Positions 1-64,000 of a stretch of 64,000 bases of DNA are shown here, piece after piece. This DNA comes from Candidatus Eiseniibacteriota bacterium (lineage in GTDB: Bacteria > Eisenbacteria > RBG-16-71-46): the NCBI GenBank assembly GCA_041483195.1, contig JBGPFC010000015.1, positions 1 through 64,000 on the forward strand. The letters are read 5' to 3'. The notes under the pieces were generated by a model that did no database searches, was not told the origin of the DNA, and was given only the letters and a program-made list of their open reading frames with translations. Positions within the stretch are counted from its first letter, which is position 1, and each line of letters opens with the position of its first letter. The position numbers were made by a program, and so were the translations under genes.

Positions 1-141
1 CGAACGGCCACGCTGGCGACCCGACGATCGGCATCCGCTCAAACGGCTCGCTCATCCCGAGGCGCTCGATCCGGAAACCCCCAACCGCACCCGGACAAAA
101 TCACTGCGGAGTTAACCGGACAGAATCACTGCGTGACAACA
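1..141 (+). mobile_element. 3' end of an IS1202/ISNCY (IS481-like) insertion sequence: transposase C-terminus plus terminal repeat
   Basis: Frame 2..115 reads ERPRWRPDDRHPLKR...* (resembles the PxxxHPW[KR] C-terminus of ISNCY transposases); two 18-bp direct repeats CCGGACA(A/G)AATCACTGCG at 91-108 and 116-133; element ends ...GACAACA (TGTTGTC on the other strand). Confidence 0.7.
91..133. repeat. Tandem 18-bp direct repeats (putative transposase-binding sites), 25-bp period
   Basis: CCGGACAAAATCACTGCG vs CCGGACAGAATCACTGCG, 17/18 identical. Confidence 0.9.
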
Positions 142-157
142 AGACGGGCGACCCGCG

Positions 158-185
158 TGTGGGACGTCAGTGAAAATGACACCCC
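158..185 (+). mobile_element. Orphan IS-end-like sequence
   Basis: TGTGGGACGT-CAGTGA-AAA-TGAC fits the same TGY-N7-CAGTGA-N3-TGWC pattern as the end at 141 and the copy at 2971. Confidence 0.5.
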
Positions 186-529
186 CTAACGCGTCTGGTA
201 AGCGGATCCACCTCGATGCCGTGCACGTCGGCTCCGAGACTCGCGAGCAGTCTCAGATGGCAGGCGGTGCCGTAGCCGAAGTCGGCGATTCGCCAGCCAC
301 GCACGTCCGAGAAGTCGTGCTCGGCGAGCAACTGCAGCGGCCGCACGCAGGCGAGCGGCGAGCCGTGGCGCGTGACGTAGTAGACGGTCTCGTCAATCGA
401 ACGGTGCCGCAGACGCGCGCGCGCCTCGGCGCGGAGCTCGTCGACCTCCGTGCTGTCGAGCCCGCCGGCGGCGGCGACGAGGGCGCCGGTGACGAGCAGC
501 AGCAGCACGAGTGGGATCAGACGACGCAT
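167..529 (-). pseudogene. Truncated secreted class I SAM-dependent methyltransferase
   Basis: Signal-peptide-like N-terminus; motif I IADFGYG and motif II GADVHGIEVDP; the frame then runs into the IS-end-like sequence and stops, so the rest of the Rossmann fold is missing. Confidence 0.65.
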
Positions 530-744
530 GTCAGCCTCGCGAGGGGAAGACGCGATCGGGCGCCGGCGCTCGCCCGAATCGTTGGGGCGTGTGCCCGGTC
601 ACCCCCGGCTGGCGACGCGCCGCATGATGCGCCAGCGCAATCGAGCGTAGCAGGTGCGAGGAGTGCGCCGATGGGGTTGCGAAGAGTGCGGCATCGCCGC
701 GCTCGACCCCGTGAGACGCGCTCCCGGCGCTCGGGGCTCCGCCG

Positions 745-2370
745 TCAGCGGCTGCCGCCGCCGGGACCCTCGCCGAGGATGGAATGGCTCCCGGCCAGCT
801 CGAGCTGACGCCCGACGGCCGCCCAGTCGCCGGCGAGCGGCCGGCCGTACCAGACTCGTAGTCGCGCGGCGGCGATATGCGCGCCGGCGATCCGAATCTT
901 GATCCGCCAGTCCGGGTCGAGACCCAGGTCCACGGTACGCGAATCGGCGAGCATGCCTCGGGTTCTCGCCAGCGCCCGATTGGCCATGATGCCAAACTCG
1001 CCGGACTCGCCCTCGGGGTGCTCGATGTCGAACACGGTGGCGAACGTCATGGGGTCCACGTGCAGACCGGGGGGGACACCGTGCACCTGGTCGTCGTAGC
1101 ACGACGCCACGACCAGCGGAGTGCCGCCGCGGGAGCGGCGCTGATTGATCTCGAAGGTGAATACCAGGTCATCGGTGATGACGAGGGCCGGCCGCCCGCC
1201 GGCCAACTCCTCGAGACGCGCGATGTACTCGTCGGGGTGATCGTTGAACTGACGCTTGGCCGTTCCGGTGCGCGCCACGAGATGCTGCGCGCCGAGGGCG
1301 ACCCAGGCGACCGCCACCAGGGTCGCGAACACGCGCCACGCACGTGCCCTCGCCCGCTCGGCGCCGGAGGCCAGCAGCAGTGCTACGAAGGGCACGAGCC
1401 CGATCAGGGAGTACGAGTGGCTGGCGACCCCCGATGCCACTTCTGAGGCCAGCATGAGCGCGAGGAAGGTGAGCAATGCCGCGAGCTCGCGCTCCGCGGG
1501 GGGATCCTGCGCGAGCTCGCGCCAACGCTCGGGGAGCCCGCGCAGGAAGAGCCCCGCTGCGGGCAGCACCAGGCCGAGCACGACCAGCGCCGCCATCGGG
1601 TGCCAGGGCAGGATCGCTTGGCCGATCGAGAGCGCGTACGCGCTGCGCGCCGCGGCCATGAGGAGCGGCGCCATGGTCCCATGCCCGGTGCGGATAACGT
1701 CGTGCGTGAGATGGCGGAGTTGCGGCGAGGCGACACCAGCCGCCACCACCCCCAGCGCGACGAGGCGCGCGAGGCTCACCCGCCCGGGTCCGTGGCGCAC
1801 GAGCCACGCCACGGCGAGACACGGCAGGAATAGCAGCGTGAGGTAGTCGTAGTAGACGAGCAGCCCGCCGGCCACCCCCAGCGCCACAGCGACGGGCCAC
1901 CGGGGCGCCGCATCGCGCCGTGCCGGGAGCAGGGCCGCCGAGACCATCGCCAGCGCCACGGACCACCAGATCGGGTACCAGCGGATCGAGCTGTTCCACA
2001 TCAGCGCCTGCGGATGCAGGAACGCCAGCGCCGCGAAGTCCGCGCGTCCCCACCCGCTCGCGAGCAGGCGCCGGGCGGAGAGCGTGAACCACAGGACGCC
2101 GGCCGACCAAATCGTCAGATGAACGGCGGCGAGTCCACGAGCCGATCCCACGACGAGAAGCAGGAGACGATCGAGCGCGTGGGCTCCCGGTGGGTGCCAG
2201 TCGCGCGTGTTGCCCCACGCCCACAGCACGCGCAGCGGCTTGTGGATGGTGCTGAGCGACATCCATTCGTCCTCGTAGATGTTGCGATAACGGAGGACGA
2301 TCAGCCCGAGCACGAAGCCGAGCAGGCCGAACAGCAGGACCGAGCTTCTGCCAGCAGTCTTAGAGCGCAT
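745..2370 (-). CDS. Multi-TM GT-C fold (PMT/GT39-like) glycosyltransferase
   Basis: N-terminal TM followed by YEDE acidic loop, HPP motif, IRWY motif and many TM helices; ATG at 2370 chosen over the longer ORF start. Confidence 0.7.
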   Translation of the reverse strand: MRSKTAGRSSVLLFGLLGFVLGLIVLRYRNIYEDEWMSLSTIHKPLRVLWAWGNTRDWHPPGAHALDRLLLLVVGSARGLAAVHLTIWSAGVLWFTLSARRLLASGWGRADFAALAFLHPQALMWNSSIRWYPIWWSVALAMVSAALLPARRDAAPRWPVAVALGVAGGLLVYYDYLTLLFLPCLAVAWLVRHGPGRVSLARLVALGVVAAGVASPQLRHLTHDVIRTGHGTMAPLLMAAARSAYALSIGQAILPWHPMAALVVLGLVLPAAGLFLRGLPERWRELAQDPPAERELAALLTFLALMLASEVASGVASHSYSLIGLVPFVALLLASGAERARARAWRVFATLVAVAWVALGAQHLVARTGTAKRQFNDHPDEYIARLEELAGGRPALVITDDLVFTFEINQRRSRGGTPLVVASCYDDQVHGVPPGLHVDPMTFATVFDIEHPEGESGEFGIMANRALARTRGMLADSRTVDLGLDPDWRIKIRIAGAHIAAARLRVWYGRPLAGDWAAVGRQLELAGSHSILGEGPGGGSR

Positions 2371-2575
2371 GCGCGCGCGCCCGGCCGGCGATCGTGCCGG
2401 ACGGAACGGGCTTCGAGAAGGTGCGGGTCCCGGGCAACACGGTCTCCGCAGGCGAGCGGTGAATCGACGAGGCGCACACGTTAGGCCCCACCCCCCCCGC
2501 GAGTCAATGGATACGGGCCGAGGCGTCTGGTCACGGGATAGGCGCGCGGCTGGCCTCGGGCCACGGCCCAACTAA

Positions 2576-2635
2576 CTCAAAGCGGATCGCTTCCATCGGG
2601 TCGAGACTAAACGCACGCATCGCCGGGTAGACGCC
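2576..2635 (-). pseudogene. C-terminal fragment of a MacB/FtsX-type ABC permease
   Basis: Minus strand reads GVYPAMRAFSLDPMEAIRFE, the typical GxYPAxRAxxLDPxEAxRxE end of these permeases; no upstream gene body. Confidence 0.65.
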
Positions 2636-2816
2636 TCAGGACCAGCCGGCCGCGGCGCGCGGCGCTCCCGCCGTGCGCCGCGACGACGTCGACGCGTCCT
2701 TTGACTCCGGCGATGAGCGCGAAGGGATCGGATTCGCCGGCCGTGGCGGCCGCGACCGGAAGCATCGCGAGGACGGCGATCCCCGCGATGAAACGACAGT
2801 TGAGCCCGATCGACAT
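2636..2816 (-). pseudogene. N-terminal fragment of a secreted protein (possibly FecR-like)
   Basis: GGAGG RBS plus ATG; signal peptide MSIGLNCRFIAGIAVLAMLPVAAATA, then IAGVKGRVDVV; coding sense is lost at the junction with the permease fragment. Confidence 0.45.
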
Positions 2817-2970
2817 GCGAACCTCCGGGGGTCCTGGACGCAGAGTCACATGTGATGGCCGTCGTAGCCTGCGCGCGACGCGTTCGGGCTCCAAGTGAAG
2901 AGGGGATGGAGCCGGTTCGCAGGGGACCCAAGCCGCATGCCGCGTTTCGTGCAACGATCCTGCGCTCGCG

Positions 2971-3017
2971 TGCGGGCCGTCAGTGAAAATGTCCGGGTCA
3001 ACTCGGCTGTGATCCGG
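2971..3017 (+). mobile_element. Degenerate orphan IS1202-like end
   Basis: TGCGGGCCGTCAGTGAAAATGTCCGGGTCAACTCGGCTGTGA aligns with the reverse complement of 91-141 (TGTTGTCACGCAGTGATTCTGTCCGGTTAACTCCGCAGTGA), including the spacer and second repeat. Confidence 0.6.
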
Positions 3018-3062
3018 CTTGGGGCATGGGCAACTAGACGATGGCGCGCGGTTCGGGGCCGC

Positions 3063-3105
3063 AAAAAAGGAGGCCTTGCGTCCGCTGTCATGGCTTTGCT
3101 AACCT
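3063..3105 (+). promoter_or_regulatory. Sigma70-type promoter
   Basis: A-tract 3063-3068, -35 TTGCGT 3076-3081, 18-bp spacer, extended -10 TGcTAACCT 3097-3105. Confidence 0.55.
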
Positions 3106-3111
3106 CATCTG

Positions 3112-3370
3112 TGTCGCGCCGCACTCTCCGCTTCGGGCCCGGGGACAGACCATCGGCCACTTGCTAACTGGGTGTGTTGGGAAGAACGAGCCAACAACAC
3201 TGGGTCGCCAGCGGCGACCAGGCGGCCTGGCCGCAATGCCAGGATGCATCCGAGGTCTGACACCTTGTTGTTTCCCCTGCTGCACGTGCTCGAGGCGTCC
3301 TCGACCCAGTTCGCGCGGATGAAGCGAGAGCTTTAAGCCGGGGGGAAGCGTCTTCCTCTCGGCTTTTTGT
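3112..3370 (+). ncRNA. Putative structured leader RNA or sRNA of unknown family
   Basis: Lies between a promoter and a terminator; has several complementary segments (see findings); no convincing ORF. Confidence 0.5.
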
Positions 3371-3371
3371 T
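3335..3371 (+). terminator. Intrinsic terminator just upstream of the glycan operon
   Basis: 14-bp stem AAGCCGGGGGGAAG/CTTCCTCTCGGCTT (2 G-U pairs), CGT loop, followed by TTTGTT. Confidence 0.8.
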
Positions 3372-3400
3372 CACGGGCAGCACAACAGAGAGCGGCGACG

Positions 3401-4351
3401 ATGGAGCCCGATATCCTCGCAACCCCCAGCGACGGGGCGACCGGAAGCGCGGTGCGGCCCCCGGCAACGGATTCGGTTCGAATGGACGTATTGGATCACC
3501 ACAGCGCGACCGCCGCACCCGCCCCATCGACCACGACGTCGCAGAATTCCGCCCCGTTCCCGGTGCGTCAGGATTCGGGCAGCGGGCAGATGAACGGTCA
3601 CGCCATGTCCAACGGTCACGCCCGCCACTACGTCAACGGGATGAATGGCGGCTCCAATGGCCTGTCGATGCACGCCGGCCGTCCGGCCCCCGGTTCCGGA
3701 AGCGCCGCCGCCGCGACGCTCGTGCCGCTCGAGGCTCGCGCCGAGAGCCTGTACCTCCGCTTCGGCAAGCGCGCATTCGATGTCGTTGGCGCGGTGATCG
3801 CGCTGATCGTCACCGCTCCGCTCATGCTGCTGATCTCGATCGCGATCAAGCTCGAGTCGAACGGCCCGGTGCTGTATCGCTCGACGCGCATCGGGCGCGG
3901 CGGGAGGCCCTTCACCTTCCTCAAGCTGCGCTCGATGGTTCACGGCGCCGACCGTCACCGCCAGCACCTGAATCACCTGAACGAGGCCGACGGACCGGTG
4001 TTCAAGATCAGCAGGGATCCGCGCGTGACGCGCGTCGGCCGCCTGCTGCGCGTGCTGAGCATCGACGAGATCCCGCAGTTCCTGAACGTGCTGCGCGGCG
4101 AGATGAGCCTGGTGGGCCCGCGCCCCCCGATTCCCGAGGAAGTGAGGCAATACGAGCCATGGCAGCTGCGCCGGCTCGACGTGCGTCCCGGTATCACCTG
4201 CCTGTGGCAGATCAGCGGCCGCAGCCGCATCGGATTCCAGGAGTGGATGCGCCTCGACCTGGAATACATTCGCAACCAGTCCTTCACGCTGGACCTCAAG
4301 ATCCTGCTGCGCACCATTCCCGCCGTTCTGTCCCGGGAGGGCGCGTACTGA
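3401..4351 (+). CDS. Priming sugar transferase (polyprenyl-phosphate glycosylphosphotransferase, Bac_transf family)
   Basis: KRAFD, DPRVTRVG, SIDEIPQFLNVLRGEMSLVGPRP, PGITCLWQISGRS motifs. Confidence 0.93.
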   Translation: MEPDILATPSDGATGSAVRPPATDSVRMDVLDHHSATAAPAPSTTTSQNSAPFPVRQDSGSGQMNGHAMSNGHARHYVNGMNGGSNGLSMHAGRPAPGSGSAAAATLVPLEARAESLYLRFGKRAFDVVGAVIALIVTAPLMLLISIAIKLESNGPVLYRSTRIGRGGRPFTFLKLRSMVHGADRHRQHLNHLNEADGPVFKISRDPRVTRVGRLLRVLSIDEIPQFLNVLRGEMSLVGPRPPIPEEVRQYEPWQLRRLDVRPGITCLWQISGRSRIGFQEWMRLDLEYIRNQSFTLDLKILLRTIPAVLSREGAY

Positions 4352-5949
4352 CGGGAGCCCACACGAGCTCGACCAGTCGCTCTCGATCCCGGCCGGATCC
4401 CGCACCGCCCACCACCTCGCACGCCGCATCGGCAACCGTCTGGAACGTCGTCGCCGCGACCGTTCTGGCCGTCGCGCTGCGCGGATTCCACATCGGGCGG
4501 CAGAGCCTCTGGATCGACGAGATCCTGACCTGGTATTCCGCCGGGATCGGGAGCCGCATGGCGTTGCGCGATCTGCTGGACAACGTTCACGGGCCGCTCT
4601 ACGGGCTGCTGCTCCACGTGTGGGGCGGGTTCGCGGGGGATTCCGAATGGTCGCTGCGCGCCCCGTCCGCGCTGTGCGGCGTGGCGATGGTTCCGGCCAT
4701 GGCCTGGCTCGCCGCGCGCTGGCTGGGACGCAAGGGCGCGACCCCCGCCGCGTGGCTCACGGCGGGCTCGCCGTTCCTGGTGTGGTACTCGCAGGAGGCG
4801 CGGAACTACTCGATGCTGATGCTGTGCGTGACGCTCTCCGGCGCGGCGTTGCTCGAGCTGAGGCGCACCCCGGGCGCGCGCGGACTCGCGGGCTACCTGC
4901 TCGCCGCCGGGGCGGGCATGCTCTCGAACTTCTCGTTCGCGCTGATCGCCCCGCTCCACCTGCGCTGGTGGATCGCCGGAAAGGAGGGCCGGTCGCGGCG
5001 CCTCGCGCTGCTCGGCGCGGCACTGGTCGCGCTCACGCTGGCCGTGACGCCATGGGTCCCGCAGGTCGCGCGCATCTGGGACTGGCAGCGGCTCCATCCG
5101 GGACGCACGGCCGGCGCGAACGAAGCGCCGCTGCGCGGGGCCACGCTGCTGCATCCGGCCGCGGCTCCGTATGCGCTGTACACGTTCGCGGCGGGATACA
5201 CGCTCGGCCCGTCGCTTCGCGAGCTGCGCGCCGACTCGGGAGCGCGCACCATCGCCCGGCACGCGCCGGCGGTGCTCGCGACGGTGCTGGTGTTCGGCGC
5301 GCTCGGCCTGCTCGGCCTCGCCGCGCTGCAGCGCCGTGGGCGGCTGACCGACGCGCTGATGTGGCTGGTGATTCCGATCGGCGCGGTGAGCTACTTCGCC
5401 TTTCAGAACTTCAAGGTGTTCCATCCCCGCTACCTGGCCGTCTCGTTCCCCTGCTGCCTGCTGGTGATGGCTGCCGGGCTCGCGGACCTGCGCCCGCGCG
5501 CGCGCGTGCTCGCGGCGCTCGCGATCGGCATACTATGGCTGGTGTCGCTCCAGCACCTGTACTTCGACCCGCGCTACGGCAAGGAAGACTATCGCGGCGC
5601 CGCCGCGCTGGTGCGCGCGCGGGGCATGGCCGGCGAAAGGCTGCTGGCGGTGAACACCGAGGATCCGATGGTCTACTACTATCGTGGCCCGCTCCCGAAG
5701 GCGCGGTTCTGGCTCGGCCTGGTGTCGCGCCCTCAGCGCATGGAGGAGAAGTTCGACGAGGCGCTCGCCGGCGCGAGTGGCGCGTGGGTGGTGCTGAGCA
5801 GGCCCGAGGATCTCGATCCGGGCGGGGTATTCGTGAAGTTCATCGAGCGGCGTTATCCGACCGCGGAGCGCGTCGCGCTCGAGGGCGTGCGGGTGTGGCA
5901 CATTCGGCTCGAGGGCGGCGCGCCCGCGCGCGCGGCCTCTGGCACCTGA
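4348..5949 (+). CDS. GT39/PMT-like (GT-C) membrane glycosyltransferase; probable CTG start
   Basis: QSLWIDE, HGPLY, EWSLRAPS, WYSQEARNYS motifs; GGGAGGG RBS then CTG overlapping the upstream TGA. Confidence 0.85.
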   Translation: MTGAHTSSTSRSRSRPDPAPPTTSHAASATVWNVVAATVLAVALRGFHIGRQSLWIDEILTWYSAGIGSRMALRDLLDNVHGPLYGLLLHVWGGFAGDSEWSLRAPSALCGVAMVPAMAWLAARWLGRKGATPAAWLTAGSPFLVWYSQEARNYSMLMLCVTLSGAALLELRRTPGARGLAGYLLAAGAGMLSNFSFALIAPLHLRWWIAGKEGRSRRLALLGAALVALTLAVTPWVPQVARIWDWQRLHPGRTAGANEAPLRGATLLHPAAAPYALYTFAAGYTLGPSLRELRADSGARTIARHAPAVLATVLVFGALGLLGLAALQRRGRLTDALMWLVIPIGAVSYFAFQNFKVFHPRYLAVSFPCCLLVMAAGLADLRPRARVLAALAIGILWLVSLQHLYFDPRYGKEDYRGAAALVRARGMAGERLLAVNTEDPMVYYYRGPLPKARFWLGLVSRPQRMEEKFDEALAGASGAWVVLSRPEDLDPGGVFVKFIERRYPTAERVALEGVRVWHIRLEGGAPARAASGT

Positions 5950-6032
5950 TTTCAATCCGGGTCGCGTGACCCGGCGTGGAGCGGCGCGACGGCGCCGCTG
6001 CGCACGCCGGACGCGGCCCACGGGAGAGTCGC

Positions 6033-7349
6033 ATGCAAGTGGTCGTCGTGGGGCTGGGATACGTGGGGTCGGTGTGTTCGGCCTGTCTTGCGAGCCGCGG
6101 GCACCGAGTGGTCGGGGTCGACGTCAGCGCCTTCAAGGTGGAGGCGATCGAGAGCGGCCGCAGCCCGATCGTCGAGAACGGTCTCGATGCGATGATCGCC
6201 GACGCCCGCGCGCGCGGGTCGCTGCGCGCTACGACCCGCATCGCCGACGCGATGGCGGCGGCCGAGCTCGTGCTGCTGTGCGTGGGAACCCCGAGCGGTC
6301 CAGACGGCGCCCTCCAGCTCGAGCACGTGAAGCGTGCGGCGCACGAGGTGGGCGAGGCGCTGCGGCTTTCCGGCACGTTCACCACCGTCGTGATGCGCAG
6401 CACCATGCTCCCGGGCAGCGTCGAGGCGCAGATCGTTCCGGCGCTGGAGGCCGCGTCCGGCAAGCGCGCGCGAGTCGACTTCGGGGTCGCATACAATCCC
6501 GAGTTCCTGCGGGAGGGCTCGGCGGTGGCTGACTTCTTCGGAGCGGAGATCACCGTGGTGGGGGCGAGCGACGAGCGGAGCGCGGCGGCGGTGCGCACGC
6601 TCTACGACGGCGTGGGAGGAGAGCTGGTCGTGACCTCGATCCGTACCGCCGAGATGCTCAAGTACGTGAACAACGCCTATCACGCGCTCAAGGTGTCGTT
6701 CGCGAACGAGGTGGGCCGCTGGGCGCGCATCGAGGGCGTGGACAGCCACGAGGTCATGGCGCTGTTCTGCCGCGACACGCGCCTCAATCTCGGCGCCAGC
6801 TACCTGAAGCCCGGATTCGCGTTCGGGGGCTCGTGTCTGCCCAAGGACCTGCGCGCGCTCAATCAGCGCGCACGCCACCACGACCTCGAGCTGCCGGTGC
6901 TCGCGTCCATCATGCGCTCGAACGACCGCCACGTGGAGGAGGCGATCCAGCTCATCGAGCGGCTCAAGAAGCGCCGCATCGGGGTGCTCGGGCTCTCGTT
7001 CAAGGCGGAGACCGATGACCTGCGAGAGAGCCCCATCCTGCGCGTGGTCGGCGCGCTGGTCGGGAAGGGCTACGGCGTGCTGCTCCACGATCCCAACATC
7101 GACATGGAGCGCGTCCTCGGAGCGAACCGGCGGTTCGTCGAGGACGAGGTGCCCTACCTGCCCGAGCGCCTGCGCGCCACCGTCGAGGAGGTGGTGAAGG
7201 GGAGTGAGGTGATCGTGGTGGCGAACGGCGCGAAGGAATTTCGCGGCGTGGGGGCGATGCTGAAGCCCGGGCAGGCGCTGGTGGATCTGGTGCACGCCGT
7301 GGATCGCGCGAGCGTCATCGCCGGGGAGTACCATGGCCTCGCGTGGTAG
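6033..7349 (+). CDS. GDP-mannose 6-dehydrogenase (AlgD-like) / nucleotide-sugar dehydrogenase
   Basis: GLGYVG, NPEFLREG, YLKPGFAFGGSCLPKD, GLSFKAETDDLRESP; AlgD-like C-terminus. Confidence 0.9.
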   Translation: MQVVVVGLGYVGSVCSACLASRGHRVVGVDVSAFKVEAIESGRSPIVENGLDAMIADARARGSLRATTRIADAMAAAELVLLCVGTPSGPDGALQLEHVKRAAHEVGEALRLSGTFTTVVMRSTMLPGSVEAQIVPALEAASGKRARVDFGVAYNPEFLREGSAVADFFGAEITVVGASDERSAAAVRTLYDGVGGELVVTSIRTAEMLKYVNNAYHALKVSFANEVGRWARIEGVDSHEVMALFCRDTRLNLGASYLKPGFAFGGSCLPKDLRALNQRARHHDLELPVLASIMRSNDRHVEEAIQLIERLKKRRIGVLGLSFKAETDDLRESPILRVVGALVGKGYGVLLHDPNIDMERVLGANRRFVEDEVPYLPERLRATVEEVVKGSEVIVVANGAKEFRGVGAMLKPGQALVDLVHAVDRASVIAGEYHGLAW

Positions 7350-8547
7350 GGTTCTCCACCTCTCGGAGAATCTGCCGCTGCCCTTCGATCGTCGCGTGTG
7401 GATGGAGCTCACCGCCCTGAAGCGGGGCGGCTTCGAGGTGTCCGCGATCTGCCCGATGGGAGATCCGTACAACGCCCGCTACGAAGAGATCGACGGCATC
7501 GCGATCTGGCGCTATCCCGCGCCGCCCCCCACCCGCGGATTCCTCTCCTATGTCTGGGAATTTCTCTACTGCTGGCTCCAGACGGCGCGGCTCACGCTGG
7601 TGGTGCTGAGCCGGCGCGGGTTCGACATCATTCACGCCGCCAATCCGCCCGACACCTTCTGGGCGATCGCGCTTCCACTCCGGCTGCTCGGCAAGCGCTA
7701 CGTGTTCGATCACCACGACCTGTGCCCCGAGCTGTACGTCGCGCGCTTCGGCGACGCGAAGGCGGGAACGCTTCCGCATCGCCTGCTGCGGGCGCTCGAA
7801 TGGGCGCAGTTCCGCAGCGCGCACCTGGTGATCTCGACCAACGAATCCTACCGCCAGATCGCGATCGGCCGCGGCGGCGTGGACCCCGCGCGCGTGATCG
7901 TGGTGCGCAGCGGTCCGAGTCGCGAGCGCTTCGCGACCGTGCGCCCGGTCGCGCCGGAGCTCAAGCGCGGGAGGCGGTTCCTGGTCGCGTACCTGGGGGT
8001 CATGGCGCCGCAGGACGGCGTGGACCACCTGCTGCGGGCCGCGCACATCCTGGTGCATCAGCGCGGGCGCGACGACGTCGCATTCACGCTGGTGGGCGCC
8101 GGCGACTCGTTCGAGGACCTGAAGACGCTCTCGCACTCGCTGAACCTCGACGCGCACGTGGAGTTCACCGGCAGGATCCCGGACCCCGACGTCGAGCGCA
8201 TCCTCACCACCGCGGACGTGTGCGTGTGCCCCGATCCGAAGAACCCGCTCAACGACCTCTCGACCATGAACAAGGTGCTCGAGTACATGGCGTGCGGGCG
8301 GCCGATCGTTGCATACGACCTGCGCGAGCACCGGTACTCGGCGGCGGACGGCGCGCTGTACGCGGCGCCCAACCACGAGGACGACCTGGCCGCCAGGATC
8401 ATCGAGCTGCTCGACGATCCGGGGCGGCGGGCGGCGATGGGCGAATACAACCGGAAGCGTTTCCTCGAGCGCATGGCGTGGGAATACAGCGCGGGCGAGC
8501 TGCTCCGGGCCTACGAGGTGGTATGCGGACCGACGACCGGCGCGTGA
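7333..8547 (+). CDS. Glycosyltransferase family 4
   Basis: ENLPLPFDRRVW, FDHHDLCPE, TMNKVLEYMACGRPIV. Confidence 0.92.
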   Translation: MASRGRVLHLSENLPLPFDRRVWMELTALKRGGFEVSAICPMGDPYNARYEEIDGIAIWRYPAPPPTRGFLSYVWEFLYCWLQTARLTLVVLSRRGFDIIHAANPPDTFWAIALPLRLLGKRYVFDHHDLCPELYVARFGDAKAGTLPHRLLRALEWAQFRSAHLVISTNESYRQIAIGRGGVDPARVIVVRSGPSRERFATVRPVAPELKRGRRFLVAYLGVMAPQDGVDHLLRAAHILVHQRGRDDVAFTLVGAGDSFEDLKTLSHSLNLDAHVEFTGRIPDPDVERILTTADVCVCPDPKNPLNDLSTMNKVLEYMACGRPIVAYDLREHRYSAADGALYAAPNHEDDLAARIIELLDDPGRRAAMGEYNRKRFLERMAWEYSAGELLRAYEVVCGPTTGA

Positions 8548-9722
8548 GGGTGCTGCTCGCCGAGAGCGGCAGCGCGGTGGGTGGCACCGAGCGCGTCGTG
8601 TGGGAGCTCGCGACCCGCCTCAGCCGCGAACGCTTCCAGGTCGGGGTGTGGCTCTCGGTCGCGCCCGGAGTGGACGAGCTCGCCCAGTCGCTGGTCGCGA
8701 GCGGCGTGCCGGTCGAGCGCGTGCCCGAGGTGGACTCGCGCTGGGACTGGCCGGGCATGTTCGCGACCTGGCGGCGCCTGCGGCGCGTGCGGCCCACCCT
8801 GCTCCATCTGCATCACGTGTGGCCGGCCGCCGACCGCTACCTCGCCTCGATCGCGGGGGCGGCGGGGGTCGAGCACCTGGTCGTCACCGAGCACATCGTT
8901 GGGCAATCGCACTCCGCCCCGCAGCGCGCGCTCAAGCGCGGCGAACTCCAGGGCGCCGACGCCGTGACCGCCGTGTGCGGAGCGGTCGCCGAGTCGCTGG
9001 TGCGGGAATACGGCGTGCCGCGCACCCGCGTGCGGGTGGTCGCGAACGGCGCGGATCCGCCCGACGAGGCCGCCGAGCAGGAGCCCGCGCGCCGGCTGCG
9101 GCAATCGTTCGGAGTCACACCGGCTCGCCCGCTCTGGGTGTGCGCGGCGCGGCTCGAGCGGCAGAAGGGCCACGACGTGCTGATCGAGGCGCTCGCCGAG
9201 GTGAGACGCGCCGGGCTCGACTTCACGGTGGCGCTCGCGGGCGAAGGCGCGCTGCGGGCCGAGCTCGAGCACCGCGCCGCGGAACTCGGGCTCGGCGCTC
9301 GCGTGCGCTTCCTCGGGCAGGTCGAGGCGATCGGGCCGCTGCTGGCGGCGGCCGACGCGGTGCTGCTGCCTTCGCGCTGGGAGGGCCTGCCGCTCACGCT
9401 GCTCGAAGCCATGGCGCGCGGGCGCCCGGTCATCGCGAGCGCGGTGGGCGGAATTCCCGAGATCGTCGAGAACGGAGCCACCGGCCGGCTGGTGCCGCCC
9501 GAGGACGCGGCGGCGCTCGCCGACGCGCTCGAGTGGTGCCATCGCAAACCCGACGCCGCGCTGCGCATGGGCCGCGCGGGCGCCGCGCTGGTACGCGAGC
9601 ATCACACGTGGCGGCACGTCGTGGAGTCGTTCGAGGCCGTGTACGACGAAGTGCTGGGTCTCGCGAGCTTCACGCCGGACGGCGCGCGCGGGGCGGCGGC
9701 CTCCGCGAAGGCGGGGCCATGA
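8544..9722 (+). CDS. Glycosyltransferase family 4
   Basis: GGTERVV, ARLERQKG, PSRWEGLPLTLLEAMA; GTGA overlap with the upstream gene. Confidence 0.92.
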   Translation: MRVLLAESGSAVGGTERVVWELATRLSRERFQVGVWLSVAPGVDELAQSLVASGVPVERVPEVDSRWDWPGMFATWRRLRRVRPTLLHLHHVWPAADRYLASIAGAAGVEHLVVTEHIVGQSHSAPQRALKRGELQGADAVTAVCGAVAESLVREYGVPRTRVRVVANGADPPDEAAEQEPARRLRQSFGVTPARPLWVCAARLERQKGHDVLIEALAEVRRAGLDFTVALAGEGALRAELEHRAAELGLGARVRFLGQVEAIGPLLAAADAVLLPSRWEGLPLTLLEAMARGRPVIASAVGGIPEIVENGATGRLVPPEDAAALADALEWCHRKPDAALRMGRAGAALVREHHTWRHVVESFEAVYDEVLGLASFTPDGARGAAASAKAGP

Positions 9723-10708
9723 CGCTCGGCGTCGTGATCCCCTGTTACCGGCAGGAGCGCTTCCTCGCGCGCACCCTCGGCGCGATCGAGCGCGCGCTGG
9801 ACGGACACGCGTGGCGAGGCGCGCTGGTGATGGCCGCGCCGGGATCGCACCCGCTGCCCGCGTCCTCGTTGCGCTGGCAGGTGATCGCTCCGCCCCGGTC
9901 CGCGCCGCTCACTCCGGGCGCGGCCCGCATGCTCGGGTTCGCGGCGTGCGGCGGCGAATGGGTGCTGTTCGTCGATGCCGATGTCGAGCTCGAGCGCGCC
10001 TGGGCGGAGGCGGCGGGCGCTGCGATGGGCCGCGCGGAGGGCGCAGCGCTCGCGGGGCTGGGCGGGCGCCTCGAGGAGTGGTTCGAGGACGCGGCAGGCG
10101 AGCGGCGCGGAGCGCCCGACATGTATGGCGTCGGCGAATCCGATCGCCGTGTGGATTACCTCGCGACGCTCGCGTGCTATCGGCGCGAGGCGCTGATCGC
10201 GGCCGGCGGATACGACCCGCGCCTCTCCTCCGAAGAAGACTTCGAGCTGGGCCTGCGGATGCGCGGGCTCGGGCTCGAGCTGCGCTCGCTGGGCGTCCGC
10301 GCCGGCCGTCACTGGAGCGCGCCGCGGCCCAGCTTCGAGGAGCATGCGCGCCGCTGGCGAACCGGACTCTGCTTCGGCCAGGGCCAGGTGCTGCGCCTGT
10401 ACGCGGGCCGGCCCGGCTTCGGCGCGTTGCTGCGGAGGCAGGCGCTCTACCTCGCGACGCTCGCGATCTGGGGAATGGGCGTGCTCGCATTCGTGGCATC
10501 GCTCGCCACGCGCAGCGCGCGGCCGTTCGCGATGTGGTCGCTGCTGCCGCTCGCCGTGCTCGCCGTGATGGGTGCGCGCAAGGGCAGCGGGTGGCTCGGA
10601 CTCCACTCGCTGCTCGCATGGACGCTGAACGGCCTGGGTCTGGCGGTCGGGCTGTTCCGTCTTCCGGGACGAGGCGACGGCCCGGTACCGGGCGGGCGCG
10701 CATGCTGA
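9719..10708 (+). CDS. Glycosyltransferase family 2 with C-terminal TM helices
   Basis: VVIPCY, LFVDAD (DxD), GGYD...EEDFELG; ATGA overlap. Confidence 0.88.
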   Translation: MTLGVVIPCYRQERFLARTLGAIERALDGHAWRGALVMAAPGSHPLPASSLRWQVIAPPRSAPLTPGAARMLGFAACGGEWVLFVDADVELERAWAEAAGAAMGRAEGAALAGLGGRLEEWFEDAAGERRGAPDMYGVGESDRRVDYLATLACYRREALIAAGGYDPRLSSEEDFELGLRMRGLGLELRSLGVRAGRHWSAPRPSFEEHARRWRTGLCFGQGQVLRLYAGRPGFGALLRRQALYLATLAIWGMGVLAFVASLATRSARPFAMWSLLPLAVLAVMGARKGSGWLGLHSLLAWTLNGLGLAVGLFRLPGRGDGPVPGGRAC

Positions 10709-11907
10709 TTCACGGGGCGACCGACAACGACATCTACCCGCCGCTGTTCGGCGCTTCGCAGCGCAGCTTCGGACTCTATCGCGGGCTCGCGCGCCGGCAC
10801 GAGGTCGTGGTGCTGTGCGTGGTGCCGAACCGCAATCGTGCGCCGCTCGAGCAGCGCGCTCAGGGCGTGACGCTGATCCGCCGGCGCGCGTGGTACACGA
10901 GCCTCGCGTGGCGCCTCGAGCGCGCGCGCCTCGCGCCGCTGTTTCTCGCGGCGCATGGCCACGCGTGGCGCGCGGGCCGGCTGCGCCACGCGCTCCCCGC
11001 CTCGGCCGACGTGTGCATGGCGGACCTCCACCTCGCGGGCCTGCTGGCGCGCCGTCCGGCGCGGCTGCGCGTGCTCGATTGCCAGAACGTCGAGTCCGAT
11101 CATTTTCGGACGGCGGGGCCATCGCTCGCCGCGCGCGGGTTCTGGGCGGCGCGGCTGCGCGCGATCGAGGCGCGAGCGATGCGCGGCGCCGATCTGGTGA
11201 TCGCCGCCAGCGACGAGGACGCGGCGCGCCTGCGGGCGCTCTACGGCATCGCCCCCGGGGCGCTCGCGGTGATTCCCAACGGGTACGACGAGACGGCGGT
11301 GCGCCCCCCGGTCACGGACGAGCGCGCGCGCGCGCGCGCCGCGCTCGGGATCGAAGCGGACGACGCCGTCGCGCTGTTCGTGGGCTCCGATGTTCCGCAC
11401 AATCGTTCGGCGCTGGCCCTCGCGCTCGAGCGCGTGATGCTCCCGCTCGCGCGCGACGGGTGGAAGCTGCTGGTCGCGGGCTCGGTGTCGCGCGCGATCG
11501 CCGGTCGTCGCGAACCGTGGCTGATCGCGCGGCCCGCCGTGCCCGACCTGCTCCCGATCCTCCATGCGGCCGACGTGGGCCTCAATCCCGCGACGGAGGG
11601 CGGCGGAAGCAACGTGAAGCTCCCGACCTATCTCGCCGCCGGACTCGCGGTGCTGACGACGCGTTTCGGGGTGCGCGGCTACGCGGCGCTCGAGCCGCTC
11701 GTCATCGTCGCCGAGCCGGACGCGATGAGCGACGCGCTGCGCGCGCGTCCACGCGGGTGGGGCGCGTCCGGCGCGGGGGCGCCGCCCGCGATCGCGGCCC
11801 ACGCATGGGGAACGCTCGGAGAGCGGCTGGGCGAGGTGTTCGCGGCCCGCCTCGGCGGGGAGCCGGCCGCCTCCGGCGCGGGCGAAGCGGGAGGGGCGAG
11901 CGCGTGA
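10702..11907 (+). CDS. Glycosyltransferase family 4
   Basis: YPP..GASQR, DCQNVE, IPNG, GGSNVKLPTYLAAG. Confidence 0.85.
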   Translation: MLIHGATDNDIYPPLFGASQRSFGLYRGLARRHEVVVLCVVPNRNRAPLEQRAQGVTLIRRRAWYTSLAWRLERARLAPLFLAAHGHAWRAGRLRHALPASADVCMADLHLAGLLARRPARLRVLDCQNVESDHFRTAGPSLAARGFWAARLRAIEARAMRGADLVIAASDEDAARLRALYGIAPGALAVIPNGYDETAVRPPVTDERARARAALGIEADDAVALFVGSDVPHNRSALALALERVMLPLARDGWKLLVAGSVSRAIAGRREPWLIARPAVPDLLPILHAADVGLNPATEGGGSNVKLPTYLAAGLAVLTTRFGVRGYAALEPLVIVAEPDAMSDALRARPRGWGASGAGAPPAIAAHAWGTLGERLGEVFAARLGGEPAASGAGEAGGASA

Positions 11908-12998
11908 GGATCGCCATGATCGGCCAGAAGGGCGTCCCCGCGACCTACGGCGGGATCGAGAAGCACATCGAGGAGATCGCGCGCCGCCTGGTCGAGCGCG
12001 GTCACGAGGTCTCGGTGTTCTGCCGCTACCACTACACGCCTCGCAGCGCACGGTTCGACGGGGTGCGGCTGCTGCGCCGGCCCAGCATCGCCACCAAGCA
12101 CCTCGACACCGTGACGCACGTCGCGTGGAGCACGGCCGAGGCCATGCTGCGGCGCCACGACATCGTGCATTTCCACGCCCTGGGTCCCTCGATGTTCTCC
12201 TGCCTGCCGCGCCTGACCGGCCAGAAGACGGCGGTGACCGTGCACGGCCTCGACTGGCAACGCCAGAAGTGGGGCAGGTTCGCGGCCTGGGTGCTGAGGC
12301 AGTGCGAGGGTCCGGCCGCGCGCTTTCCGAATCGCACCATTGTGGTGTCGAAGACGCTGCGCGAGCACTTCCGCGTCCACCATCACCGCGACGCCGCGTT
12401 CATCCCGAACGGCACCAATCTGCCGGTGCCGCGCGCCGCGAACAAGATCCTCGAGCTCGGCCTGAAGCCCGGGAAGTACGTGCTGTTCGTCGGACGGCTG
12501 GTGCCCGAGAAGGGCGTGCACTTCCTGTGCGAGGCGTTCCGCAGCATCGACACCGACATGACGCTCGCGCTCGCGGGGGGGCTCTCGTTTTCGGCCGACT
12601 ACGTCCAGTCGCTGCGCCGCTACGAGGGCGACCGGGTGCGCATGCTCGACTACGTGTACGGCGAGACGCTCGAGGAGCTGTGGAGCAACGCCTATCTGGT
12701 CGTCCACCCCTCCACCATGGAGGGGCTCTCGATCGCTCTGCTCGAGGCGCTCTCCTACGGGCGGTGCGTGTTGCTCTCGGACATCCCCGAGAACATGGAA
12801 GTCGGGGCCGACATCGCGGTGCCGTTCCACACCCAGGACGTGGCCGATCTCCACTCGAAGCTCGAAACCCTGATCCGCGATCCCGATCGCGTACGCGAGT
12901 ACGAGCGTCGCGCACGGGCGCACATCGCGGACCACTATTCGTGGGACACCGTCGCCGAACAGACCGAGGCGCTGTACCGCGAGATGCTGAAGCGGTGA
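11904..12998 (+). CDS. Glycosyltransferase family 4
   Basis: IAMIGQKGVPATYGGIE, GRLVPEKG, EGLSIALLEALSYG; GTGA overlap. Confidence 0.93.
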   Translation: MRIAMIGQKGVPATYGGIEKHIEEIARRLVERGHEVSVFCRYHYTPRSARFDGVRLLRRPSIATKHLDTVTHVAWSTAEAMLRRHDIVHFHALGPSMFSCLPRLTGQKTAVTVHGLDWQRQKWGRFAAWVLRQCEGPAARFPNRTIVVSKTLREHFRVHHHRDAAFIPNGTNLPVPRAANKILELGLKPGKYVLFVGRLVPEKGVHFLCEAFRSIDTDMTLALAGGLSFSADYVQSLRRYEGDRVRMLDYVYGETLEELWSNAYLVVHPSTMEGLSIALLEALSYGRCVLLSDIPENMEVGADIAVPFHTQDVADLHSKLETLIRDPDRVREYERRARAHIADHYSWDTVAEQTEALYREMLKR

Positions 12999-13121
12999 CC
13001 ACGCCGGGGCGCCGCGGGGAGCGTGGGGGGTGGACAGGTCGGACGCGCCGCCGGCATGATTGCCGCCCGGCGCACGCTGTGCTACTCATCGCGCGCCATC
13101 CAATCGAGGAGCCGCGCACCG

Positions 13122-14165
13122 ATGCCTGAACGCTTCGTGCTGGTGCTCGCCGGCGGCCGTGGCGAGCGATTCTGGCCGTGGAGCCGACCCGAGCGCCCGA
13201 AGCAACTGCTGCCGCTGGCGCGGGGCGGGCGTTCGCTGCTGGCCGCGACCTTCGAACGCGCGACGGCCCTGGTCCCCGCGGATCACGTGATCGTGATGAC
13301 CTCTTCCGATCTGTGCGCCGCCGTCGAGCGCGAGTGCCCGGGGGCGCGCGTGCTCGGCGAGCCGATGCCGCGCAATACCGCGCCGGCGATCGCGGCGGCC
13401 GCTGCGTTCATCCCAGACGCCGCCGCGTTCGCGGTACTCCCCGCCGATCACGCGATCGATGCCGTCGACGCCTGCACCCGCGACTTCGAGCGTGCCTTCC
13501 GGATCGCAGAGCGCGATGCGGTGCTGGTGACGTTCGGGGTCCCGCCCACCCGGGACGACATCAACTTCGGATACATCCGGCGCGGCGCGGCGCTGGGCGA
13601 GCGCGTGTTCCGGGTCGCGCAGTTCACAGAGAAGCCGGACCTCGATCGCGCGCGGGAATGGGTCGCGAGCGGCGACTACTCGTGGAACACCGGCATGTTC
13701 GTGTGGCGGCGCGCGGTGTTCTTCGACGCGCTCGAGGCGGGGCGCCCCGCGCTCGCCTCCGCGCTTCGCGGGCTCGACGTCGCGGGCGGGGTCGCAGCGT
13801 TCGGCGCGCGGCTGCGCGAGGTGTTTCCCGCGCTCGAGTCCATCTCGGTGGACTACGCGGTGCTCGAGCGCGCGCCCAACGCGGTGGTGATCGAGGCCTC
13901 CTTCGACTGGGACGACCTCGGAACGTGGGGCGTGTGGGCGCGCCGTCAACCGCGCGATGCGCGCGGGAACGTGGCGTTCGGGGACGCCGTGATCGTGGAC
14001 TGCGACGGCTGCGTCGTGGTGGGCGAGGGCGGCACGGCCGCCGCGATGGGCCTGCGTGACACGGTGGTGGTGCACGTGAACGGCGTGACCCTGAGCTGCC
14101 CGCTCTCCGCGAGCGACGGCGTGCGGCGCGTGAGCGCTGCATTGCGCGAGCGGACCGCCCGATGA
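13122..14165 (+). CDS. manC: Mannose-1-phosphate guanylyltransferase
   Basis: LAGGRGERFWPWSR..PKQ, RNTAPAI, PADH, FTEKP, SVDYAVLE, WDDLGTW. Confidence 0.92.
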   Translation: MPERFVLVLAGGRGERFWPWSRPERPKQLLPLARGGRSLLAATFERATALVPADHVIVMTSSDLCAAVERECPGARVLGEPMPRNTAPAIAAAAAFIPDAAAFAVLPADHAIDAVDACTRDFERAFRIAERDAVLVTFGVPPTRDDINFGYIRRGAALGERVFRVAQFTEKPDLDRAREWVASGDYSWNTGMFVWRRAVFFDALEAGRPALASALRGLDVAGGVAAFGARLREVFPALESISVDYAVLERAPNAVVIEASFDWDDLGTWGVWARRQPRDARGNVAFGDAVIVDCDGCVVVGEGGTAAAMGLRDTVVVHVNGVTLSCPLSASDGVRRVSAALRERTAR

Positions 14166-14899
14166 GCATGCGCGCGCCGTTCGCGGGCCTGCTCGCCCTG
14201 GTGTTGCTGGCGGGCGCGGCGGGTGCGCCGGGCAGGACGCCGGTGGGCACCACGGCGTCGGGCGGCTCGATCCTTTCGAACGCCCCGCACGCGGCGGTGG
14301 TGGACAGCGGGCCCTCGGCGGATGCTGCGGCGGTGCTCTCCAGCATTCCCGAGCCGCTCGCGCCGGGCGAGCGCGTGCCGCCCGGCGCGAGCGGGGCGAT
14401 CGGAACGCGGGCGGGCGCGCGCGCGGACAGCGCAGCCGGGACGACCGCCGGGGGCGCCGCCCCGACCGGCGCGGACAGCACGGGCGCGGCGCGCGCGGAG
14501 TCGCGTTCGGCGAGCGCCGACACCGGCGACGCCGTCCCGGTTCCGGAGCCCACCGCGCCGCTCGGCGATGCGCCCGGATCGCTCGCGCGGCATGCGGCGC
14601 TCGACAGCGCGATGCGGGCGATGCCCGCCGCGCCACCTTCGGCCACGACCGCGCACCCGCGGCCCGACAGTTGCTGGCGCGTCCAGATCGCGGCGCCGCT
14701 GGTGGCGGCCGAGGCCGAGCTGAAGCGCTCGGCGGCGGAGTCGCTGCTGCTCCAGTCGATGGTGATCGTGCACGAGAAGGGCCGCTACAAGGTCCGCACC
14801 CGCGACTGCCTGACGCGCGCCGCGGCGGTCGCGTTGCGCCAGCGGGCGGTTGGCTCCAGCTTCACCGGGGCGTTCACGGTCGTCGAGGTGAAGCGATGA
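14162..14899 (+). CDS. SPOR-domain secreted protein
   Basis: Signal peptide, low-complexity linker, C-terminal WRVQIAA...YKVR...GAFTV. Confidence 0.75.
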   Translation: MSMRAPFAGLLALVLLAGAAGAPGRTPVGTTASGGSILSNAPHAAVVDSGPSADAAAVLSSIPEPLAPGERVPPGASGAIGTRAGARADSAAGTTAGGAAPTGADSTGAARAESRSASADTGDAVPVPEPTAPLGDAPGSLARHAALDSAMRAMPAAPPSATTAHPRPDSCWRVQIAAPLVAAEAELKRSAAESLLLQSMVIVHEKGRYKVRTRDCLTRAAAVALRQRAVGSSFTGAFTVVEVKR

Positions 14900-16140
14900 G
14901 CCGCGCGCTGGTCGTTTTCGAGGACGCGCGCTGGCGGCAGTTGCGTCCGTTCACCGATCTGCTTCCGGTGCCAGCGCTCGCGTTCGGAGCCTCGAGCCTG
15001 TGGGAGCGATGGCGGCGCATGGCGGGCCTCCCATTGCTCGCGATCGAGGCGCGCGCGCCGCTGATGGCGAGCTGGCGCGAAGCCCCGCGGCCCGATGCGC
15101 CGCGGCTCGAGGCGCGCGACGAGGTGCTGGTCGTGAACGCCGCGGTCCTGCCCGAGAGCCTGATCGATCAGGCGTCGGCGACGCGGGTGCCATCGCTGCT
15201 GGTGGCGGGCGGGCGCGTGGTGGGCGCGCGGCTGCACGTCGAGACGCTTGCGCCGGGTCTCGGGCGCGGGGCCGAGTTCGAGCGCTTCCTCGCGGGTCTC
15301 GCGCTCGAGACGTTCGAGGTCGAGGCGCGCGTCCTGAACTGGCCGTGGCGATTCGTCGGCTGGAACGCGGAGGCCATCACGCGCGACCTCGAGGGGCGCG
15401 GCGGCGAGCTCGCGGGCGAGCGCCACCCGCTCGCCGCGATCCTGAATCCCGAAGGCGTCTCCATCGAGCCGAAGGCGCGGATCGACGCGTTCGCAGTGCT
15501 CGACGCACGCGACGGTCCGATCCGGATCGGAGCCGGCGCGTGGGTGCGCCCGCACACGCTGGTCTCGGGGCCGTGCGTGGTGGGTGCGGGCTCGCAACTG
15601 CTGGGGGGCGCGATCGGGCGCTCGACGATCGGACCGGGATGCCGGCTGGCCGGCGAGGTCGAGGAGTGCGTGTGGCAGGGCTGGGCCAACAAGCGCCATC
15701 ACGGATTCGTCGGGCACAGCGTGGTCGGGGAATGGGTCAACCTCGGCGCGCTCACGACCACCAGCGATCTCAAGAACAACTATCGCCCGGTCCGCGTGTG
15801 GGTGGACGGACGCGAAGAGGACAGCGGCGAGATCAAGGTGGGATCACTGCTGGGGGCGCACGCGAGGACCGGCATCGGGACGCTGTTGCCGACCGGAGCC
15901 GCGATCGGCACGGGCTCGAATCTGTTCGGAGGCGGGCGCTTCACCCCGAAGCACCTGCCGGCGTTCGCGTGGTGGGACGGCGAGCGCACCGTCGAGCATC
16001 GCTTCGACCGTTTCCTCGAGACCACGCGAACGGCCTGGCGGCGTCGCGACCGCGAGCTGACCGCGAGCGAGGAGGCCGCGATGCGCGGGCTGTTCGATGC
16101 GACGCGCGCGGAGCGCGCGGCGGACGGCGTGGTGGAATAG
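14896..16140 (+). CDS. Putative sugar nucleotidyltransferase / GlmU-like protein with hexapeptide repeats
   Basis: LRPFT N-terminus, LDARDGPI, NKRHHGFVGHS..GEWVNLGALTTTSDLKNNY. Confidence 0.85.
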   Translation: MSRALVVFEDARWRQLRPFTDLLPVPALAFGASSLWERWRRMAGLPLLAIEARAPLMASWREAPRPDAPRLEARDEVLVVNAAVLPESLIDQASATRVPSLLVAGGRVVGARLHVETLAPGLGRGAEFERFLAGLALETFEVEARVLNWPWRFVGWNAEAITRDLEGRGGELAGERHPLAAILNPEGVSIEPKARIDAFAVLDARDGPIRIGAGAWVRPHTLVSGPCVVGAGSQLLGGAIGRSTIGPGCRLAGEVEECVWQGWANKRHHGFVGHSVVGEWVNLGALTTTSDLKNNYRPVRVWVDGREEDSGEIKVGSLLGAHARTGIGTLLPTGAAIGTGSNLFGGGRFTPKHLPAFAWWDGERTVEHRFDRFLETTRTAWRRRDRELTASEEAAMRGLFDATRAERAADGVVE

Positions 16141-16250
16141 GCGCGCCCGCCGCTCGCGTGTATGGCGCCGCCTGGAATCGCGAGGATCGTGTTGTCCTTC
16201 ACGCCGCTCGATGCGAACCTGTTCATGACCTTTCAAATCCGACCACGCCG

Positions 16251-16649
16251 ATGCGGTGGAATCAGCAGGCCGACCAGTTGAAGCGCGAGGTCGTCGCGCT
16301 CCACTTCGCGCTCCGGGATCCGCGAGTGCCTTGGCATGCGAAGGCGCTCGCGGCGTGCGTCGTCGGCTACGCGTTCAGCCCCATCGACCTGATCCCCGAT
16401 TTCATCCCGGTCCTGGGCTACCTCGACGATCTGATTCTGGTCCCGCTCGGGGTACGGGCCGTCCGCGCCCTGATTCCGCCCGAGGTTTTGGCCGAGTGCC
16501 GCGAACGGGCGAGCCGTCCGAGCAGCACGCCGCGAAATTGGGTCGCGGCTGCGATGATCATCCTCATCTGGCTGGCGATTGCCGCCGCCGGAATCCGTGG
16601 ATTCGTTGTGCTGCTCCGCGCGCTTGCCGCGTCTCGCGTGCTCGCCTAG
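16251..16649 (+). CDS. YkvA / DUF1232 family membrane protein
   Basis: DPRVPWHAK...YAFSPIDLIPDFIPVLGYLDDLILVP. Confidence 0.92.
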   Translation: MRWNQQADQLKREVVALHFALRDPRVPWHAKALAACVVGYAFSPIDLIPDFIPVLGYLDDLILVPLGVRAVRALIPPEVLAECRERASRPSSTPRNWVAAAMIILIWLAIAAAGIRGFVVLLRALAASRVLA

Positions 16650-16691
16650 AATTTTCCGCGCGCGGTTCTGCACTCTGGCGACCGCGCAACC

Positions 16692-17522
16692 ATGACCGGA
16701 GCCCAGCCGATGCCCGCACCCCACCCGATCGAAGCGCCGCGGCTCGCCGAGGTGAAGGATCAGGAGCGCGCGTGGCAGAACGCCACCGGCTGGACCTACC
16801 AGGAGCGCGCCTGGTCGCGCGCCGGGACGCGGCTCGTGCTCGAGCGCCAGTTCGAGCGCATCGGAGGCGCGCTCGCGCCTGAGCCCGCCGACCGCGTCCT
16901 CGAGCTGGGCTGCGGCGTGGGTCATCTGATCGCATGGCTCGGCCGCCATGCGCCGGCGCGCTACCTGGGCGTCGATCTATCGCTCACCACGGTGCGGGCG
17001 GCGCGCGATGCGAATTCCGCGCAGCGCTTCTCCGCCGCCGACGCGGAACGCCTGCCGTTTCGCGACGCGAGCTTCGATCGCGTCGCGTGCAACGGCTCGG
17101 GGCACCATTTCCTCGATCTGCCGGCCGCGCTGCGCGAGGCCCATCGCGTGCTGAAGCCGGGCGGACGGCTGGTGATGTTCGAGCCGATCGCGACCCCGCT
17201 GGCCAACGCGGTGCGCGGGACCCTGCTCCGCCGCAGCCGCTTCGAATCGCCGGCCGACCTCGCGCACAAGCACGAGTTCAGCCGTGCGATCGTCGAGCGC
17301 ACGCTGAGCGAGGCCGGGTTCCGCGAGGTGTCGAGCCGCTTCCACGATTTTCTGGCGTATCCGCTCTCGGGAATGTACATCGGGCTGCCCTGGAGCGGCT
17401 CGCGGGCGGTGATGGGGAGCCTCGCCGCCATCGAGGGCGCCCTGGCGAGGCTGACGCCGCTGCGGCCGCTGTTCGATCGGGTCGCGTGGCGGCTGCTGGT
17501 CGTGGCGACCCGGCCGCGATGA
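16692..17522 (+). CDS. Class I SAM-dependent methyltransferase
   Basis: VLELGCGVG, GVDLS, DAERLPFRDASFD, RVLKPGG. Confidence 0.9.
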   Translation: MTGAQPMPAPHPIEAPRLAEVKDQERAWQNATGWTYQERAWSRAGTRLVLERQFERIGGALAPEPADRVLELGCGVGHLIAWLGRHAPARYLGVDLSLTTVRAARDANSAQRFSAADAERLPFRDASFDRVACNGSGHHFLDLPAALREAHRVLKPGGRLVMFEPIATPLANAVRGTLLRRSRFESPADLAHKHEFSRAIVERTLSEAGFREVSSRFHDFLAYPLSGMYIGLPWSGSRAVMGSLAAIEGALARLTPLRPLFDRVAWRLLVVATRPR

Positions 17523-19123
17523 AGGGACGCCTCGCGCTGTGGACGCTGCTGATTCCACTCACCTATCTGCCGCTCTACCTGATGGGGACGCGCCCCGGGC
17601 CCGCCGCGTTCCTGCTGCTCGCGGCTGCGGTGGCGCTCGCGGCGCTCGCGGTGCTGTTCGTGACCCGCACCACGGTGCTCGACCGGATCGAGCCGGCGAT
17701 CGGGCGGCGCGCCCGCCCGACGATCGCGATCGCGATCGTCGCGTACGTCGCGATCGCGGTGCGCGTCGCCCACGCGCGGCTCGTGACGTTCCGCACCTAC
17801 GACCAGGCCGCGCGATTCAGCCAGTGCTGCTGGTCGCTGCTGCACGGTCACGGGTTCGCGAACGCCGCGCAGGCCGTGGATGGAACGCTCGGCCGGCACG
17901 CCGGCATGCATTTCTCGCCGACGCTGTTCCTGTGCGTGCCGTTCTACGCGATCGCGCCCGGCCCGCTGATGCTGCTCGCGATCCAGGCGCTGGCGGTGGC
18001 GCTCACCGTGGTTCCGCTCTACCACCTGCTACGGCGCGACAACCGCGCGAGCGTCGCGCTCGTGCTCTCGCTCGCCGCGCTCGCGATCCCGAGCTTCGGG
18101 TGGGCGGGCGTTCGTGATTTCCACGACGCGAATTTCCTGCCGCCGCTGCTGATCACCGCGGTGTGGGCGATCGAGGCGCGACGGCCCGCGATCCTCGCGA
18201 TCGCGGCGCTGGGCGCGCTCGGCCTGCGCGAGGATCTGGGCATCACGCTGGTGCTGCTCGGGGCATGGGCCCTGTTGCGGGGAGCCGGCGCACGGATCGC
18301 GCTCGGCCTCGCAGCGCTCGGTGCGGCGTGGATGATCGTCGTGATCAAGTTGGTGATGCCGCGCTTCGGGCCGGCCGGGTCGTGGATCGATGCCACGGGA
18401 TCGTTCGCCGACGCGCTGGGCCAATGGGGCGCGACGCCGGGGGCGGCCGCCCGAGCCATGCTCTCGCACCCGATCGCCTTCGCGCACGCGCTCTTCAACG
18501 GGCAGAGCATCCGCTACCTCTACGATCTGCTGAGCCCGCTGCTGATGCTCCCGCCGTTCGGCGATCCGATCTTCCTGGTCGGCATGCCGGGGCTCTCGGT
18601 CCTTCTGCTCTCGCGGCTCGGATTCATGCGCTTCGCGGCGCAGTCCCATTCCGTGGTGCCGCTCACGTTCTTCGCGCTCGCCGCGTTGCGCACCGCGACC
18701 CGCACCATTTCTCACGCACCGCTCGCGCGGCGCCCGGCCCACGGCCTCGCGCTCGGAACGGTCATGCTGTGCGGCGCGCTCCCCGCGCTTCCGCTCTCCT
18801 CCGGCGATTTCCCGTACCCGGTGCCGCCGCTCGCGGCGGCGCGCGCGGCGTGCGAGCTGATTCCCGAGGGCGCGGCGGTCTACGCGCCGATCTCGTTCTA
18901 CCCGACGCTCGGAGACCGTGAACGCTTCGGCTGCTGGGAGCACCTCGGCGAGCGGGGGCGCGAGCCGGAGGTGCGCGGGAGCTACGACTACATCGTGCTG
19001 TGGCCCGACGCCGATCCGGCCGCCGAGCCGCACGACCGGCCGCTGGCGGATTCGCTCGCCACCGACCCGCGCTTCCGGGCGGTCGCGGGATACGATCCGC
19101 TGCGCGTCTTCGTGCGGAGGTGA
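17519..19123 (+). CDS. DUF2079 (GT-C-like) membrane protein
   Basis: TYD, HFSP, LLAIQAL, DFH, LRED motifs; multiple TM helices. Confidence 0.82.
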   Translation: MKGRLALWTLLIPLTYLPLYLMGTRPGPAAFLLLAAAVALAALAVLFVTRTTVLDRIEPAIGRRARPTIAIAIVAYVAIAVRVAHARLVTFRTYDQAARFSQCCWSLLHGHGFANAAQAVDGTLGRHAGMHFSPTLFLCVPFYAIAPGPLMLLAIQALAVALTVVPLYHLLRRDNRASVALVLSLAALAIPSFGWAGVRDFHDANFLPPLLITAVWAIEARRPAILAIAALGALGLREDLGITLVLLGAWALLRGAGARIALGLAALGAAWMIVVIKLVMPRFGPAGSWIDATGSFADALGQWGATPGAAARAMLSHPIAFAHALFNGQSIRYLYDLLSPLLMLPPFGDPIFLVGMPGLSVLLLSRLGFMRFAAQSHSVVPLTFFALAALRTATRTISHAPLARRPAHGLALGTVMLCGALPALPLSSGDFPYPVPPLAAARAACELIPEGAAVYAPISFYPTLGDRERFGCWEHLGERGREPEVRGSYDYIVLWPDADPAAEPHDRPLADSLATDPRFRAVAGYDPLRVFVRR

Positions 19124-19140
19124 GCGTCGCGCGCCGCGGC

Positions 19141-19170
19141 TTGACTTGGGCTTTCGTGGGTCACTAGACT
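19141..19170 (+). promoter_or_regulatory. Sigma70-type promoter of galT-glgA
   Basis: TTGACT-N18-TAGACT. Confidence 0.65.
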
Positions 19171-19239
19171 CCATCGCCTTTCCGCGATGCGGGTGCTTCA
19201 GGGCCCGCTTTCGCGCAGTCCCACCCGCCGAGGAGTCTC

Positions 19240-20253
19240 ATGCCCGAGCTTCGGAAGGATCCGGTGGTCGGGCGCTGGGTGATCATCTCCACCGAGCGCA
19301 GCCGTCGCCCGACCAACTTCACGCCGTCTCCCATCGAGAAATCCGCTCATTTCTGCCCGTTCTGCCCGGGCAGCGAGGACAAGACGCCGCCCGAGGTCTA
19401 CGCCCATCGCGAGGGCGGCGGCGCCCCGAACACCGGGGGCTGGCTGGTGCGCGTCGTTCCCAACAAGTTCCCGGCGCTCCAGATCGAAGGCACCATCGAC
19501 CGCCGGGGCGAGGGCCTCTACGACAAGATGAACGGGATCGGGGCCCACGAGGTCGTGATCGAGGGGCCGGGGCACGATCAGGATCTCGCCGACCTTCCGG
19601 CGGAGCACATCCAACAGGTCTTGATCGCCTACCGCGAGCGCGCGCTCGACCTGCATCGCGATCGGCGGTTCCGCTACGTGCTCATCTTCAAGAACCACGG
19701 TCACCAGGCCGGGGCCACGCTCGAGCACACGCACACCCAGCTGATCGCGACGCCGATCGTGCCCAAGATCCTCCAGGAGGAACTCGACGGCGCGCGGCGC
19801 TACTTCGAGCTCAAGGAGCGCTGCGTGTTCTGCGACATCATCGCGCAGGAAACCGGCGAGAACAACGGGCGGCGCGTGGTGAGCATGACCGACCACTTCC
19901 TGGTGGTGGAGCCGTTCGCGCCGCGCTTTCCGTTCGAGACCTGGATCCTGCCCCGGCGCCACGACGGCTCGTTCCACATGCTGTCCGACAACGCGGAGCT
20001 GCTCGACCTGGCGTCCGCTCTCAAGGACACCCTGCAGCGGCTGAACCGCGCGCTCGACCGGCCGGCGTTCAACCTCGTCGTGCATACCGCGCCGGTCGCC
20101 GAGGGCGACGTCGCGTACTACCACTGGCATCTCGAGATCACGCCGACGCTCACCCGCGTCGCGGGCTTCGAGATCGGCTCGGGTTTCTACATCAATCCCA
20201 CCCCGCCCGAAGACGCGGCGCAGTACCTCCGCGAGATCGTGGTCGAGGCCTGA
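19240..20253 (+). CDS. galT: Galactose-1-phosphate uridylyltransferase family (HIT) protein
   Basis: ELRKDP..GRWVI, CPFCPG, VVPNKFPAL, FKNHG..AGATLEHTHTQ, HWHLEI. Confidence 0.9.
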   Translation: MPELRKDPVVGRWVIISTERSRRPTNFTPSPIEKSAHFCPFCPGSEDKTPPEVYAHREGGGAPNTGGWLVRVVPNKFPALQIEGTIDRRGEGLYDKMNGIGAHEVVIEGPGHDQDLADLPAEHIQQVLIAYRERALDLHRDRRFRYVLIFKNHGHQAGATLEHTHTQLIATPIVPKILQEELDGARRYFELKERCVFCDIIAQETGENNGRRVVSMTDHFLVVEPFAPRFPFETWILPRRHDGSFHMLSDNAELLDLASALKDTLQRLNRALDRPAFNLVVHTAPVAEGDVAYYHWHLEITPTLTRVAGFEIGSGFYINPTPPEDAAQYLREIVVEA

Positions 20254-20272
20254 CGCGGCCCCCGAATCGCAG

Positions 20273-21835
20273 ATGAGCGCCCGGCGTTACTCGGTCGTGC
20301 ACGTCGCGAGCGAGATGGCGCCGCTGGTCAAGGTCGGCGGCCTCGCCGACGTCGTGGGCTCGCTCGCGGCCGAACAGGCGCGGCGCGGTCACCGCGTGAC
20401 GGTCGCGCTCCCGGCCTACCAGGCCGTCACGCTGCCCACGGGCTGGACGCGGCGCGCGCTCGCGAGTGCCGCGGTGCCCTGGGGCGTCGCGCGCGAGCCC
20501 GCGCGCTTCGATCTGGTGGAGCCGGGAGACGGCGGACCGCGCGTGCTGCTGGTCAGCCACGAAGGCGAGCGGCGGTTCTTCGACCGCCCGGGCGTCTACG
20601 ACGATCCGCGCACCGGCGAGGGCTATCCCGACAACGCCGAGCGCTTCCTGTTCTTCTCGCGTGCGGCGGTCGAGGGCCTCAAGGCGCTCGGTGAACGTTT
20701 CGACATCCTGCACGCGCACGATCACCAGGCCGCGTGGACGGTGTGCTTCGTGCGCACCCACGATGCGTTCGAGACGGCGTTCTCGTCGATCGCGACCATC
20801 TTCACCATTCACAATCTGGGTTATCAGGGCATCCACGACTCGTGGGTGCTGGCGCTCGCCGGCTTCGGCGGCGAGCTGTTCTACCCATCGAGTCCGTTCG
20901 AGTACTGGGGCCGGGTGAACGACATGAAGGTCGGGCTTTCGTTCGCCGACCTGCTCAGCACCGTGAGCCCGCGTTACGCGCGCGAGATCCAGACCAACGG
21001 CGAGTTCGGATTCGGTCTCGAAGGCGTCCTCGCCCGTCGCGGCGCCGACCTGCGCGGCCTGCTGAACGGGATCGACGACGTGGAATGGGATCCGGCGCGC
21101 GATCCGCACCTGCCGCGCCGTTACGACGCGGCGCACCTCGAGGGCAAGCGGGTGAATCGCGATGCGCTGATCGCGGAGTGCGGGTTCGCCGTCGATCCCG
21201 ACTGGTCGCTGGTCGGGATGGTGTCGCGGCTCGCCGAGCAGAAGGGTCTGGACCTCATCTCCCAGGCCGAGGCCGAATTGATGAAGCTCGACGCGCGGTT
21301 CGTGGTGCTCGGGTCCGGGCAGCCCAATTACCAGACGCTCATGCGGCGGCTCGCGCGCCAGCACCCGGGCCGCGTCTACTACCGGGCCGGCCACGACGAG
21401 CGCTTCGCCCACCTGATCGAAGCGGGATGCGATCTCTACCTCATGCCCTCGCGCTACGAGCCGTGCGGGCTGAACCAGATGTACAGCCTGCGCTACGGCA
21501 CGGTGCCGGTGGTGCGCGCGGTGGGCGGGCTCGCGGACACGGTCGAGGAATTCGATCCGATCGCGGGGCTGGGAACCGGGTTCCTGTTCCAGCGCTATGA
21601 AGGCGCGGAGCTGGTGACCGCGTTGCGCAAGGCGCTCTCCATCCATCGCCAGCCGATGCTGTGGAGGGCGCTCCAGGCGCGTGGCATGGCGCGCGACTTC
21701 TCGTGGAGGGTGAGCGCCGACGGCTACGATCGTCTCTACGCCGAGGCGCGGGAGCGGGTGGCCTCGGGCAGGGTGCCGTCGCTCGAATCCGTGCGCGAGA
21801 TGCTCGAGATCGACCCGCGCCCCGGAGCGCGCTGA
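20273..21835 (+). CDS. glgA: Glycogen synthase
   Basis: KVGGLADV, TIHNLGYQG, TVSPRYARE, PSRYEPCGLNQMYSLRYGT. Confidence 0.96.
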   Translation: MSARRYSVVHVASEMAPLVKVGGLADVVGSLAAEQARRGHRVTVALPAYQAVTLPTGWTRRALASAAVPWGVAREPARFDLVEPGDGGPRVLLVSHEGERRFFDRPGVYDDPRTGEGYPDNAERFLFFSRAAVEGLKALGERFDILHAHDHQAAWTVCFVRTHDAFETAFSSIATIFTIHNLGYQGIHDSWVLALAGFGGELFYPSSPFEYWGRVNDMKVGLSFADLLSTVSPRYAREIQTNGEFGFGLEGVLARRGADLRGLLNGIDDVEWDPARDPHLPRRYDAAHLEGKRVNRDALIAECGFAVDPDWSLVGMVSRLAEQKGLDLISQAEAELMKLDARFVVLGSGQPNYQTLMRRLARQHPGRVYYRAGHDERFAHLIEAGCDLYLMPSRYEPCGLNQMYSLRYGTVPVVRAVGGLADTVEEFDPIAGLGTGFLFQRYEGAELVTALRKALSIHRQPMLWRALQARGMARDFSWRVSADGYDRLYAEARERVASGRVPSLESVREMLEIDPRPGAR

Positions 21836-21875
21836 GCGCCCCGCGATTCGCGGGACTCCGCGCACGCCGCGTGGC

Positions 21876-23579
21876 TCACGGCGCCGTCGCGGGCGAGCCG
21901 TCCAGCCGGAACACTCGAATGACCGGCCCGCGCCGCAGCCAGCGCACGGGGCGGAACTCCGCGGCCAGCGGCGCTTCGCGTTCGAGCGCGAGATAGTACG
22001 CGAGCCCGCTCGAATCCCCGCGCGCGGCGCGTGCCTGCTGGAGGTGCACGGCGTCCTCACTCACGATCGCCCAGCGGAATCCATCCCGCCGGTACTCGGC
22101 GGGCGACCGCGCGGAGTCTCCCATGGCGGTGCTCCACAGGTAATAGGCCGGCCTGCGCGGATGTTCGAGCTGGAACCGGTAGTACTCGGCGTAAACCGCG
22201 CTGTGGCCGGCGCCGGCCAGTCCGCGGCCGACCTCGGCGAGCCGCTCCTCGAGGCGCGCGCGATTCTCCGAGAGTGGGGGGCTCGCGCTGTTCCAGAAGC
22301 GCGTCATGTCGATCACCACACGGTCGTCTGGCGCGGCGTGGGACTCGAACCAGCGCTTCGCCTCGATGCGGGTGTCGTCGCGCGTCATCGTGAGATCGGT
22401 CTCGACCAGCTCGAGCGCGCTTGGCAGACACAGCGCGAGCACGCACGCCGGCACCGCCCACGCGTGCGCGGATTCGCCGAGCCGGACGCGCGCGAGCAGC
22501 TCGGACGCGCCGCGCGCCACCAGCAGCATGGCGACCGGGACCAGCGGGATGGCATAGCGGTCGTTGAGGACGCTCACGCGGCTCGCGGCCAGCACGTAAG
22601 CTGCGGCGAAGGCCAGCAGCAGCACGTCGGCGCGCCGCCGCCGGACCAGCGCGAGGCCGGCGCCCAGCGCAGCGGCCACCGCGAGCGGCACGTGGAGCGC
22701 CGGCAGCAGGCACCGATAGTAAAAGGCCACGATCCCCTCGGGGATGCCCTGCGTGACGCCCGCGAGCCGGCCCTCCGCCTTGGCGGCCATCCAGCTGAGG
22801 TCGGCGCGGAACGTGCGGAAATCCAGCACGACGTATGGGCACAGCACCAGGAACGTGGCGGCGGCGAGGCCCGCCGCGAGCAGCCCGTGCCGCAGCCAGC
22901 GGGCCCCACCCGCGGGCCGGGGATCGAGCGCGCGGTAGAGCACCGCGATCGCGAGCGGCACGCCCAGCAGCGCGGCGTGATATTGGGCCGACATGCCGAT
23001 CCCGGCCGCGATCGCGCCAACGTAGAGATCGCGCGGCGCTCCTTCCTTCGCCACGCGCAGCGCCATCCAGAGCCCGAAGACCGTGAAGGCGGTCATCGCC
23101 GTCACGGGATGGGCGAGGTGTGAGTAGTGTGCGTGCATCGCGTTGAGCGCGAGCCCCGCCGCCGCGGCCACGCCGACCGGGACCGAATACGCCGCCCTCC
23201 CCAGCGCGAACGCCAGCCACACCGTCCACGTCCCCAGCGCCACGCTCTCGAAGCGCGCGAGCAGGTAGAAGGCGGACGGATCGCGGAAGTAGGCCGCGGC
23301 GAATGCCTGCTTTCCGCGCCACCAGCCCGCCGCGAATCCGGCCACGTAGAGCGCGGCGTACGCCGCGAGCGCGAGGTAGAGGAGCAGCGTGCCGGGCCAG
23401 ATGAAGAAGTGGGGATTCAGGTCGCCGCTCCCCATCCGCAGCGCGCGCAGCACGACTTGAGGCTCGTCGTGAAAGTAGAAGAGCCACGGCAGCCCGTAGT
23501 GAATGCCCCAGATCCGCGCGAGCACCGCGACCGCGAGCACCGCGACGAGCGCGCGCGGGATCGCGCGCGGAGCGGTCAC
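21876..23579 (-). CDS. GT39/ArnT-like (GT-C) membrane glycosyltransferase
   Basis: RIWGIHYGLP..FHDEP, LNPHFF, multiple TM helices, DTRIEAKRW soluble domain; GTGA overlap. Confidence 0.85.
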   Translation of the reverse strand: MTAPRAIPRALVAVLAVAVLARIWGIHYGLPWLFYFHDEPQVVLRALRMGSGDLNPHFFIWPGTLLLYLALAAYAALYVAGFAAGWWRGKQAFAAAYFRDPSAFYLLARFESVALGTWTVWLAFALGRAAYSVPVGVAAAAGLALNAMHAHYSHLAHPVTAMTAFTVFGLWMALRVAKEGAPRDLYVGAIAAGIGMSAQYHAALLGVPLAIAVLYRALDPRPAGGARWLRHGLLAAGLAAATFLVLCPYVVLDFRTFRADLSWMAAKAEGRLAGVTQGIPEGIVAFYYRCLLPALHVPLAVAAALGAGLALVRRRRADVLLLAFAAAYVLAASRVSVLNDRYAIPLVPVAMLLVARGASELLARVRLGESAHAWAVPACVLALCLPSALELVETDLTMTRDDTRIEAKRWFESHAAPDDRVVIDMTRFWNSASPPLSENRARLEERLAEVGRGLAGAGHSAVYAEYYRFQLEHPRRPAYYLWSTAMGDSARSPAEYRRDGFRWAIVSEDAVHLQQARAARGDSSGLAYYLALEREAPLAAEFRPVRWLRRGPVIRVFRLDGSPATAP

Positions 23580-24817
23580 CGCGGGGCCCGGGCCCAGCGC
23601 GACAGCACCCACGCCCAGCCGAACCCGGCCATCCACAGCAGGCAGGGCTCGACCGCCAGCCGATACCGCATGGCGGAATAGAAGAAGGCGCCGCCGAGGG
23701 AGTAGGTCGCGAGCGCGCCGGCCAGCGGCCACAGCGCCGGGACCTTCGCGATGCGGGCCAGCGCCATCAGCGCGCCGGCGAAGATGATAACGCTCGCGAG
23801 TCCCTGAGCCGCCCGGCTCCACGGATTGACGTACAGCTGCGTGTGGGTCTCCGGCCACAGCGCGAACAGAATCCCGAGCTCGCCGACGTAGAGCTGCGCC
23901 GCCCGGCCGGGATTTTCGCGCATGAAGCGCAAGCCTTCGTGGTAGAGGAATCGTTCGCGGGCGGGCTCGTTCGGGAGCCGATCGACGGTCGCGGCCGTCC
24001 TCGAGTCGAACTTCGGCATGATGCGCGTCTCGGTCCTGGCCCCCGGGCTGTTGCCCAGCCAGAACGCGCGCCCGCCGCCCGTGGCGACGAAGTACCACTG
24101 CCCGAACACCCGATGATTGCGCAGCGTCCACGGCGCCAGCGTCAGCGCGAAGGCGGCCGCGCACACCAGCGCCGGCCCGAGCCAGGCGCGCCGCTCGCGT
24201 CGCATGGCGAGCGCGAGCCCGGCCGCGAGTCCCGGCACCATCATCACCGCGTTGGGGCGGATCAGCGTCGCGACGCCGAACCACAGGCCACCCGCGGCCC
24301 AGCGCCACAGTCCGCCGCGCCGCCAGGCCGCGAACAGCGCGCCGAAGGCGAGCGCCGTCGCCACCAGCAGGGTGTTCTCCGAGTACTGCGTCGACGGGAG
24401 AAACGCCAGCACCGGGTGGAGCGCGGCGAAGCCGCCGCAAATCAGTCCGGCCGTGCGTCCGAAGGCCCGCGCCCCGATCCCGCCCATCAGTCCCACCGCG
24501 AGCGCGCCGAGCACGGCCTCCGTGAGGCGCAGCGCCAGCAGATTCCGGCCGAACACCGCGTACACCGCGGCGATCAGGGTGGGGTAGCCAGGGGCCCGCA
24601 GCGTCTGCAGCCCATAGCTACCGTGCTCGACCAGCGAGCGGCCGATCTGCTCGTACTCGACCCCGTCCGCCCACAGGATGCGCGGCGGCGAGATCGCCAC
24701 GAACGCGAGGCGTGCGAGCAGCGCGACGGCCACGATCCCGATCCACGGGGCGCGCGCCCTCCAGTCGGCCGGCGCGGGACGCGTGGCCGGTGCGTCGCCC
24801 GCCTCGACTCCGCTCAT
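23576..24817 (-). CDS. GT39/ArnT-like (GT-C) membrane glycosyltransferase
   Basis: DGVEY, RAPGYP, SE, LIRP, PWTLRN, FWLGN, RYR motifs. Confidence 0.85.
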   Translation of the reverse strand: MSGVEAGDAPATRPAPADWRARAPWIGIVAVALLARLAFVAISPPRILWADGVEYEQIGRSLVEHGSYGLQTLRAPGYPTLIAAVYAVFGRNLLALRLTEAVLGALAVGLMGGIGARAFGRTAGLICGGFAALHPVLAFLPSTQYSENTLLVATALAFGALFAAWRRGGLWRWAAGGLWFGVATLIRPNAVMMVPGLAAGLALAMRRERRAWLGPALVCAAAFALTLAPWTLRNHRVFGQWYFVATGGGRAFWLGNSPGARTETRIMPKFDSRTAATVDRLPNEPARERFLYHEGLRFMRENPGRAAQLYVGELGILFALWPETHTQLYVNPWSRAAQGLASVIIFAGALMALARIAKVPALWPLAGALATYSLGGAFFYSAMRYRLAVEPCLLWMAGFGWAWVLSRWARAPR

Positions 24818-25056
24818 CGCCACGAGATCGATCTTCGGAAACGCGCCACGAGCTCCACCCCCGATCGAGCGGCGCGCGGCTCATCGGACGCATTCCCGGA
24901 ACAGCCGGCAGCCCCGGCCTCCCCCTCGCACCGCGCGCGGCCGCATAACCTACACCGGGAACCGGTCGGTTCCCAGTGCCGACCGGCGCGGCAAGGCCGA
25001 CCGGGCCGCCGCGGCGGTAGTCGAGCGGGGCCCGAACAATGTAACCTGCGCCCTTC

Positions 25057-26889
25057 ATGACACCCGAAGATCCACAGCCTCGACGGGGACGCGTGGCAAC
25101 CGCCCTGCACCGGGTCGAGGGCGGAGTGCTGGTCGCGGCGTTCCTGCTCTCCATGATCCTGCCGCTGATCGACGCGATCGGCCGGCCGCTCGGAGGCTTC
25201 TTCGTCCCGGGCGCTGAAACCTATCGCGCCCAGCTCACGCTGTGGCTCGCGTTCGTCGGCGGCCTGCTCGCGACGCGCGAGGGCAAGCACCTCACGCTCT
25301 CGACCGCCGAGGCGATTGGCGCGGCGAAGGTTCGGAACGCCGCCCGGCTCTTCTCGTCTTCGGTGGCCGCCGCGGTCTGCGCCGTGCTCGCCTATTCCGC
25401 GTTCGGCGTGGTGGCCGCCGACCGCCAGCAGGGCCAGATGCTTTCGATCGGCATTCCCGCCTGGGCGAGCGAATGCATCATGCCGGTGGCGCTGGCGCTG
25501 ATCGCGGTGCGCATTGCGTGGGGCGCTTCGGAGCGCTGGCGGGGACGCGCGGTGGCCTTCGGCGCGATGGCGATCGCCTTCGGCGTGGGGATCATTCCCT
25601 CGGCGGGACATGCGCTCTACCTGCCGCTCCTCGCCGTGATCGTCCTCGCCGCCCTGGTCGGCGCCCCGGTGTTTCTCGCGATGGGCGGGGTCGCCATCGT
25701 GCTGTTCTTCAAGGACGGCGTGCCGGTCTCGGCGGTGACGGCGGAGATCTATCGGCTGATGGTCTCGCCAACGCTTCCGGCCATTCCCCTGCTCACGGCC
25801 TGCGGCTACGTCCTGGCGGAGTCGAACGCGTCGCAGCGGCTCGTGCGTTTCTTTCGCGCGCTGTTCGGCTGGATGCCGGGCGGGGTCGCGGTCCTGGTGG
25901 CGGCCGTGTGCGCCCTGTTCACCACCTTCACCGGCGGCTCCGGCGTCACGATCATGGCGCTCGGGGGCCTGCTCTATCCGATCCTGCTCGAGGACGGCTA
26001 TCCGGAGGGATTCTCGCTGGGCCTCGTGACCGCATCGGGGAGTCTGGGCCTGCTCTTTCCGCCCAGCCTACCCGTCATCCTCTATGCGATCGTCGCCAAC
26101 GTTCCGGCCGATTCGCTGTACCTCGCCGGGCTCGTGCCGGGGACGCTGCTGGTCGTGATCGTCGCGTTGTATGGAATGCGAGCCGGGCGGAAGGCGAAGA
26201 CACCGCGACAGGCATTCTCATTCCGTGAAACCCTCCTCGCGGGCTGGGGCGCGAAGTGGGAGCTGTCCGTGCCGATCCTGGTCATCGTGTTGTTCAGCAC
26301 CGGCCTCGCGACGATGGTCGAGGCCGCGGCGGTGGCGTTCGCCTACGCGATCGTGGTCGAGTGCTTCATCATGCGCGACATCCACCCCGTGCGGCGCCTG
26401 CCGGGGGTGCTCCTCAAGGCGGGCGTCCTGTGCGGGGCCGTGCTCATCCTGCTGTCGAGCGCCCTCGGCCTGACCAGCTGGCTCGTCGATGCCCAGATCC
26501 CATCCGCGCTGCTGTCGGCGGTGAAGACTCACATCACGTCGCCGCACGTGTTCCTGCTGATCCTCAACGTCGTGCTGCTCGTGCTCGGCAGCGTGCTGGA
26601 GATCTACTCCGCGATCGTGATCCTCGCGCCGCTGGTGGCGCCGATCGGGGCCGCGTTCGGCATCAATCCCATCCACCTCGGGATCGTCTTCCTCGCGAAC
26701 CTGGAGCTCGGCTTTCTGTTCCCGCCGGTGGGCCTCAACCTGTTCCTGTCGGCTTCGCGCTTCAAGAAGCCGTTGCCGGAGCTCTACCGCCACGTGGTGC
26801 CGTTCCTCATCATTCTCGGCGCCGGAGTGCTCATGATCACGTACCTGCCGCAGATGTCGATCGGCATCCTGAGGCTGTTCGGCCGGTAG
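25057..26889 (+). CDS. TRAP transporter, fused small+large permease (DctQ-DctM)
   Basis: N-terminal 4-TM DctQ-like part; DctM motifs AIPL, FTGGSG, GSLGLLFPPS, GINPIHLG, PPVGLNLF. Confidence 0.9.
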   Translation: MTPEDPQPRRGRVATALHRVEGGVLVAAFLLSMILPLIDAIGRPLGGFFVPGAETYRAQLTLWLAFVGGLLATREGKHLTLSTAEAIGAAKVRNAARLFSSSVAAAVCAVLAYSAFGVVAADRQQGQMLSIGIPAWASECIMPVALALIAVRIAWGASERWRGRAVAFGAMAIAFGVGIIPSAGHALYLPLLAVIVLAALVGAPVFLAMGGVAIVLFFKDGVPVSAVTAEIYRLMVSPTLPAIPLLTACGYVLAESNASQRLVRFFRALFGWMPGGVAVLVAAVCALFTTFTGGSGVTIMALGGLLYPILLEDGYPEGFSLGLVTASGSLGLLFPPSLPVILYAIVANVPADSLYLAGLVPGTLLVVIVALYGMRAGRKAKTPRQAFSFRETLLAGWGAKWELSVPILVIVLFSTGLATMVEAAAVAFAYAIVVECFIMRDIHPVRRLPGVLLKAGVLCGAVLILLSSALGLTSWLVDAQIPSALLSAVKTHITSPHVFLLILNVVLLVLGSVLEIYSAIVILAPLVAPIGAAFGINPIHLGIVFLANLELGFLFPPVGLNLFLSASRFKKPLPELYRHVVPFLIILGAGVLMITYLPQMSIGILRLFGR

Positions 26890-26900
26890 GCCTCGCGCCG

Positions 26901-27161
26901 CTAGCCCGTTCCCCGCACCCGATCCACCAGCGCGCCGATCGAGCGCACGCTCTCGAAGTGGTCGGGCAGCACCTCGGCGTCGGGAATCGCGATGCCGAAG
27001 TGCTCCTCGCAGAACGTCACGATCTTCAGGATCGATAGCGAATCGAGCAGGCCGCGCTCGATGAGCGATTCTTCGGGCTTCAGGTCCTGGAGGTCACGAT
27101 CGTAGAACACTTCCGACAGCAGGAACTCACGGACCGCGGCTTCGGTGGCGCTCGGGCTCAT
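26901..27161 (-). CDS. Acyl/peptidyl carrier protein (PltL/PigG/DltC-like)
   Basis: 86 aa acidic protein; GLLDSL phosphopantetheine site; EEHFGIAIPDAEVLPDHFES. Confidence 0.92.
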   Translation of the reverse strand: MSPSATEAAVREFLLSEVFYDRDLQDLKPEESLIERGLLDSLSILKIVTFCEEHFGIAIPDAEVLPDHFESVRSIGALVDRVRGTG

Positions 27162-27186
27162 CGGGAGGATCTCCCAAGGTTTGGAA

Positions 27187-28767
27187 TCACGACGGGCGCG
27201 GCTCGCTGAGCGCGCGCCGATCGATCTTGCCGCTGCTGGTGCGCGGCAGCTCGCCGCGAAACTCGATGGTCTCCGGTACCATGTAGCGCGGCAGCGTCTC
27301 CGCGCAGTGGCGCTTGACGGTGCCTTCGTCGAGCGTGGCGCCGCGTTTCGTCACGACCACCGCGTGGAGCCGGTGCGTGATCTCCTCGTCCGGCACCGCC
27401 ACCACCACCACCTCGCTCACGGCGGGATGGCGCTGCAGCACCGTCTCGATCTCGCCCAGCTCGACGCGATAGCCGCGCGTCTTCACCTGATGGTCGCGCC
27501 GTCCGAGAAATTCGAGCTGGCCGTCGGGGCGTTGCCGCACCAGGTCGCCGGTGCGATAGGCGAGGTCTCGGATTCCGGGCGCGATCTCGACCGGCTGGAG
27601 CGCGAGCGCGGTGCGCTCGGGGCGGCCCCAGTAGCCGTGCATCACCGAAGCGCCGCGCACCCACAGCTCGCCGACGCCGCCCTCCGGCACCGGCCGCATC
27701 GATTCGTCGAGCACCAGCGTCTCGTCATACGGGCACGCGCGGCCGATCGGCAGCGGCGTGTCGTCGGCGGGCGGGCCCTCGACCTCGACCCAGGTGCACA
27801 CGTTGCTCTCGGTCGGCCCGTAGAGGTTCGCGAAGCGCGCCTGCGGCGCGAGCCGCATGATCTCGCGCAGGTACTTGACCGGGAACACCTCGCCCGCGAA
27901 CAGCAGCACCCGCAGCGCGGAGAGGTCGAGATCGGCGAGGCCGCCGCGCGTGAGCATGAGCACCAGCGTGCTGGGGGTGGCGTACCACACCGTGAGCCGG
28001 TCCGCCGTCCACTGCTTCGCGACCGCCGCCGGGAACGAAGCGATGCGCGGCGAGAGCGGATACACGGCGGCTCCGGCGCGCGCGCCCGAGAACAGGTCGA
28101 AGGTCGAGAGGTCGAAGTGGAACGGCGCGTGATTCGCGAGCCGGTCCTCGTGAGTGACCGCGAACGTGTCGCCGGCCCACTCGACGAACGCGAGGGCATT
28201 GCGGTGCGAGAGCATCACGCCCTTGGGCTCGCCGGTCGAGCCGGAGGTGTAGAGGATGTACGCCAGATCGTCCGTGAGCGCGGGGCTCGGGTAGCCGGCT
28301 TCGGTCTCGCTCAGGACCTCGGCCCAGGCCACGCCCGGCAACCCGGCCACGGGGGCGGGGGCGGCGGGCTTCTCGTCGGCAAACCACAGCGCGCGCATCG
28401 GCGCGCCGGAGGCGAACGCCTCGTCGAGCGCCGCGGCGCGCGCGGCGACGGTGACGAGCCCCGCCACCGCGCAGTCGCGGGCGATGTAGGCGAGGCGCGC
28501 GGGCGGGGCCGCGGGATCGACCGGCACGTAGGCCGCTCCCACCTTCATCACGCCGTAGAGCGCGACGATCGCCTCGGGGGAGCGCGGTAGCCACAGCGCC
28601 ACGCGGTCGCCGCGGCGCACGCCGTGCGCGGCGAGCGAATGCGCGAAACGGTTCGAGAGGGCCTCGAGCGCCGCGTAGTCGAGGCGGCGGCCGTCCATCA
28701 CCACCGCCGGGCGCCCGCCGAAACGCGCAGCGGATGCGCTCACCAGTTGCGGCAGCAGCGTGGCCAC
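27187..28767 (-). CDS. Stand-alone amino-acid adenylation enzyme, L-proline--[PCP] ligase-like
   Basis: AYILYTSGSTGEPKG, FDLS, NLYGPTE, YRTGD, GRRDHQVK, PRTSSGKIDR; specificity residues read by eye as DLFYLALVCK. Confidence 0.88.
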   Translation of the reverse strand: MATLLPQLVSASAARFGGRPAVVMDGRRLDYAALEALSNRFAHSLAAHGVRRGDRVALWLPRSPEAIVALYGVMKVGAAYVPVDPAAPPARLAYIARDCAVAGLVTVAARAAALDEAFASGAPMRALWFADEKPAAPAPVAGLPGVAWAEVLSETEAGYPSPALTDDLAYILYTSGSTGEPKGVMLSHRNALAFVEWAGDTFAVTHEDRLANHAPFHFDLSTFDLFSGARAGAAVYPLSPRIASFPAAVAKQWTADRLTVWYATPSTLVLMLTRGGLADLDLSALRVLLFAGEVFPVKYLREIMRLAPQARFANLYGPTESNVCTWVEVEGPPADDTPLPIGRACPYDETLVLDESMRPVPEGGVGELWVRGASVMHGYWGRPERTALALQPVEIAPGIRDLAYRTGDLVRQRPDGQLEFLGRRDHQVKTRGYRVELGEIETVLQRHPAVSEVVVVAVPDEEITHRLHAVVVTKRGATLDEGTVKRHCAETLPRYMVPETIEFRGELPRTSSGKIDRRALSEPRPS

Positions 28768-28769
28768 GA

Positions 28770-29921
28770 CTACAGCCCCAGGCAGCGCGCGATGATCTTG
28801 CGCTGCATCTCCGAGGTGCCGGAGTAGAGCGTGCCCGACAGCGCGTCGCGCACCTCCCGCTCGATCGGGTACTCCTTCATGTAGCCGTAGCCGCCGTGAA
28901 TCTGGAGCGCGTCGAGCGCGGCCCGGGTGTGCGCCTCGCTCACGAACAGCTTCGCCATCGCCGCTTCGAGCACCGCGCTCTTGCCCTGCTGCTTGAGCAC
29001 GCCCACGCGGTAGAGCAGGTATCGCCCGGCCTCGATCGACACCTTCATGTCGGCGATGCGCGAGGCGACCGATTCGAACTTCGCGATCGGCTGGCCGAAC
29101 TGCCGCCGCTGGCGCGCGTAAGCGACGCAATCCTCGAGCAGGCGCTCCATCGCGCCGAGGTGCCCTGCGAAGATGCACGCGCGTTCCCATTCCATCGCGG
29201 CGTTGAAGATCGCCATGCCCGCGCCCTCCGGCCCCAGCCGCTGCGCGGCGGATACCACGCAGCCGTCGAACGTCACCTCGCCCATCGGGGAGGTGCGCAG
29301 CCCCATCTTCTCGATCGGCTTGCTGAAGCTGAGGCCTGGGGTTCCCCGCGGGACGAGGAACGCGGTGAGCGCCGGCGCCCTGGTTTCCGCCGATCGGTCG
29401 AGGTATGCGAAGGCGACCGCGAGCTCCGCCACCGGCGCGTTGGTCGAGAAGGTCTTGGTGCCGTCGAGGCGATAGCCGTCGCCCACGCGCACCGCGCGGC
29501 TCGAGAGCGAGAACACGTCGGAACCGGCGCCGGGCTCCGTGATGGCGTGCGCTGCGATCGCCGCGCCGGACACCAGTCGCGGCAGCCACGCGCGTTTCTG
29601 CTCTTCGGTGCCGAAATGGAGGATGGGCATCTGGCACGCCCACATCTGCGCGTTGAGGCTGAACACCAGCCCGTTGTCGCGGCAGCCGCGCCCCAGCGCT
29701 TCCATCGCGATGGTGGTGGTGAGCAGGTCCTGGCCCTGCCCGCCGTACTCGGGCGGGATCGGCAGCCCGAGCAATCCGAACTCCGCGCACTTCTGCCAGC
29801 ACTCGCGCGGGAAGCAGGCGTCGCGATCGCGCCCCTCGAGATCGTGATTCAGCTCCGCGCGCGCGAACTCCAGCACGGCGTCGTACAACTCGCGCTGTTC
29901 GGGGCTCAGTTCGAGGTCCAC
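28770..29921 (-). CDS. Acyl-CoA dehydrogenase family, L-prolyl-PCP dehydrogenase-like
   Basis: AHAITEPGAGSD, KMGLRTSP, MEWERACIFA, QIHGGYGY, TLYSGTSEMQR; GGAGG RBS with GTG start. Confidence 0.88.
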   Translation of the reverse strand: MDLELSPEQRELYDAVLEFARAELNHDLEGRDRDACFPRECWQKCAEFGLLGLPIPPEYGGQGQDLLTTTIAMEALGRGCRDNGLVFSLNAQMWACQMPILHFGTEEQKRAWLPRLVSGAAIAAHAITEPGAGSDVFSLSSRAVRVGDGYRLDGTKTFSTNAPVAELAVAFAYLDRSAETRAPALTAFLVPRGTPGLSFSKPIEKMGLRTSPMGEVTFDGCVVSAAQRLGPEGAGMAIFNAAMEWERACIFAGHLGAMERLLEDCVAYARQRRQFGQPIAKFESVASRIADMKVSIEAGRYLLYRVGVLKQQGKSAVLEAAMAKLFVSEAHTRAALDALQIHGGYGYMKEYPIEREVRDALSGTLYSGTSEMQRKIIARCLGL

Positions 29922-30868
29922 GCCGCCTCCGTTGCCCCGCCCTGCGCCGCCGCGCTCGTGCCCGCCGGTCGGTCGAGCGCTTCGATCCAGCGCAGCGTTC
30001 GATCCAGCGTCTCGCGCGAGCGCGTCATCTCGAGGAATCCGTGCACGCGGCCCGGCCACACCTCGATCTCGAATCGCCGCCGGGAGGCGGGATCGAGGTC
30101 GGCGAACACGGTGCGCTCGGCCACCTGAAAGGTCTGGTACTCGGCGTCGTCGTCGCCATAGAGGAAGAGCGCGCGCGCCCGCGAGCGCACCAGCGCCGCG
30201 AAGTGCTCCATGAAGCTCGGCGCGAGCGGCGGGGCCTCCGGCTCGGCCGGGCCGCGCACCGTCTTCCTCGCGACGCGCGACACCACGGTGGCCATGTAGC
30301 GCCAGCGCTCCGCGCTCCCCAGCGACTGCCAGTTCTCGCGGTTGCCGAGCGCGCGCACCAGGTGCGCCCAGCTCTTGCGGTCGGCATCCACGCGGGTCTG
30401 ATCCTCGAGCGGCATCACCGGGGCGGCGATGAACACCATTCCCGCGATCGCGTCGGCCTCGTCGGCGAACGCGGCGAGCGCGGTGCGCGCATCGAAGCAG
30501 CTTCCGACCAGCACGAATCGGGTCTGCCCGTGGCGTTCGCGCAATTCGCGCAGCACGGCGACGGCGTCATCGCGATAGGGCCGGTTGGGATCCAGGAACC
30601 CGCTCGCGCCCTCGCTGTCGCCCGCGCCGTGATAGTCGAAACGGAACGCTGCGAAGCCGCGCGCCGCGAGGCGCCGCGCGCCCTCCACCCACATGCGATT
30701 GCGGTGGGAGCGGGGGCGCGTGAAGAGCACCACGCACGGCCCTGGCGCCCCGGCGCCGGGAGCGGGAGGGGTGAAGATGCCGAACAGCCGCCCGAGCGGG
30801 GTCGGAATCACGACCGGACGCTCGGCGCGCGCGCGATCCACGTCGCTCGCCGTCTCAAGCCAGGGCAT
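29906..30868 (-). CDS. Alpha/beta-fold hydrolase (exosortase-associated 'hydrolase 1'-like)
   Basis: HRNRMWV..ARRLAARG..FRFDYHGAGDSEG; elbow GSCFD; C-terminal HGF. Confidence 0.8.
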   Translation of the reverse strand: MPWLETASDVDRARAERPVVIPTPLGRLFGIFTPPAPGAGAPGPCVVLFTRPRSHRNRMWVEGARRLAARGFAAFRFDYHGAGDSEGASGFLDPNRPYRDDAVAVLRELRERHGQTRFVLVGSCFDARTALAAFADEADAIAGMVFIAAPVMPLEDQTRVDADRKSWAHLVRALGNRENWQSLGSAERWRYMATVVSRVARKTVRGPAEPEAPPLAPSFMEHFAALVRSRARALFLYGDDDAEYQTFQVAERTVFADLDPASRRRFEIEVWPGRVHGFLEMTRSRETLDRTLRWIEALDRPAGTSAAAQGGATEAAWTSN

Positions 30869-31781
30869 CGAGCCAATTCCTCATGCGCAGGGCGAGCGCG
30901 GGACATTCCCAGGCCGGATTCGAGATGAAGTGCCAGCCCGGCTCTTCGTTCACGCACATCGTATCGACCGTCGCGCCCCGCTGCTCGAGCGCCGTCGCGA
31001 GCGCGGCGTGGGCGGGCGAAAGCCGCGGCCGCGCCGCGATCTGCGCGATCAGGGTGGGGCCGCGGAACGACTCGAGCATGCTCCCCAGATCGGCGTCGCG
31101 CGCGGAATCGAAGACGGTTCGGTGCAGGTAGTACCCGTGCACGTCCACCCGGCCCGCCTCCGCGAGCCGCTCGAGCAACTGGTCAACGGTGGCGTCGGGG
31201 GCGTGTCCGGCCGCGACCTGCGAGAACAGCATGCCGCGGAGCAGCCCGCGAAAATAGTCGGGTGGCCGGTGCACCGGCTCCCAGAGGGCGAGCGCCGCGG
31301 TGCGCGCGCCGCGCGCGATCGCCTCGGCCGCCACCAGCGCGCCGAAGCGCACGCCGAGCCACACGACGCTCTCGGCCCCGGAGCGGCGCCGCGCCTCGGC
31401 AGCGGCGCCGAGCGCATCGTCGGCGAGGCTCGCGAGCGTCACCGCCGCGAAGTCGCCGCCCGAGTCGCCGTGACCGCGCGCGTGGTAACGAAAAACGGGA
31501 AAGCCGGCCGCCGCGAGCGCGCGCGCACATAGCACTTCGGCGCGATAGGCGGTGATCTGCTCGACGCCCAGTCCGTGGCAGTGAACCACGACCGGTGCGC
31601 CGGGCCGGGCGCGACCGGGCGCGTGATGGACCGCGTAGAGCGGCCGGCCTTCGCACTCGAAGAACAGCGGAATTTCGTCGGGGATCGCGGTGCCTGGGGA
31701 CGAGGCGGCAGTGGACCCGGGGGAGAGCAGAGCGGGCTCCTGTGGCGGGTGCGCGGGGGGTAAATGGGTCGGAGGACGCAT
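30855..31781 (-). CDS. Alpha/beta-fold hydrolase (exosortase-associated 'hydrolase 2'-like)
   Basis: ARALAAAG..FRY..RGHGDSGGD; elbow GVRFGA; LWEPV; VDVHGY. Confidence 0.8.
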   Translation of the reverse strand: MRPPTHLPPAHPPQEPALLSPGSTAASSPGTAIPDEIPLFFECEGRPLYAVHHAPGRARPGAPVVVHCHGLGVEQITAYRAEVLCARALAAAGFPVFRYHARGHGDSGGDFAAVTLASLADDALGAAAEARRRSGAESVVWLGVRFGALVAAEAIARGARTAALALWEPVHRPPDYFRGLLRGMLFSQVAAGHAPDATVDQLLERLAEAGRVDVHGYYLHRTVFDSARDADLGSMLESFRGPTLIAQIAARPRLSPAHAALATALEQRGATVDTMCVNEEPGWHFISNPAWECPALALRMRNWLDALA

Positions 31782-31881
31782 CAATCGTAGACGGGGCCGC
31801 GATGGACTGTCAACGAACGGACCGGCCGCGGCGCGCGCCCCCGCCGGCCGGGCGGGCGCGCGGCCCGGGCAGTCGCCGGGG

Positions 31882-33099
31882 TCACCCGGCGGGCGGTTCG
31901 CGCTCGATGAAGGCCGCGTGGAGCGCGCGCACCGCGGCCGCGCAGTGATCCGCGCTCACGCGCAGGATGAGCGCCGTGGGCGTGGTGCGCAGCGCGATCA
32001 GGGCGACACCCGCGCGCTCGAGCGCCTCCTCGGCGCGCACCGCCTCGCGCGCGCCGAGCCCGAGGCCCACCAGCGACACGAAGGCCGCGCCGTGCTCGGC
32101 GGCCAGCTTCCACTCGCCTCCCGGGCCCTTCAGGGCGCGAAAGTGTTCCGCGAGGGAAACGACATCGGCCTGCTCGCCGATCCAGACGATCACCCCGTGC
32201 GTGTCGCCAGACTGTTCATGAGCGACCAGCTCGAGCTCGGGGTGAGCCTCGCCCACCGATGCGATCAGATCGCGCGCCTCGCCGCGGCCGCCGGCGTTGC
32301 CCTCCGCGATCGCGATCGAGCAGCCGGTGCGGTGCGCGACCGCTTCGATCCGTGCGCCCTCCATGTCGTCCTCCGTGATCGTGGTGCCTGGCGCTTCGTC
32401 GAACGACGATCGCACCGTGAGCGGCACGTGGTGGGAGGCGGCCAGGTCCACGCAGCGTGCGTGGAGCACCTGTCCGCCCAGATGCGCGAGCGTCGAGCAC
32501 GCGCGGTAAGAAATGCGGGGAATCACGCGCGCCGCCGGAACCACGCGCGGATCCGCGGTGAGCACCCCGGGCACGTCGGTGCGGATCTCGCAGCGGCCGG
32601 GGCCGAGCGCCGAGGCGAGCGCGACCGCCGTCGTGTCGGATCCGCCGCGGCCGAGCGTCGTGATCTCCCGGGTCTCGGGGTTCACGCCCTGGAATCCCGC
32701 GACGATCACCACCCGTCCGCGGTCGAGCTCCTGGCGAATGCGCTCGGGGCGCACCGCGACGATCCGCGCCGCGTTGTGCGTGCCGTCGGTGAGAATGCCG
32801 CTCTGGGAGCCCGTGAACGAGATCGCCTCGACCCCGAGATCGTGGAGCGCCATCGCGAGCAGCGCCATCGAGACGCGCTCGCCGGTGGTGAGCAGCATGT
32901 CGAGCTCGCGGCGGCTGGGATGCGGGGACACGCGGTGCGCGAGCGAGAGCAGCTCGTCGGTGGTCTGACCCATCGCCGACACCACGACCACCACGCGATT
33001 CCCCGCGCGGCGCGCGTCCGCCACGCTGCGCGCGACCGCGCGAATCCGATCGGGGCCATCGACCGAGGTGCCGCCGAACTTTTGCACGAGGAGTGGCAT
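31882..33099 (-). CDS. lysC: Aspartate kinase
   Basis: [44 protein letters not shown]. Confidence 0.95.
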
Positions 33100-33204
33100 G
33101 CACGGGACTATAGCCGAGGCGGGGCGCGCCAGGTGCACGACGCTCAAGCGGGCTGGCCGGGGTGCCGATGACCTGTGGTGACCCGCCTCGGAGAAGGGAC
33201 CCGG

Positions 33205-33792
33205 ATGCGATCGGTTGCATGGGAGCGGTGCGCGCGCCCGCGAGGATTCTCGCTGCTCGAACTCTGCGCGGTGCTCGTGATCGTCGGGGTCCTCGTCACG
33301 TTTTCGGTTGCTGCGTACCGGCGCGAGATCCTGCGCGCGAAGGCGGCCGCGACCATCCAGGAGCTGACGCAGATCCGGCTCGCGTTGATCCGCTTCGAAG
33401 CCGACTGCGGCGGCCTGCCGCCCTGGTCGAAGCGCGGCGGCGATCCCGGGCTGTGCTACGCGCCGGCCTATGCGAGCGGCACCTGGGGCGGGCCATACCT
33501 CGACCGCTGGTCCGGCACCACGCCGCTGGGGGGCGTGGTGGTGTACCAGGCGCGGGGCGGACCCAGTGACGTCGCCCCAGCTTCGCTGAGCGTGGACGGG
33601 CTATCCTCGGACGAAACCGGCGTGCTCTCGCCGATGCTCGATCAGACGTTCGGCACCGACCTGGGGAGCACGACCCGCGTCGGCACTCGAGTGATCCGGC
33701 GCCGCGCCCGCGTGCTGCCGCCGACCGGGCGGCCCGGCACCGTGCTCGACCCCGCGGCCCCCGCCGCTCCGGCCCCGGCGTCCGCGCCGTAG
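33205..33792 (+). CDS. Prepilin-type N-terminal cleavage/methylation domain protein (GspG-like)
   Basis: [18 protein letters not shown] with Glu5; WGGPYLD motif. Confidence 0.8.
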
Positions 33793-33886
33793 ACGCCGGA
33801 TCGACGCGCGGCGCCCGCGATCCCGGAGGCGGGCCCATCTCGATCCGGCGCGCGGCGGAGCGACTCACGCCGGCACCCCGCGCGCC

Positions 33887-33916
33887 TTGACGCCCTCCCG
33901 ATCCCGTCGCTATATT
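33887..33916 (+). promoter_or_regulatory. Sigma70 promoter of tRNA-Gly
   Basis: TTGACG-N18-TATATT, 20 nt upstream of the tRNA. Confidence 0.8.
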
Positions 33917-33935
33917 CGCCCGCGCTTCGATTCTC

Positions 33936-34012
33936 GCGGAAGTAGCTCAGACCGGTAGAGCGCCACCTTGCCAAGGTGGATGTCGCGGGTTCAAATCCCG
34001 TCTTCCGCTCCA
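33936..34012 (+). tRNA. tRNA-Gly (GCC)
   Basis: GCGGAAG/CTTCCGC acceptor stem, anticodon arm CCACC-TTGCCAA-GGTGG, GGTTCAAATCC T-arm, encoded CCA. Confidence 0.97.
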
Positions 34013-34016
34013 TCTT

Positions 34017-34050
34017 GCGGGGCCGGCCCATCGCCGGCCCCGCCATTTTT
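34017..34050 (+). terminator. Intrinsic terminator after tRNA-Gly
   Basis: GCGGGGCCGG/CCGGCCCCGC 10-bp stem followed by CATTTTT. Confidence 0.75.
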
Positions 34051-34072
34051 CCGGGAGGTGCTGGTGGGCGGA

Positions 34073-34639
34073 ATGCCTCCGGCCCGCGACCCCGCCGCGG
34101 TCGCGCGCGCGGTCTCGGACCTGATCCGTGCGCTGGGACTCGATCCGGCGTCCGAGCCGGACCTCGTTGAAACTCCCGCCCGGGTCGCCGATCTCTACGC
34201 CGAGATCTTCAGCGGGCTCGATCCCGCGCAGGCGCCAGAGCTCGCGGTGTTCCCTCACGCGGCGGGGGGCGACCAGCTGGTCGCGGTGCGCGACCTGCCG
34301 TTCCACTCGCTGTGCGTGCACCACTTCGTGCCGTTCTTCGGCCGCGCCACCATTGCCTACGTTCCAAACGACCGCATCCTCGGCATCAGCGGGGCGGCGC
34401 GCCTGCTCCACCACTACGCGCGGCGCCCCCAACTGCAGGAGCGGCTCGCCGCGCAGGTCGCTGACCATCTCGAGCGGATCGTCGCCCCGCTCGGGGTCGC
34501 GGTGCTGATCGAGGCGCGCCATCTGTGCATGGAAATGCGCGGGATTCGCACTCCGGGCCTGGTCGAAACGCGAGTGGTGCGCGGCGCGCTGACCGATCCG
34601 CGCTGGTCGGAAGCGTTGCGCGGCGGCGCGCGCGCATGA
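34073..34639 (+). CDS. folE: GTP cyclohydrolase I
   Basis: ETPARVA, SLCVHHFVPFFG, ARRPQLQERL, HLCMEMRG; alternative GTG start at 34064. Confidence 0.92.
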   Translation: MPPARDPAAVARAVSDLIRALGLDPASEPDLVETPARVADLYAEIFSGLDPAQAPELAVFPHAAGGDQLVAVRDLPFHSLCVHHFVPFFGRATIAYVPNDRILGISGAARLLHHYARRPQLQERLAAQVADHLERIVAPLGVAVLIEARHLCMEMRGIRTPGLVETRVVRGALTDPRWSEALRGGARA

Positions 34640-34658
34640 GCGCACCCGCCGCCCAGCC

Positions 34659-35444
34659 ATGAACGCCGCGGCGCCGGCCGTGACCGCCGTGGTCGTGACC
34701 CGCGACCGGCCGCGGCTGCTTCGGGACGCGCTCGCCAGCATCGCGCGCCAGACCCGTTCCCCGCTCGAGGTGCGAATCGGGAACGACGGCGCGAGCGCGG
34801 TCGACGAGGCGCTCGACGCGCTCGGCGGGCTCCCGTTCAGCGTGACGACCGTGCACGATGGCCAGGCGGCGCGTGCGCGCAATCGGGTGGCACACGGCGC
34901 GCGAGGCGAGGCGCTGGCGTTTCTCGACGACGATGACCGCTGGCTGCCCGACCACCTCGAGGGATTGGCGGGAGCGCTGCGCGATCCGGCGGTGGACGTC
35001 GCGTACCGCGACTGCGCGATCGTGCGTGAGCGGGTGGACGACGCGGGCGCGCGCCTCGATCTGGATCGCCGCGTGATCGCGCGTGACTGGGATCCTGAGA
35101 TCATGCGGCGTGACGATTTCATTCCACCCAGCAGCTGCGCGGTGCGCGCCGCGTTCTTCGAGCGGCTCGGGGGATTCGATACGGCCTTTCGCTATTCCGA
35201 GGACTGGGACTTCCTGCTGCGCGCCGCGCGCGAGTCGATTCCGCGGCGGGTGCCGGGCGTGACGGTCGAGGTGCGCATGCGCGATTCGGGAAATGCGTCA
35301 GCGGTCCTCTCGGAGGAGCGGCTCGCGTGCCTCGTGCGGCTGGCCGCGCGTCACGGCCTGCCGCCGCTCGTGCCGCGCACCTTCTGGGAGGTCGCGGAGC
35401 GGGTGGGCGAAGGGGGCGGCGCGCCGTGGCGCGATCGCTCCTGA
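34659..35444 (+). CDS. Glycosyltransferase family 2
   Basis: TRDRP, NDG, ARN, AFLDDDD, GGFD, EDWDF. Confidence 0.9.
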   Translation: MNAAAPAVTAVVVTRDRPRLLRDALASIARQTRSPLEVRIGNDGASAVDEALDALGGLPFSVTTVHDGQAARARNRVAHGARGEALAFLDDDDRWLPDHLEGLAGALRDPAVDVAYRDCAIVRERVDDAGARLDLDRRVIARDWDPEIMRRDDFIPPSSCAVRAAFFERLGGFDTAFRYSEDWDFLLRAARESIPRRVPGVTVEVRMRDSGNASAVLSEERLACLVRLAARHGLPPLVPRTFWEVAERVGEGGGAPWRDRS

Positions 35445-36349
35445 TCGTGGGCGCGGGGCCGGCCGGCGTTTCGGCCGCGCTCTGGGCGCGGACCCTGGAT
35501 CTCGATCCCGAGCTGATCGAGAGCGCGCCGCGTCCGGGCGGTCAGCTCCACCACGTGCATTTTCATCCCGCCGATCTCGCGGGCGTGCCGGCGGGGGACG
35601 GGCCCGCGATCGCGACCGCCTTCGCGCGTCAGCTCGAGGCGGCGCGCATTCCGCTGCGGTTGGACTCGGTCGCGGTGACGCTCGAGCCCACGGCGCTCGG
35701 GGGCGCGGGCCCGGCGGTGATGACCTCATCCGGCGAGCGGCTCGAGACCGACGCGGTGCTGATCGCGACCGGGGTCCGCCGCCGCCATCTCGACGTGCCA
35801 GGCGAGCTCGCGCTCGAAGGCCGCGGCGTCTCGTATTCCGCGACCCGGGATCGCATGCGCTTCGCGGGGCAACACGTCGTGGTGGCGGGTGGCGGGGATG
35901 GAGCTTTCGAGAACGCGCTGCTGCTGGCGGCGGTGGGGTGCACGGTGACGCTCGCGGTGCGGGGCCTGCCGCGCGCGCGCGGCGAGTTCCGCGCCCGGGC
36001 CGAGAGCGAGCCCCGCATCACGCTGCGCGAGCGCACCCGGGTGGTCGCGGCACTCGGGGAGCACGAACTGCGCGCGGTGCGGCTCGATGGGCCGCACGGC
36101 GTCGAGGAGCGGGCCGCGGCCGGGCTGATCATCAAGGCGGGGGTGATCCCCAACACGGAATGGTGCCGCGCGACACTCGAGCACGACGCCGATGGATTTC
36201 TGCTGGTGGACGCGCGGCTCGCGACGTCGCAGCCGCGCGTGTGGGCGGCGGGCGACGTGACGCGACCGCCGCTGCTCGCGATCGCGGTCGCGATGGGACA
36301 GGGCGCGATCGCGGCGGCCGAGGTGCGAAGGGCGCTGGGCGGGGGCTGA
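35426..36349 (+). CDS. Thioredoxin-reductase-like FAD/NAD(P) oxidoreductase lacking CxxC
   Basis: GAGPAG, GGQL, IATG, GVSYSATRD, GGGDGAFE, TSQPRVWAAGD. Confidence 0.88.
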   Translation: MARSLLIVGAGPAGVSAALWARTLDLDPELIESAPRPGGQLHHVHFHPADLAGVPAGDGPAIATAFARQLEAARIPLRLDSVAVTLEPTALGGAGPAVMTSSGERLETDAVLIATGVRRRHLDVPGELALEGRGVSYSATRDRMRFAGQHVVVAGGGDGAFENALLLAAVGCTVTLAVRGLPRARGEFRARAESEPRITLRERTRVVAALGEHELRAVRLDGPHGVEERAAAGLIIKAGVIPNTEWCRATLEHDADGFLLVDARLATSQPRVWAAGDVTRPPLLAIAVAMGQGAIAAAEVRRALGGG

Positions 36350-36379
36350 CGCGCCGCTCCGGCACCCGAACGCGCCGCG

Positions 36380-37861
36380 TTACGGCGTGGCGAGGGTGTC
36401 GGGAACCCAGATCCGATCCGGCCGCGTGCGCGCGCCCGTCACCGTGAAGAAGCTCGACCCGTCGCGCATCACGCTCCCCTGCGGCCGGTAGGCGCGCCGG
36501 ATCGGATCGATCAGCCAGGCGGGATCGGGCGAGTCCAGCACGATCACGCTCCACGCCCGCCTCGCGATCGAATCCCGCCAGGCCAGCATCAGGCTCGACT
36601 CGATGACCCCCGCCCGACCCGGAACCGCGTCGGTGAACGCCATCTCGTGGACGTGCATCGGACGCCCGGCGAGCGCGAGCAGGTAGGGATGACTCGGCAC
36701 CAGCACCGCGCCGGGCATCGCCCGCAGGCGCCGCACCGCGTCATCGCCGGCGGCGCGGTCGGCCCGGCTCGGGATCTGCGCGCGCGGATCCCACGCCAGC
36801 AACGCGAGCTGAGCGATGGCGGCCAGCGCGATGGCGGAGCCCCCGCGCCGGCGCGCTGCAGCGGGGGCTCCCCGCGCCCGGTCGATCGCGGCGTGGAGGC
36901 CGAGGCCGAACAGCAGCGCGATGCTCGCGGTGGCGGTGAGCAGCACGTTCGTGAACCCGCCGCGGTAGGAGCGGAGCGCGGCCGAGCTCCCGATCATGCC
37001 GAGCGCGAGCAGCCCGAAGAACGCGCGGCCACCGCGGCGCGGTGCGCCGCCCGGCGAGAAGTAGAGCGCCCCGATCGCGAGCGCGAGCCCCAACGGGAGC
37101 AGATCGTGGCCGAGGGAGGCCACCAGTCGTCCGGGTTCGGGCCGATGCGCCCTGGCGATGTCGAGCACGTAGTGCAGAAACCAGCCGTGCGATGCGCGAT
37201 CCAGCCACGCCGTGCTCGCGCCGAGCAGCACGACCAGCGTGCCCGCGCACCACGCGAACCGCCTGCGGTCCCACCCCAGCTGCCCGATCACGAGCGGCGC
37301 GATCGCGACCACGCCCGACTGCTTGGTGAGCGCCGCCAGCGCGAAGCACGCGCCGGCCACCGCGCCGCGCGAGCGCGGACCGCCATCCGCGCGCAACGCA
37401 GCGACCCCGGCGAGCAGCAGGGCGAGGTAGAGCGCGTCGGGCCGCGCCACGTCGAGGAACGCGCCTGCTGCGTGGAACGAGGCGGCGAACAGGCCCGCCG
37501 CCAGGGCGGCGGCGAACGCGTCACGCGTCTCGCGCCACACGATCGCGGCGATCAGCGCGAGACCGCAGAGCGCGGCGAGCGCCGACACCAGCCGCAGCGC
37601 CAGGAACCCCGGGCCGAGCAGGTGGGCCATGCCCGCGGCGAGCGCGAAGTAGAGCGGCGGATAGTTGACTGGGATGAACGCGAGCGAGGGAGGAACGTAG
37701 AGCGGCAGCCCGGCGGAGAGTCGCTGGACCTGGTGCAGGCTCAGGCCTTCGAGCCACTCGAGCTCGTACGGGTAACCGATGCGCAGCGCGACGACGGCGG
37801 CGACCAGCGCCACGTGCAGCCCGGCCAGCGCGAGCAGCACGCGGCGCATCGGACGCGGCAC
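36380..37861 (-). CDS. GT39/ArnT-like (GT-C) membrane protein
   Basis: YPYELEWLEG, YPPLY, LRLVS, ARPD, TKQ motifs; multiple TM helices. Confidence 0.82.
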   Translation of the reverse strand: MPRPMRRVLLALAGLHVALVAAVVALRIGYPYELEWLEGLSLHQVQRLSAGLPLYVPPSLAFIPVNYPPLYFALAAGMAHLLGPGFLALRLVSALAALCGLALIAAIVWRETRDAFAAALAAGLFAASFHAAGAFLDVARPDALYLALLLAGVAALRADGGPRSRGAVAGACFALAALTKQSGVVAIAPLVIGQLGWDRRRFAWCAGTLVVLLGASTAWLDRASHGWFLHYVLDIARAHRPEPGRLVASLGHDLLPLGLALAIGALYFSPGGAPRRGGRAFFGLLALGMIGSSAALRSYRGGFTNVLLTATASIALLFGLGLHAAIDRARGAPAAARRRGGSAIALAAIAQLALLAWDPRAQIPSRADRAAGDDAVRRLRAMPGAVLVPSHPYLLALAGRPMHVHEMAFTDAVPGRAGVIESSLMLAWRDSIARRAWSVIVLDSPDPAWLIDPIRRAYRPQGSVMRDGSSFFTVTGARTRPDRIWVPDTLATP

Positions 37862-37867
37862 GGCGAG

Positions 37868-38743
37868 TTACTTCTTGAGCGGAATCACGGTCCGGTCGTC
37901 GAGCCCGAGCACGTTCACGAGATCCGACCCCGCCGGCACGATGAACTTGGTCTGCTGCGCGAGGACGTTGTTCAGCACGTCGAGGCGCTTGCTGACCTCG
38001 GCGCGTTCCTTGAAGAAGCTCTCGGCCGCGTTCGACACCATCTCGATCGCCTTGGCCTCGGCGGTCGCGCGGGTGATGCGCGCCTGCGCGTCGCCCTCGG
38101 CCTTGAGGATCTCGGACTGCTTGACGCCTTCGGCCTGGAGGATCGCCGCCTGCTTGACGCCCTCGGCCTCGAGGATGTTCGCGCGCTTGTCGCGCTCCGC
38201 CTTCATCTGGCGCGACATCGCCTCGGTGATGTCCGCCGGCGGATCGATCTTCTGCACCTCGACGCGCGTGACCTTGACGCCCCAGGTGTTGGTGGCCTCG
38301 TCGAGCACGTTGCGCAGGTTGGAGTTGATGGTGTCGCGCGCGGTGAGCGTCTCGTCGAGCGACTTGTCGCCGATCAGGTTTCGGAGATTGGTCTGCGCCA
38401 GCGTGGTGGCGGCGTAGCCGAAGTTCTGCACCTCGAAGGTGGCCTTCACCGGATCGCTGATGCGGTAGTAGATCACGGCGTCGACGGTGACCGACACGTT
38501 GTCCTTGGTGATCACCTTCTGCGGCTCGACGTTGATCACGCGCTCACGCATGTCCACCTTGAGCATGTCCTCGATCACCGGCACCAGGAACGTGAGCCCG
38601 GACCCCACCGTGGCGCGGTAGCGGCCGAGGCGGAGGATCAGGCCCTTCTCGTACTGGGCCACGGTGCGCGCCGAGCGGGCGAGCGCGACCAGCGTGATGA
38701 AGAGGACGACGACGAGCAGGAAGAAGCCGAGCTGAGCGGCCAT
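37868..38743 (-). CDS. SPFH/band 7 (QmcA/paraslipin-like) protein
   Basis: [42 protein letters not shown]. Confidence 0.95.
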
Positions 38744-38746
38744 CGA

Positions 38747-39187
38747 TCACCTCACCTGAAGAGTGACGCCGTCGACCGCGGCCACCGTGACCACGGCGCC
38801 CGGCTCGAACGGACCTTCGGTTCCGGGCGCCGGCTCCGCGCGCCAGACTTCGTCCCGCACCCGGATCTGACCCGGCGCGTGCCGCGCCACGCGGTGCATG
38901 ACGAGGCCCTGCTGCCCGATCAACGCGTCGGCGTTGCTGGGCTGGGAGCGGGTCTGCATGCGGCCGCGCACCCAGCGCCGGCCGATCGCGATGTAGAGCA
39001 CGCAGAGCGTGCTCGCGACGATCAGGCCCAGCGTCGGGTTCGAGAGCCACAGCCCGAGCGCGCCACCGATCACGAACGCCGAGCCGATCAGCACCAGGTC
39101 GAATCCCGCGAATCCGCCGAGCGAAACCTCGACCAGCACCAGCAGCGCGCCGGCGACGATCAGCGTCCAGTTCCAATTGAGCGTCAT
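38747..39187 (-). CDS. NfeD family (YbbJ-like) protein
   Basis: TM N-terminus; NADALIG..G.IRVRDEVWRA..VDGVTL OB fold; paired with the SPFH gene. Confidence 0.9.
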   Translation of the reverse strand: MTLNWNWTLIVAGALLVLVEVSLGGFAGFDLVLIGSAFVIGGALGLWLSNPTLGLIVASTLCVLYIAIGRRWVRGRMQTRSQPSNADALIGQQGLVMHRVARHAPGQIRVRDEVWRAEPAPGTEGPFEPGAVVTVAAVDGVTLQVR

Positions 39188-39426
39188 GCCAGCTGCCCCT
39201 CCCCGTTTGCACGCCGCTCCCCGCGAGCGGTTCGGAAGCGGCCGACACTGTAGCAGCGCGCGCAGTCGCCGCAAGGCGTTTCGCCCGGCGCCCACGATGA
39301 AACGTGCGAATCGCACGCGCCGAACGGGCCGCCGAAGGATTTCCCTTGGGATGAGCCGGCATCGCGGCGATACCATAGGGAATGCGCGGCACCACGACTC
39401 GAACCCCCCGGAGCACGACGCCGAGC

Positions 39427-41151
39427 ATGCCGATCGTCCGTTTCGCTCTCATGGCCAGCCTGCTGCTCGCGACCCCGGCGGGCGCGCGCGCCCTTCGGTC
39501 CTCGCGTCCCGCTCCGCCGCGCACCGCGAGCCTGGGGTTCGCGCCCGGCGTGGTGCTGGTCGTCCAGCGCGACGATCTGCCGCTGCGGCTCGCGGAGGGC
39601 GAGCCGGTCGAGGCCGGCGAGCCGTCGCTCGGCTCGGCGCTCGCGAGGCTCGGCATCGCGCGCGCGCGCAGGGTCGGTCGTCCGGCGGGCAAGTGGGCCG
39701 CGAGCATTCTCGCGCTCGAGAGCGATCGCGCCGACTTCGATCCGCGCGCGGCCGCCGACGCGCTGCGCGCGACCGGCCGCTTCCGCGCGGTGTGCCCCAA
39801 CTATCGCTTCCATGTGTTCGCGACGCTGCCCAACGACACGTACCTCGACAATCAGTGGTCGATTCAGGACCCGGGTGACGTCGATGTGGACCTTCCCGAG
39901 GCGTGGGATCTCGAGAAGGGCGGCCCCGCGACGGTGATCGGCATCATGGACACGGGCGTAGATCTCGGGCACCCCGATCTCGCGAGCAAGATCTGGACGA
40001 ATCCCGGCGAGGTGCCGGGCGACCACGTGGACAACGACGGCAACGGGTTCATCGACGACCTCCACGGCTGGGACTTCGGGCTCGGGAACGCCGATCCGAA
40101 TCCCGCGCCGGTGTTCGACGCATACGGCATCGACGAGGGCTTTCACGGGACGTTCGTCGCGGGGATTGCGGCCGCCGCCACCAACAACGCGGAAGGCATC
40201 GCCGGCGCGGGATGGAACTGCCGGATCCTGCCGCTCAAGGTCACGGATGACGTCGGCGACATCACCGCCGAGGCGATCGCGGCGGCTTTCGAGTACGCGG
40301 CCGACCAGCACGTGAAGGTGCTCAACATGAGCTTCGGCGGCCCGGGCGATCCGGGCGTGCCCGAGTTCTTCCAGGCGCTGGTGGACATGGCGGACTCGGC
40401 GGGCGTGCTGTGCGTCGCCGCGGCGGGGAACGACGGCAGCGACACGCCTACCTATCCGGCCGCGTGCGATCGCGTCTTGGCGGTGGCCGCGACCGACTTC
40501 AACGATCAGCGCGCGGACTTTTCGAACTGGGGCGCGTGGGTGGACGTGGGCGCGCCCGGCGCATCGATGTTCTCATGCCTGTGCCGAAACTACGTGATCG
40601 ACGACTTCAGTCAGATCTTCTACCTGTACTTGTTCGGCTGGGACGGCGAGACCCCGTACATGTTCGGCGACGGCACCTCGTTCGCCGCCCCGCTCGCGTC
40701 CGGGGTGTGCGGTCTGGTCCGGAATCACTTCCCCGCGTTTTCGCCGGAGCAGACCATCGCGCGGATCTTGAGCACGGGCGACTCGCTGGCGTACAACCTG
40801 CCGATCGGCCCCAAGCTGAACGCGTATCGAGCGGTGAGCGCGCCCATCACCGCGGTGGGCGATGCGGCGGCCGCGCCGCTCGCGTTCGCGCGGATCGCGC
40901 CCAATCCGTTCCGCGCCTCCACCGTGCTGCGGTTCACGCTTCCCGCGGCCGGCCCCGCCCGGCTCACGATCTTCGACTGCGCGGGACGGCGAGTGCGCGC
41001 GCTCGCGGACGGCGACCTCGAGGCGGGGCCGCACGCGATTCCGTGGGACGGCGCTTCGGATGCCGGCGCGCCGCTCGGGAGCGGAATCTACTTCGCGCAG
41101 CTCGAGAGTCGCGGCGGCATCCTGCGCCAGAAGCTGGTGCGATTGCGCTGA
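39427..41151 (+). CDS. Secreted S8 (subtilisin-like) serine peptidase with C-terminal FlgD-Ig/sorting-type domain
   Basis: Catalytic motifs IMDTG, HGTFVAG, AAGN, GTSFAAP; tail PNPF...IFD..GRRVR.L...WDG...SGIYF. Confidence 0.93.
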   Translation: MPIVRFALMASLLLATPAGARALRSSRPAPPRTASLGFAPGVVLVVQRDDLPLRLAEGEPVEAGEPSLGSALARLGIARARRVGRPAGKWAASILALESDRADFDPRAAADALRATGRFRAVCPNYRFHVFATLPNDTYLDNQWSIQDPGDVDVDLPEAWDLEKGGPATVIGIMDTGVDLGHPDLASKIWTNPGEVPGDHVDNDGNGFIDDLHGWDFGLGNADPNPAPVFDAYGIDEGFHGTFVAGIAAAATNNAEGIAGAGWNCRILPLKVTDDVGDITAEAIAAAFEYAADQHVKVLNMSFGGPGDPGVPEFFQALVDMADSAGVLCVAAAGNDGSDTPTYPAACDRVLAVAATDFNDQRADFSNWGAWVDVGAPGASMFSCLCRNYVIDDFSQIFYLYLFGWDGETPYMFGDGTSFAAPLASGVCGLVRNHFPAFSPEQTIARILSTGDSLAYNLPIGPKLNAYRAVSAPITAVGDAAAAPLAFARIAPNPFRASTVLRFTLPAAGPARLTIFDCAGRRVRALADGDLEAGPHAIPWDGASDAGAPLGSGIYFAQLESRGGILRQKLVRLR

Positions 41152-41194
41152 CCGCGCGCGCCCGGTGGGGTGGCTCGCCGCGCGAGCACCCGCG

Positions 41195-41716
41195 TCATTT
41201 CGCGGGCACGAATTCGAGCGACACCGAGTTTATGCAATAGCGCAGGTGGGTGGGCGCGGGGCCGTCGTCGAACACGTGACCGAGGTGTCCGCCGCAGCGC
41301 GCGCACGACAGCTCGTCGCGCTCCATCCCCAGGCTGAGGTCCCGCCCGACCAGCACGTGCGAACCCGCGACCGGCGCCCAGAAGCTCGGCCAGCCGGTGC
41401 CGGAGTCGAACTTGGTGCGCGAATCGAACACCTCGAGATGGCAAGCTGCGCAGCGATAGATCCCGGGCGCGTGCTGATTCCAGTAGCGACCGGTGAACGC
41501 GATCTCGGTGCCCTTCTCCCGCAGCACGCGAAACTGTTCGGGCGTGAGGATGCGCCGCCACTCCGCGTCGGTCTTGACCAGCTTGCGCACCCTGGGCTCG
41601 GTGCGCGGGGCGCCGCCGCCCCCGGGCGTGGCCGCCGCGTGCGCGGCCACCGGGAGGAGCAGGGCGGTGAGGCAGAGCGCGATCGTCGCGCGGGCAACCC
41701 GGTTTCTGGGGTTCAT
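41195..41716 (-). CDS. msrB: Peptide-methionine (R)-S-oxide reductase with signal peptide
   Basis: GTE.AFTG, CxxC twice, KFDSGTGWPSF, HLGHVFDDGP, RYCINS. Confidence 0.95.
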   Translation of the reverse strand: MNPRNRVARATIALCLTALLLPVAAHAAATPGGGGAPRTEPRVRKLVKTDAEWRRILTPEQFRVLREKGTEIAFTGRYWNQHAPGIYRCAACHLEVFDSRTKFDSGTGWPSFWAPVAGSHVLVGRDLSLGMERDELSCARCGGHLGHVFDDGPAPTHLRYCINSVSLEFVPAK

Positions 41717-41985
41717 GGGTGGATCCTCGGCGGGTGGGGGTCGGGCGCGGCCATGCGGCCGCAGGGCATCATACGCCGGTTCATACGCGGCAGACGCGAT
41801 TTTGGGACGCACACCCATCGGGACTTGCGGGTCCGCGGGCTGCGGGTTGCCCCGGCGCACCGCGCGAATGGCTCCGGTTGGCGGGCAGGGGCCGGCGAAT
41901 CCCCCCTCAAGCCTGGAGCCAGCGGTGGCCGATAACCGATGGGAGTCGAAGCCCGGATCGGCCGGCTTCGCCGATTGGAGGAATC

Positions 41986-42612
41986 ATGCCCTCGGTGCCC
42001 GAGTTCGCGCACCCCGCGGACCAGAGTCCCAGCCCGGCTGGCGGGCTGCGGCTGCGCCTCTCGCTCAAGGGGCAGCCCGTTCAGAGTTTTCGGTTCGACC
42101 AGGACGCGATCATCGTGGGGCGCGATCCGTACTGCGACATCTACGTGGACAATCCCGGCGTCTCGCGGCAGCACCTCCGCATCGAGCGCGCCGGAGCCGG
42201 CGAGTTCCGTGTGCGCGACCTGGATAGCGCGAACGGCACGTTTCTCAACAACCAGCCGGTCCAGATCGCGGCGTTGCGCGACGGGGATGCGATCCAGCTG
42301 GGCAAGTACACGCTCAATGTCGAAATCGAGAAGGAGCGCCCCGACCTGGCGGTGCCGCGGCGCCCGGTCCCGGCGAGCGACGGCGCGACCGTCATGCTGT
42401 CGCCCTCCGAGATTCGCAACATGGTGTCCGAGGCGAAGGCCGCGGTCGCGCGTCCCCCCGATCTCAAGCTGGTCACGGCGCCGGCGACCCGCCCCATCGC
42501 GCCCCCGCCCGCCGCACGCCGGAGCGGCGGCACGGTGTGGCTGATCGTGGCAGCGATCGCGCTGCTCGGCGCGGTGGTCGCGATCGCGATCGAGTGGTGG
42601 CGCACGCACTGA
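41986..42612 (+). CDS. FHA-domain protein with C-terminal TM anchor
   Basis: VGR...VSRQH...DLDSANGTFLN...LRDGDAIQLG; GGAGG RBS. Confidence 0.9.
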   Translation: MPSVPEFAHPADQSPSPAGGLRLRLSLKGQPVQSFRFDQDAIIVGRDPYCDIYVDNPGVSRQHLRIERAGAGEFRVRDLDSANGTFLNNQPVQIAALRDGDAIQLGKYTLNVEIEKERPDLAVPRRPVPASDGATVMLSPSEIRNMVSEAKAAVARPPDLKLVTAPATRPIAPPPAARRSGGTVWLIVAAIALLGAVVAIAIEWWRTH

Positions 42613-42618
42613 GTCCGG

Positions 42619-42653
42619 CGTCCGGCGGGCGCGCATCGCGGGCCCGCCGGACG
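42619..42653. terminator. Hairpin between convergent genes
   Basis: CGTCCGGCGGGC/GCCCGCCGGACG 12-bp stem; no U-tract. Confidence 0.45.
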
Positions 42654-42666
42654 TGATCCCGCGGCG

Positions 42667-44142
42667 TCAGGACGTGCCGGCGATTTCCCGCAGCCTCGCC
42701 ACCAGCCGCGCCATGCCGAGCGTGTCGATCGCGCAGTAACGTTCGAGTCCCCCACGCAGCCGCTCGACTTCGCGCGCCTCCAGGGTGTCGCGCTCGAAGA
42801 ACAGTCGCTCGAGCACGATGCTCGCGGCGGTCCCGTCGCCGATCTCGAGTCCCAGGTAGTCCATCCCCGGGACCAGCGCGGGCAGCACGCTCTTCAGGCT
42901 GAAGCTGCCGCGAAAATCCGGATGGTAGACGTGTTCGCGCACCACCGGCAGCGGGTCCGCGAGCCGCGCGGCGAGCGCGTCGAGGGCGCCGGCCTGATCC
43001 GGCAGCGCGCGGGCGGTCGCCGCGATGCAGCCGCGCTCGAATGGCGCGTTGTACGCGACCACGGTGCGGGCGCCTTCACACGCCGCGATCAGCCGCCGCG
43101 CGAACTCGGGGCGCGGATCCTCCGGCCCCTCCGCCAGCCACGCGCGATGCTCGAGCGCGCCGTCGCGCTCGACGTGACAGCTGAACTGCACGGGGATCAT
43201 GTCGTAGGGATGACATCCGGGCCACACCGGGATCGCGGGCGCGATGGTTTCGAAATCGAGGAAGGCGAGCGGCGGCGCGAAAGCCCGAAGCGCGCGCGCC
43301 AGCCCCGGGTCCACGATCAGCCGGTTGTCCCGCACCGCCTGCCGCTGGCGCTCGGCCTGCGGGTTGAGCCCGAGGCCCTCGGCGAGCTGATCGATCGTCA
43401 CGAAGCCCGCGGCCTCGAGCGCCGCGGCCTTCGCCCGCGAACGGAACAGCGTCGTGACGTGATGATCGGGCCGCACCGGCCAGCAGCGGTCATGGAACGG
43501 ACACGGGCGGGGCGAGTCGCAGTGATCGCCGATCGCGACCTCCGGCAGCGGCCCGCGCAGCGCGTGCGCCTGCGCCGCGATCAGCGAGGGAATGCGGGGT
43601 TGCATGGCTTCGATCGCGGCGCTCACATCCGTGCGTACGAACAGATCCGAGAGGTCGGGGTAGGCGCATGCGCGATTCAGGTGCATGATCTCCGTCCTCC
43701 GCAGATCGAGCCCGCAGGCGCGAAGCACGTGCGCCTGAATCGCGGCGTCTGGCAGGTGCTCGTCCTTGACCCGGGTGGAGGATTTCACCTCGATCAGCCC
43801 CAGCCCCGAGGCCACGCGCTCGAGGATATCGACCGACACGAACACGCCTTCGCCCCGGAATGCCGCCTCGTAGATGGCCGGTGCCCCGGCCGCGAGCGCA
43901 TCCGCCGTCGCGGCGATCCGTCCCTCATAGTCGCGATACGGCAGCTCGATCAGCGTGCCCCCCGGGACGTACGCGCGGGCCGCGGCGCCGACGCGATTCC
44001 CCCGGTCGAAGTTGGCCTGGGCCGCGGCGTCCGGCACCAGCTCCGGGGCGTGGGGCTCGTGCACCCGCCACCAGAGCTGCTTCAGGCACTGCAGGCCCGC
44101 GGTGAATCGCGATTTCGAGAGGTTCGTCGACAGGGTCGCCAC
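42667..44142 (-). CDS. DUF2779 domain protein (Cas4-like PD-(D/E)xK nuclease plus RNase H-like exonuclease domain)
   Basis: LSKSRF..GLQC, VDIL...IEVKSST, C-x5-C-x5-CW, FLDFET, PVQFSCH, YNAPFE, GSFSLKSVLP, YCAIDT; GGAGG RBS with GTG start. Confidence 0.88.
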   Translation of the reverse strand: MATLSTNLSKSRFTAGLQCLKQLWWRVHEPHAPELVPDAAAQANFDRGNRVGAAARAYVPGGTLIELPYRDYEGRIAATADALAAGAPAIYEAAFRGEGVFVSVDILERVASGLGLIEVKSSTRVKDEHLPDAAIQAHVLRACGLDLRRTEIMHLNRACAYPDLSDLFVRTDVSAAIEAMQPRIPSLIAAQAHALRGPLPEVAIGDHCDSPRPCPFHDRCWPVRPDHHVTTLFRSRAKAAALEAAGFVTIDQLAEGLGLNPQAERQRQAVRDNRLIVDPGLARALRAFAPPLAFLDFETIAPAIPVWPGCHPYDMIPVQFSCHVERDGALEHRAWLAEGPEDPRPEFARRLIAACEGARTVVAYNAPFERGCIAATARALPDQAGALDALAARLADPLPVVREHVYHPDFRGSFSLKSVLPALVPGMDYLGLEIGDGTAASIVLERLFFERDTLEAREVERLRGGLERYCAIDTLGMARLVARLREIAGTS

Positions 44143-44413
44143 CCGCTGCCTCCGGCGTGCGGTGTGCGTGGGGACAGGGCAACGCGCCGATACTAGCCGA
44201 AGGAGCGCCCCCTGGCTCGCGTGCCTTCGCGCGGCGCCACACCGTTCCGGCACTCGCGGCCTGACCGAATTGGCAGCTTTCTGCCACCCGTGGCGGCATG
44301 TCCCGGGGCGCGGCGACGCCCGCGCCGGGAATCCGAAGCGCACCCTGGGTGCAATCGAATGTCGCACGCTCACTTGAGTGGCCGGGCGCGGTGGGGAATA
44401 CTGCAGCCGTGGC

Positions 44414-44429
44414 TGGCACGAACGATGCG
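44414..44429 (+). promoter_or_regulatory. Sigma54 (-24/-12) promoter of gltA
   Basis: TGGCACG-AACG-ATGC; palindrome TGGCAG-cttt-CTGCCA at 44271-44286 as a possible activator site. Confidence 0.65.
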
Positions 44430-44552
44430 GAATTCCGGCGCGCCGGTTGGCTCGATCCGCGTCCCACCGGCTCCGTCACCACGCACTGGCTCGCGATCGG
44501 CAGGCCCGGTGCCTGCCTCAGACCATGAAACCCCGCCGAGGAGATTGAAGTC

Positions 44553-45866
44553 ATGACCACTTCCAGCGCCATGGTCCGTCCCACCAAGACTGCGACCATC
44601 GAGTACAACGGCAAGTCGATCGAGCTTCCCCTCGTGACCGGAAGCGAGGGCGAGGTCGGCATCGACATTCAAACGCTCCGCGCCAAGACCGGGCTCATCA
44701 CGCTCGATCCGGGATACGGCAACAGCGGCTCCTGCCGGAGCGCGATCACCTTCATCGACGGCGAACAGGGTATCCTGCGCTACCGCGGATATCCGATCGA
44801 AGATCTGGCGGCGAAGAGCAACTTTCTCGAGGTGTCCTGGCTGCTGATTCACGGCGAGCTGCCGACCGCGGCGGAGCTCGTGAGCTTCCGCGCCGAGGTG
44901 ACGCGCCACACGCTGCTGCACGAAGACTTCGTGCGCTTCTTCCAGTCGCTGCCCAAGGACGCGCATCCGATGCCGGTGTGCGCGGCGGCGGTGGCGGCGC
45001 TGGCGACGTTCTACCAGCAACCCGAGACCGACCAGAGCACGCGCGACGCGGTGATCCGGCTGATCGCGAAGATTCCCACCATCGCTTCGTACTCGTACAA
45101 GCACTCGATTGGCCAGCCGTTCCTGTATCCGAAGAACGACCTCGACTTCGCCTCGAACTTCCTGCGCATGATGTTCGCGACGCCCTGCGAGGAGTACGTG
45201 GTCGACCCGGTGCTCGCCCGCGCGGTAGACCTGCTCTTCATTCTCCATGCCGACCACGAGCAGAACTGCTCGACCAGCACGGTGCGCATGGTGGGCAGCT
45301 CGCGCGCCAACCTGTTCGCGAGCATTTCGGCCGGCATCAGCGCGCTGTGGGGCCCGCTCCACGGCGGCGCCAACCAGCAGGTGATCGAGATGCTGGAGCG
45401 CATCGAGTCCGAGGGCGGCGACGCGCAGTCATTCGTGGACCGCGCCAAGGACAAGAAGGACAACAGCCGACTGATGGGATTCGGGCACCGCGTCTACAAG
45501 AACTACGACCCGCGCGCGGCGATCCTCAAGAAGTCATGCAACGAGGTGCTGAGCCGTCTCGGGGTCAAGAGTCGCCTGCTCGAGATCGCGATGAAGCTCG
45601 AGGAGATCGCGCTCAAGGACGACTACTTCATCAGCCACAAGCTCTATCCGAACGTTGACTACTACTCCGGCATCATCTACAAGGCGCTGGGCGTTCCCGT
45701 GAACATGTTCACCGTCATGTTCGCGATCGGACGCATGCCGGGCTGGATCGCGCAGTGGCTCGAGATGCGTTACGACGCGGACACCCGGATCGCCCGGCCG
45801 CGGCAGATCTACACGGGGGCGACGCGGCGCGGATACGTGCCGATGGAATCGCGCCGCGTGAGCTAG
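44553..45866 (+). CDS. gltA: Citrate synthase (type II)
   Basis: ITFIDGEQGILRYRGY, HADHEQNCSTS, GPLHGGAN, LMGFGHRVYKNYDPRA, YPNVDYYSG. Confidence 0.97.
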   Translation: MTTSSAMVRPTKTATIEYNGKSIELPLVTGSEGEVGIDIQTLRAKTGLITLDPGYGNSGSCRSAITFIDGEQGILRYRGYPIEDLAAKSNFLEVSWLLIHGELPTAAELVSFRAEVTRHTLLHEDFVRFFQSLPKDAHPMPVCAAAVAALATFYQQPETDQSTRDAVIRLIAKIPTIASYSYKHSIGQPFLYPKNDLDFASNFLRMMFATPCEEYVVDPVLARAVDLLFILHADHEQNCSTSTVRMVGSSRANLFASISAGISALWGPLHGGANQQVIEMLERIESEGGDAQSFVDRAKDKKDNSRLMGFGHRVYKNYDPRAAILKKSCNEVLSRLGVKSRLLEIAMKLEEIALKDDYFISHKLYPNVDYYSGIIYKALGVPVNMFTVMFAIGRMPGWIAQWLEMRYDADTRIARPRQIYTGATRRGYVPMESRRVS

Positions 45867-45921
45867 GAAACCGTCGCAGCGGCCCGGCGCGTTCGCTCCT
45901 GTCGCGGACGCGCCGTCGGCC

Positions 45922-47688
45922 GTGATCGGAGGACAGTTGGACGGGGCAGCGGGAGGCGTTGCGGACCGGGCGGCGGCACGGCATTTCGAGGAGCGCGTCG
46001 ACCCGGTGAGCGGCGAGCGTTACCTGGCCGTGTACCGGCGCGGGGCGGCACTGCTCGACGACGCGATTCTGTACAAGGGCACGTGCTTCACGCCGGCCGA
46101 ACGCGACGCGCTCGGGCTCCGCGGGATCGTTCCGCCCGCCGTCGCGACGCCGGAGGAGCAGGCCGCGCGCGCGTACGGGAACTACGGCCGGGCGGGCGAC
46201 GAGATCCAGCGCTACCTCTTCCTGCGCGCGCTTCAGGACCGGAACGAGACCCTGTTCTACCGCCTCCTGCTGGATCATCTCGACGAGATGGCCCCGATCG
46301 TCTACACGCCGACCGTGGGACGTGCGTGCGAGCGATTCAGCCACATCTATCGCCGCCCGCGAGGGCTCTACGTGACCCCGCACGACCGCGGGCGGATCGC
46401 CGAGGCGCTGCGCAACGGCGAGTACGACACGATGCAGGTGATCGTGGTCACCGACAACGAGGCGATTCTCGGCATCGGCGATCAGGGCGTGGGCGGCATG
46501 GGCATCCCGATCGGCAAGCTCGCGCTCTACACGGCCGGCGCGGGGATTCATCCCGCCCGCGGGCTCCCGCTCGACCTCGACGTGGGCACCGACAACGCGG
46601 CGCTGCTCGCCGATCCGCTCTACCTCGGCGTCCGCCAGCCGCGGCTGCGCGGCGAGGCCTACGACTCGCTGGTCGACGAGCTGGTCACGGCGATCGCGGA
46701 GGTCTTTCCCGGCGCGATCGTGCAGTGGGAAGACTTCTCGAACGAGAACGCGTTCCGCATCCTGGATCGCTACCGCCGGCGGCTGCCGAGCTTCAACGAC
46801 GACATCCAGGGCACCGGCGCCGTCGTGGTCGCGGGCATCCGGGCCGCGCTTCGCCTCGCGGGACGCCGGATCGAGGACGAGCGCGTGGTGCTGTTCGGCG
46901 CCGGAGCTTCGGGCGCCGGGTCGGCCCGCGCCGTGCGCGATGCGATGCGCGCGGCCGGAGTGCCGGAGGCCGAGCTCTCGCGGCGCGTGTTGTGTCTCGA
47001 CTCGCGCGGCCTGATTCTCCCCGATCGGCAGGGTCTCGCCCCGCACAAGCGCTCGCTCGCCGCGGATCCTTCCGTGGTCGCGGGCTGGGCCGCGGCCCCC
47101 GATGGACGATTCGGATTGCCAGAGGTGGTGCGCCATTTCCAGCCGGGCGTGCTGATCGGCGCGTCGGGGCAGGGCGGGGCGTTCACAGAGGCCATCGTGC
47201 GGTCGATGCTCGAGGGGTGCGCGCGCCCGATCGTGTTCCCGCTGTCGAATCCCACGAATCGCGCCGAGGTCACGCCGGAAGACGCGCTGCGCTGGACGAA
47301 CGGCGCGGCCATCCTCTCGGCCGGCAGCCCGTTCCCGCCGGTCGAGCTCGGCGGAAAGACGGTGCGCATCGGCCAGGGAAACAATGCCCTGATCTTCCCG
47401 GGCGTGGGGCTGGCGGCGGTGGCGGTGGGCGCGCACTGGATTCCCGATCAGGCGTTCTCGGCGGCGAGCGCCGCGCTCGCGGGCTACACGGCGCCTTCGC
47501 TGGGTGAGGGCCTGCCGATCTTCCCGCCACTCTCGCGGCTGCGCGACGTGTCACGGGCGGTGGCGATCGAGGTGGCCCGCGCGCTGGTCGAGGCGGGGGC
47601 GGCCGCGCCGCTGGCCCCGCGCGAGATCGAAGCGCGGATCGCGGCCACCATGTGGGAGCCGGTCTACCGGCCCTATCGCCCAGCCTAG
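45922..47688 (+). CDS. maeA: NAD-dependent malic enzyme
   Basis: LQDRNETLFY, PIVYTPTVG, ILGIGDQG..GMGIPIGKL, QWEDF, FNDDIQGTG, PLSNPT, QGNN. Confidence 0.93.
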   Translation: MIGGQLDGAAGGVADRAAARHFEERVDPVSGERYLAVYRRGAALLDDAILYKGTCFTPAERDALGLRGIVPPAVATPEEQAARAYGNYGRAGDEIQRYLFLRALQDRNETLFYRLLLDHLDEMAPIVYTPTVGRACERFSHIYRRPRGLYVTPHDRGRIAEALRNGEYDTMQVIVVTDNEAILGIGDQGVGGMGIPIGKLALYTAGAGIHPARGLPLDLDVGTDNAALLADPLYLGVRQPRLRGEAYDSLVDELVTAIAEVFPGAIVQWEDFSNENAFRILDRYRRRLPSFNDDIQGTGAVVVAGIRAALRLAGRRIEDERVVLFGAGASGAGSARAVRDAMRAAGVPEAELSRRVLCLDSRGLILPDRQGLAPHKRSLAADPSVVAGWAAAPDGRFGLPEVVRHFQPGVLIGASGQGGAFTEAIVRSMLEGCARPIVFPLSNPTNRAEVTPEDALRWTNGAAILSAGSPFPPVELGGKTVRIGQGNNALIFPGVGLAAVAVGAHWIPDQAFSAASAALAGYTAPSLGEGLPIFPPLSRLRDVSRAVAIEVARALVEAGAAAPLAPREIEARIAATMWEPVYRPYRPA

Positions 47689-47807
47689 CGAGGTGGGGCG
47701 CGACCCGATCGCGCGCGTGGCGGCGCGCCGCGCCGGCGTGCGTCGCCCTTGCACGGCGTGCGTCGCCCGCATGCTCGCGCCCGGCGCACCTGCTAGGCTG
47801 CCGCGCC

Positions 47808-48722
47808 GTGAGGCATCTCGACGAAACGGTCGCGCGCGCGGCCCTCGCGCGGTGGGGCGGAGATCCCTCGACGCTCCGGCACGTCGCGACCTCGGGCAAC
47901 GCGGTGTATCGCTTCCGCGAGGGCGCGACGCCGCGCATCCTGCGCCTCACCGATCCCGAGCACCGCACCGCCGAGCAGAATCACGCGGAGATGGAGTTCC
48001 TGCTCCACCTTCGCGCGTGCGGGGTGCGCGCCAACGCGCCGGTGCCGTCCGCGAGCGGCAAGCGGGTCGAGCGCCTCGAGGGTTGCTCGGCGTGCGTCCT
48101 CAGCTGGGCGCCGGGGGTGCGGGTCGAGCCCGCCTCGGAGCACTGGAACGAGGGGTTCTTCAAGGAGTGGGGCCGGAGCCTCGGCCGCATTCACTCGGCC
48201 GCGCGATCGTACCGCGGCCCTTCGCGCTGGGAGTGGACGGACGAGGGCCTGCTGGCGCACGCGCGCCGGCTGATCCCGGCGGACGACGCGATCGCGCGCG
48301 TGGAGCTCGAGGACGTCCTGGCGCGGCTGCTCGCGCTGCCCCGGCGCGCGGACAACTACGGCATGAACCACGCCGACTTCGCGCCGCAGAATTTCAACTA
48401 CGATCCGGCGGCCGGCATCACCGGCTTCGACTTCGGAAACTGCTGCGCTCACTGGTTCGTGTCCGACCTCGTGATCTCGCTCTCGACCCTCAGACGCCAG
48501 TCCGAGCGCGAGCGTTATCGCGCCTGGCTGCTCGCGGGCTACCGCGAGGCGATGGCGATCGACGACGAGATCTGGGTGGAGCGCTCCTGGTTCCTGCGGT
48601 TGCGCGTGCTCTACGTGTATCTGTCGCGACTGGCGAAGTTCGGTTCGAATCCGACCGCGGAACAGCGCGCCACGCTCGACATGCTGCGCGGGCTCGTCGC
48701 GGAGCGCCTGACTTGGGAATGA
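47808..48722 (+). CDS. Phosphotransferase (APH / type II homoserine kinase-like)
   Basis: NAVYRF, HADFAPQN (HxDxxxxN), FDFG. Confidence 0.85.
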   Translation: MRHLDETVARAALARWGGDPSTLRHVATSGNAVYRFREGATPRILRLTDPEHRTAEQNHAEMEFLLHLRACGVRANAPVPSASGKRVERLEGCSACVLSWAPGVRVEPASEHWNEGFFKEWGRSLGRIHSAARSYRGPSRWEWTDEGLLAHARRLIPADDAIARVELEDVLARLLALPRRADNYGMNHADFAPQNFNYDPAAGITGFDFGNCCAHWFVSDLVISLSTLRRQSERERYRAWLLAGYREAMAIDDEIWVERSWFLRLRVLYVYLSRLAKFGSNPTAEQRATLDMLRGLVAERLTWE

Positions 48723-48902
48723 CGGGTCGCCCCGCTGGCGCATCGCGCCGCCCTCCGGCGCCATTCGCCGACGATTCGCCGCCGGCCGCCGAATACCGCG
48801 CGCCGCGCCCTTGCGAGCGCCGTAGATTGCCTTCGAAGCGGAAGCACGAAGGCAACCTGAGCAGGAGGGAGCGCCGTGGAACGCGATGATGGAAGTCGGA
48901 AC

Positions 48903-49283
48903 ATGAAGCGGGTGGTCTGGGGCATCTTCCTGATCGCGCTCGGGGCGATGTTCCTGCTCGAGCGGTTCGGCGTGATCGGGGATCCCCTGGACGGGAACTG
49001 GTGGCCGGCGATCTTCGTGGTGCTCGCCATCAATCACGTCATCGAGCGTCGCATCGGGTCGGCGCTGATGTTCGCATCGCTGGGGGCGTGGTTCTTCATC
49101 TGCGAGCTGCACTGGCAGGGATTCACGTACGGCAACTCGTGGCCGCTGCTGCTGGTGGGGATCGGCGCATCGATCGTCCTCAAGGCGCTCCTCAACGAGC
49201 GCCCCCGCGGCAGGGTGCGCGTCAACCTTGACCCTTTCGATCCCGCGGCGCGACGCGGACGCGGCGAGGTGGACCATGACTGA
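48903..49283 (+). CDS. LiaF/LiaI-like (DUF5668) membrane protein
   Basis: GIFLIALGAMFLL, WWPAI, WPLLLVGIG; alternative GTG start at 48876. Confidence 0.8.
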   Translation: MKRVVWGIFLIALGAMFLLERFGVIGDPLDGNWWPAIFVVLAINHVIERRIGSALMFASLGAWFFICELHWQGFTYGNSWPLLLVGIGASIVLKALLNERPRGRVRVNLDPFDPAARRGRGEVDHD

Positions 49284-49572
49284 ATCGAGCATGACGCGCG
49301 AACGCATCGCGTGGACGGCCGCGGTCGCGATGCTCGCGACCGGCGCGGGCTGGCTGGCGCTGATCGCCACCGCGCTACTGATCCGCAGCTGGGGAGGTGG
49401 GCTGCCCGCCCCGCTGGTCGCAGCGCGGGCGCTGCTGCGGGTGATGTGGGAGCTCGCGGCGCAGGGCGCGGGAGGCGTCCTCGCCGTCGTGATCTTCGCG
49501 GGGTTCGCGGCGCTCATCGCGTGGGCCGTGCGGCGCGCGAACCGGTTCGAGAGGGGAGTGCGCCATGCCTGA
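49276..49572 (+). CDS. Hypothetical small membrane protein
   Basis: Two hydrophobic segments; GAGG RBS; overlaps both neighbours as in a coupled operon. Confidence 0.65.
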   Translation: MTESSMTRERIAWTAAVAMLATGAGWLALIATALLIRSWGGGLPAPLVAARALLRVMWELAAQGAGGVLAVVIFAGFAALIAWAVRRANRFERGVRHA

Positions 49573-50350
49573 GATCGATCTCGGCGGGGGAGGCCGCGCC
49601 CGCTTCTACGGGGTGCGCGTCCACGGCCGGCTCGGCAGCATCCTGTTCGGGTTGACCGTCATCGCGGTCGGCGTGGTGTTCACGCTGGACCACTTCGGGA
49701 TCATCGCCGCCTCGCGCTTCCTGCCGTGGTGGCCGGTCGCGCTCATCGCGTACGGCCTCGCGCGGCTCACCGGGCTGGGCTGCCGCACGCACATCGTCGC
49801 CGGCGCGGGGTTCACATTCGCCGGGGCGTGGATGCTGCTCCACAACCTGCATTACATCCGCTACGACATCTGGGACGTGTGGCCGCTGCTGCTCATCCTG
49901 ATCGGCGTCTCGCTGGTGTCGAGCGCGATCGCGCGCGGCCGCGACGCGGCGCGTATCGACTCGGCGCCGATCGGCTCGACGACCGGCGCCGACTCCCGGG
50001 CGGAGGGCGTGGACACCGGATCGTCCCTCAACGCTTTCGCGGTGATGTCGGGCAGCACCCGCAAGATCGTGACCAACGACTTCCGCGGCGGCGAGGTGAT
50101 CGCGATCATGGCGGGGCACGACATCGACCTGCGCGCGGCGCGCATCGCGAGCGGGACCGCGACCATCGACCTGCTGGTGTGGTGGGGAGGCGTGGACATC
50201 TGGGTGCCCGAGGATTGGAAGGTCTCGTGCGAGGCGATGCCGCTGATGGCGGGCGTCGAGGACCACACCCGGCCGCCTGCGGCGGAGGTGAAGGGCCACC
50301 TGATTCTCAAGGGCCTGGTCGTGATGGGCGGCGTCGAGGTGAAGAACTAG
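49565..50350 (+). CDS. LiaF-related cell-envelope stress protein (DUF5668 plus DUF2154)
   Basis: TM domain with WWP/VWPLLLI; C-terminal FRGGE..AIMAG..IDLR..GGVDIWVPEDW..MGGVEVKN. Confidence 0.88.
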   Translation: MPEIDLGGGGRARFYGVRVHGRLGSILFGLTVIAVGVVFTLDHFGIIAASRFLPWWPVALIAYGLARLTGLGCRTHIVAGAGFTFAGAWMLLHNLHYIRYDIWDVWPLLLILIGVSLVSSAIARGRDAARIDSAPIGSTTGADSRAEGVDTGSSLNAFAVMSGSTRKIVTNDFRGGEVIAIMAGHDIDLRAARIASGTATIDLLVWWGGVDIWVPEDWKVSCEAMPLMAGVEDHTRPPAAEVKGHLILKGLVVMGGVEVKN

Positions 50351-50353
50351 GCC

Positions 50354-51463
50354 ATGCACCCGCTGCTGGTGGGCCGCCTGCGCCTCTCGCTCTACCTCGC
50401 CGCCTGGGCCGGGGTGTGCGCGCTGCTCGTCGCGCTGCTGGTCCTGACGCGGCCGCGGCCGGTGAGCGAGGCGCTGTTGTTCGTGGGGCCGCTCACGCTG
50501 ATCTACGCGTCGGTGTGTCTGAGCGCGTGGTGGGTGTGTCGCGCGCACCCGCTCGAGACCACCCCGCGGACCCGGCTGATCGGCACGCTCTCCGGGACCG
50601 CGGCGCAGTCGAGCGTGCTGTGGGTGGCGATGGGCGCGGCGTGGGCGGTGGCCCTCTCGCACGTCGCGCACATCGGGAGCGATCGCGCGGGGATGTTCCG
50701 CGATCTCACGCTGCTGTTCGTCGCCGGGATCGTCCTCTACGCGCAGTCCATCGCCGCGCACTACTTCCTGCTCGCGTTCGAGTCGGCGCGCGGCGCCGAA
50801 CGGCGCGTGCTCGAGTCGCAGGTCACCGCCCGCGAGGCGGAGCTGCGGGCGCTGCGCGCGCAGCTCAACCCGCACTTCCTGTTCAACAGCCTGAACTCGA
50901 TCAGCGCGCTGGCCGGAGCGGATCCCGAAGCCGCTCGTCGCATGTGCGTCCTGCTCGGCGATTTCCTGCGCATGAGCCTCGCCCTCGGCGGCCGCGGGCG
51001 CGTCGCGTTCGCCGAGGAGCTGGCGCTCGCCGAACGCTATCTCGCGATCGAGCAGGTGCGCTTCGGCGCCCGGCTCGGAGTCGAGAAGCACATCACCCCC
51101 GAGGCGAGCGCGTGCCTGGTGCCCCCGCTGCTCATCCAGCCGCTCATCGAGAACGCGGTCAAGCATGGCGTCGCCGACCGGGTCGAGGGCGGCGTGGTGC
51201 GGATCGACGCCCGGCGCGCGGGCGTCGCGCTCGAGGTGACGGTCGAGAATCCTCGCGATCCCGAGGCGCCGCCGCGGCGCGGCCACGGCCTCGGCCTCGA
51301 GAACGTGCGCCAGCGGCTCGCGGCCCTCGACCCGCGCGGCACCCGCGTTGACGTGTTCCGCGAGCCCGAACGGTTCCGCGTGATGCTCACCCTGCCCGCG
51401 GTGGTCGGCGTCGCGGAAGCGGAAGCCGCGCCGGGCGAATCGGGAGGCCGCGATGGCGCCTGA
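50354..51463 (+). CDS. LytS-family sensor histidine kinase
   Basis: AELRALRAQLNPHFLFNSLNSI, YLAIEQVRF, QPLIENAVKHG, GLGLENVRQRL. Confidence 0.95.
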   Translation: MHPLLVGRLRLSLYLAAWAGVCALLVALLVLTRPRPVSEALLFVGPLTLIYASVCLSAWWVCRAHPLETTPRTRLIGTLSGTAAQSSVLWVAMGAAWAVALSHVAHIGSDRAGMFRDLTLLFVAGIVLYAQSIAAHYFLLAFESARGAERRVLESQVTAREAELRALRAQLNPHFLFNSLNSISALAGADPEAARRMCVLLGDFLRMSLALGGRGRVAFAEELALAERYLAIEQVRFGARLGVEKHITPEASACLVPPLLIQPLIENAVKHGVADRVEGGVVRIDARRAGVALEVTVENPRDPEAPPRRGHGLGLENVRQRLAALDPRGTRVDVFREPERFRVMLTLPAVVGVAEAEAAPGESGGRDGA

Positions 51464-52217
51464 GCCCCGCACCCTGCGCGCCGTGATCGTTGACGACGAG
51501 GCGCCGGCGCGCGCGCTGCTGCGCGAGTATCTCTCCGCGCACGGCGACATCGCGATCGTCGGCGAATGCACCAACGGCTTCGAGGCGGTGAAGACGATCG
51601 GCGAGCTCCGGCCCGACCTCGTGATGCTCGACGTGCAGATGCCGAAGCTCGACGGCTTCGAGGTGCTCGAACTCCTCGACCGCCCGCCCGCCGTGGTGTT
51701 CGTCACGGCCTACGACGAGTACGCGCTGAGGGCGTTCGAAGTCCACGCGGTGGACTACGTGCTGAAGCCGATCGGGCGCGATCGCGTGAACGAGGCGGTT
51801 GCCCAGGTGCGCGCGCGCCTGAGCGGCCAGGCCCCATCGGCGCCGCCGGCCTCGGCCGCCTCGCTCGCGGCCGCCGCGCGCGCGCCGGGGCAGTTCGTCG
51901 AGCGCGTGCTGGTCAGGGATGGCGCGCAGGTGCACGTCATCCCGGTCGAGCGCCTCGACTGGATCGAGGCGCAGGACGACTACGTCGCGATCCGCGCCGA
52001 CGGCAAGACCCATCTCAAGCCGCAGGCGCTCGCCGAGATCGCGAACGGGCTCGATCCCGCGCGTTTCGTGCGCATCCACCGTTCCTACGTGCTGAACGTC
52101 GAGCGGCTGGCGCGGCTCGAGCTCTACGCGAAGGACAGTCGCGTCGCGATCCTGAAGGACGGCAAGCAACTTCCGGTGAGCCGCGCCGGCTACGCGCGGC
52201 TGAAAGAGCTGCTGTAG
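51453..52217 (+). CDS. LytTR-family response regulator
   Basis: VDDEAPAR, LDVQMP, TAYDEYALRAFE, DYVLKP, FVRIHRSY. Confidence 0.95.
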   Translation: MAPEPRTLRAVIVDDEAPARALLREYLSAHGDIAIVGECTNGFEAVKTIGELRPDLVMLDVQMPKLDGFEVLELLDRPPAVVFVTAYDEYALRAFEVHAVDYVLKPIGRDRVNEAVAQVRARLSGQAPSAPPASAASLAAAARAPGQFVERVLVRDGAQVHVIPVERLDWIEAQDDYVAIRADGKTHLKPQALAEIANGLDPARFVRIHRSYVLNVERLARLELYAKDSRVAILKDGKQLPVSRAGYARLKELL

Positions 52218-52236
52218 CGGCGGCCCGCGTGACGCG

Positions 52237-53445
52237 ATGAACGGAGTGCCGGTCCGCTGCGACGTCGCGATCGCGGGCGGCGGGATCGTGGGGCTCGCGA
52301 CCGCGATGGCGCTCTGCGAGCGGCCGGGACTCGCGGTGGTGGTGCTCGAAGCCGAACCCGAGATCGCGCTCCATCAGAGCGGGCGCAACAGCGGCGTCAT
52401 CCACTCCGGCCTCTACTACACGCCCGGCTCGCTCAAGGCGCGGTTGTGCGCGGAGGGCCGCGAGGCGATGTACGCGTTCTGCGCGGCGCACGGGGTGCCG
52501 CATGAGCGCTGCGGGAAGCTGGTGATCGCGACCGACGCACGCGAGCTGCCGGCGCTCGACCGGCTCGAGCGGCGCGGGCGCGAGAACGGGCTCCGGGGCC
52601 TGCTGCGACTGTCGCCGGCGGGGATCCGCGAACGCGAGCCGCATGCCGCCGGCCTCGACGCGCTGCTGGTGCCAGACACCGGCATCGTGGATTTCGCGGT
52701 GGTGACGCGCGCGATGGCGGAGCGCGTGCGGGCCATGGGCGGGACGCTCGTGACGGGTGCGCGCGTGAGCGGCGCGCGCGCCTCCGGCGAGGGACTCGTG
52801 GTCGAGCACGCGCGCGGCGCGCTGCCCGCCCGGGTGCTGGTGGGTTGCGCCGGGCTCCACGCGGATCGCCTCGCGCGGGCCTGCGGCGTCGAGCCCGGGG
52901 TGAGGATCGCGCCCTTCCGCGGCGAGTACGCGCAGCTCGCGCCGCAGCGCCGGCATCTGGTGCGCCATCTCCTGTACCCGGTGCCCGACCCGCGATTTCC
53001 GTTTCTCGGGGTCCACTTCACCCGGCGGCCGGACGGCGCGATCGAGGCGGGGCCCAACGCCGTGCTCGCGCTGGCGCGCGAGGGTTATCGCGCCTCGAAC
53101 GTCTCGCTGCGCGACACGAGCGAGCTGCTCGCATGGCCCGGCTTCTGGCGGATGGGGCTCGCGCACTGGCGGATGGGGCTCGCGGAGGGCCGGCGCGCGT
53201 CGAGCCGTGATGCGCTGCTGGCCGCGCTGCGCCGCCTCGTCCCCGAGCTGAAGTCCGTCGATCTCGCGGCGGGCCGCACCGGGGTGCGCGCGCAGGCGCT
53301 CGCGCGCGACGGCACGCTGGTTGACGACTTCCACATCGTCGAGAGCGATCGCAGCCTTCACGTGCTGAACGCGCCGTCGCCGGCCGCCACCGCCTCGATC
53401 GCGATCGGGCGATGGATCGCGAGCCGGACGCTCGAGCGGCTCTAG
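52237..53445 (+). CDS. lhgO: L-2-hydroxyglutarate oxidase
   Basis: GGGIVG, HQSGRNSGVIHSGLYY.PGSLKA, YPVPDPRFPFLGVHFT, GVRAQA, NAPSPAATAS. Confidence 0.92.
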   Translation: MNGVPVRCDVAIAGGGIVGLATAMALCERPGLAVVVLEAEPEIALHQSGRNSGVIHSGLYYTPGSLKARLCAEGREAMYAFCAAHGVPHERCGKLVIATDARELPALDRLERRGRENGLRGLLRLSPAGIREREPHAAGLDALLVPDTGIVDFAVVTRAMAERVRAMGGTLVTGARVSGARASGEGLVVEHARGALPARVLVGCAGLHADRLARACGVEPGVRIAPFRGEYAQLAPQRRHLVRHLLYPVPDPRFPFLGVHFTRRPDGAIEAGPNAVLALAREGYRASNVSLRDTSELLAWPGFWRMGLAHWRMGLAEGRRASSRDALLAALRRLVPELKSVDLAAGRTGVRAQALARDGTLVDDFHIVESDRSLHVLNAPSPAATASIAIGRWIASRTLERL

Positions 53446-53589
53446 GGGGCGCTCGCCGGCGGTTCCAACGCGCGCCGTCGATGCTACAATGGGTGGCTCG
53501 ACGCGAGACGCCTGATCCGGCACGACCGCCCCCGATGTCCTGGCCGCCCGGATCGATGAAGCACCCGCCTGGACGCCGAACCCGAGCTC

Positions 53590-55257
53590 ATGACCGATTC
53601 GAAATGGTTCGAGTCGAAACCGTTCGTTCGCATCGCGCGGATCGCCACCGCGGTGCTCGCCGCCCTGTCGGCCTCGGCGCTGCTCGCCATCGCGTGGCTC
53701 CTGCTGTTCGCGCCGCCCGGGGCCGCGATGTCCGGGCTGGTCGCGGACGACGCCGGGTACTACATCGCGATCGCCCGGAACTTCGCCCTCGGCTTCGGCG
53801 CGAGCTTCGATCGCCTGCATCCGACCAACGGGTTCAACCCGCTCGAGTTCGCCGTGCTGTCGGGGGTGTTTCGCCTGCTGCCCCGTTCGCTGCCGGTCCT
53901 CGCGTGCTACCGCGCCGCGATGCTCGCGGATTTCCTGGTGGGACTGGCCGGCCTCTGGCTCTTCATGCGGCTGGTGTCGAGGAGGCTCGCCGCCCCGGCG
54001 TTCGGGGGCGAGTCGCGCCGCCTCATGCTCGCAGCTTGCGCGGCCTTCTACGCCATGTTCGTCCTGGCCAAGAGCCACTACGGCGTCGACGCGTGGCTCG
54101 TGCTGCTGATCGGCAACGCGTACTTCGTGCGCGTGCAGAAGCGCGGCCTGCTCGCGCCCGGGGCGGGGGCGGCCGTGGCGGACGGAGCGTTGCTGGGGCT
54201 CGTGTTCCTGGCTCGAGTGGACAGCCTGCCGCTGCTGGTGGCGGCCTTCGGCCTGATGGGGCTGCTCGCGATCGGAACGCGAGGTGCCTGGCGCGGGATC
54301 GGCGTGCGCGCGTCGATCTGCGCGCTGTTGGCCGCGCCGTTCGTGGTGTCGAACCAGATTCAGTTCGGGACCTGGCTGCCGGTCTCCGCACACATCAAGT
54401 CCGCGTTCCCAAGGATCGACGTCGCCGCCAGCCTGGCCGTGATTCGCCACAGCTCGCTCCCGCCCCTCGACCAGTTCGCCTTCCTCGTGGCGTTCGTCGG
54501 GTCGCTGGTCACCACGGTCTGGCTGTTGAGCCGCGCGCGACGCGACGGCGTGCGGGAGGCACTAAGCGATGGTCCCTCGCAATTGCTCGCCGTGATGTCG
54601 CTCTACGTGCTGGCACGCCTCTCGTACATGCTGCTCTTCAGCCGCTGCGACGTGCAGGGCAGCTACGGCATCCTGTCCCACGTCTACAACGTCCTGGGCT
54701 TCGTCACGCTGATCGAGGCCGCCGCCGCGCGGACCGGCGCGCGCTCGCGGCGGCTCGCGTCATCGGTGGTCGTCGCGGGCGCGGCCGCGCTCGCGGCGTT
54801 CTCCCTCGCGGTGCTCGCCCTGAAAGTCCAGGTATTGATGGGACGGTCCGCGCAGCGCGTCCACGAGGGGTGGGTGGACGACGCGACGTTCGGCGAGGCC
54901 GTGCGGCGGGCCACACCGGAGGGCGCTGTGATCTTCGGCGGCTCGTTCGGCGTCGCCGGGCTGTTCGCCGACCGTGCGTGGATCAACGGCGACGGGGTCG
55001 CGAATTCCTACGCGTACCAGCGTGCGCTCGCGGCCGGCGCGCTCCGCGAATATCTTCACGCGAATCGCGTCGGGTTCGTGGCTTTCCTGTCCGACTCGGC
55101 GACTTTGCGCGGCGTGGCGCCGATCCCGGTCAACGTGACGGGGGCCCTGTCGGGCCGCGTGAATACCATCGAGATCGATCCGCGCGACGCGGTGCTCGCC
55201 CGGCGCGTGGCGCGCGGCGCCGGCCCGCTCTGCGTCATCGCGCGGTATCGGCCCTGA
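53590..55257 (+). CDS. GT-C-like multi-TM membrane protein
   Basis: DDAGYY.AIARN..G.GASFD..TNGFNPL, LARVD, P.SAHIK, NGDGVAN. Confidence 0.75.
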   Translation: MTDSKWFESKPFVRIARIATAVLAALSASALLAIAWLLLFAPPGAAMSGLVADDAGYYIAIARNFALGFGASFDRLHPTNGFNPLEFAVLSGVFRLLPRSLPVLACYRAAMLADFLVGLAGLWLFMRLVSRRLAAPAFGGESRRLMLAACAAFYAMFVLAKSHYGVDAWLVLLIGNAYFVRVQKRGLLAPGAGAAVADGALLGLVFLARVDSLPLLVAAFGLMGLLAIGTRGAWRGIGVRASICALLAAPFVVSNQIQFGTWLPVSAHIKSAFPRIDVAASLAVIRHSSLPPLDQFAFLVAFVGSLVTTVWLLSRARRDGVREALSDGPSQLLAVMSLYVLARLSYMLLFSRCDVQGSYGILSHVYNVLGFVTLIEAAAARTGARSRRLASSVVVAGAAALAAFSLAVLALKVQVLMGRSAQRVHEGWVDDATFGEAVRRATPEGAVIFGGSFGVAGLFADRAWINGDGVANSYAYQRALAAGALREYLHANRVGFVAFLSDSATLRGVAPIPVNVTGALSGRVNTIEIDPRDAVLARRVARGAGPLCVIARYRP

Positions 55258-55524
55258 GTCTCCCACCCGGTGCCGCAGCCGCTCCGGACGCCGGCCCGGC
55301 CGGCCCTGCCATTCGCGGCGGCCCGCCTGTCAGGATGTCGGCCGATGCGCGATTTGCCCGGGCCCGACGCGGACTCGCGGGCTCCCGCGGCGCGAGATCG
55401 CGCGGGGTGCGGTGTCCCGTAACCGTCGATCCCGCCTGAAGAACACGGTTGCGCGCGCCTTCCGTGCGAGGCCATTATTCGCCGCGGTGTGCGGATCGAA
55501 CTCACCCGAGCCCGTCCCGGCGAC

Positions 55525-55540
55525 TGGCGTGCAAGTTGCT
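55525..55540 (+). promoter_or_regulatory. Sigma54 (-24/-12) promoter of gdhA
   Basis: TGGCGTGCAAGTTGCT = TGGC-N7-TTGC, ~40 nt upstream of the ATG. Confidence 0.75.
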
Positions 55541-55542
55541 GA

Positions 55543-56985
<1,443 letters not shown>

Positions 56986-57010
56986 TCCGGTCGTCGGGAG
57001 CAGCGGTTCG

Positions 57011-57039
57011 GCGCGGGGTGGACTCGTTCCACCCCGCGC
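57011..57039 (+). terminator. Intergenic hairpin after gdhA (terminator or mRNA stabiliser)
   Basis: GCGCGGGGTGGA/TCCACCCCGCGC 12-bp stem; poor U-tract. Confidence 0.5.
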
Positions 57040-57061
57040 GTTCCGCTTCGAGGGGCCCACG

Positions 57062-60049
57062 ATGAGCGTATTCGCCGAGCCGGACCGCCCGCCCGGCGCC
57101 GGCAGCCCGCTGCAGGCGTTCCAGAGCCTGATGCCGTACCGGGTGCAGGACATCCTGCTGGTCTCGAGCCTGTACGACTCGTTCACCCTGCAGGAGGACG
57201 GCCGCCTCAACGAGCTCATCCTCGGAGAGTTCCTCGAGCTGAGCCTCCATCACACGCCGGGGATCACCCACGTCGCGAGCGGGCAGGAGGCGCTCGCGCT
57301 CGCCACCCGCGAGCGCCGCTTCAACCTGATCCTCACCACCATCGAGCTCGGCGACATGGACGCGAGCCAGCTCGCGGCCGAGGTCAGGCGCCGCGGGCTC
57401 GACGCCCCGGTCATCGTGCTCGCGTACGACAACGTCGAGCGCAAGGAATTCGAGGCGCAGCGCGACACCTCGAACGTGGAGCGCATCTTCCTGTGGCAGG
57501 GCAACGCGCGCATCCTGGTCGCGATCGTGAAGTACCTCGAGGACAAGCGGAACGTCGCTCACGACACGGCGGCGGTGGGCGTGCCGGTGATCCTGCTGGT
57601 CGAGGACAACATCCGCTACTACTCGTCGTTCCTGCCCACCATCTACACCGAGCTGATCCGCCAGTCCGAGCGCCTGATCAGCGAGGGGGTGAACCTCTCG
57701 CACAAGCGGGTCCGCATGCGGGCGCGGCCCAAGATCCTGCTCGCCAGCACCTTCGAGGAGGCGTGGGAGTTGTTCACGCGCTACCGCCCGTACGTGCTCG
57801 GCATGATCTCCGACATCGAGTTCCCGCGGGGCGGCACCCTCACGCGCGGCGCGGGATTCGATCTCGCGCGCATGGCGCGCGCCGAGGTGCCCGATCTGCC
57901 GATCCTGCTCCAGTCGAGCCGCGTGGAGTTCGCGCCCGGCGCGCGTGAGGCGGGCGCCTCGTTCGTGCAGAAGTACTCGGCCACGCTGCTGGCCGACCTG
58001 CGGCGGTTCATGACCGAGCAGTTCGCGTTCGGCGACTTCGTGTTCCGCATGCCGGACGGGAGGGAGGTGGCGCGCGCGCGCGACCTGAAGAGCCTCGAGG
58101 ACCTGCTGAGCACCGTGCCGGCCGAGAGCATCGGCTACCACGGCGAGCGTAACCACTTCTCGAACTGGTTCACGGCGCGCACCGAGTTCGCGCTCGCGCG
58201 CAAGCTGCGCCCGCGCAAGGTCTCGGACTTCCCGACGCTCGAGCACCTGCGCCGCAACCTGATCGCTTCGATCGCCGAGTACCGGCGCGAGCAGAACGAA
58301 TCGCTGGTCGCCGACTTCCACCCCGACGGCTTCGACCCCGCTGGCGGATTCTTCGCGCGGATCGGAGGCGGCTCGCTCGGCGGAAAGGCCCGCGGGCTCG
58401 CGTTCGTGCGATACCTGCTCAACTACCACGACTTCGCCCGGCGCTTCGATGGCGTGCGCATCGGCGTGCCCCCCGCCGTGGTGCTGGCGACCGACGTGTT
58501 CGACCGGTTCCTGGCGGAGCACCGCCTGCTGGACTGGGCGCTGCGCAGCCGCGACGACGCCGAGATCCTCCGCCGTTTCACAGCGGCCGCGCTCCCACGC
58601 GACGTGATCGCCGATCTCGCGGCGTTCCTCGAAGCGGTGCGCTGGCCGCTGGCGGTGCGTTCGTCGAGCCTGCTCGAGGATTCGCAGTATCAGCCGTTCA
58701 CCGGCGTGTACGACACCTTCATGCTCCCCAACGACGAGGACGACACGCGCGTGCGGCTCGAGCGGCTGATGGAGGCGATCAAGCGCGTGTACGCATCGAC
58801 CTTCTCCCGGCGCGCGAAGGACTACCTGCAGGCGACGCCCTACCGGCTCGAGGAGGAGAAGATGGCCGTGATCCTCCAGCGAGTGGTGGGGCGCGCGCAC
58901 GGCAACCGCTACTACCCGGATTTCTCGGGGGTGGCGCGTTCCTCCAACTTCTACCCGGTGCCGCCTGTGCAGTCCGAAGACGGCGTGGCCGCCGTCGCGC
59001 TCGGGCTCGGGCGCACGGTGGTCGAGGGGGAGAGCTGCCTCGCGTTCTCGCCGCGCCACCCGCAGGCGATTCTTCAATTCTCGTCGGTGGACGACATCCT
59101 CACCAACTCGCAGCGCGCATTCTGGGCGCTCGAGCTGGATCACGGCGCGGCGCCCGATCCCGGCGCCGCCGCCATGCGCGAGACCCGCTTCGGCCTCGAG
59201 ACCGCTGAGGCGGACGGCACGCTGTCGGCGGTCGGCTCCACGTACTCGGCCGAGAACCACGCCATCTACGACGGCCTCGCGCGGTCCGGCGTGCGGCTGG
59301 TGTCGTTCGCGCCGGTGCTCAAGCACGGGGTGTTTCCGCTCGCGGAGCTGCTCGCGGAGCTGCTCGATGCCGGGCGGGGCGGCATGAACCGGCCGGCGGA
59401 GATCGAATTCGCGGTGCGCCTCGCGCGCGGGGGCGCGGAGAAGCACGAGTTCGGATTCCTCCAGCTGCGGCCGCTGGTGGTCGCGCGCGAGATGGAGGAC
59501 CTGAGCGTCGAGGAGATCGATCCCGGCCGGCTGATCTGCTCGAGCCCGCGGGTGCTGGGCCATGGGCGGCTCGACATGCTGCGCGACCTCGTGGTGGTGG
59601 ACGTTCACGCCTTCGACCGCGCTCTGAGCCGCTCGGTGGCGCAGGACATCGCGCGCTTCAACGAGGAGCTGGTCGCCGAGCGCCGCCCGTACCTGCTGAT
59701 CGGCGTCGGACGATGGGGCTCGACCGATCCCTGGCTCGGGATCCCGGTGACGTGGGACCAGATCGCGGGCGCGCGTGCGATCGTCGAGTCGGGCTTCCGC
59801 GATTTCCGCGTGACGCCATCGCAGGGCAGCCACTTCTTCCAGAACCTCACGTCGTTCCAGATCGGGTTCTTCACCGTGAACGCCGAGGCGGGCGAGGGTT
59901 TCGTCGATTGGGAGTGGATCGCGGCCCAGCCCGCCGCGGGCCAGACCGCGAGCGTCAGGCACCTGCGCTTCGATCGTCCGCTGGTGGTGAAGATGAACGG
60001 CAAGCGCAACACCGGCGTCATCTACAAGCCGGGGCTCGCGCCGGAGTGA
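57062..60049 (+). CDS. Receiver-like domains fused to a PEP/pyruvate-binding (PPDK_N ATP-grasp) domain
   Basis: ILLVSSLYD and ILLVEDN receiver-like segments; GSLGGKARGLAF, LAVRSSSLLEDS..FTGVY, EKMAVILQ, GLGRTVV, EIEFA, LQLRP; C-terminal GRWGS..WLGIPV and SQGSHFFQN. Confidence 0.88.
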   Translation: MSVFAEPDRPPGAGSPLQAFQSLMPYRVQDILLVSSLYDSFTLQEDGRLNELILGEFLELSLHHTPGITHVASGQEALALATRERRFNLILTTIELGDMDASQLAAEVRRRGLDAPVIVLAYDNVERKEFEAQRDTSNVERIFLWQGNARILVAIVKYLEDKRNVAHDTAAVGVPVILLVEDNIRYYSSFLPTIYTELIRQSERLISEGVNLSHKRVRMRARPKILLASTFEEAWELFTRYRPYVLGMISDIEFPRGGTLTRGAGFDLARMARAEVPDLPILLQSSRVEFAPGAREAGASFVQKYSATLLADLRRFMTEQFAFGDFVFRMPDGREVARARDLKSLEDLLSTVPAESIGYHGERNHFSNWFTARTEFALARKLRPRKVSDFPTLEHLRRNLIASIAEYRREQNESLVADFHPDGFDPAGGFFARIGGGSLGGKARGLAFVRYLLNYHDFARRFDGVRIGVPPAVVLATDVFDRFLAEHRLLDWALRSRDDAEILRRFTAAALPRDVIADLAAFLEAVRWPLAVRSSSLLEDSQYQPFTGVYDTFMLPNDEDDTRVRLERLMEAIKRVYASTFSRRAKDYLQATPYRLEEEKMAVILQRVVGRAHGNRYYPDFSGVARSSNFYPVPPVQSEDGVAAVALGLGRTVVEGESCLAFSPRHPQAILQFSSVDDILTNSQRAFWALELDHGAAPDPGAAAMRETRFGLETAEADGTLSAVGSTYSAENHAIYDGLARSGVRLVSFAPVLKHGVFPLAELLAELLDAGRGGMNRPAEIEFAVRLARGGAEKHEFGFLQLRPLVVAREMEDLSVEEIDPGRLICSSPRVLGHGRLDMLRDLVVVDVHAFDRALSRSVAQDIARFNEELVAERRPYLLIGVGRWGSTDPWLGIPVTWDQIAGARAIVESGFRDFRVTPSQGSHFFQNLTSFQIGFFTVNAEAGEGFVDWEWIAAQPAAGQTASVRHLRFDRPLVVKMNGKRNTGVIYKPGLAPE

Positions 60050-60128
60050 GGATTCCCAACGCGGACCGATCGCGCGCGGGCCGTGAACCACTTACGAATC
60101 GCCGGCCGGCGATTTCAAGGAGAGGACG

Positions 60129-60860
60129 CTGACCGCAGAGTTCTCCAACGTCTACGACGATCGGGCTCGGGCGAGGGCCTATGCCGAGCTCGAATTCCCC
60201 GGGACGTACTACCTGGCGTACCGGGATCTGCCCGCGATCATCGGCGAGCACGTGCGAGGCCGGGCGGCCCTCGACTTCGGGTGCGGGGCCGGCCGCTCGA
60301 CGCGGTTCCTGCGCGCGCTCGGCTTCGACCCCGTGGGCGTCGACATCTCCGAGCACATGCTCGAGCTGGCCCGCGAGCGCGACCCGGAAGGAGACTATCG
60401 TCTCGTGCCGGACGGCGACCTGGGCGGGGTCGCCGCGGACGCCTATGATCTCGTCCTGTCCGCGTTCACCTTCGACAATGTCCCCACGATGGGAAAGAAG
60501 ATCGCGCTGTTGAACTCCCTGAAGCGGGTGCTGAAGGGCGGAGGGTGCATCGTCAATCTCGTGTCGGCCCCCGAGATCTACCTCAACGAGTGGGCCTCGT
60601 TCTCGACGAAGGACTATCCTCAAAACCGGACCGCGCGCAGCGGGGATAAAGTCCTGATCGTCATGCTCGACGTCGCCGATCGGCGACCCGTCGAAGACAT
60701 CCTCTGCACGGACCACGACTATCAGGAAGCCTACGAGCGCGCGGGGCTGGTTCCGATCAGGACCTACCGGCCCCTGGCGAAGCTCGCCGAAGGACACTCG
60801 TGGGTGAGCGAGACCACGATCGCCCCCTGGGTGGTCTACGTGCTGGGGCGCGCGGAATAG
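60129..60860 (+). CDS. Class I SAM-dependent methyltransferase; probable CTG start
   Basis: FSNVYDD..RA.AYA.LEFPGTYYLAYRD N-terminus, ALDFGCGAGRS, GVDIS; AAGGAGAGG RBS. Confidence 0.85.
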   Translation: MTAEFSNVYDDRARARAYAELEFPGTYYLAYRDLPAIIGEHVRGRAALDFGCGAGRSTRFLRALGFDPVGVDISEHMLELARERDPEGDYRLVPDGDLGGVAADAYDLVLSAFTFDNVPTMGKKIALLNSLKRVLKGGGCIVNLVSAPEIYLNEWASFSTKDYPQNRTARSGDKVLIVMLDVADRRPVEDILCTDHDYQEAYERAGLVPIRTYRPLAKLAEGHSWVSETTIAPWVVYVLGRAE

Positions 60861-60907
60861 AGCGGGCACCACCTGGATCGCGGGCGGCCGCGGGCGAGGA
60901 GTCTTCG

Positions 60908-61432
60908 ATGACGATCTCGGTCTTTGTCGGCACCAGCCTCGACGGCTTCATCGCGCGACCGAACGGCGATTTCGACTTTCTCCCGGCGGGCGGCGGCGAG
61001 CCTCACGGCTACGACGAGTTCATCGCGAGCGTCGATGCGATCGTGATGGGTCGCAAGACCTACGAGACGGCTCTGACCTTCGGGGCCTGGCCGTACGGCG
61101 CGAAGCGCGTCGTGGTGCTGAGCCGCCGCCCGGTCGACCTGACCGCGGCCGCCTCGGGCGTCGTCGAACAGATGGCTGGGCCCCCGGCCGAGATCGTCGC
61201 GCGGCTCGCCGCGAGCGGCGCCCGCCACCTCTACGTCGACGGCGGGAACACGATTCAGGGGTTCCTGCGCGCGGGGCTCATCCAGCGTCTCATCATCACT
61301 CGCGTGCCGGTGCTCATCGGCGAGGGAATTCCGCTGTTCGGCGCCCTGGCGCGCGACGTGCGCCTCCGCCATGTGGCGACTCGGCACTATCCGAGCGGCC
61401 TGGTTCAGAGCGAGTACCGGATCGACGCCTGA
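60908..61432 (+). CDS. Dihydrofolate reductase / RibD C-terminal family protein
   Basis: TSLDGFIA, VMGRKTY, YVDGG, PVLIGEGIPLF. Confidence 0.92.
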   Translation: MTISVFVGTSLDGFIARPNGDFDFLPAGGGEPHGYDEFIASVDAIVMGRKTYETALTFGAWPYGAKRVVVLSRRPVDLTAAASGVVEQMAGPPAEIVARLAASGARHLYVDGGNTIQGFLRAGLIQRLIITRVPVLIGEGIPLFGALARDVRLRHVATRHYPSGLVQSEYRIDA

Positions 61433-61550
61433 CCTTCGCCCGGAAGCGTCGCGGAACATGATCGCGGCGGGCCGCGGAGCCGGAGCCCCGCGATGCCCGC
61501 CGCGCGCGACGCACCTCGACGCGGGCCGCTCCGCGGCCCGCGCCCGGGCG

Positions 61551-62684
61551 CTATTCGAGGACGTGGATGTTCTTCTTCGCGCAGATCTCCTTGAGCGGGT
61601 CCGGCCACATGGTGACGCTCACCTCGCCCAGGTGCGCCTTGCGCAGCAGGAGCATGGTGGTGCGTGACTGACCGATGCCGCCTCCGATCGACAGCGGAAT
61701 CTGATCGTTGAGGATGGCCTGGTGGTAGGGCAGCTTGAGGAAGTCGAGCTGGTTGCTGATCTGCAGCTGTTGCCTGAGCGTTTCTTTCGTGACGCGAATC
61801 CCCATCGACGTCAGCTCGTGACGCCGCCTGGTGATCGGGTTCCACACCAGGATGTCGCCGTTCAGGCCGTGCATGGGGCGGCCGTCTTCCGAAACGGTGG
61901 GCGTGACCCAATCGTCGTAGTCGGCGGCGCGCATCTCGTGCGGGTAGCCGTCCTTCAGCACCCAGCCGATGCCGATGATGAAGATCGCCGCGTGTTTCTC
62001 CGACAGCACCCGGGTCTCGCGCTGCTTGCGCGGCAGGTCGGGGTACATGTCGAGCAGGTCCTCGGCGTGGATGAAAGTGAGCTCGTCCGGGAGGTTCGGG
62101 ATCTTCGGGTCCTTGAGCCTGGGGAACTCCGCCTGGATGAACGTCTCGGCGCCCTTGATCACGCGCCAGATGCGGCGGACGGTGTCCCTGAGCGTGGCGA
62201 GCGTGCGCTCCTGCGCGGTGCAGACCTTCTCCCAATCCCACTGGTCCACGTAGGCGCTGTGGTCGTGGTCGAGGAAATAGTCCTTGCGCACGGCGCGCAT
62301 GTCGGTGCAGATGCCCTCGCCCACGTTGCAATTGAACTGGCGAAGGGCGAGCCGCTTCCACTTGGTGGCGGCCTGCACGACCTGGCCGTTCAGGCGCCTG
62401 TCGAGCCCGAGTCCGCATGGGAACTCGATCGGCGTGCGCGAACCGTCACGGTCGAGGTAGTCGTTGACGCCGCTCTCGCGAGTGACGATGAGCGGCACCT
62501 CCACCGGGAACAGCTTCAGCTCCCGGCATAGCCCGTCCATGATGAAGCGCTTGAGCGCGAACAGCGCGTGCTGCGTCTCCTTCGGATCCAGCAGCGTCTT
62601 GTAATCGCCCGGCAGGATGCGATCGACCTCCGGGTAGGTGCTGATTCCGGGACCCGCAAGATCGGCCTGTTTGGTCGTACCCAT
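61551..62684 (-). CDS. asnA: Aspartate--ammonia ligase
   Basis: SGVND.L, VVQAATKWKR, HSAYVDQWDWE, RAADYDDW, LNGDIL, ELTSMGIRV, SIGGGIGQSR; GGAGG RBS. Confidence 0.95.
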   Translation of the reverse strand: MGTTKQADLAGPGISTYPEVDRILPGDYKTLLDPKETQHALFALKRFIMDGLCRELKLFPVEVPLIVTRESGVNDYLDRDGSRTPIEFPCGLGLDRRLNGQVVQAATKWKRLALRQFNCNVGEGICTDMRAVRKDYFLDHDHSAYVDQWDWEKVCTAQERTLATLRDTVRRIWRVIKGAETFIQAEFPRLKDPKIPNLPDELTFIHAEDLLDMYPDLPRKQRETRVLSEKHAAIFIIGIGWVLKDGYPHEMRAADYDDWVTPTVSEDGRPMHGLNGDILVWNPITRRRHELTSMGIRVTKETLRQQLQISNQLDFLKLPYHQAILNDQIPLSIGGGIGQSRTTMLLLRKAHLGEVSVTMWPDPLKEICAKKNIHVLE

Positions 62685-62768
62685 GGGAACCTCCGTTCGG
62701 AGACCGGCCGCCGGGCGCCATCTGCGCGTCCTGCGCGGCGCCATCGGCGCCGGACCCGTCAACCGCCA

Positions 62769-62784
62769 CGCATCAGCCGTGCCC
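62769..62784 (-). promoter_or_regulatory. Sigma54-like promoter of asnA
   Basis: Minus strand GGGCACG-GCTG-ATGCG, ~85 nt upstream of the ATG. Confidence 0.5.
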
Positions 62785-63060
62785 GCGGTCCCTTCGCACC
62801 CATCCGACCACTCGATCGATACCTGTCCATGCGCCGCAAGGGTTAGCGCGAACGGATCGGCGCGCGCTTCGCCGGGAGCGCGCGCCGCGCATGCCAACTT
62901 GGCCGGGTGTCCTGCCAGCGTGGGGCCGGCGGAAGGTGGAAGGATCCGGAAACCGGCACGGACGGTGTCGTGGTAGAGTCGCGCGCGCCGCATCGCGAAC
63001 GGCTGGACGCGTCACCGTGAAGAGCTCCGGGGATGCGCGGCAACCATGGAGGCGCAGGCG

Positions 63061-63201
63061 ATGATACTGACGATGCAGACCACGCTGGGCAGAGTCTTCA
63101 CCGTGTACGCCATCTTCTGGGTGGTCGCGCTGATCGTGCTGTTCTTCGCGATCGGGGCGCTCACCCGGCGCGGGGAACGCGGGTCCGGCGGATCCCACTG
63201 A
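63061..63201 (+). CDS. Small (46 aa) single-TM membrane protein
   Basis: GGAGG at 63048-63052; MILTMQTTLGRVFTVYAIFWVVALIVLFFAIGALTRRGERGSGGSH; GC-rich third codon positions. Confidence 0.7.
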   Translation: MILTMQTTLGRVFTVYAIFWVVALIVLFFAIGALTRRGERGSGGSH

Positions 63202-63369
63202 TACCCTGCCGGCCCGCGCGCGCGGGCTGCGCTCCGTGCGGTCCCGGCTGCGCCGGGCGGTGCCGTTCCCGGGCGAGATAAACCCACATCAAGCGGCCGG
63301 CTCCGGTGGACGATAACGGGACGAGCGCGTGTCAGAGCGGCCCGCGTCATTCCATCGGGAACGTCCGGC

Positions 63370-64000
63370 ATGTCCTCTCACTTCCAGACCCTCGATCGCC
63401 AGCGCAGCCGCCTGCTGTGGCTGGGCGGCATCCTGCTGACCGCCATGTGCGCTGCCCTCGTGCTCGTGACCTGGAGCGGGGACGCGGCTTCGCTCGAGTT
63501 CGATCTCGGACACCGCTGGCCAACGCTGGTCGGCCTCGCCGGGATGGTGTTGCTGTTCGTGTTCTACGCGCAGCACAAGCATCGCCAGCTGGCGGCGACC
63601 GAAGCCCGGATGCGCGATCTCGCCGTGCGCGAGGCGAGCATGGAGGCGCGTTTCTCCGAGATGTCCTTCCTGTTCGACCTCAGTACCCAGCTCCAACTGC
63701 GCCTCGACCTGCAGGAGATGCTCGACCTCGCCGTTCAGCGACTGATTCCGTGCCTCGATGCGCACCAGTCGTCCATCATGTTGTTCAACGAGGCGGAAGG
63801 CATCCTCGAGGTGAAGGCGGCCGCCGGCGCGGACCTCGACCGCGTGCAGGGCGCCAGGTGTGCGCCTACCGCCGGCATCGCCGGACACGCGTTCACCAGC
63901 GGCGAGTCGCTCATTCTCACGCCCGAAGTGATGCGCGGCCGCTTCCCGCAGGAGACCAAGCAGGGTCGCGTCATCTCGAGCGCGCTGTGCGTCCCGCTGC
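63370..64000 (+). CDS. Membrane-anchored GAF-domain signalling protein (runs off the window)
   Basis: Two TM helices, coiled coil, then GAF features (LDLQEML..SSIMLF..GIAGHAF.SGE..SALCVPL); no stop before the window end. Confidence 0.85.
   Translation, partial: MSSHFQTLDRQRSRLLWLGGILLTAMCAALVLVTWSGDAASLEFDLGHRWPTLVGLAGMVLLFVFYAQHKHRQLAATEARMRDLAVREASMEARFSEMSFLFDLSTQLQLRLDLQEMLDLAVQRLIPCLDAHQSSIMLFNEAEGILEVKAAAGADLDRVQGARCAPTAGIAGHAFTSGESLILTPEVMRGRFPQETKQGRVISSALCVPL

Follow-up and report, generated by a model that had tools for sequence, protein, structure and literature searches.

Analysis of a 64,000-nucleotide stretch of bacterial DNA (referred to as the window in the following; G+C content 70.9%) revealed a structured, non-coding RNA leader at the head of a glycan operon, which very likely represents a new conserved cis-regulatory element with its own terminator. 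On the forward strand, the locus is arranged in the order promoter-like region, non-coding leader, strong terminator hairpin, and transferase gene. The latter, being the first operon gene (3401..4351, + strand), encodes a bacterial sugar transferase, i.e., a priming phosphoglycosyl transferase (PF02397, E 7.5e-66). Co-oriented genes for a PMT_2-type membrane glycosyltransferase and a UDP-glucose dehydrogenase come next. Several GT4 enzymes and one GT2 enzyme, a sugar-nucleotidyl transferase, DUF2079, as well as a GalT-like and a starch-synthase-like gene are further encoded in this ~18 kb polysaccharide cluster, extending from 3401 to about 21835. Public records with close relatives of the window's genes carry the label Candidatus Eisenbacteria. 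The full leader RNA would comprise about 290 bases, or ~255 nt if stopped at the terminator hairpin (P3). Judged from the sequence, its most likely role would be to control whether the glycan cluster is expressed. A preliminary description of the window had proposed that a structured and so far unrecognised leader of ~255 nt, running from a promoter to a terminator, lies immediately ahead of the operon, and this proposal is borne out by the lack of an Rfam match, the conservation, and the covariation reported here.

The distribution of the leader was assessed by sequence, protein, and covariance-model searches. A BLAST query with positions 3060-3400 returned matches in 19 out of 41 related genomes and, in respect to the window's own family (f1), in 16 out of 24, with a single copy in the own genome. 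A second query covering 3158-3412 matched 44 of 89 f1 genomes. The orthologous transferase gene is located directly 3' of the leader in 16 of the 19 BLAST loci; of the three exceptions, one is truncated by the end of its contig and the other two are short, weak matches. Searching species-representative genomes with the protein yielded 80 loci. Within this set, an nhmmer profile placed the leader ahead of the orthologous transferase in 49 of the 50 loci L048-L097, the sole exception (L095) having four bases of upstream DNA, and gave no match in any of the other 30 loci, which are more distant (L098-L127; Planctomycetota, Vicinamibacterales, and others). A few of the 49 leader-bearing records carry other phylum labels or none (e.g., L082, L087, L093, and L096); these labels were taken as given. 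Removal of near-duplicates reduced 81 leaders to 64 distinct ones, and their MAFFT alignment (A2, 64 sequences), which was fitted to no structure, served as basis for the pairing counts.

A covariance model of the leader (R1; 270 positions, 49 pairs) detected one copy in the own genome (229.6 bits). Of the 44 f1 genomes sampled, 38 carry exactly one copy, while 76 genomes from 16 other families of the phylum gave no match, with stricter filters being applied above 40 genomes. One genome flagged as unpublished (G026), having no leader match and one NusG match, is counted in the BLAST, NusG, and covariance-model tallies. Five of the six leaderless f1 genomes were examined, and all five contain only distant transferase paralogues, sharing 42-53% identity over the catalytic domain, compared with 75-83% for the orthologues; therefore, the leader and the transferase gene travel together. 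Wherever checked, the leader was never found away from the orthologous transferase. Its conservation runs past the terminator, through to ATGGAGCCCGAC.

Neither a coding function nor membership in a described RNA family was found for this region. A stop-free frame exists in at most 5 of 65 leaders, and the conservation shows no three-base period, hence no conserved reading frame is present. The candidate of a leader peptide or small ORF was rejected on account of the stop codons in the frames and the missing period. Family tests were based on Rfam 15 (4227 models). At gathering threshold, the window contained only a tRNA (33936-34009). Relaxing the threshold to E values up to 10 for the region 2850-3500 gave two chance-level hairpin matches (15.1 and 13.6 bits), and a search of 19 diverse homologous loci with E values of up to 5 produced a single match, which is unrelated and lies outside the leader. 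The preliminary description had named a match to a known family, e.g., 6S RNA, beforehand as a possible refutation. No family match emerged in these searches, and 6S RNA was dismissed, as the region has no RF00013 match and the 6S RNA of the genome lies elsewhere, on another contig (G000:C5:48550-48742, 67.5 bits vs. a cut-off of 46.4). A literature search found no work joining Eisenbacteria with riboswitches, none of the titles listed for Eisenbacteria concerned RNA, and queries for riboswitch candidates, exopolysaccharide, and sugar transferase returned nothing relevant among the matches listed.

At the 5' end of the locus, a conserved promoter-like region (3076..3105, + strand) is composed of the boxes TTGCGT (3076-3081; TTGATT/TTGAA in relatives), TG (3097-3098), and TAACCT (3100-3105), and the spacer between the boxes contains a conserved TGTCA. 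A sigma70-like promoter had been suggested here before. In support of this, boxes and spacing are kept in alignments of 15, 32, and 64 relatives; however, a generic sigma-70 consensus scan called zero sites and thereby did not recover them. We infer that 3076-3105 acts as a promoter. The following stretch (3106..3138, + strand), which would include the presumed transcription start at about 3111-3113, is variable and unconserved in the alignments, and shows no cognate pairing preference with 3312-3336. It is this stretch that had been assigned a pairing of 3124-3134 with 3321-3330, and 3124-3134 had also been proposed to capture the 5' arm of the terminator. Cognate combinations reached -14.36 vs. 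-14.99 for non-cognate ones, and 4864 of 5000 permutations were as low. Because the 3124-3134 pairing fails in relatives, the proposed antiterminator, resting on an unconserved stretch, falls as well. Most of the switch pairings of the preliminary description, including this antiterminator, are, as far as the alignments go, peculiar to this one genome.

Downstream of the variable stretch begins a domain of conserved blocks and hairpins (all + strand). The G-rich block 1 (3139..3150, core 3141-3145) is conserved; its core reads GGGGA in the window and GGAGG or GGAGA in relatives, with GGAGG in most of them. Block 2 (3160..3173), CTTGCTAACTGGGT, constitutes a nearly invariant junction sequence, several positions of which are invariant or at least 90% conserved in A2. 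The previously postulated pairing of AACTGGGT with ACCCAGTT involves two words that are indeed conserved, but only 65.0% of the cells pair (block 2 with its proposed partner 3305-3310) and covariation is weak. Hairpin H1 (3171..3192; 3171-3177 with 3186-3192) is paired in 80.5% of cells and is register-specific, reaching at most 47.9% when slid. Its covariation is modest, the score being reached by 38 of 500 shuffles, and H1 was also examined in single-sequence folds. The 3' strand of H1 is the conserved word ACGAGCC (designated Z). A hairpin TGTTGG/CCAACA, which had been noted earlier, is real and conserved and overlaps H1. A pairing of 3179-3190 with 3264-3276 from the same source did not withstand comparison, being paired in 52.8% and not register-specific.

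Hairpins H2 (3200..3222, GGTCGCC/GGCGACC) and H3 (3226..3243, CCTGGC/GCCAGG) had likewise been recognized in the preliminary description, and both proved to be real and conserved. Their sequences vary with the pairing kept. In H2, two-sided changes occur at all six stem pairs (A2), and the hairpin was independently predicted by RNAalifold on A3. Covariation is plain in H3, with alignment pair 115/131 occurring as CG 30 and UA 24 times, pair 116/130 as GC 44 and AU 8 times, and pair 118/128 as CG 25, AU 11, and UA 4 times. Segment 3244..3267 comprises the conserved junction ATGCATC, followed by the likewise conserved hairpin H4 (3251-3255 with 3263-3267). A conserved GACA ends the H4 loop. H4 is 89.6% paired, with changes that are mostly one-sided (G-C to G-U). 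The formerly proposed helix 3146-3156 with 3250-3259 clashes with this conserved hairpin and pairs in 45.2% of cells, the same as in shuffles.

A conserved C tract (3268..3278, + strand), TTGTTTCCCCT, follows H4. It would form the 3' strand of a candidate helix P0 and is also part of a possible antiterminator. In P0, block 1 as 5' strand, together with the bases that follow, would pair with the C tract and the bases preceding this tract, and the helix would close the H1-H4 domain. Of 64 sequences, 40 have P0 in their lowest-energy fold. Cognate P0 duplexes had a mean of -11.44 vs. -10.86 for permuted ones, and 78 of 5000 permutations were as low, with relatedness being ignored in this count. 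A first impression of covariation in the pairs flanking P0 was abandoned once tabulated over all sequences, as the pairs were inconsistent. The closure of the H1-H4 domain by P0 is regarded as plausible.

A further helix of the leader, P1, had been overlooked by the preliminary description. P1 is formed by strand A (3279..3288, + strand) and strand B (3372..3381, + strand), the latter being located downstream of the terminator, and therefore spans the terminator hairpin. RNAalifold predicted it initially from 15 sequences and again from a model-based alignment, giving P1 together with P3 on two alignments. An exhaustive search ranked it as the top covarying helix. Taken by itself, P1 is paired in 87.7% of cells; its pairing, its number of cells changed on both sides, and its covariation score were not reached by any of 500 shuffles. 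As an example, pair 179/305 occurs as CG 46, UA 13, and UG 3 times. A few bases separate the end of the helix from the ribosome-binding site. This site is part of a conserved segment (3382..3400, + strand) comprising ACAAC, a ribosome-binding-like GAGAG (3388-3392), and a spacer, with 3390-3396 being complementary to strand A. From the P1 pairing across the terminator it follows that the leader extends past the terminator to the ribosome-binding site.

These findings bear directly on the earlier alternative of an independent, trans-acting sRNA of ~255 nt, which would possess its own promoter and terminator and merely be situated upstream of the operon. A conserved promoter and a strong terminator are what such an sRNA needs, and the terminated leader could also act in trans. 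We nevertheless regard it as very unlikely, given that the conservation passes the terminator up to the start codon, that the post-terminator strand B covaries with A, and that the element was never found away from the orthologous transferase gene. Out of the original proposal, which comprised a riboswitch or attenuator as well as an sRNA, the cis-acting leader is thus retained, whereas the independent sRNA is weakened by P1 and the post-terminator conservation.

Between the strands of P1, two further arms are found (both + strand). Arm P2 (3289..3328; 3289-3292 with 3325-3328) carries an inner hairpin (3298-3319) and is 90.2% paired with little variation. Its inner stems are paired in 79.5% and 52.1%, and the arm differs between clades. 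A kink-turn in the internal loop of P2 was considered by eye and discarded, as the required GA is absent. The second arm is the intrinsic-terminator hairpin P3 (3335..3370; hairpin 3335-3365, T run 3364-3368). The previously described strong terminator ~30 nt before the first gene is hereby confirmed: the hairpin has 14 pairs followed by TTTTT, and the gene starts at 3401. P3 is the strongest terminator-like site in positions 1-20000 of the window, and no other strong one was detected therein. Two-sided changes affect 7 of 9 core pairs (A2), and the hairpin is strong in all 64 sequences (mean -16.5 kcal/mol).

The U tract behind P3 is less uniform. At least five U are present within the next 8 nt in 52 of 64 sequences, and a U run of at least four in 40 of 64; runs of three or fewer were found in 24 of 64 (e.g., UCUUGCUU), and two sequences are almost without U. 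Sequences with a decayed U tract still retain the hairpin and P1. The ancestral function of P3 was probably termination, and most lineages would have kept it. However, because 24 of 64 sequences are without a U run longer than three and two almost without U, termination may not be the conserved core function.

Such a pattern can be accommodated by a constitutive structured 5' UTR, in which P1/P2/P3 and the hairpins stabilize the mRNA or set the translation rate, with P3 being architectural or a fixed attenuator. Consistent with this, the formation of P1 requires transcription beyond P3, its end borders on the ribosome-binding site, and the 24 homologues with a degraded U tract have kept the hairpin and P1. 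On the other hand, an upstream domain of ~170 nt with invariant junctions exceeds the needs of a stabilizer, the 52 homologues with at least five U in 8 nt possess a canonical terminator, and strand A has several conserved alternative partners. We therefore judge a purely constitutive role to be improbable.

The structure as a whole was evaluated by a combined model of H2, H3, H4, P1, P2 with its inner stems, and P3. This model is 81.2% paired in A2 compared with 38-48% in slid controls, and 0 of 500 shuffles, which ignore relatedness, reached any of five measures; since all sequences originate from one family, many columns never vary and are mute for or against pairings. The check for conservation and covariation in relatives that the preliminary description had suggested thereby lends support to H2, H3, H4, P3, and P1. 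Folding energies are somewhat lower than those of dinucleotide shuffles, the mean z being -1.32, with 56 of 65 leaders below zero and 18 of 65 below -2. P3 is contained in 62, P1 in 19, and the helix of strand A with the ribosome-binding site in 4 of the 65 full-length lowest-energy folds. The z value of the window's own copy is modest (-2.02) and G+C-rich DNA folds readily, which could be read in favor of chance structure, a coding leader peptide, or a DNA-level regulatory region instead of a functional RNA. The two-sided compensatory changes in H2, H3, P1, and P3, the lack of a conserved reading frame, and the calibrated model finding one copy per genome across the family leave a practically negligible likelihood for this explanation.

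Strand A is a shared element with three possible partners, i.e., strand B (P1), Z, and the ribosome-binding region. In single-sequence folds, B is its most frequent partner, followed by Z. The pairing of Z with A (3186-3191 with 3282-3287) is 91.9% and that of A with the ribosome-binding region (3279-3285 with 3390-3396) 92.9% paired; both are register-specific, and neither shows covariation beyond conservation when compared with shuffles (A2). A pairing of Z with a second GCUCG word (3187-3191 with 3288-3292) was dropped, as it is 80.6% paired and its covariation is not significant. Two further candidates, a pairing of the U tract with the ribosome-binding site and one of strand B with codons 2-4, were considered by inspection. 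The C tract and strand A together resemble the 3' arm of the terminator, and when the transcript is truncated before this 3' arm, 23 of 65 folds show them paired to the 5' arm of the terminator. Covariation lends support to no helix competing with the terminator, and the pairs of the candidate are of the G-run/C-run type.

Readthrough might also be achieved by factor-dependent or RNA-polymerase-directed antitermination, where a folded RNA or a bound protein makes the polymerase ignore P3 and later stops, a mode that we presume to resemble the Bacillus eps-associated RNA, phage put RNAs, and the leaders of NusG paralogues (LoaP, RfaH, UpxY). The long polysaccharide operon from 3401 to about 21835, the strong terminator right behind a conserved leader that has no covariation-supported RNA antiterminator, and the invariant single-stranded words as potential contact sites of a protein or the polymerase would fit. 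The expected partners were not encountered. PF02357 and TIGR00922 gave no match in the own assembly, the housekeeping nusG included, so that the absence of a NusG paralogue is a weak test. Among 26 genomes, the own one counted, 15 contain one NusG-family match, none contains two, and 11 contain none, and the operon ORFs scanned hold no NusG-family gene. An ops-like word is absent from 3063-3400, the nearest occurrence of the core word on the + strand being located at 25013. In addition, no Rfam match and hence none to any antitermination RNA included in Rfam was obtained; the first 20000 positions of the window offer no further strong terminator-like site to overcome, and P1 would be left unexplained. 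Consequently, we consider antitermination of this kind unlikely.

The explanation we prefer, and hold to be probable, is a cis-acting attenuator leader of riboswitch-like build heading the glycan operon. The prospects of a regulated switch of termination or translation are rated similarly favorably, whereas a small-molecule ligand as its signal can be put forward only tentatively. Transcription would start at the conserved promoter, near 3111-3113. The first ~170 nt would fold into a sensor-like domain with hairpins H1-H4, as seen in the alignments, around invariant junctions, and this domain is probably closed by the G-rich/C-rich helix P0. In a second domain, the P3 terminator hairpin would form one arm of a three-way junction. 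A stop at P3, taking place in a fraction of transcripts, would release the ~255-nt leader and leave the operon off. Polymerases reading through would produce strand B, the covariation of which demonstrates pairing with A across the terminator to form P1, and the readthrough mRNA would carry the P1/P2/P3 fold at the translation start.

Strand B comes into existence only once the polymerase is beyond P3. P1 can therefore not be what decides on termination; it must act on the readthrough message, by affecting translation or stability or by locking the "on" fold. The decision itself might depend on where the C tract and A find their partner, either within the sensor (as P0 or as Z with A) or in the terminator's 5' arm, and a signal stabilizing the sensor fold would favor termination. 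Points against the preferred attenuator include the presence of P1 in only 19 of 65 lowest-energy folds, the small cognate advantage of P0, and the occurrence of the candidate antiterminator in only 23 of 65 truncated-transcript folds.

In respect to the features expected of a riboswitch, the leader offers a structured domain with covariation and a predicted intrinsic terminator as putative expression platform. A more far-reaching, speculative reading is a new riboswitch class confined to one Candidatus Eisenbacteria family, with a five-helix sensor (P0, H1-H4) and a platform in which P1 brackets the terminator. It might respond to a signal for glycan synthesis, e.g., a nucleotide second messenger or a nucleotide sugar, and strand A would connect the sensor with both the decision on termination and the accessibility of the ribosome-binding site. 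For a metabolite sensor, a restriction to one operon in one family is unusual, and a single gene context offers few hints as to the ligand.

Among known systems, terminator-type riboswitches and attenuators are similar in their order of promoter, multi-helix domain with invariant junctions and variable hairpins, and a terminator before the first gene, as well as in the several mutually exclusive partners of the strand beside the sensor domain. Unlike those, the leader has no Rfam match, no covariation-supported antiterminator, and a regulon of a single operon, and its terminator is enclosed by a covarying helix with the 3' strand beyond the U tract. EAR of the Bacillales is a conserved structured RNA of about 120 nt, tied to a long exopolysaccharide operon and located between the second and third eps genes. 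The leader shares with EAR the conserved structure on a long polysaccharide operon and possibly a role in aiding the polymerase to reach the operon end. It differs by its position before the first gene, its size of about 290 nt, its own terminator, and the missing Rfam match at the thresholds used; the Rfam searches of the leader returned no sequence or structure match to EAR- or put-like families. RfaH/ops, LoaP, and UpxY act on polysaccharide operons having a leader and an early terminator to be overcome. In contrast, the leader described here contains no ops-like word, and a second NusG-family gene was found in none of the 26 genomes, a count that carries little weight for the own assembly.

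In the zipper-type attenuator cATTpLS20, an upstream sequence pairs with the terminator itself and thereby makes an antiterminator (PMC13401043). It resembles our leader in its length and in preceding a very long operon, in that case for conjugation, with flanks of a central stem-loop interacting with an intrinsic terminator just ahead of the first gene (PMC13401043). In comparison, the covarying helix of our leader brackets the terminator, there is no sequence relation, and host and operon are different.

The leader would add an RNA family and provides a concrete, testable handle on the control of surface glycans in soil and sediment Eisenbacteria. To our knowledge, nothing is known of how genes are regulated in this phylum, which has been described from metagenomes only. 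By spanning an intrinsic terminator and reaching the ribosome-binding site with its end, a helix such as P1 suggests a coupling of premature termination with the translation of readthrough transcripts. If a ligand were found, the leader would define a new riboswitch class.

The leader, a conserved structured RNA with a terminator hairpin lying 5' of the glycan operon, differs from the window in base composition, with a G+C content of 58-65% in all 72 of 72 matches (3136-3406 and its homologues) versus 70.9% for the window. As to other RNA genes, a tRNA gene at 33936-34009 (+) represents the sole Rfam match in the window at the gathering threshold, and the 6S RNA of the window's genome is located at G000:C5:48550-48742 (locus L154), scoring 67.5 bits with a gathering score of 46.4.

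Within the promoter and leader, several short words recur. The sequence TTGCTAAC is present twice, in the extended -10 element of the promoter (3097-3105) and, approximately 65 bases downstream, in block 2, the nearly invariant leader junction (copy at 3162-3170), and both copies are kept in relatives. Block 2 may work at the DNA level, as a -10-like pause signal, or it may have a role solely as RNA. Two further words, CGAG and CUCG, are present in many copies within 3186-3396: CGAG is found in the conserved word ACGAGCC on the 3' strand of H1 (3186-3192), in the 3' strand of the P2 arm (3289-3328), in the 5' arm of the terminator hairpin (3335-3365) and in the region of the ribosome-binding-like GAGAG (3388-3392), CUCG in two copies after strand A (3279-3288) and once in the terminator 3' arm. 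This recurrence consequently allows many possible alternative pairings, which the present leader alignment leaves unranked.

Downstream of the leader, the second operon gene (within 4243-5949, +) occupies the reading frame closing at 5949. The third-position G+C in this frame amounts to 0.80-0.98, and the product matches PMT_2 (PF13231, E 5.9e-10). The listed ORF at 4620-5969 is arginine-rich and represents a wrong-frame artefact. Because no in-frame ATG, GTG or TTG occurs between 4243 and 4558, the second gene may overlap the end of the first (3401-4351, +).

No nusG gene turned up in the assembly that contains the window. Of the 15 relatives that gave a match, 10 carry nusG approximately 700 bases from a contig start, and the adjoining region probably consists of a repeat at which assemblies break.

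The first operon gene, encoding the sugar transferase, shows conservation on DNA level in nearly all relatives at codons 1-4 (ATGGAGCCCGAC, 3401-3412); the approximately 110 residues after codon 4 (within 3401-3730) are variable and of low complexity. Codon 3 is CCC across nearly all homologues, although CCG is more common than CCC in seven genes of the window (95 versus 55 counts), which hints at a constraint acting on RNA level in the start region of the transferase gene.

Follow-up and report, generated by a model that had tools for sequence, protein, structure and literature searches.

A proline-type carrier-protein cassette with a paired Cys/Arg hydrolase, a candidate acylation system for surface glycans in an uncultured bacterial lineage

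Results and Discussion

Organisation of the cassette

As judged from its predicted gene products, a compact operon in the genome of an uncultured Candidatus Eiseniibacteriota bacterium from sediment most likely serves to attach proline to a small carrier protein and to oxidise it in this bound state, the product then going to an unusual two-protein transferase. The operon lies in a stretch of 64,000 nucleotides, the whole of which was analysed and is called the window below. The earlier note had described five tightly coupled minus-strand genes at 26901-31781, and the ORF coordinates bear this out, as all of the genes overlap or nearly abut:

30855-31781 (ATG start) or to 31784 (TTG start), minus strand: hyd2, alpha/beta-fold pseudo-hydrolase
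29906-30868, minus strand: hyd1, alpha/beta hydrolase with a Cys124-Asp241-His276 triad
28770-29921, minus strand: flavin dehydrogenase of the acyl-CoA dehydrogenase (ACAD) fold, prolyl-S-carrier-protein type
27187-28767, minus strand: stand-alone adenylation enzyme, predicted to be L-proline-specific
26901-27161, minus strand: stand-alone carrier protein of 86 residues, with Ser41 within LLDSL

The hyd2 and hyd1 genes overlap by 14 nt and hyd1 and the dehydrogenase gene by 16 nt, the GTG start of the adenylation gene lies 2 nt past the TAG stop of the dehydrogenase gene, and 25 nt separate the adenylation gene from the carrier gene. A possible promoter was found in the intergenic space that follows the aspartate kinase gene:

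31784-31813, minus strand: sigma-70-like promoter match TTGACA-18-TACGAT (consensus match only)

It agrees with the consensus at 10 of 12 positions, and two such sites were found where 0.2 were expected from shuffled sequences. If this promoter is in use, hyd2 translation could begin only downstream of the TTG at 31784, and a start at 31781 (ATG) would be doubtful as well. The cassette is no assembly artefact: contigs of four other sediment runs span the stretch without indels, and one of these contigs, of 3212 bases, covers 28867-32078 with 0 differences. The gene order is kept within a single family; among named organisms, its closest relatives are Ca. Eisenbacteria. The parts of the cassette are separable, because a GDSL protein occupies the place of the dehydrogenase in one genome (G018) and the hydrolase pair and the other three genes lie on separate contigs in another (G008).

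Activation and loading of proline

The adenylation enzyme scores 393.9 bits with the AA-adenyl-dom family TIGR01733, above the cut-off of 317.4, and its top single-domain PDB match is PltF (6o6e, 345.1 bits). All of the motifs from which its specificity had been read in the earlier note were located (FDLSTF, TVWYAT, LLFAGE, NLYGPTE and SNVCT, together with SGKIDR), and they reproduce the code DLFYLALVCK from residues 219, 220, 223, 262, 289, 291, 315, 323, 324 and 514. In the alignment, DLFYLALVC stands against DLLYLALVC in PltF, and another solved proline ligase, 7thn, has DLFYIAWVC; the pocket thus equals that of PltF at 8 of 9 aligned positions and shares the remaining residue with 7thn. 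When the pocket stretch was compared by itself, it came out nearer to PltF (108.8 bits) and 7thn (82.9 bits) than to DltA (59.6 bits), and models for DltA matched the whole enzyme at 284.5 bits (cut-off 476) and 276 bits (cut-off 559.85). The code is identical in all 13 distinct cassette-type loci, which correspond to 15 alignment rows with two records occurring twice. As a stand-alone enzyme with a proline-type pocket, the protein is a predicted member of the L-proline--[L-prolyl-carrier protein] ligases of the PltF/PigI type. Because of the pocket identity with solved proline ligases, we propose that it would activate L-proline and load it onto the carrier through the phosphopantetheine arm on Ser41. 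The carrier matches PP-binding with 28 bits, and its PDB matches include 6cxt_A (44.1 bits), PltL (30.9 bits) and PigG (25.0 bits).

Oxidation of the carrier-bound prolyl group

The dehydrogenase has PigA (423.9 bits) and RedW (410.1 bits) as its top NCBIfam families, followed by the next family at 322.7 bits, and stays under the curated equivalog cut-offs of both (500 for PigA, NF053553; 650 for RedW, NF045652). Its three best solved matches are the prolyl-ACP dehydrogenase 4irn (418.9 bits), 6cxt_B (314.8 bits) and the PigA-type prolyl-PCP dehydrogenase 5zw0 (290.7 bits). The two motifs previously noticed, WERACIFA and LYSGTSEMQR, are indeed present, starting at residues 245 and 365, respectively. 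The protein thereby has EWER and YSGTSEMQR where generic ACADs have GGR and [GF]EGTSEIQR, and a diagnostic Ser (YSGTSE) stands in for the catalytic Glu. The pattern YSGTS[ED][IM]QR recurs in 25 of 25 rows of at least 52% identity where the region is covered, one row being incomplete, and EWER in 23 of 25, whereas four generic ACAD rows have neither. With the Ser-for-Glu exchange, EWER and the adjoining proline ligase and carrier, the enzyme falls into the broad class of L-prolyl-[peptidyl-carrier protein] dehydrogenases.

Pocket, dehydrogenase and carrier matches therefore agree with the previous assignment of the three genes to the proline type of PltF/PltL/PltE. Triads for converting proline to pyrrole are PltF/PltL/PltE, PigI/PigG/PigA, RedM/RedO/RedW and CloN4/CloN5/CloN3. 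They consist of the same stand-alone adenylation enzyme, carrier and ACAD-fold dehydrogenase, and the best solved matches of all three cassette proteins include these families.

The dehydrogenase would accordingly be expected to oxidise the prolyl-S-carrier, yielding either the pyrrolyl-2-carboxyl-S-carrier by removal of four electrons, as PigA, RedW and PltE do, or the 1-pyrroline-5-carboxyl-S-carrier by removal of two; we lean slightly towards pyrrole. The closest solved relative, 4irn, which we take to be AnaB, belongs to the AnaC/AnaD/AnaB set of anatoxin-a synthesis. According to the extract of PMC3252866, AnaB acts on prolyl-ACP, stops at pyrroline after a two-electron oxidation, and its product feeds the PKS AnaE; the cassette dehydrogenase lacks such a partner. 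The nearness to 4irn leaves the oxidation state unsettled, because a homologue from Acidimicrobiia encoded beside a pyrrole-type halogenase also has 4irn as its best match (441.5 bits).

Search for an assembly line

In the pyoluteorin and prodigiosin pathways, the oxidised prolyl-carrier serves as a starter for PKS or NRPS. Given this established use, the unit could be destined for an assembly line encoded elsewhere in the genome, as in the anatoxin pathway, and the genome does contain one type I PKS (KS-AT-KR-DH, 1967 aa), its only one, beside a DUF1702 gene on contig C16. We consider this reading highly improbable. No carrier-loading genes occur in the PKS neighbourhood, an orthologue of the PKS is found in only 2 of 11 genomes with the hydrolase pair (G000 and G003), and condensation domains as well as Trp_halogenase matches number 0 in the whole genome, which is 96.8% complete. 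Among relatives, a condensation domain was detected in 2 of 41 genomes and in one of the 11 with the pair. The statement of the earlier note that PKS, NRPS and halogenase are missing from the window holds for the 46 further window proteins scanned. In contrast to the known triads, the cassette thus has no downstream PKS, NRPS, FabH-like transferase or halogenase, and its host comes from an uncultured lineage in which assembly-line genes are nearly absent. From the gene inventory, no assembly line appears to be available to take the proline-derived unit.

The hydrolase pair

Both remaining proteins match Hydrolase_4 (hyd1 with 49.3 bits, hyd2 with 44.7 bits). The earlier note had called them two alpha/beta hydrolases of the exosortase type, and each half of this description needs adjusting. 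The alpha/beta fold applies to both, but only hyd1 appears able to catalyse, and hyd2 is, by its residues, a catalytically dead partner with an Arg at the elbow. In an alignment of hyd1 to 9pjb, C124 falls on the catalytic Ser and H276 is aligned; C124, D241 and H276 are each retained in all 11 sequences compared, and Cys occupies the nucleophile position in 60 of 62 hyd1-type ORFs. In the alignment with 9pir, the position of the catalytic Ser is taken in hyd2 by R146 (counting residues from the TTG start, 31784). All 12 relatives compared keep this Arg, which is also present in 59 of 77 hyd2-type ORFs across phyla, and no conserved His was found among the hyd2 relatives aligned. The two are distant relatives of the exosortase-A-associated pair but stay far under the respective cut-offs (hyd1 with TIGR03100, hydr1_PEP, 54.6 vs. 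168.45 bits; hyd2 with TIGR03101, hydr2_PEP, 92.9 vs. 202.75 bits), and the sole exosortase match of the genome lies on another contig, C4.

The exosortase-A-associated pair shares the hyd2-hyd1 order, the Cys and Arg elbows and the adjoining genes for a carrier and an adenylate-forming enzyme. Its set also includes the ligase TIGR03098 and a PLP decarboxylase; it combines an Arg-containing pocket (codes DASTATMRSK or DYSATSMRSK) with the decarboxylase, where the cassette has a proline-type module and a dehydrogenase. For this pair, a single paper came up in the literature searched, and it lists Bcam1334 as a predicted hydrolase. Adjacency or fusion, the two elbows and a neighbouring carrier gene place hyd1 and hyd2 in a wider group of Cys-elbow/Arg-elbow pairs around TIGR03100/TIGR03101, which is without a published definition. 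Among 80 hydrolase loci, 52 are paired and eight, from eight other lineages, encode a single-protein fusion with the Arg elbow N-terminal and the Cys elbow C-terminal; the order hyd2 then hyd1 is maintained throughout the loci compared.

Structure prediction suggests that hyd1 and hyd2 probably form a heterodimer: the complex reached an ipSAE of 0.92 in three runs (best of three controls 0.00), with at least 70% of contacts common to the runs and a partner pLDDT of 85. Of 157 solved complexes, 116 attain the mark applied, compared with 2 of 215 mismatched pairs. The single-protein fusions and the constant gene order also favour a dimer. The AlphaFold model of hyd1 alone (pLDDT 81.9) has a generic alpha/beta fold, and a fold search with it returned only ordinary esterases and lipases (TM 0.44-0.57). 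We propose that hyd1 acts as an acyl-S-enzyme transferase or a thioesterase. Its Cys124, with Asp241 and His276, would accept the acyl group as a thioester, and Arg146 of hyd2 may serve to bind an anionic group, either on the acceptor or on the carrier arm. A Cys-hydrolase could also simply hydrolyse the thioester, which speaks against offloading onto an acceptor.

CloN7 consists of one alpha/beta hydrolase whose nucleophile is Ser. The cassette differs in its Cys nucleophile and Arg-elbow partner and has no second carrier protein; the likeness to CloN1/CloN7 is one of proposed logic alone, a dedicated acyltransferase placing a carrier-bound pyrrole acid on the hydroxyl of a sugar. As described in the extract of PMC11218499, CloN1/CloN7 (CouN1/CouN7) acylate the 3'-OH of the sugar noviose with pyrrolyl-2-carboxyl taken from a carrier protein.

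Genomic context and candidate acceptors

The surroundings are dense in glycosyltransferase genes, as had been claimed:

3482-16140, plus strand: glycan cluster, a candidate acceptor pathway by inferred association
4243-5949, 21876-23612, 23576-24823 and 36380-37861: PMT_2/GT-C genes (profile matches)
21876-24823, minus strand: two of these, PMT_2 (GT-C) membrane glycosyltransferase genes (33.3 and 48.2 bits)
34659-35444: GT2 gene

The cluster encodes a priming phosphoglycosyl transferase, a GT-C protein, a UDP-sugar dehydrogenase, GT4 and GT2 proteins, a GDP-mannose enzyme and a GlmU-like protein. Between its last gene and the cassette are 10.8 kb, which contain galT, glgA and a gene for a TRAP permease, and the PMT_2 pair lies 2 kb past the carrier end of the cassette and is context only. 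In a relative (G020, locus L027), the cassette stands head to head with an orthologous glycan cluster of eight genes in the same order (51-78% identity), and a GT2 gene overlaps the end of the carrier gene.

The neighbourhood survey suggested by the earlier note thus gave a mixed answer: gene order is kept and loci with the pair are rich in glycosyltransferases, but the cassette stands outside the glycan cluster and is found among housekeeping genes in about half of the related loci. Among 11 related loci, genes of the window's glycan region occur within the fetched flanks of four with the pair (L018, L022, L023 and L027) and are absent from those of six (L019, L026, L031, L033, L020/L040 and L041), two of which, where annotated, have housekeeping genes as neighbours (PNPase, MetRS and KsgA among others). 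Glycan-region genes also flank the eleventh locus, L116, a triad without the hydrolase pair whose adenylation code is again DLFYLALVCK. Of 39 pair loci with a length of 12 kb or more, 23 gave a glycosyltransferase-type match, compared with one of seven lone Ser-hydrolase loci and 19 of 150 random 20-kb windows of this genome, a rough control from one genome only. Paralogous proline triads of the same phylum have as neighbours either hexapeptide acyltransferases, GT4 genes and a flippase, or GDSL proteins. Moreover, a sulfated-glycan cluster of Acidimicrobiia combines the hydrolase pair with a dehydrogenase, a proline-type adenylation enzyme (code DLFYIAWVCK) and the halogenase, whose best solved matches are 5bva (243.6 bits) and PltA (128.8 bits).

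Alternatively, the pair might be a stand-alone thioesterase, so that the operon would make free pyrrole-2-carboxylate or pyrroline carboxylate for release and perhaps export. The frequent housekeeping surroundings and the esterases and lipases of the fold search suit this, as does one genome (G016) in which the pair follows a two-module NRPS (A-PCP, C-A-PCP) without a thioesterase domain, the place of a release enzyme. We regard it as possible, if doubtful: a Cys nucleophile with an obligatory dead partner kept across phyla exceeds the needs of simple hydrolysis, glycosyltransferase genes are enriched at pair loci, the NRPS locus itself continues with a GT4 gene, and the conserved five genes include no exporter.

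If the acceptor were an envelope component other than a glycan, namely the head group of a membrane lipid or else a protein, the system would follow the logic of Dlt or of lipid aminoacylation. The Dlt system (DltA/DltC/DltB/DltD) likewise employs a stand-alone adenylation enzyme and a small carrier for envelope decoration, the top NCBIfam match of the carrier is ACP_for_OlsHI, from an ornithine-lipid pathway described in the extract of PMC12493201, and the exosortase gene implies that sorted surface proteins exist. This acceptor seems unlikely, since the carrier match is far under its cut-off (55.4 vs. 130 bits), the exosortase is encoded on a different contig, and the recurrent neighbours are glycosyltransferases. 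No DltB (MBOAT) or DltD family was matched among the 46 further window proteins, the adenylation pocket is of the proline type, and a soluble Cys/Arg pair takes the place of the Dlt transfer enzymes; the cassette is therefore no Dlt system.

On comparative gene context, a glycan is the favoured acceptor. A sugar-nucleotide or lipid-linked glycan intermediate would receive the acyl group on one of its hydroxyl or amino groups, within the cytoplasm, and would itself presumably come from the glycosyltransferase cluster accompanying the cassette; this step is drawn from gene neighbourhoods only. Taken as a whole, the account of a self-contained carrier module whose oxidised proline is offloaded by hyd1/hyd2 onto a glycan intermediate is the best explanation, and we put its chances at about even. 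New here are the single-catalyst pair, its predicted dimer, the fusions and the combination of pair, proline module and halogenase in Acidimicrobiia. For the organism, the probable role of the cassette lies in modifying a sugar polymer of the cell surface, not in antibiotic production.

Layout of the Cassette

The genome carrying the cassette amounts to 4.17 Mb in 93 contigs (96.8% complete, approximately 71% G+C), and its nearest relatives on both the protein and DNA levels carry the label Candidatus Eisenbacteria. Contig C15 supplies the window (positions 1-64000). The cassette consists of five genes, which all lie on the minus strand.

Genes of the cassette
within 26901-31781/31784, minus strand, hyd2, 308/309 aa
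within 26901-31781/31784, minus strand, hyd1, 320 aa
within 26901-31781/31784, minus strand, acyl-CoA-dehydrogenase-fold protein (ACAD), 383 aa
within 26901-31781/31784, minus strand, adenylation enzyme, 526 aa
within 26901-31781/31784, minus strand, carrier protein, 86 aa

The genes for hyd2 and hyd1 overlap by 14 nt and those for hyd1 and the ACAD by 16 nt, while the ACAD/adenylation and adenylation/carrier junctions measure 2 and 25 nt, respectively. Upstream of the cassette, a sigma-70-like match (TTGACA-18-TACGAT) is found in a 97-nt gap after an aspartate kinase gene, and at the other side the carrier gene and a convergent TRAP permease gene end 11 nt apart. Because the cassette stretch is covered without indels by contigs of four other sediment metagenome runs, its arrangement is no assembly artefact; one metagenome contig of 3212 bases over positions 28867-32078 shows zero differences.

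Predicted Loading and Oxidation of Proline

The adenylation enzyme scores above the cut-off of the curated model for amino-acid adenylation (393.9 vs. 317.4 bits), and its top single-domain solved relative is the proline ligase PltF (6o6e; 345.1 bits, next single-domain match 264.2). Searching with the pocket stretch alone yielded 108.8 bits for PltF, 82.9 for a second solved proline ligase (7thn) and 59.6 for DltA. At the nine aligned pocket positions, the enzyme has DLFYLALVC, compared to DLLYLALVC for PltF and DLFYIAWVC for 7thn; the sole difference from PltF is the Phe at the third position, which is shared with 7thn, and the Lys of SGKIDR, a conserved residue, occupies the tenth. A full-text literature search for the pocket specificity code in several spellings did not retrieve it. 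Solved relatives of the carrier protein include 6cxt_A, PltL and PigG. It is very likely that the adenylation enzyme loads L-proline onto the carrier.

The ACAD shows its highest NCBIfam scores with PigA (423.9 bits) and RedW (410.1 bits), followed by the next family at 322.7 bits. It stays below the curated equivalog cut-offs of both (500 and 650, respectively) and was therefore assigned to neither family. Its top solved relatives are 4irn, a "prolyl-ACP dehydrogenase" which we take to be AnaB (418.9 bits), 6cxt_B (314.8 bits) from what is presumably the Bmp3-Bmp1 carrier complex, and the PigA-type 5zw0 (290.7 bits). The motif YSGTS[ED][IM]QR is present in every ACAD homologue of at least 52% identity where the region is covered, and EWER in 23 of 25 of these homologues, whereas four generic ACADs from the same loci contain [GF]EGTSEIQR (GGGATEVML in the most distant one) and lack the WER motif. 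Because of this split between proline-type and generic enzymes, the motifs pointed out in the earlier note are valid as diagnostic ones. According to a review, the product of AnaB is (S)-pyrroline-5-carboxyl-ACP, formed by a two-electron oxidation (PMC3252866). We rejected nearness to 4irn as a sign of such a two-electron product, because an Acidimicrobiia homologue encoded next to a pyrrole-type halogenase also matches 4irn best (441.5 bits), so that this nearness does not discriminate between the oxidation states. The oxidation itself very likely takes place on the carrier-bound substrate. In its pocket, motifs and solved relatives, this half of the cassette fits the PltF/PltL/PltE class, whose mode of action it would share.

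Search for an Assembly Line

A PKS or NRPS encoded elsewhere in the genome was considered as an acceptor for the loaded group. The genome contains zero condensation domains and no match to the Trp_halogenase family; its ketosynthase matches comprise a FabF-like gene, two weak matches and a KS-AT-KR-DH protein of 1967 aa. The gene for this iterative-looking PKS (G000, i.e., this genome, C16:16021-22871; locus L005) is located on a contig other than that of the cassette, beside a DUF1702 gene among housekeeping genes. We compared 41 related genomes, counting this one and the unpublished G026, of which 11 contain strong hyd2 matches; these 11 all belong to one family. Two of the 41 genomes, one of them among the 11, contain condensation domains, and an orthologue of the PKS is present in 2 of the 11, found only within the same genus (G003). 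On the basis of this distribution, we rejected the PKS/NRPS acceptor: the cassettes are not consistently accompanied by assembly-line genes elsewhere in the genome, and the proposal of the earlier note that the group is placed on an envelope component is not refuted in this respect.

A further candidate in the window (57062-60049, plus strand) codes for a protein of 995 aa, whose central part weakly resembles PEP-utilising ATP-binding domains, with 61.5 bits for RedH (cut-off 1350) and 52 bits for PigC (cut-off 1300), both of them prodigiosin ligases. It was rejected as a part of a pyrrole pathway, since the weak score reflects the general PEP-utilising domain, and the resemblance to RedH and PigC is probably confined to this shared domain.

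The Hydrolase Pair

Both hyd1 and hyd2 are Hydrolase_4 alpha/beta-fold proteins and show weak matches to the exosortase-A-associated models (54.6 vs. 168.45 bits for hyd1 with TIGR03100 and 92.9 vs. 202.75 bits for hyd2 with TIGR03101). In hyd1, Cys124 falls on the catalytic Ser of solved esterases (GSCFDA vs. GLSMGG), and His276 is aligned as well; Cys124, Asp241 and His276 are invariant in 11 hyd1 sequences, including one with only 24% identity. In hyd2, it is Arg146 that falls on the catalytic Ser position (GVRFG vs. GFSLG), and a comparison of 12 sequences revealed an invariant Arg146 and zero conserved His residues. The "hydrolase pair" of the earlier note accordingly consists of one enzyme, hyd1, and one catalytically dead partner, hyd2.

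The hyd1 alignment was also used for a wider scan against one genome per species, which yielded 80 loci from many phyla; of 602 pattern matches, 521 were confirmed as relatives. One of the two scan patterns included the Cys; the distant matches fail this pattern, so they were recruited via the other one. The elbow Cys is present in 60 of the 62 hyd1-type ORFs of the scanned loci, the remaining two being truncated. Arg occupies the elbow in 59 of 77 hyd2-type ORFs, and the others carry Ser (10 lone ordinary hydrolases without a partner), Cys (four hyd1 copies assigned to the wrong model), Lys (one) or Ile (one weak match) or are truncated (two). The two genes are adjacent in 52 loci, invariably in the order hyd2-hyd1, and eight loci (L067, L069, L078, L084, L092, L098, L099 and L109) code for hyd2-hyd1 fusions of approximately 600 aa, in which the Arg elbow is N-terminal and the Cys elbow C-terminal. 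We conclude that the offloading half of the cassette belongs to a wider, unpublished family of Cys/Arg pairs around TIGR03100 and TIGR03101, outside both models themselves.

Structure prediction of hyd1 together with hyd2 resulted in a complex score of 0.92 in three runs, compared to 0.00 for the top control. Among solved complexes, 116 of 157 attained the mark used for this score, as did 2 of 215 mismatched pairs; these counts are only approximate with user-supplied alignments. At least 70% of the contacts are shared between the runs, with a partner pLDDT of 85, and the predicted interface includes the GxGDS loops conserved in hyd1 (81-84) and hyd2 (104-113) together with hyd1 residues 278-284 just past His276. 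There is apparently no similar solved complex, and a fold search with the hyd1 model (pLDDT 81.9) returned only generic monomeric esterases, lipases and lactonases (TM 0.44-0.57) and no specific relative. An acyl-enzyme would probably be formed at Cys124 within a hyd1/hyd2 heterodimer.

The sole literature find on the pair families lists the member Bcam1334 as a predicted hydrolase of a Burkholderia exopolysaccharide cluster. The main text of the 2006 PEP-CTERM/EpsH paper contains no mention of a hydrolase, ligase, decarboxylase or acyl carrier, and broader searches of the exosortase literature returned nothing relevant. Ligases encoded beside the classical exosortase-type pairs (L050-L110, e.g., L052, L063, L074, L088 and L097) show the codes DASTATMRSK or DYSATSMRSK, and the Arg in these pockets would fit an acidic amino-acid substrate.

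Conservation and Variants

The complete five-gene order is conserved in the related genomes G003, G006, G010, G012, G020 and G024, while G009 shows four of the five genes before the contig ends. It is also found in the public records L031, L032, L033 and L039, with L035 being cut, and in the more distant locus L041 of an unclassified bacterium (38% identity for the hyd proteins, 54% for the ACAD and 50% for the adenylation enzyme). The pocket code is identical throughout these loci.

Variants in three genomes show that the parts of the cassette are modular. In G018 (L021), a GDSL-family protein of 371 aa takes the ACAD slot and the proline code stays the same, so that the prolyl group handed on by this variant would be unoxidised. 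In G008, the pair and the proline triad (ACAD, adenylation enzyme and carrier protein) are located on separate contigs. The hyd1 frame of G006 (L022/L038, JACRPT010000041.1) departs from its homologues after approximately 226 residues and enters the ACAD in frame, giving 850 codons, which represents either a frameshift, a fusion or an assembly error. A paralogous proline triad without the pair occurs in four relatives, with an ACAD of approximately 55% identity and codes such as DLLYLALVCK.

Loci of the paralogous triad (L118-L121)
G016
G015
G003, contig 24
G021

A hexapeptide-repeat acyltransferase gene directly precedes the carrier gene in G015 and G021, and the triad of G021 has further neighbours, namely two GT4 genes, a PMT_2 gene and a gene of the flippase type. 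The triads of G003 and G016 are accompanied by GDSL-like proteins.

Glycan Context and Candidate Acceptor

In G020, the cassette is arranged head to head with eight orthologues of the genes at 3482-12998 of the window, which belong to a glycan cluster on the plus strand; their order is kept (51-78% identity), and the end of the carrier gene is overlapped by a GT2 gene. This cluster is also located within approximately 11 kb of the cassette in the window, G003, G006 and G012. Two PMT_2 genes, one GT2 gene and one GT87/PMT_2 gene lie at most 6 kb from the cassette in the window. Glycosyltransferase-type matches were obtained in 23 of the 39 pair loci that measure 12 kb or more. As a rough control, the same queries matched 19 of 150 stretches of 20 kb taken at random from this genome and 1 of 7 loci with a lone Ser hydrolase. 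Several Armatimonadota and other loci show runs of GT4 genes directly after the pair. In G016 (L029, C1, approximately 2.10 Mb), a distant Cys/Arg pair comes after a two-module NRPS (A-PCP, then C-A-PCP) that lacks a thioesterase domain, and genes for a GT4 enzyme and a phosphopantetheinyl transferase come next. However, housekeeping genes surround the cassette in several related loci, including those of G010 and G024, which counts against a glycan as acceptor. We give an even chance to a glycan or glycolipid acceptor, and the pair may either transfer the group to it or simply hydrolyse the thioester. The closest functional analogy to the proposed offloading, and an analogy only, is provided by CloN1/CloN7, which transfer the pyrrole-2-carboxyl group of a carrier protein to the hydroxyl of a sugar (PMC11218499).

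GT-C-type genes are unusually numerous in one 35-kb stretch, with four PMT_2 genes (one also GT87) and the gene for a DUF2079 membrane protein, which suggests extensive periplasmic glycosylation from lipid-linked sugars.

GT-C-type/DUF2079 genes of the 35-kb stretch
17486-19123
4243-5949
21876-24823
36380-37861

The window also codes for a subtilisin-like S8 protease (39427-41151, plus strand) that carries a T9SS type A sorting domain at its C-terminus (27 bits vs. a cut-off of 23), so the organism probably possesses a type IX secretion system.

A cluster of the sulfated-glycan type in an Acidimicrobiia MAG (L042/L115, JBFHAT010000005.1) combines genes for polysaccharide deacetylases, sulfotransferases, GT4 enzymes, a FemAB-like protein, hyd2, hyd1 and an SLH protein. 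Approximately 8 kb past the pair, the same cluster codes for a flavin halogenase, an ACAD of the proline type (53% identity) and a proline-type adenylation enzyme whose code is DLFYIAWVCK. The halogenase carries WxWxIP, which we take as the halogenase signature, and its top solved relatives are 5bva (243.6 bits) and 5buk (142.1 bits), presumably the pyrrolyl-carrier halogenases Bmp2 and Mpy16, followed by PltA (128.8 bits). This cluster provides independent support that, in at least one further phylum, the proline module makes a pyrrole in connection with glycan genes, and it hints at a halogenated pyrrole in an Acidimicrobiia cell-surface glycan locus.

Implications

To our knowledge, proline-to-pyrrole carrier triads have been recognised solely as suppliers to the assembly lines of antibiotics and pigments. 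In the present lineage, which has hardly any assembly-line genes, the triad occurs on its own and is joined to a two-protein module that is widespread and uncharacterised and recurs beside polysaccharide genes. It is a tentative and somewhat doubtful proposal that the Cys/Arg heterodimer represents a general, unrecognised class of carrier-protein-dependent acyltransferases acting on bacterial surface glycans, using pyrrole-2-carboxyl, a heteroaromatic group derived from proline, in this lineage and a halogenated form in some Acidimicrobiia. If true, it would predict a new class of surface-glycan decoration, a modification of a kind not described before, and would give the orphan exosortase-A-associated hydrolases 1 and 2 a function with a directly testable chemistry, namely acyl transfer via a Cys thioester assisted by the dead partner. 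It would also offer a compact five-gene system that could be rebuilt in E. coli although the organism is uncultured.
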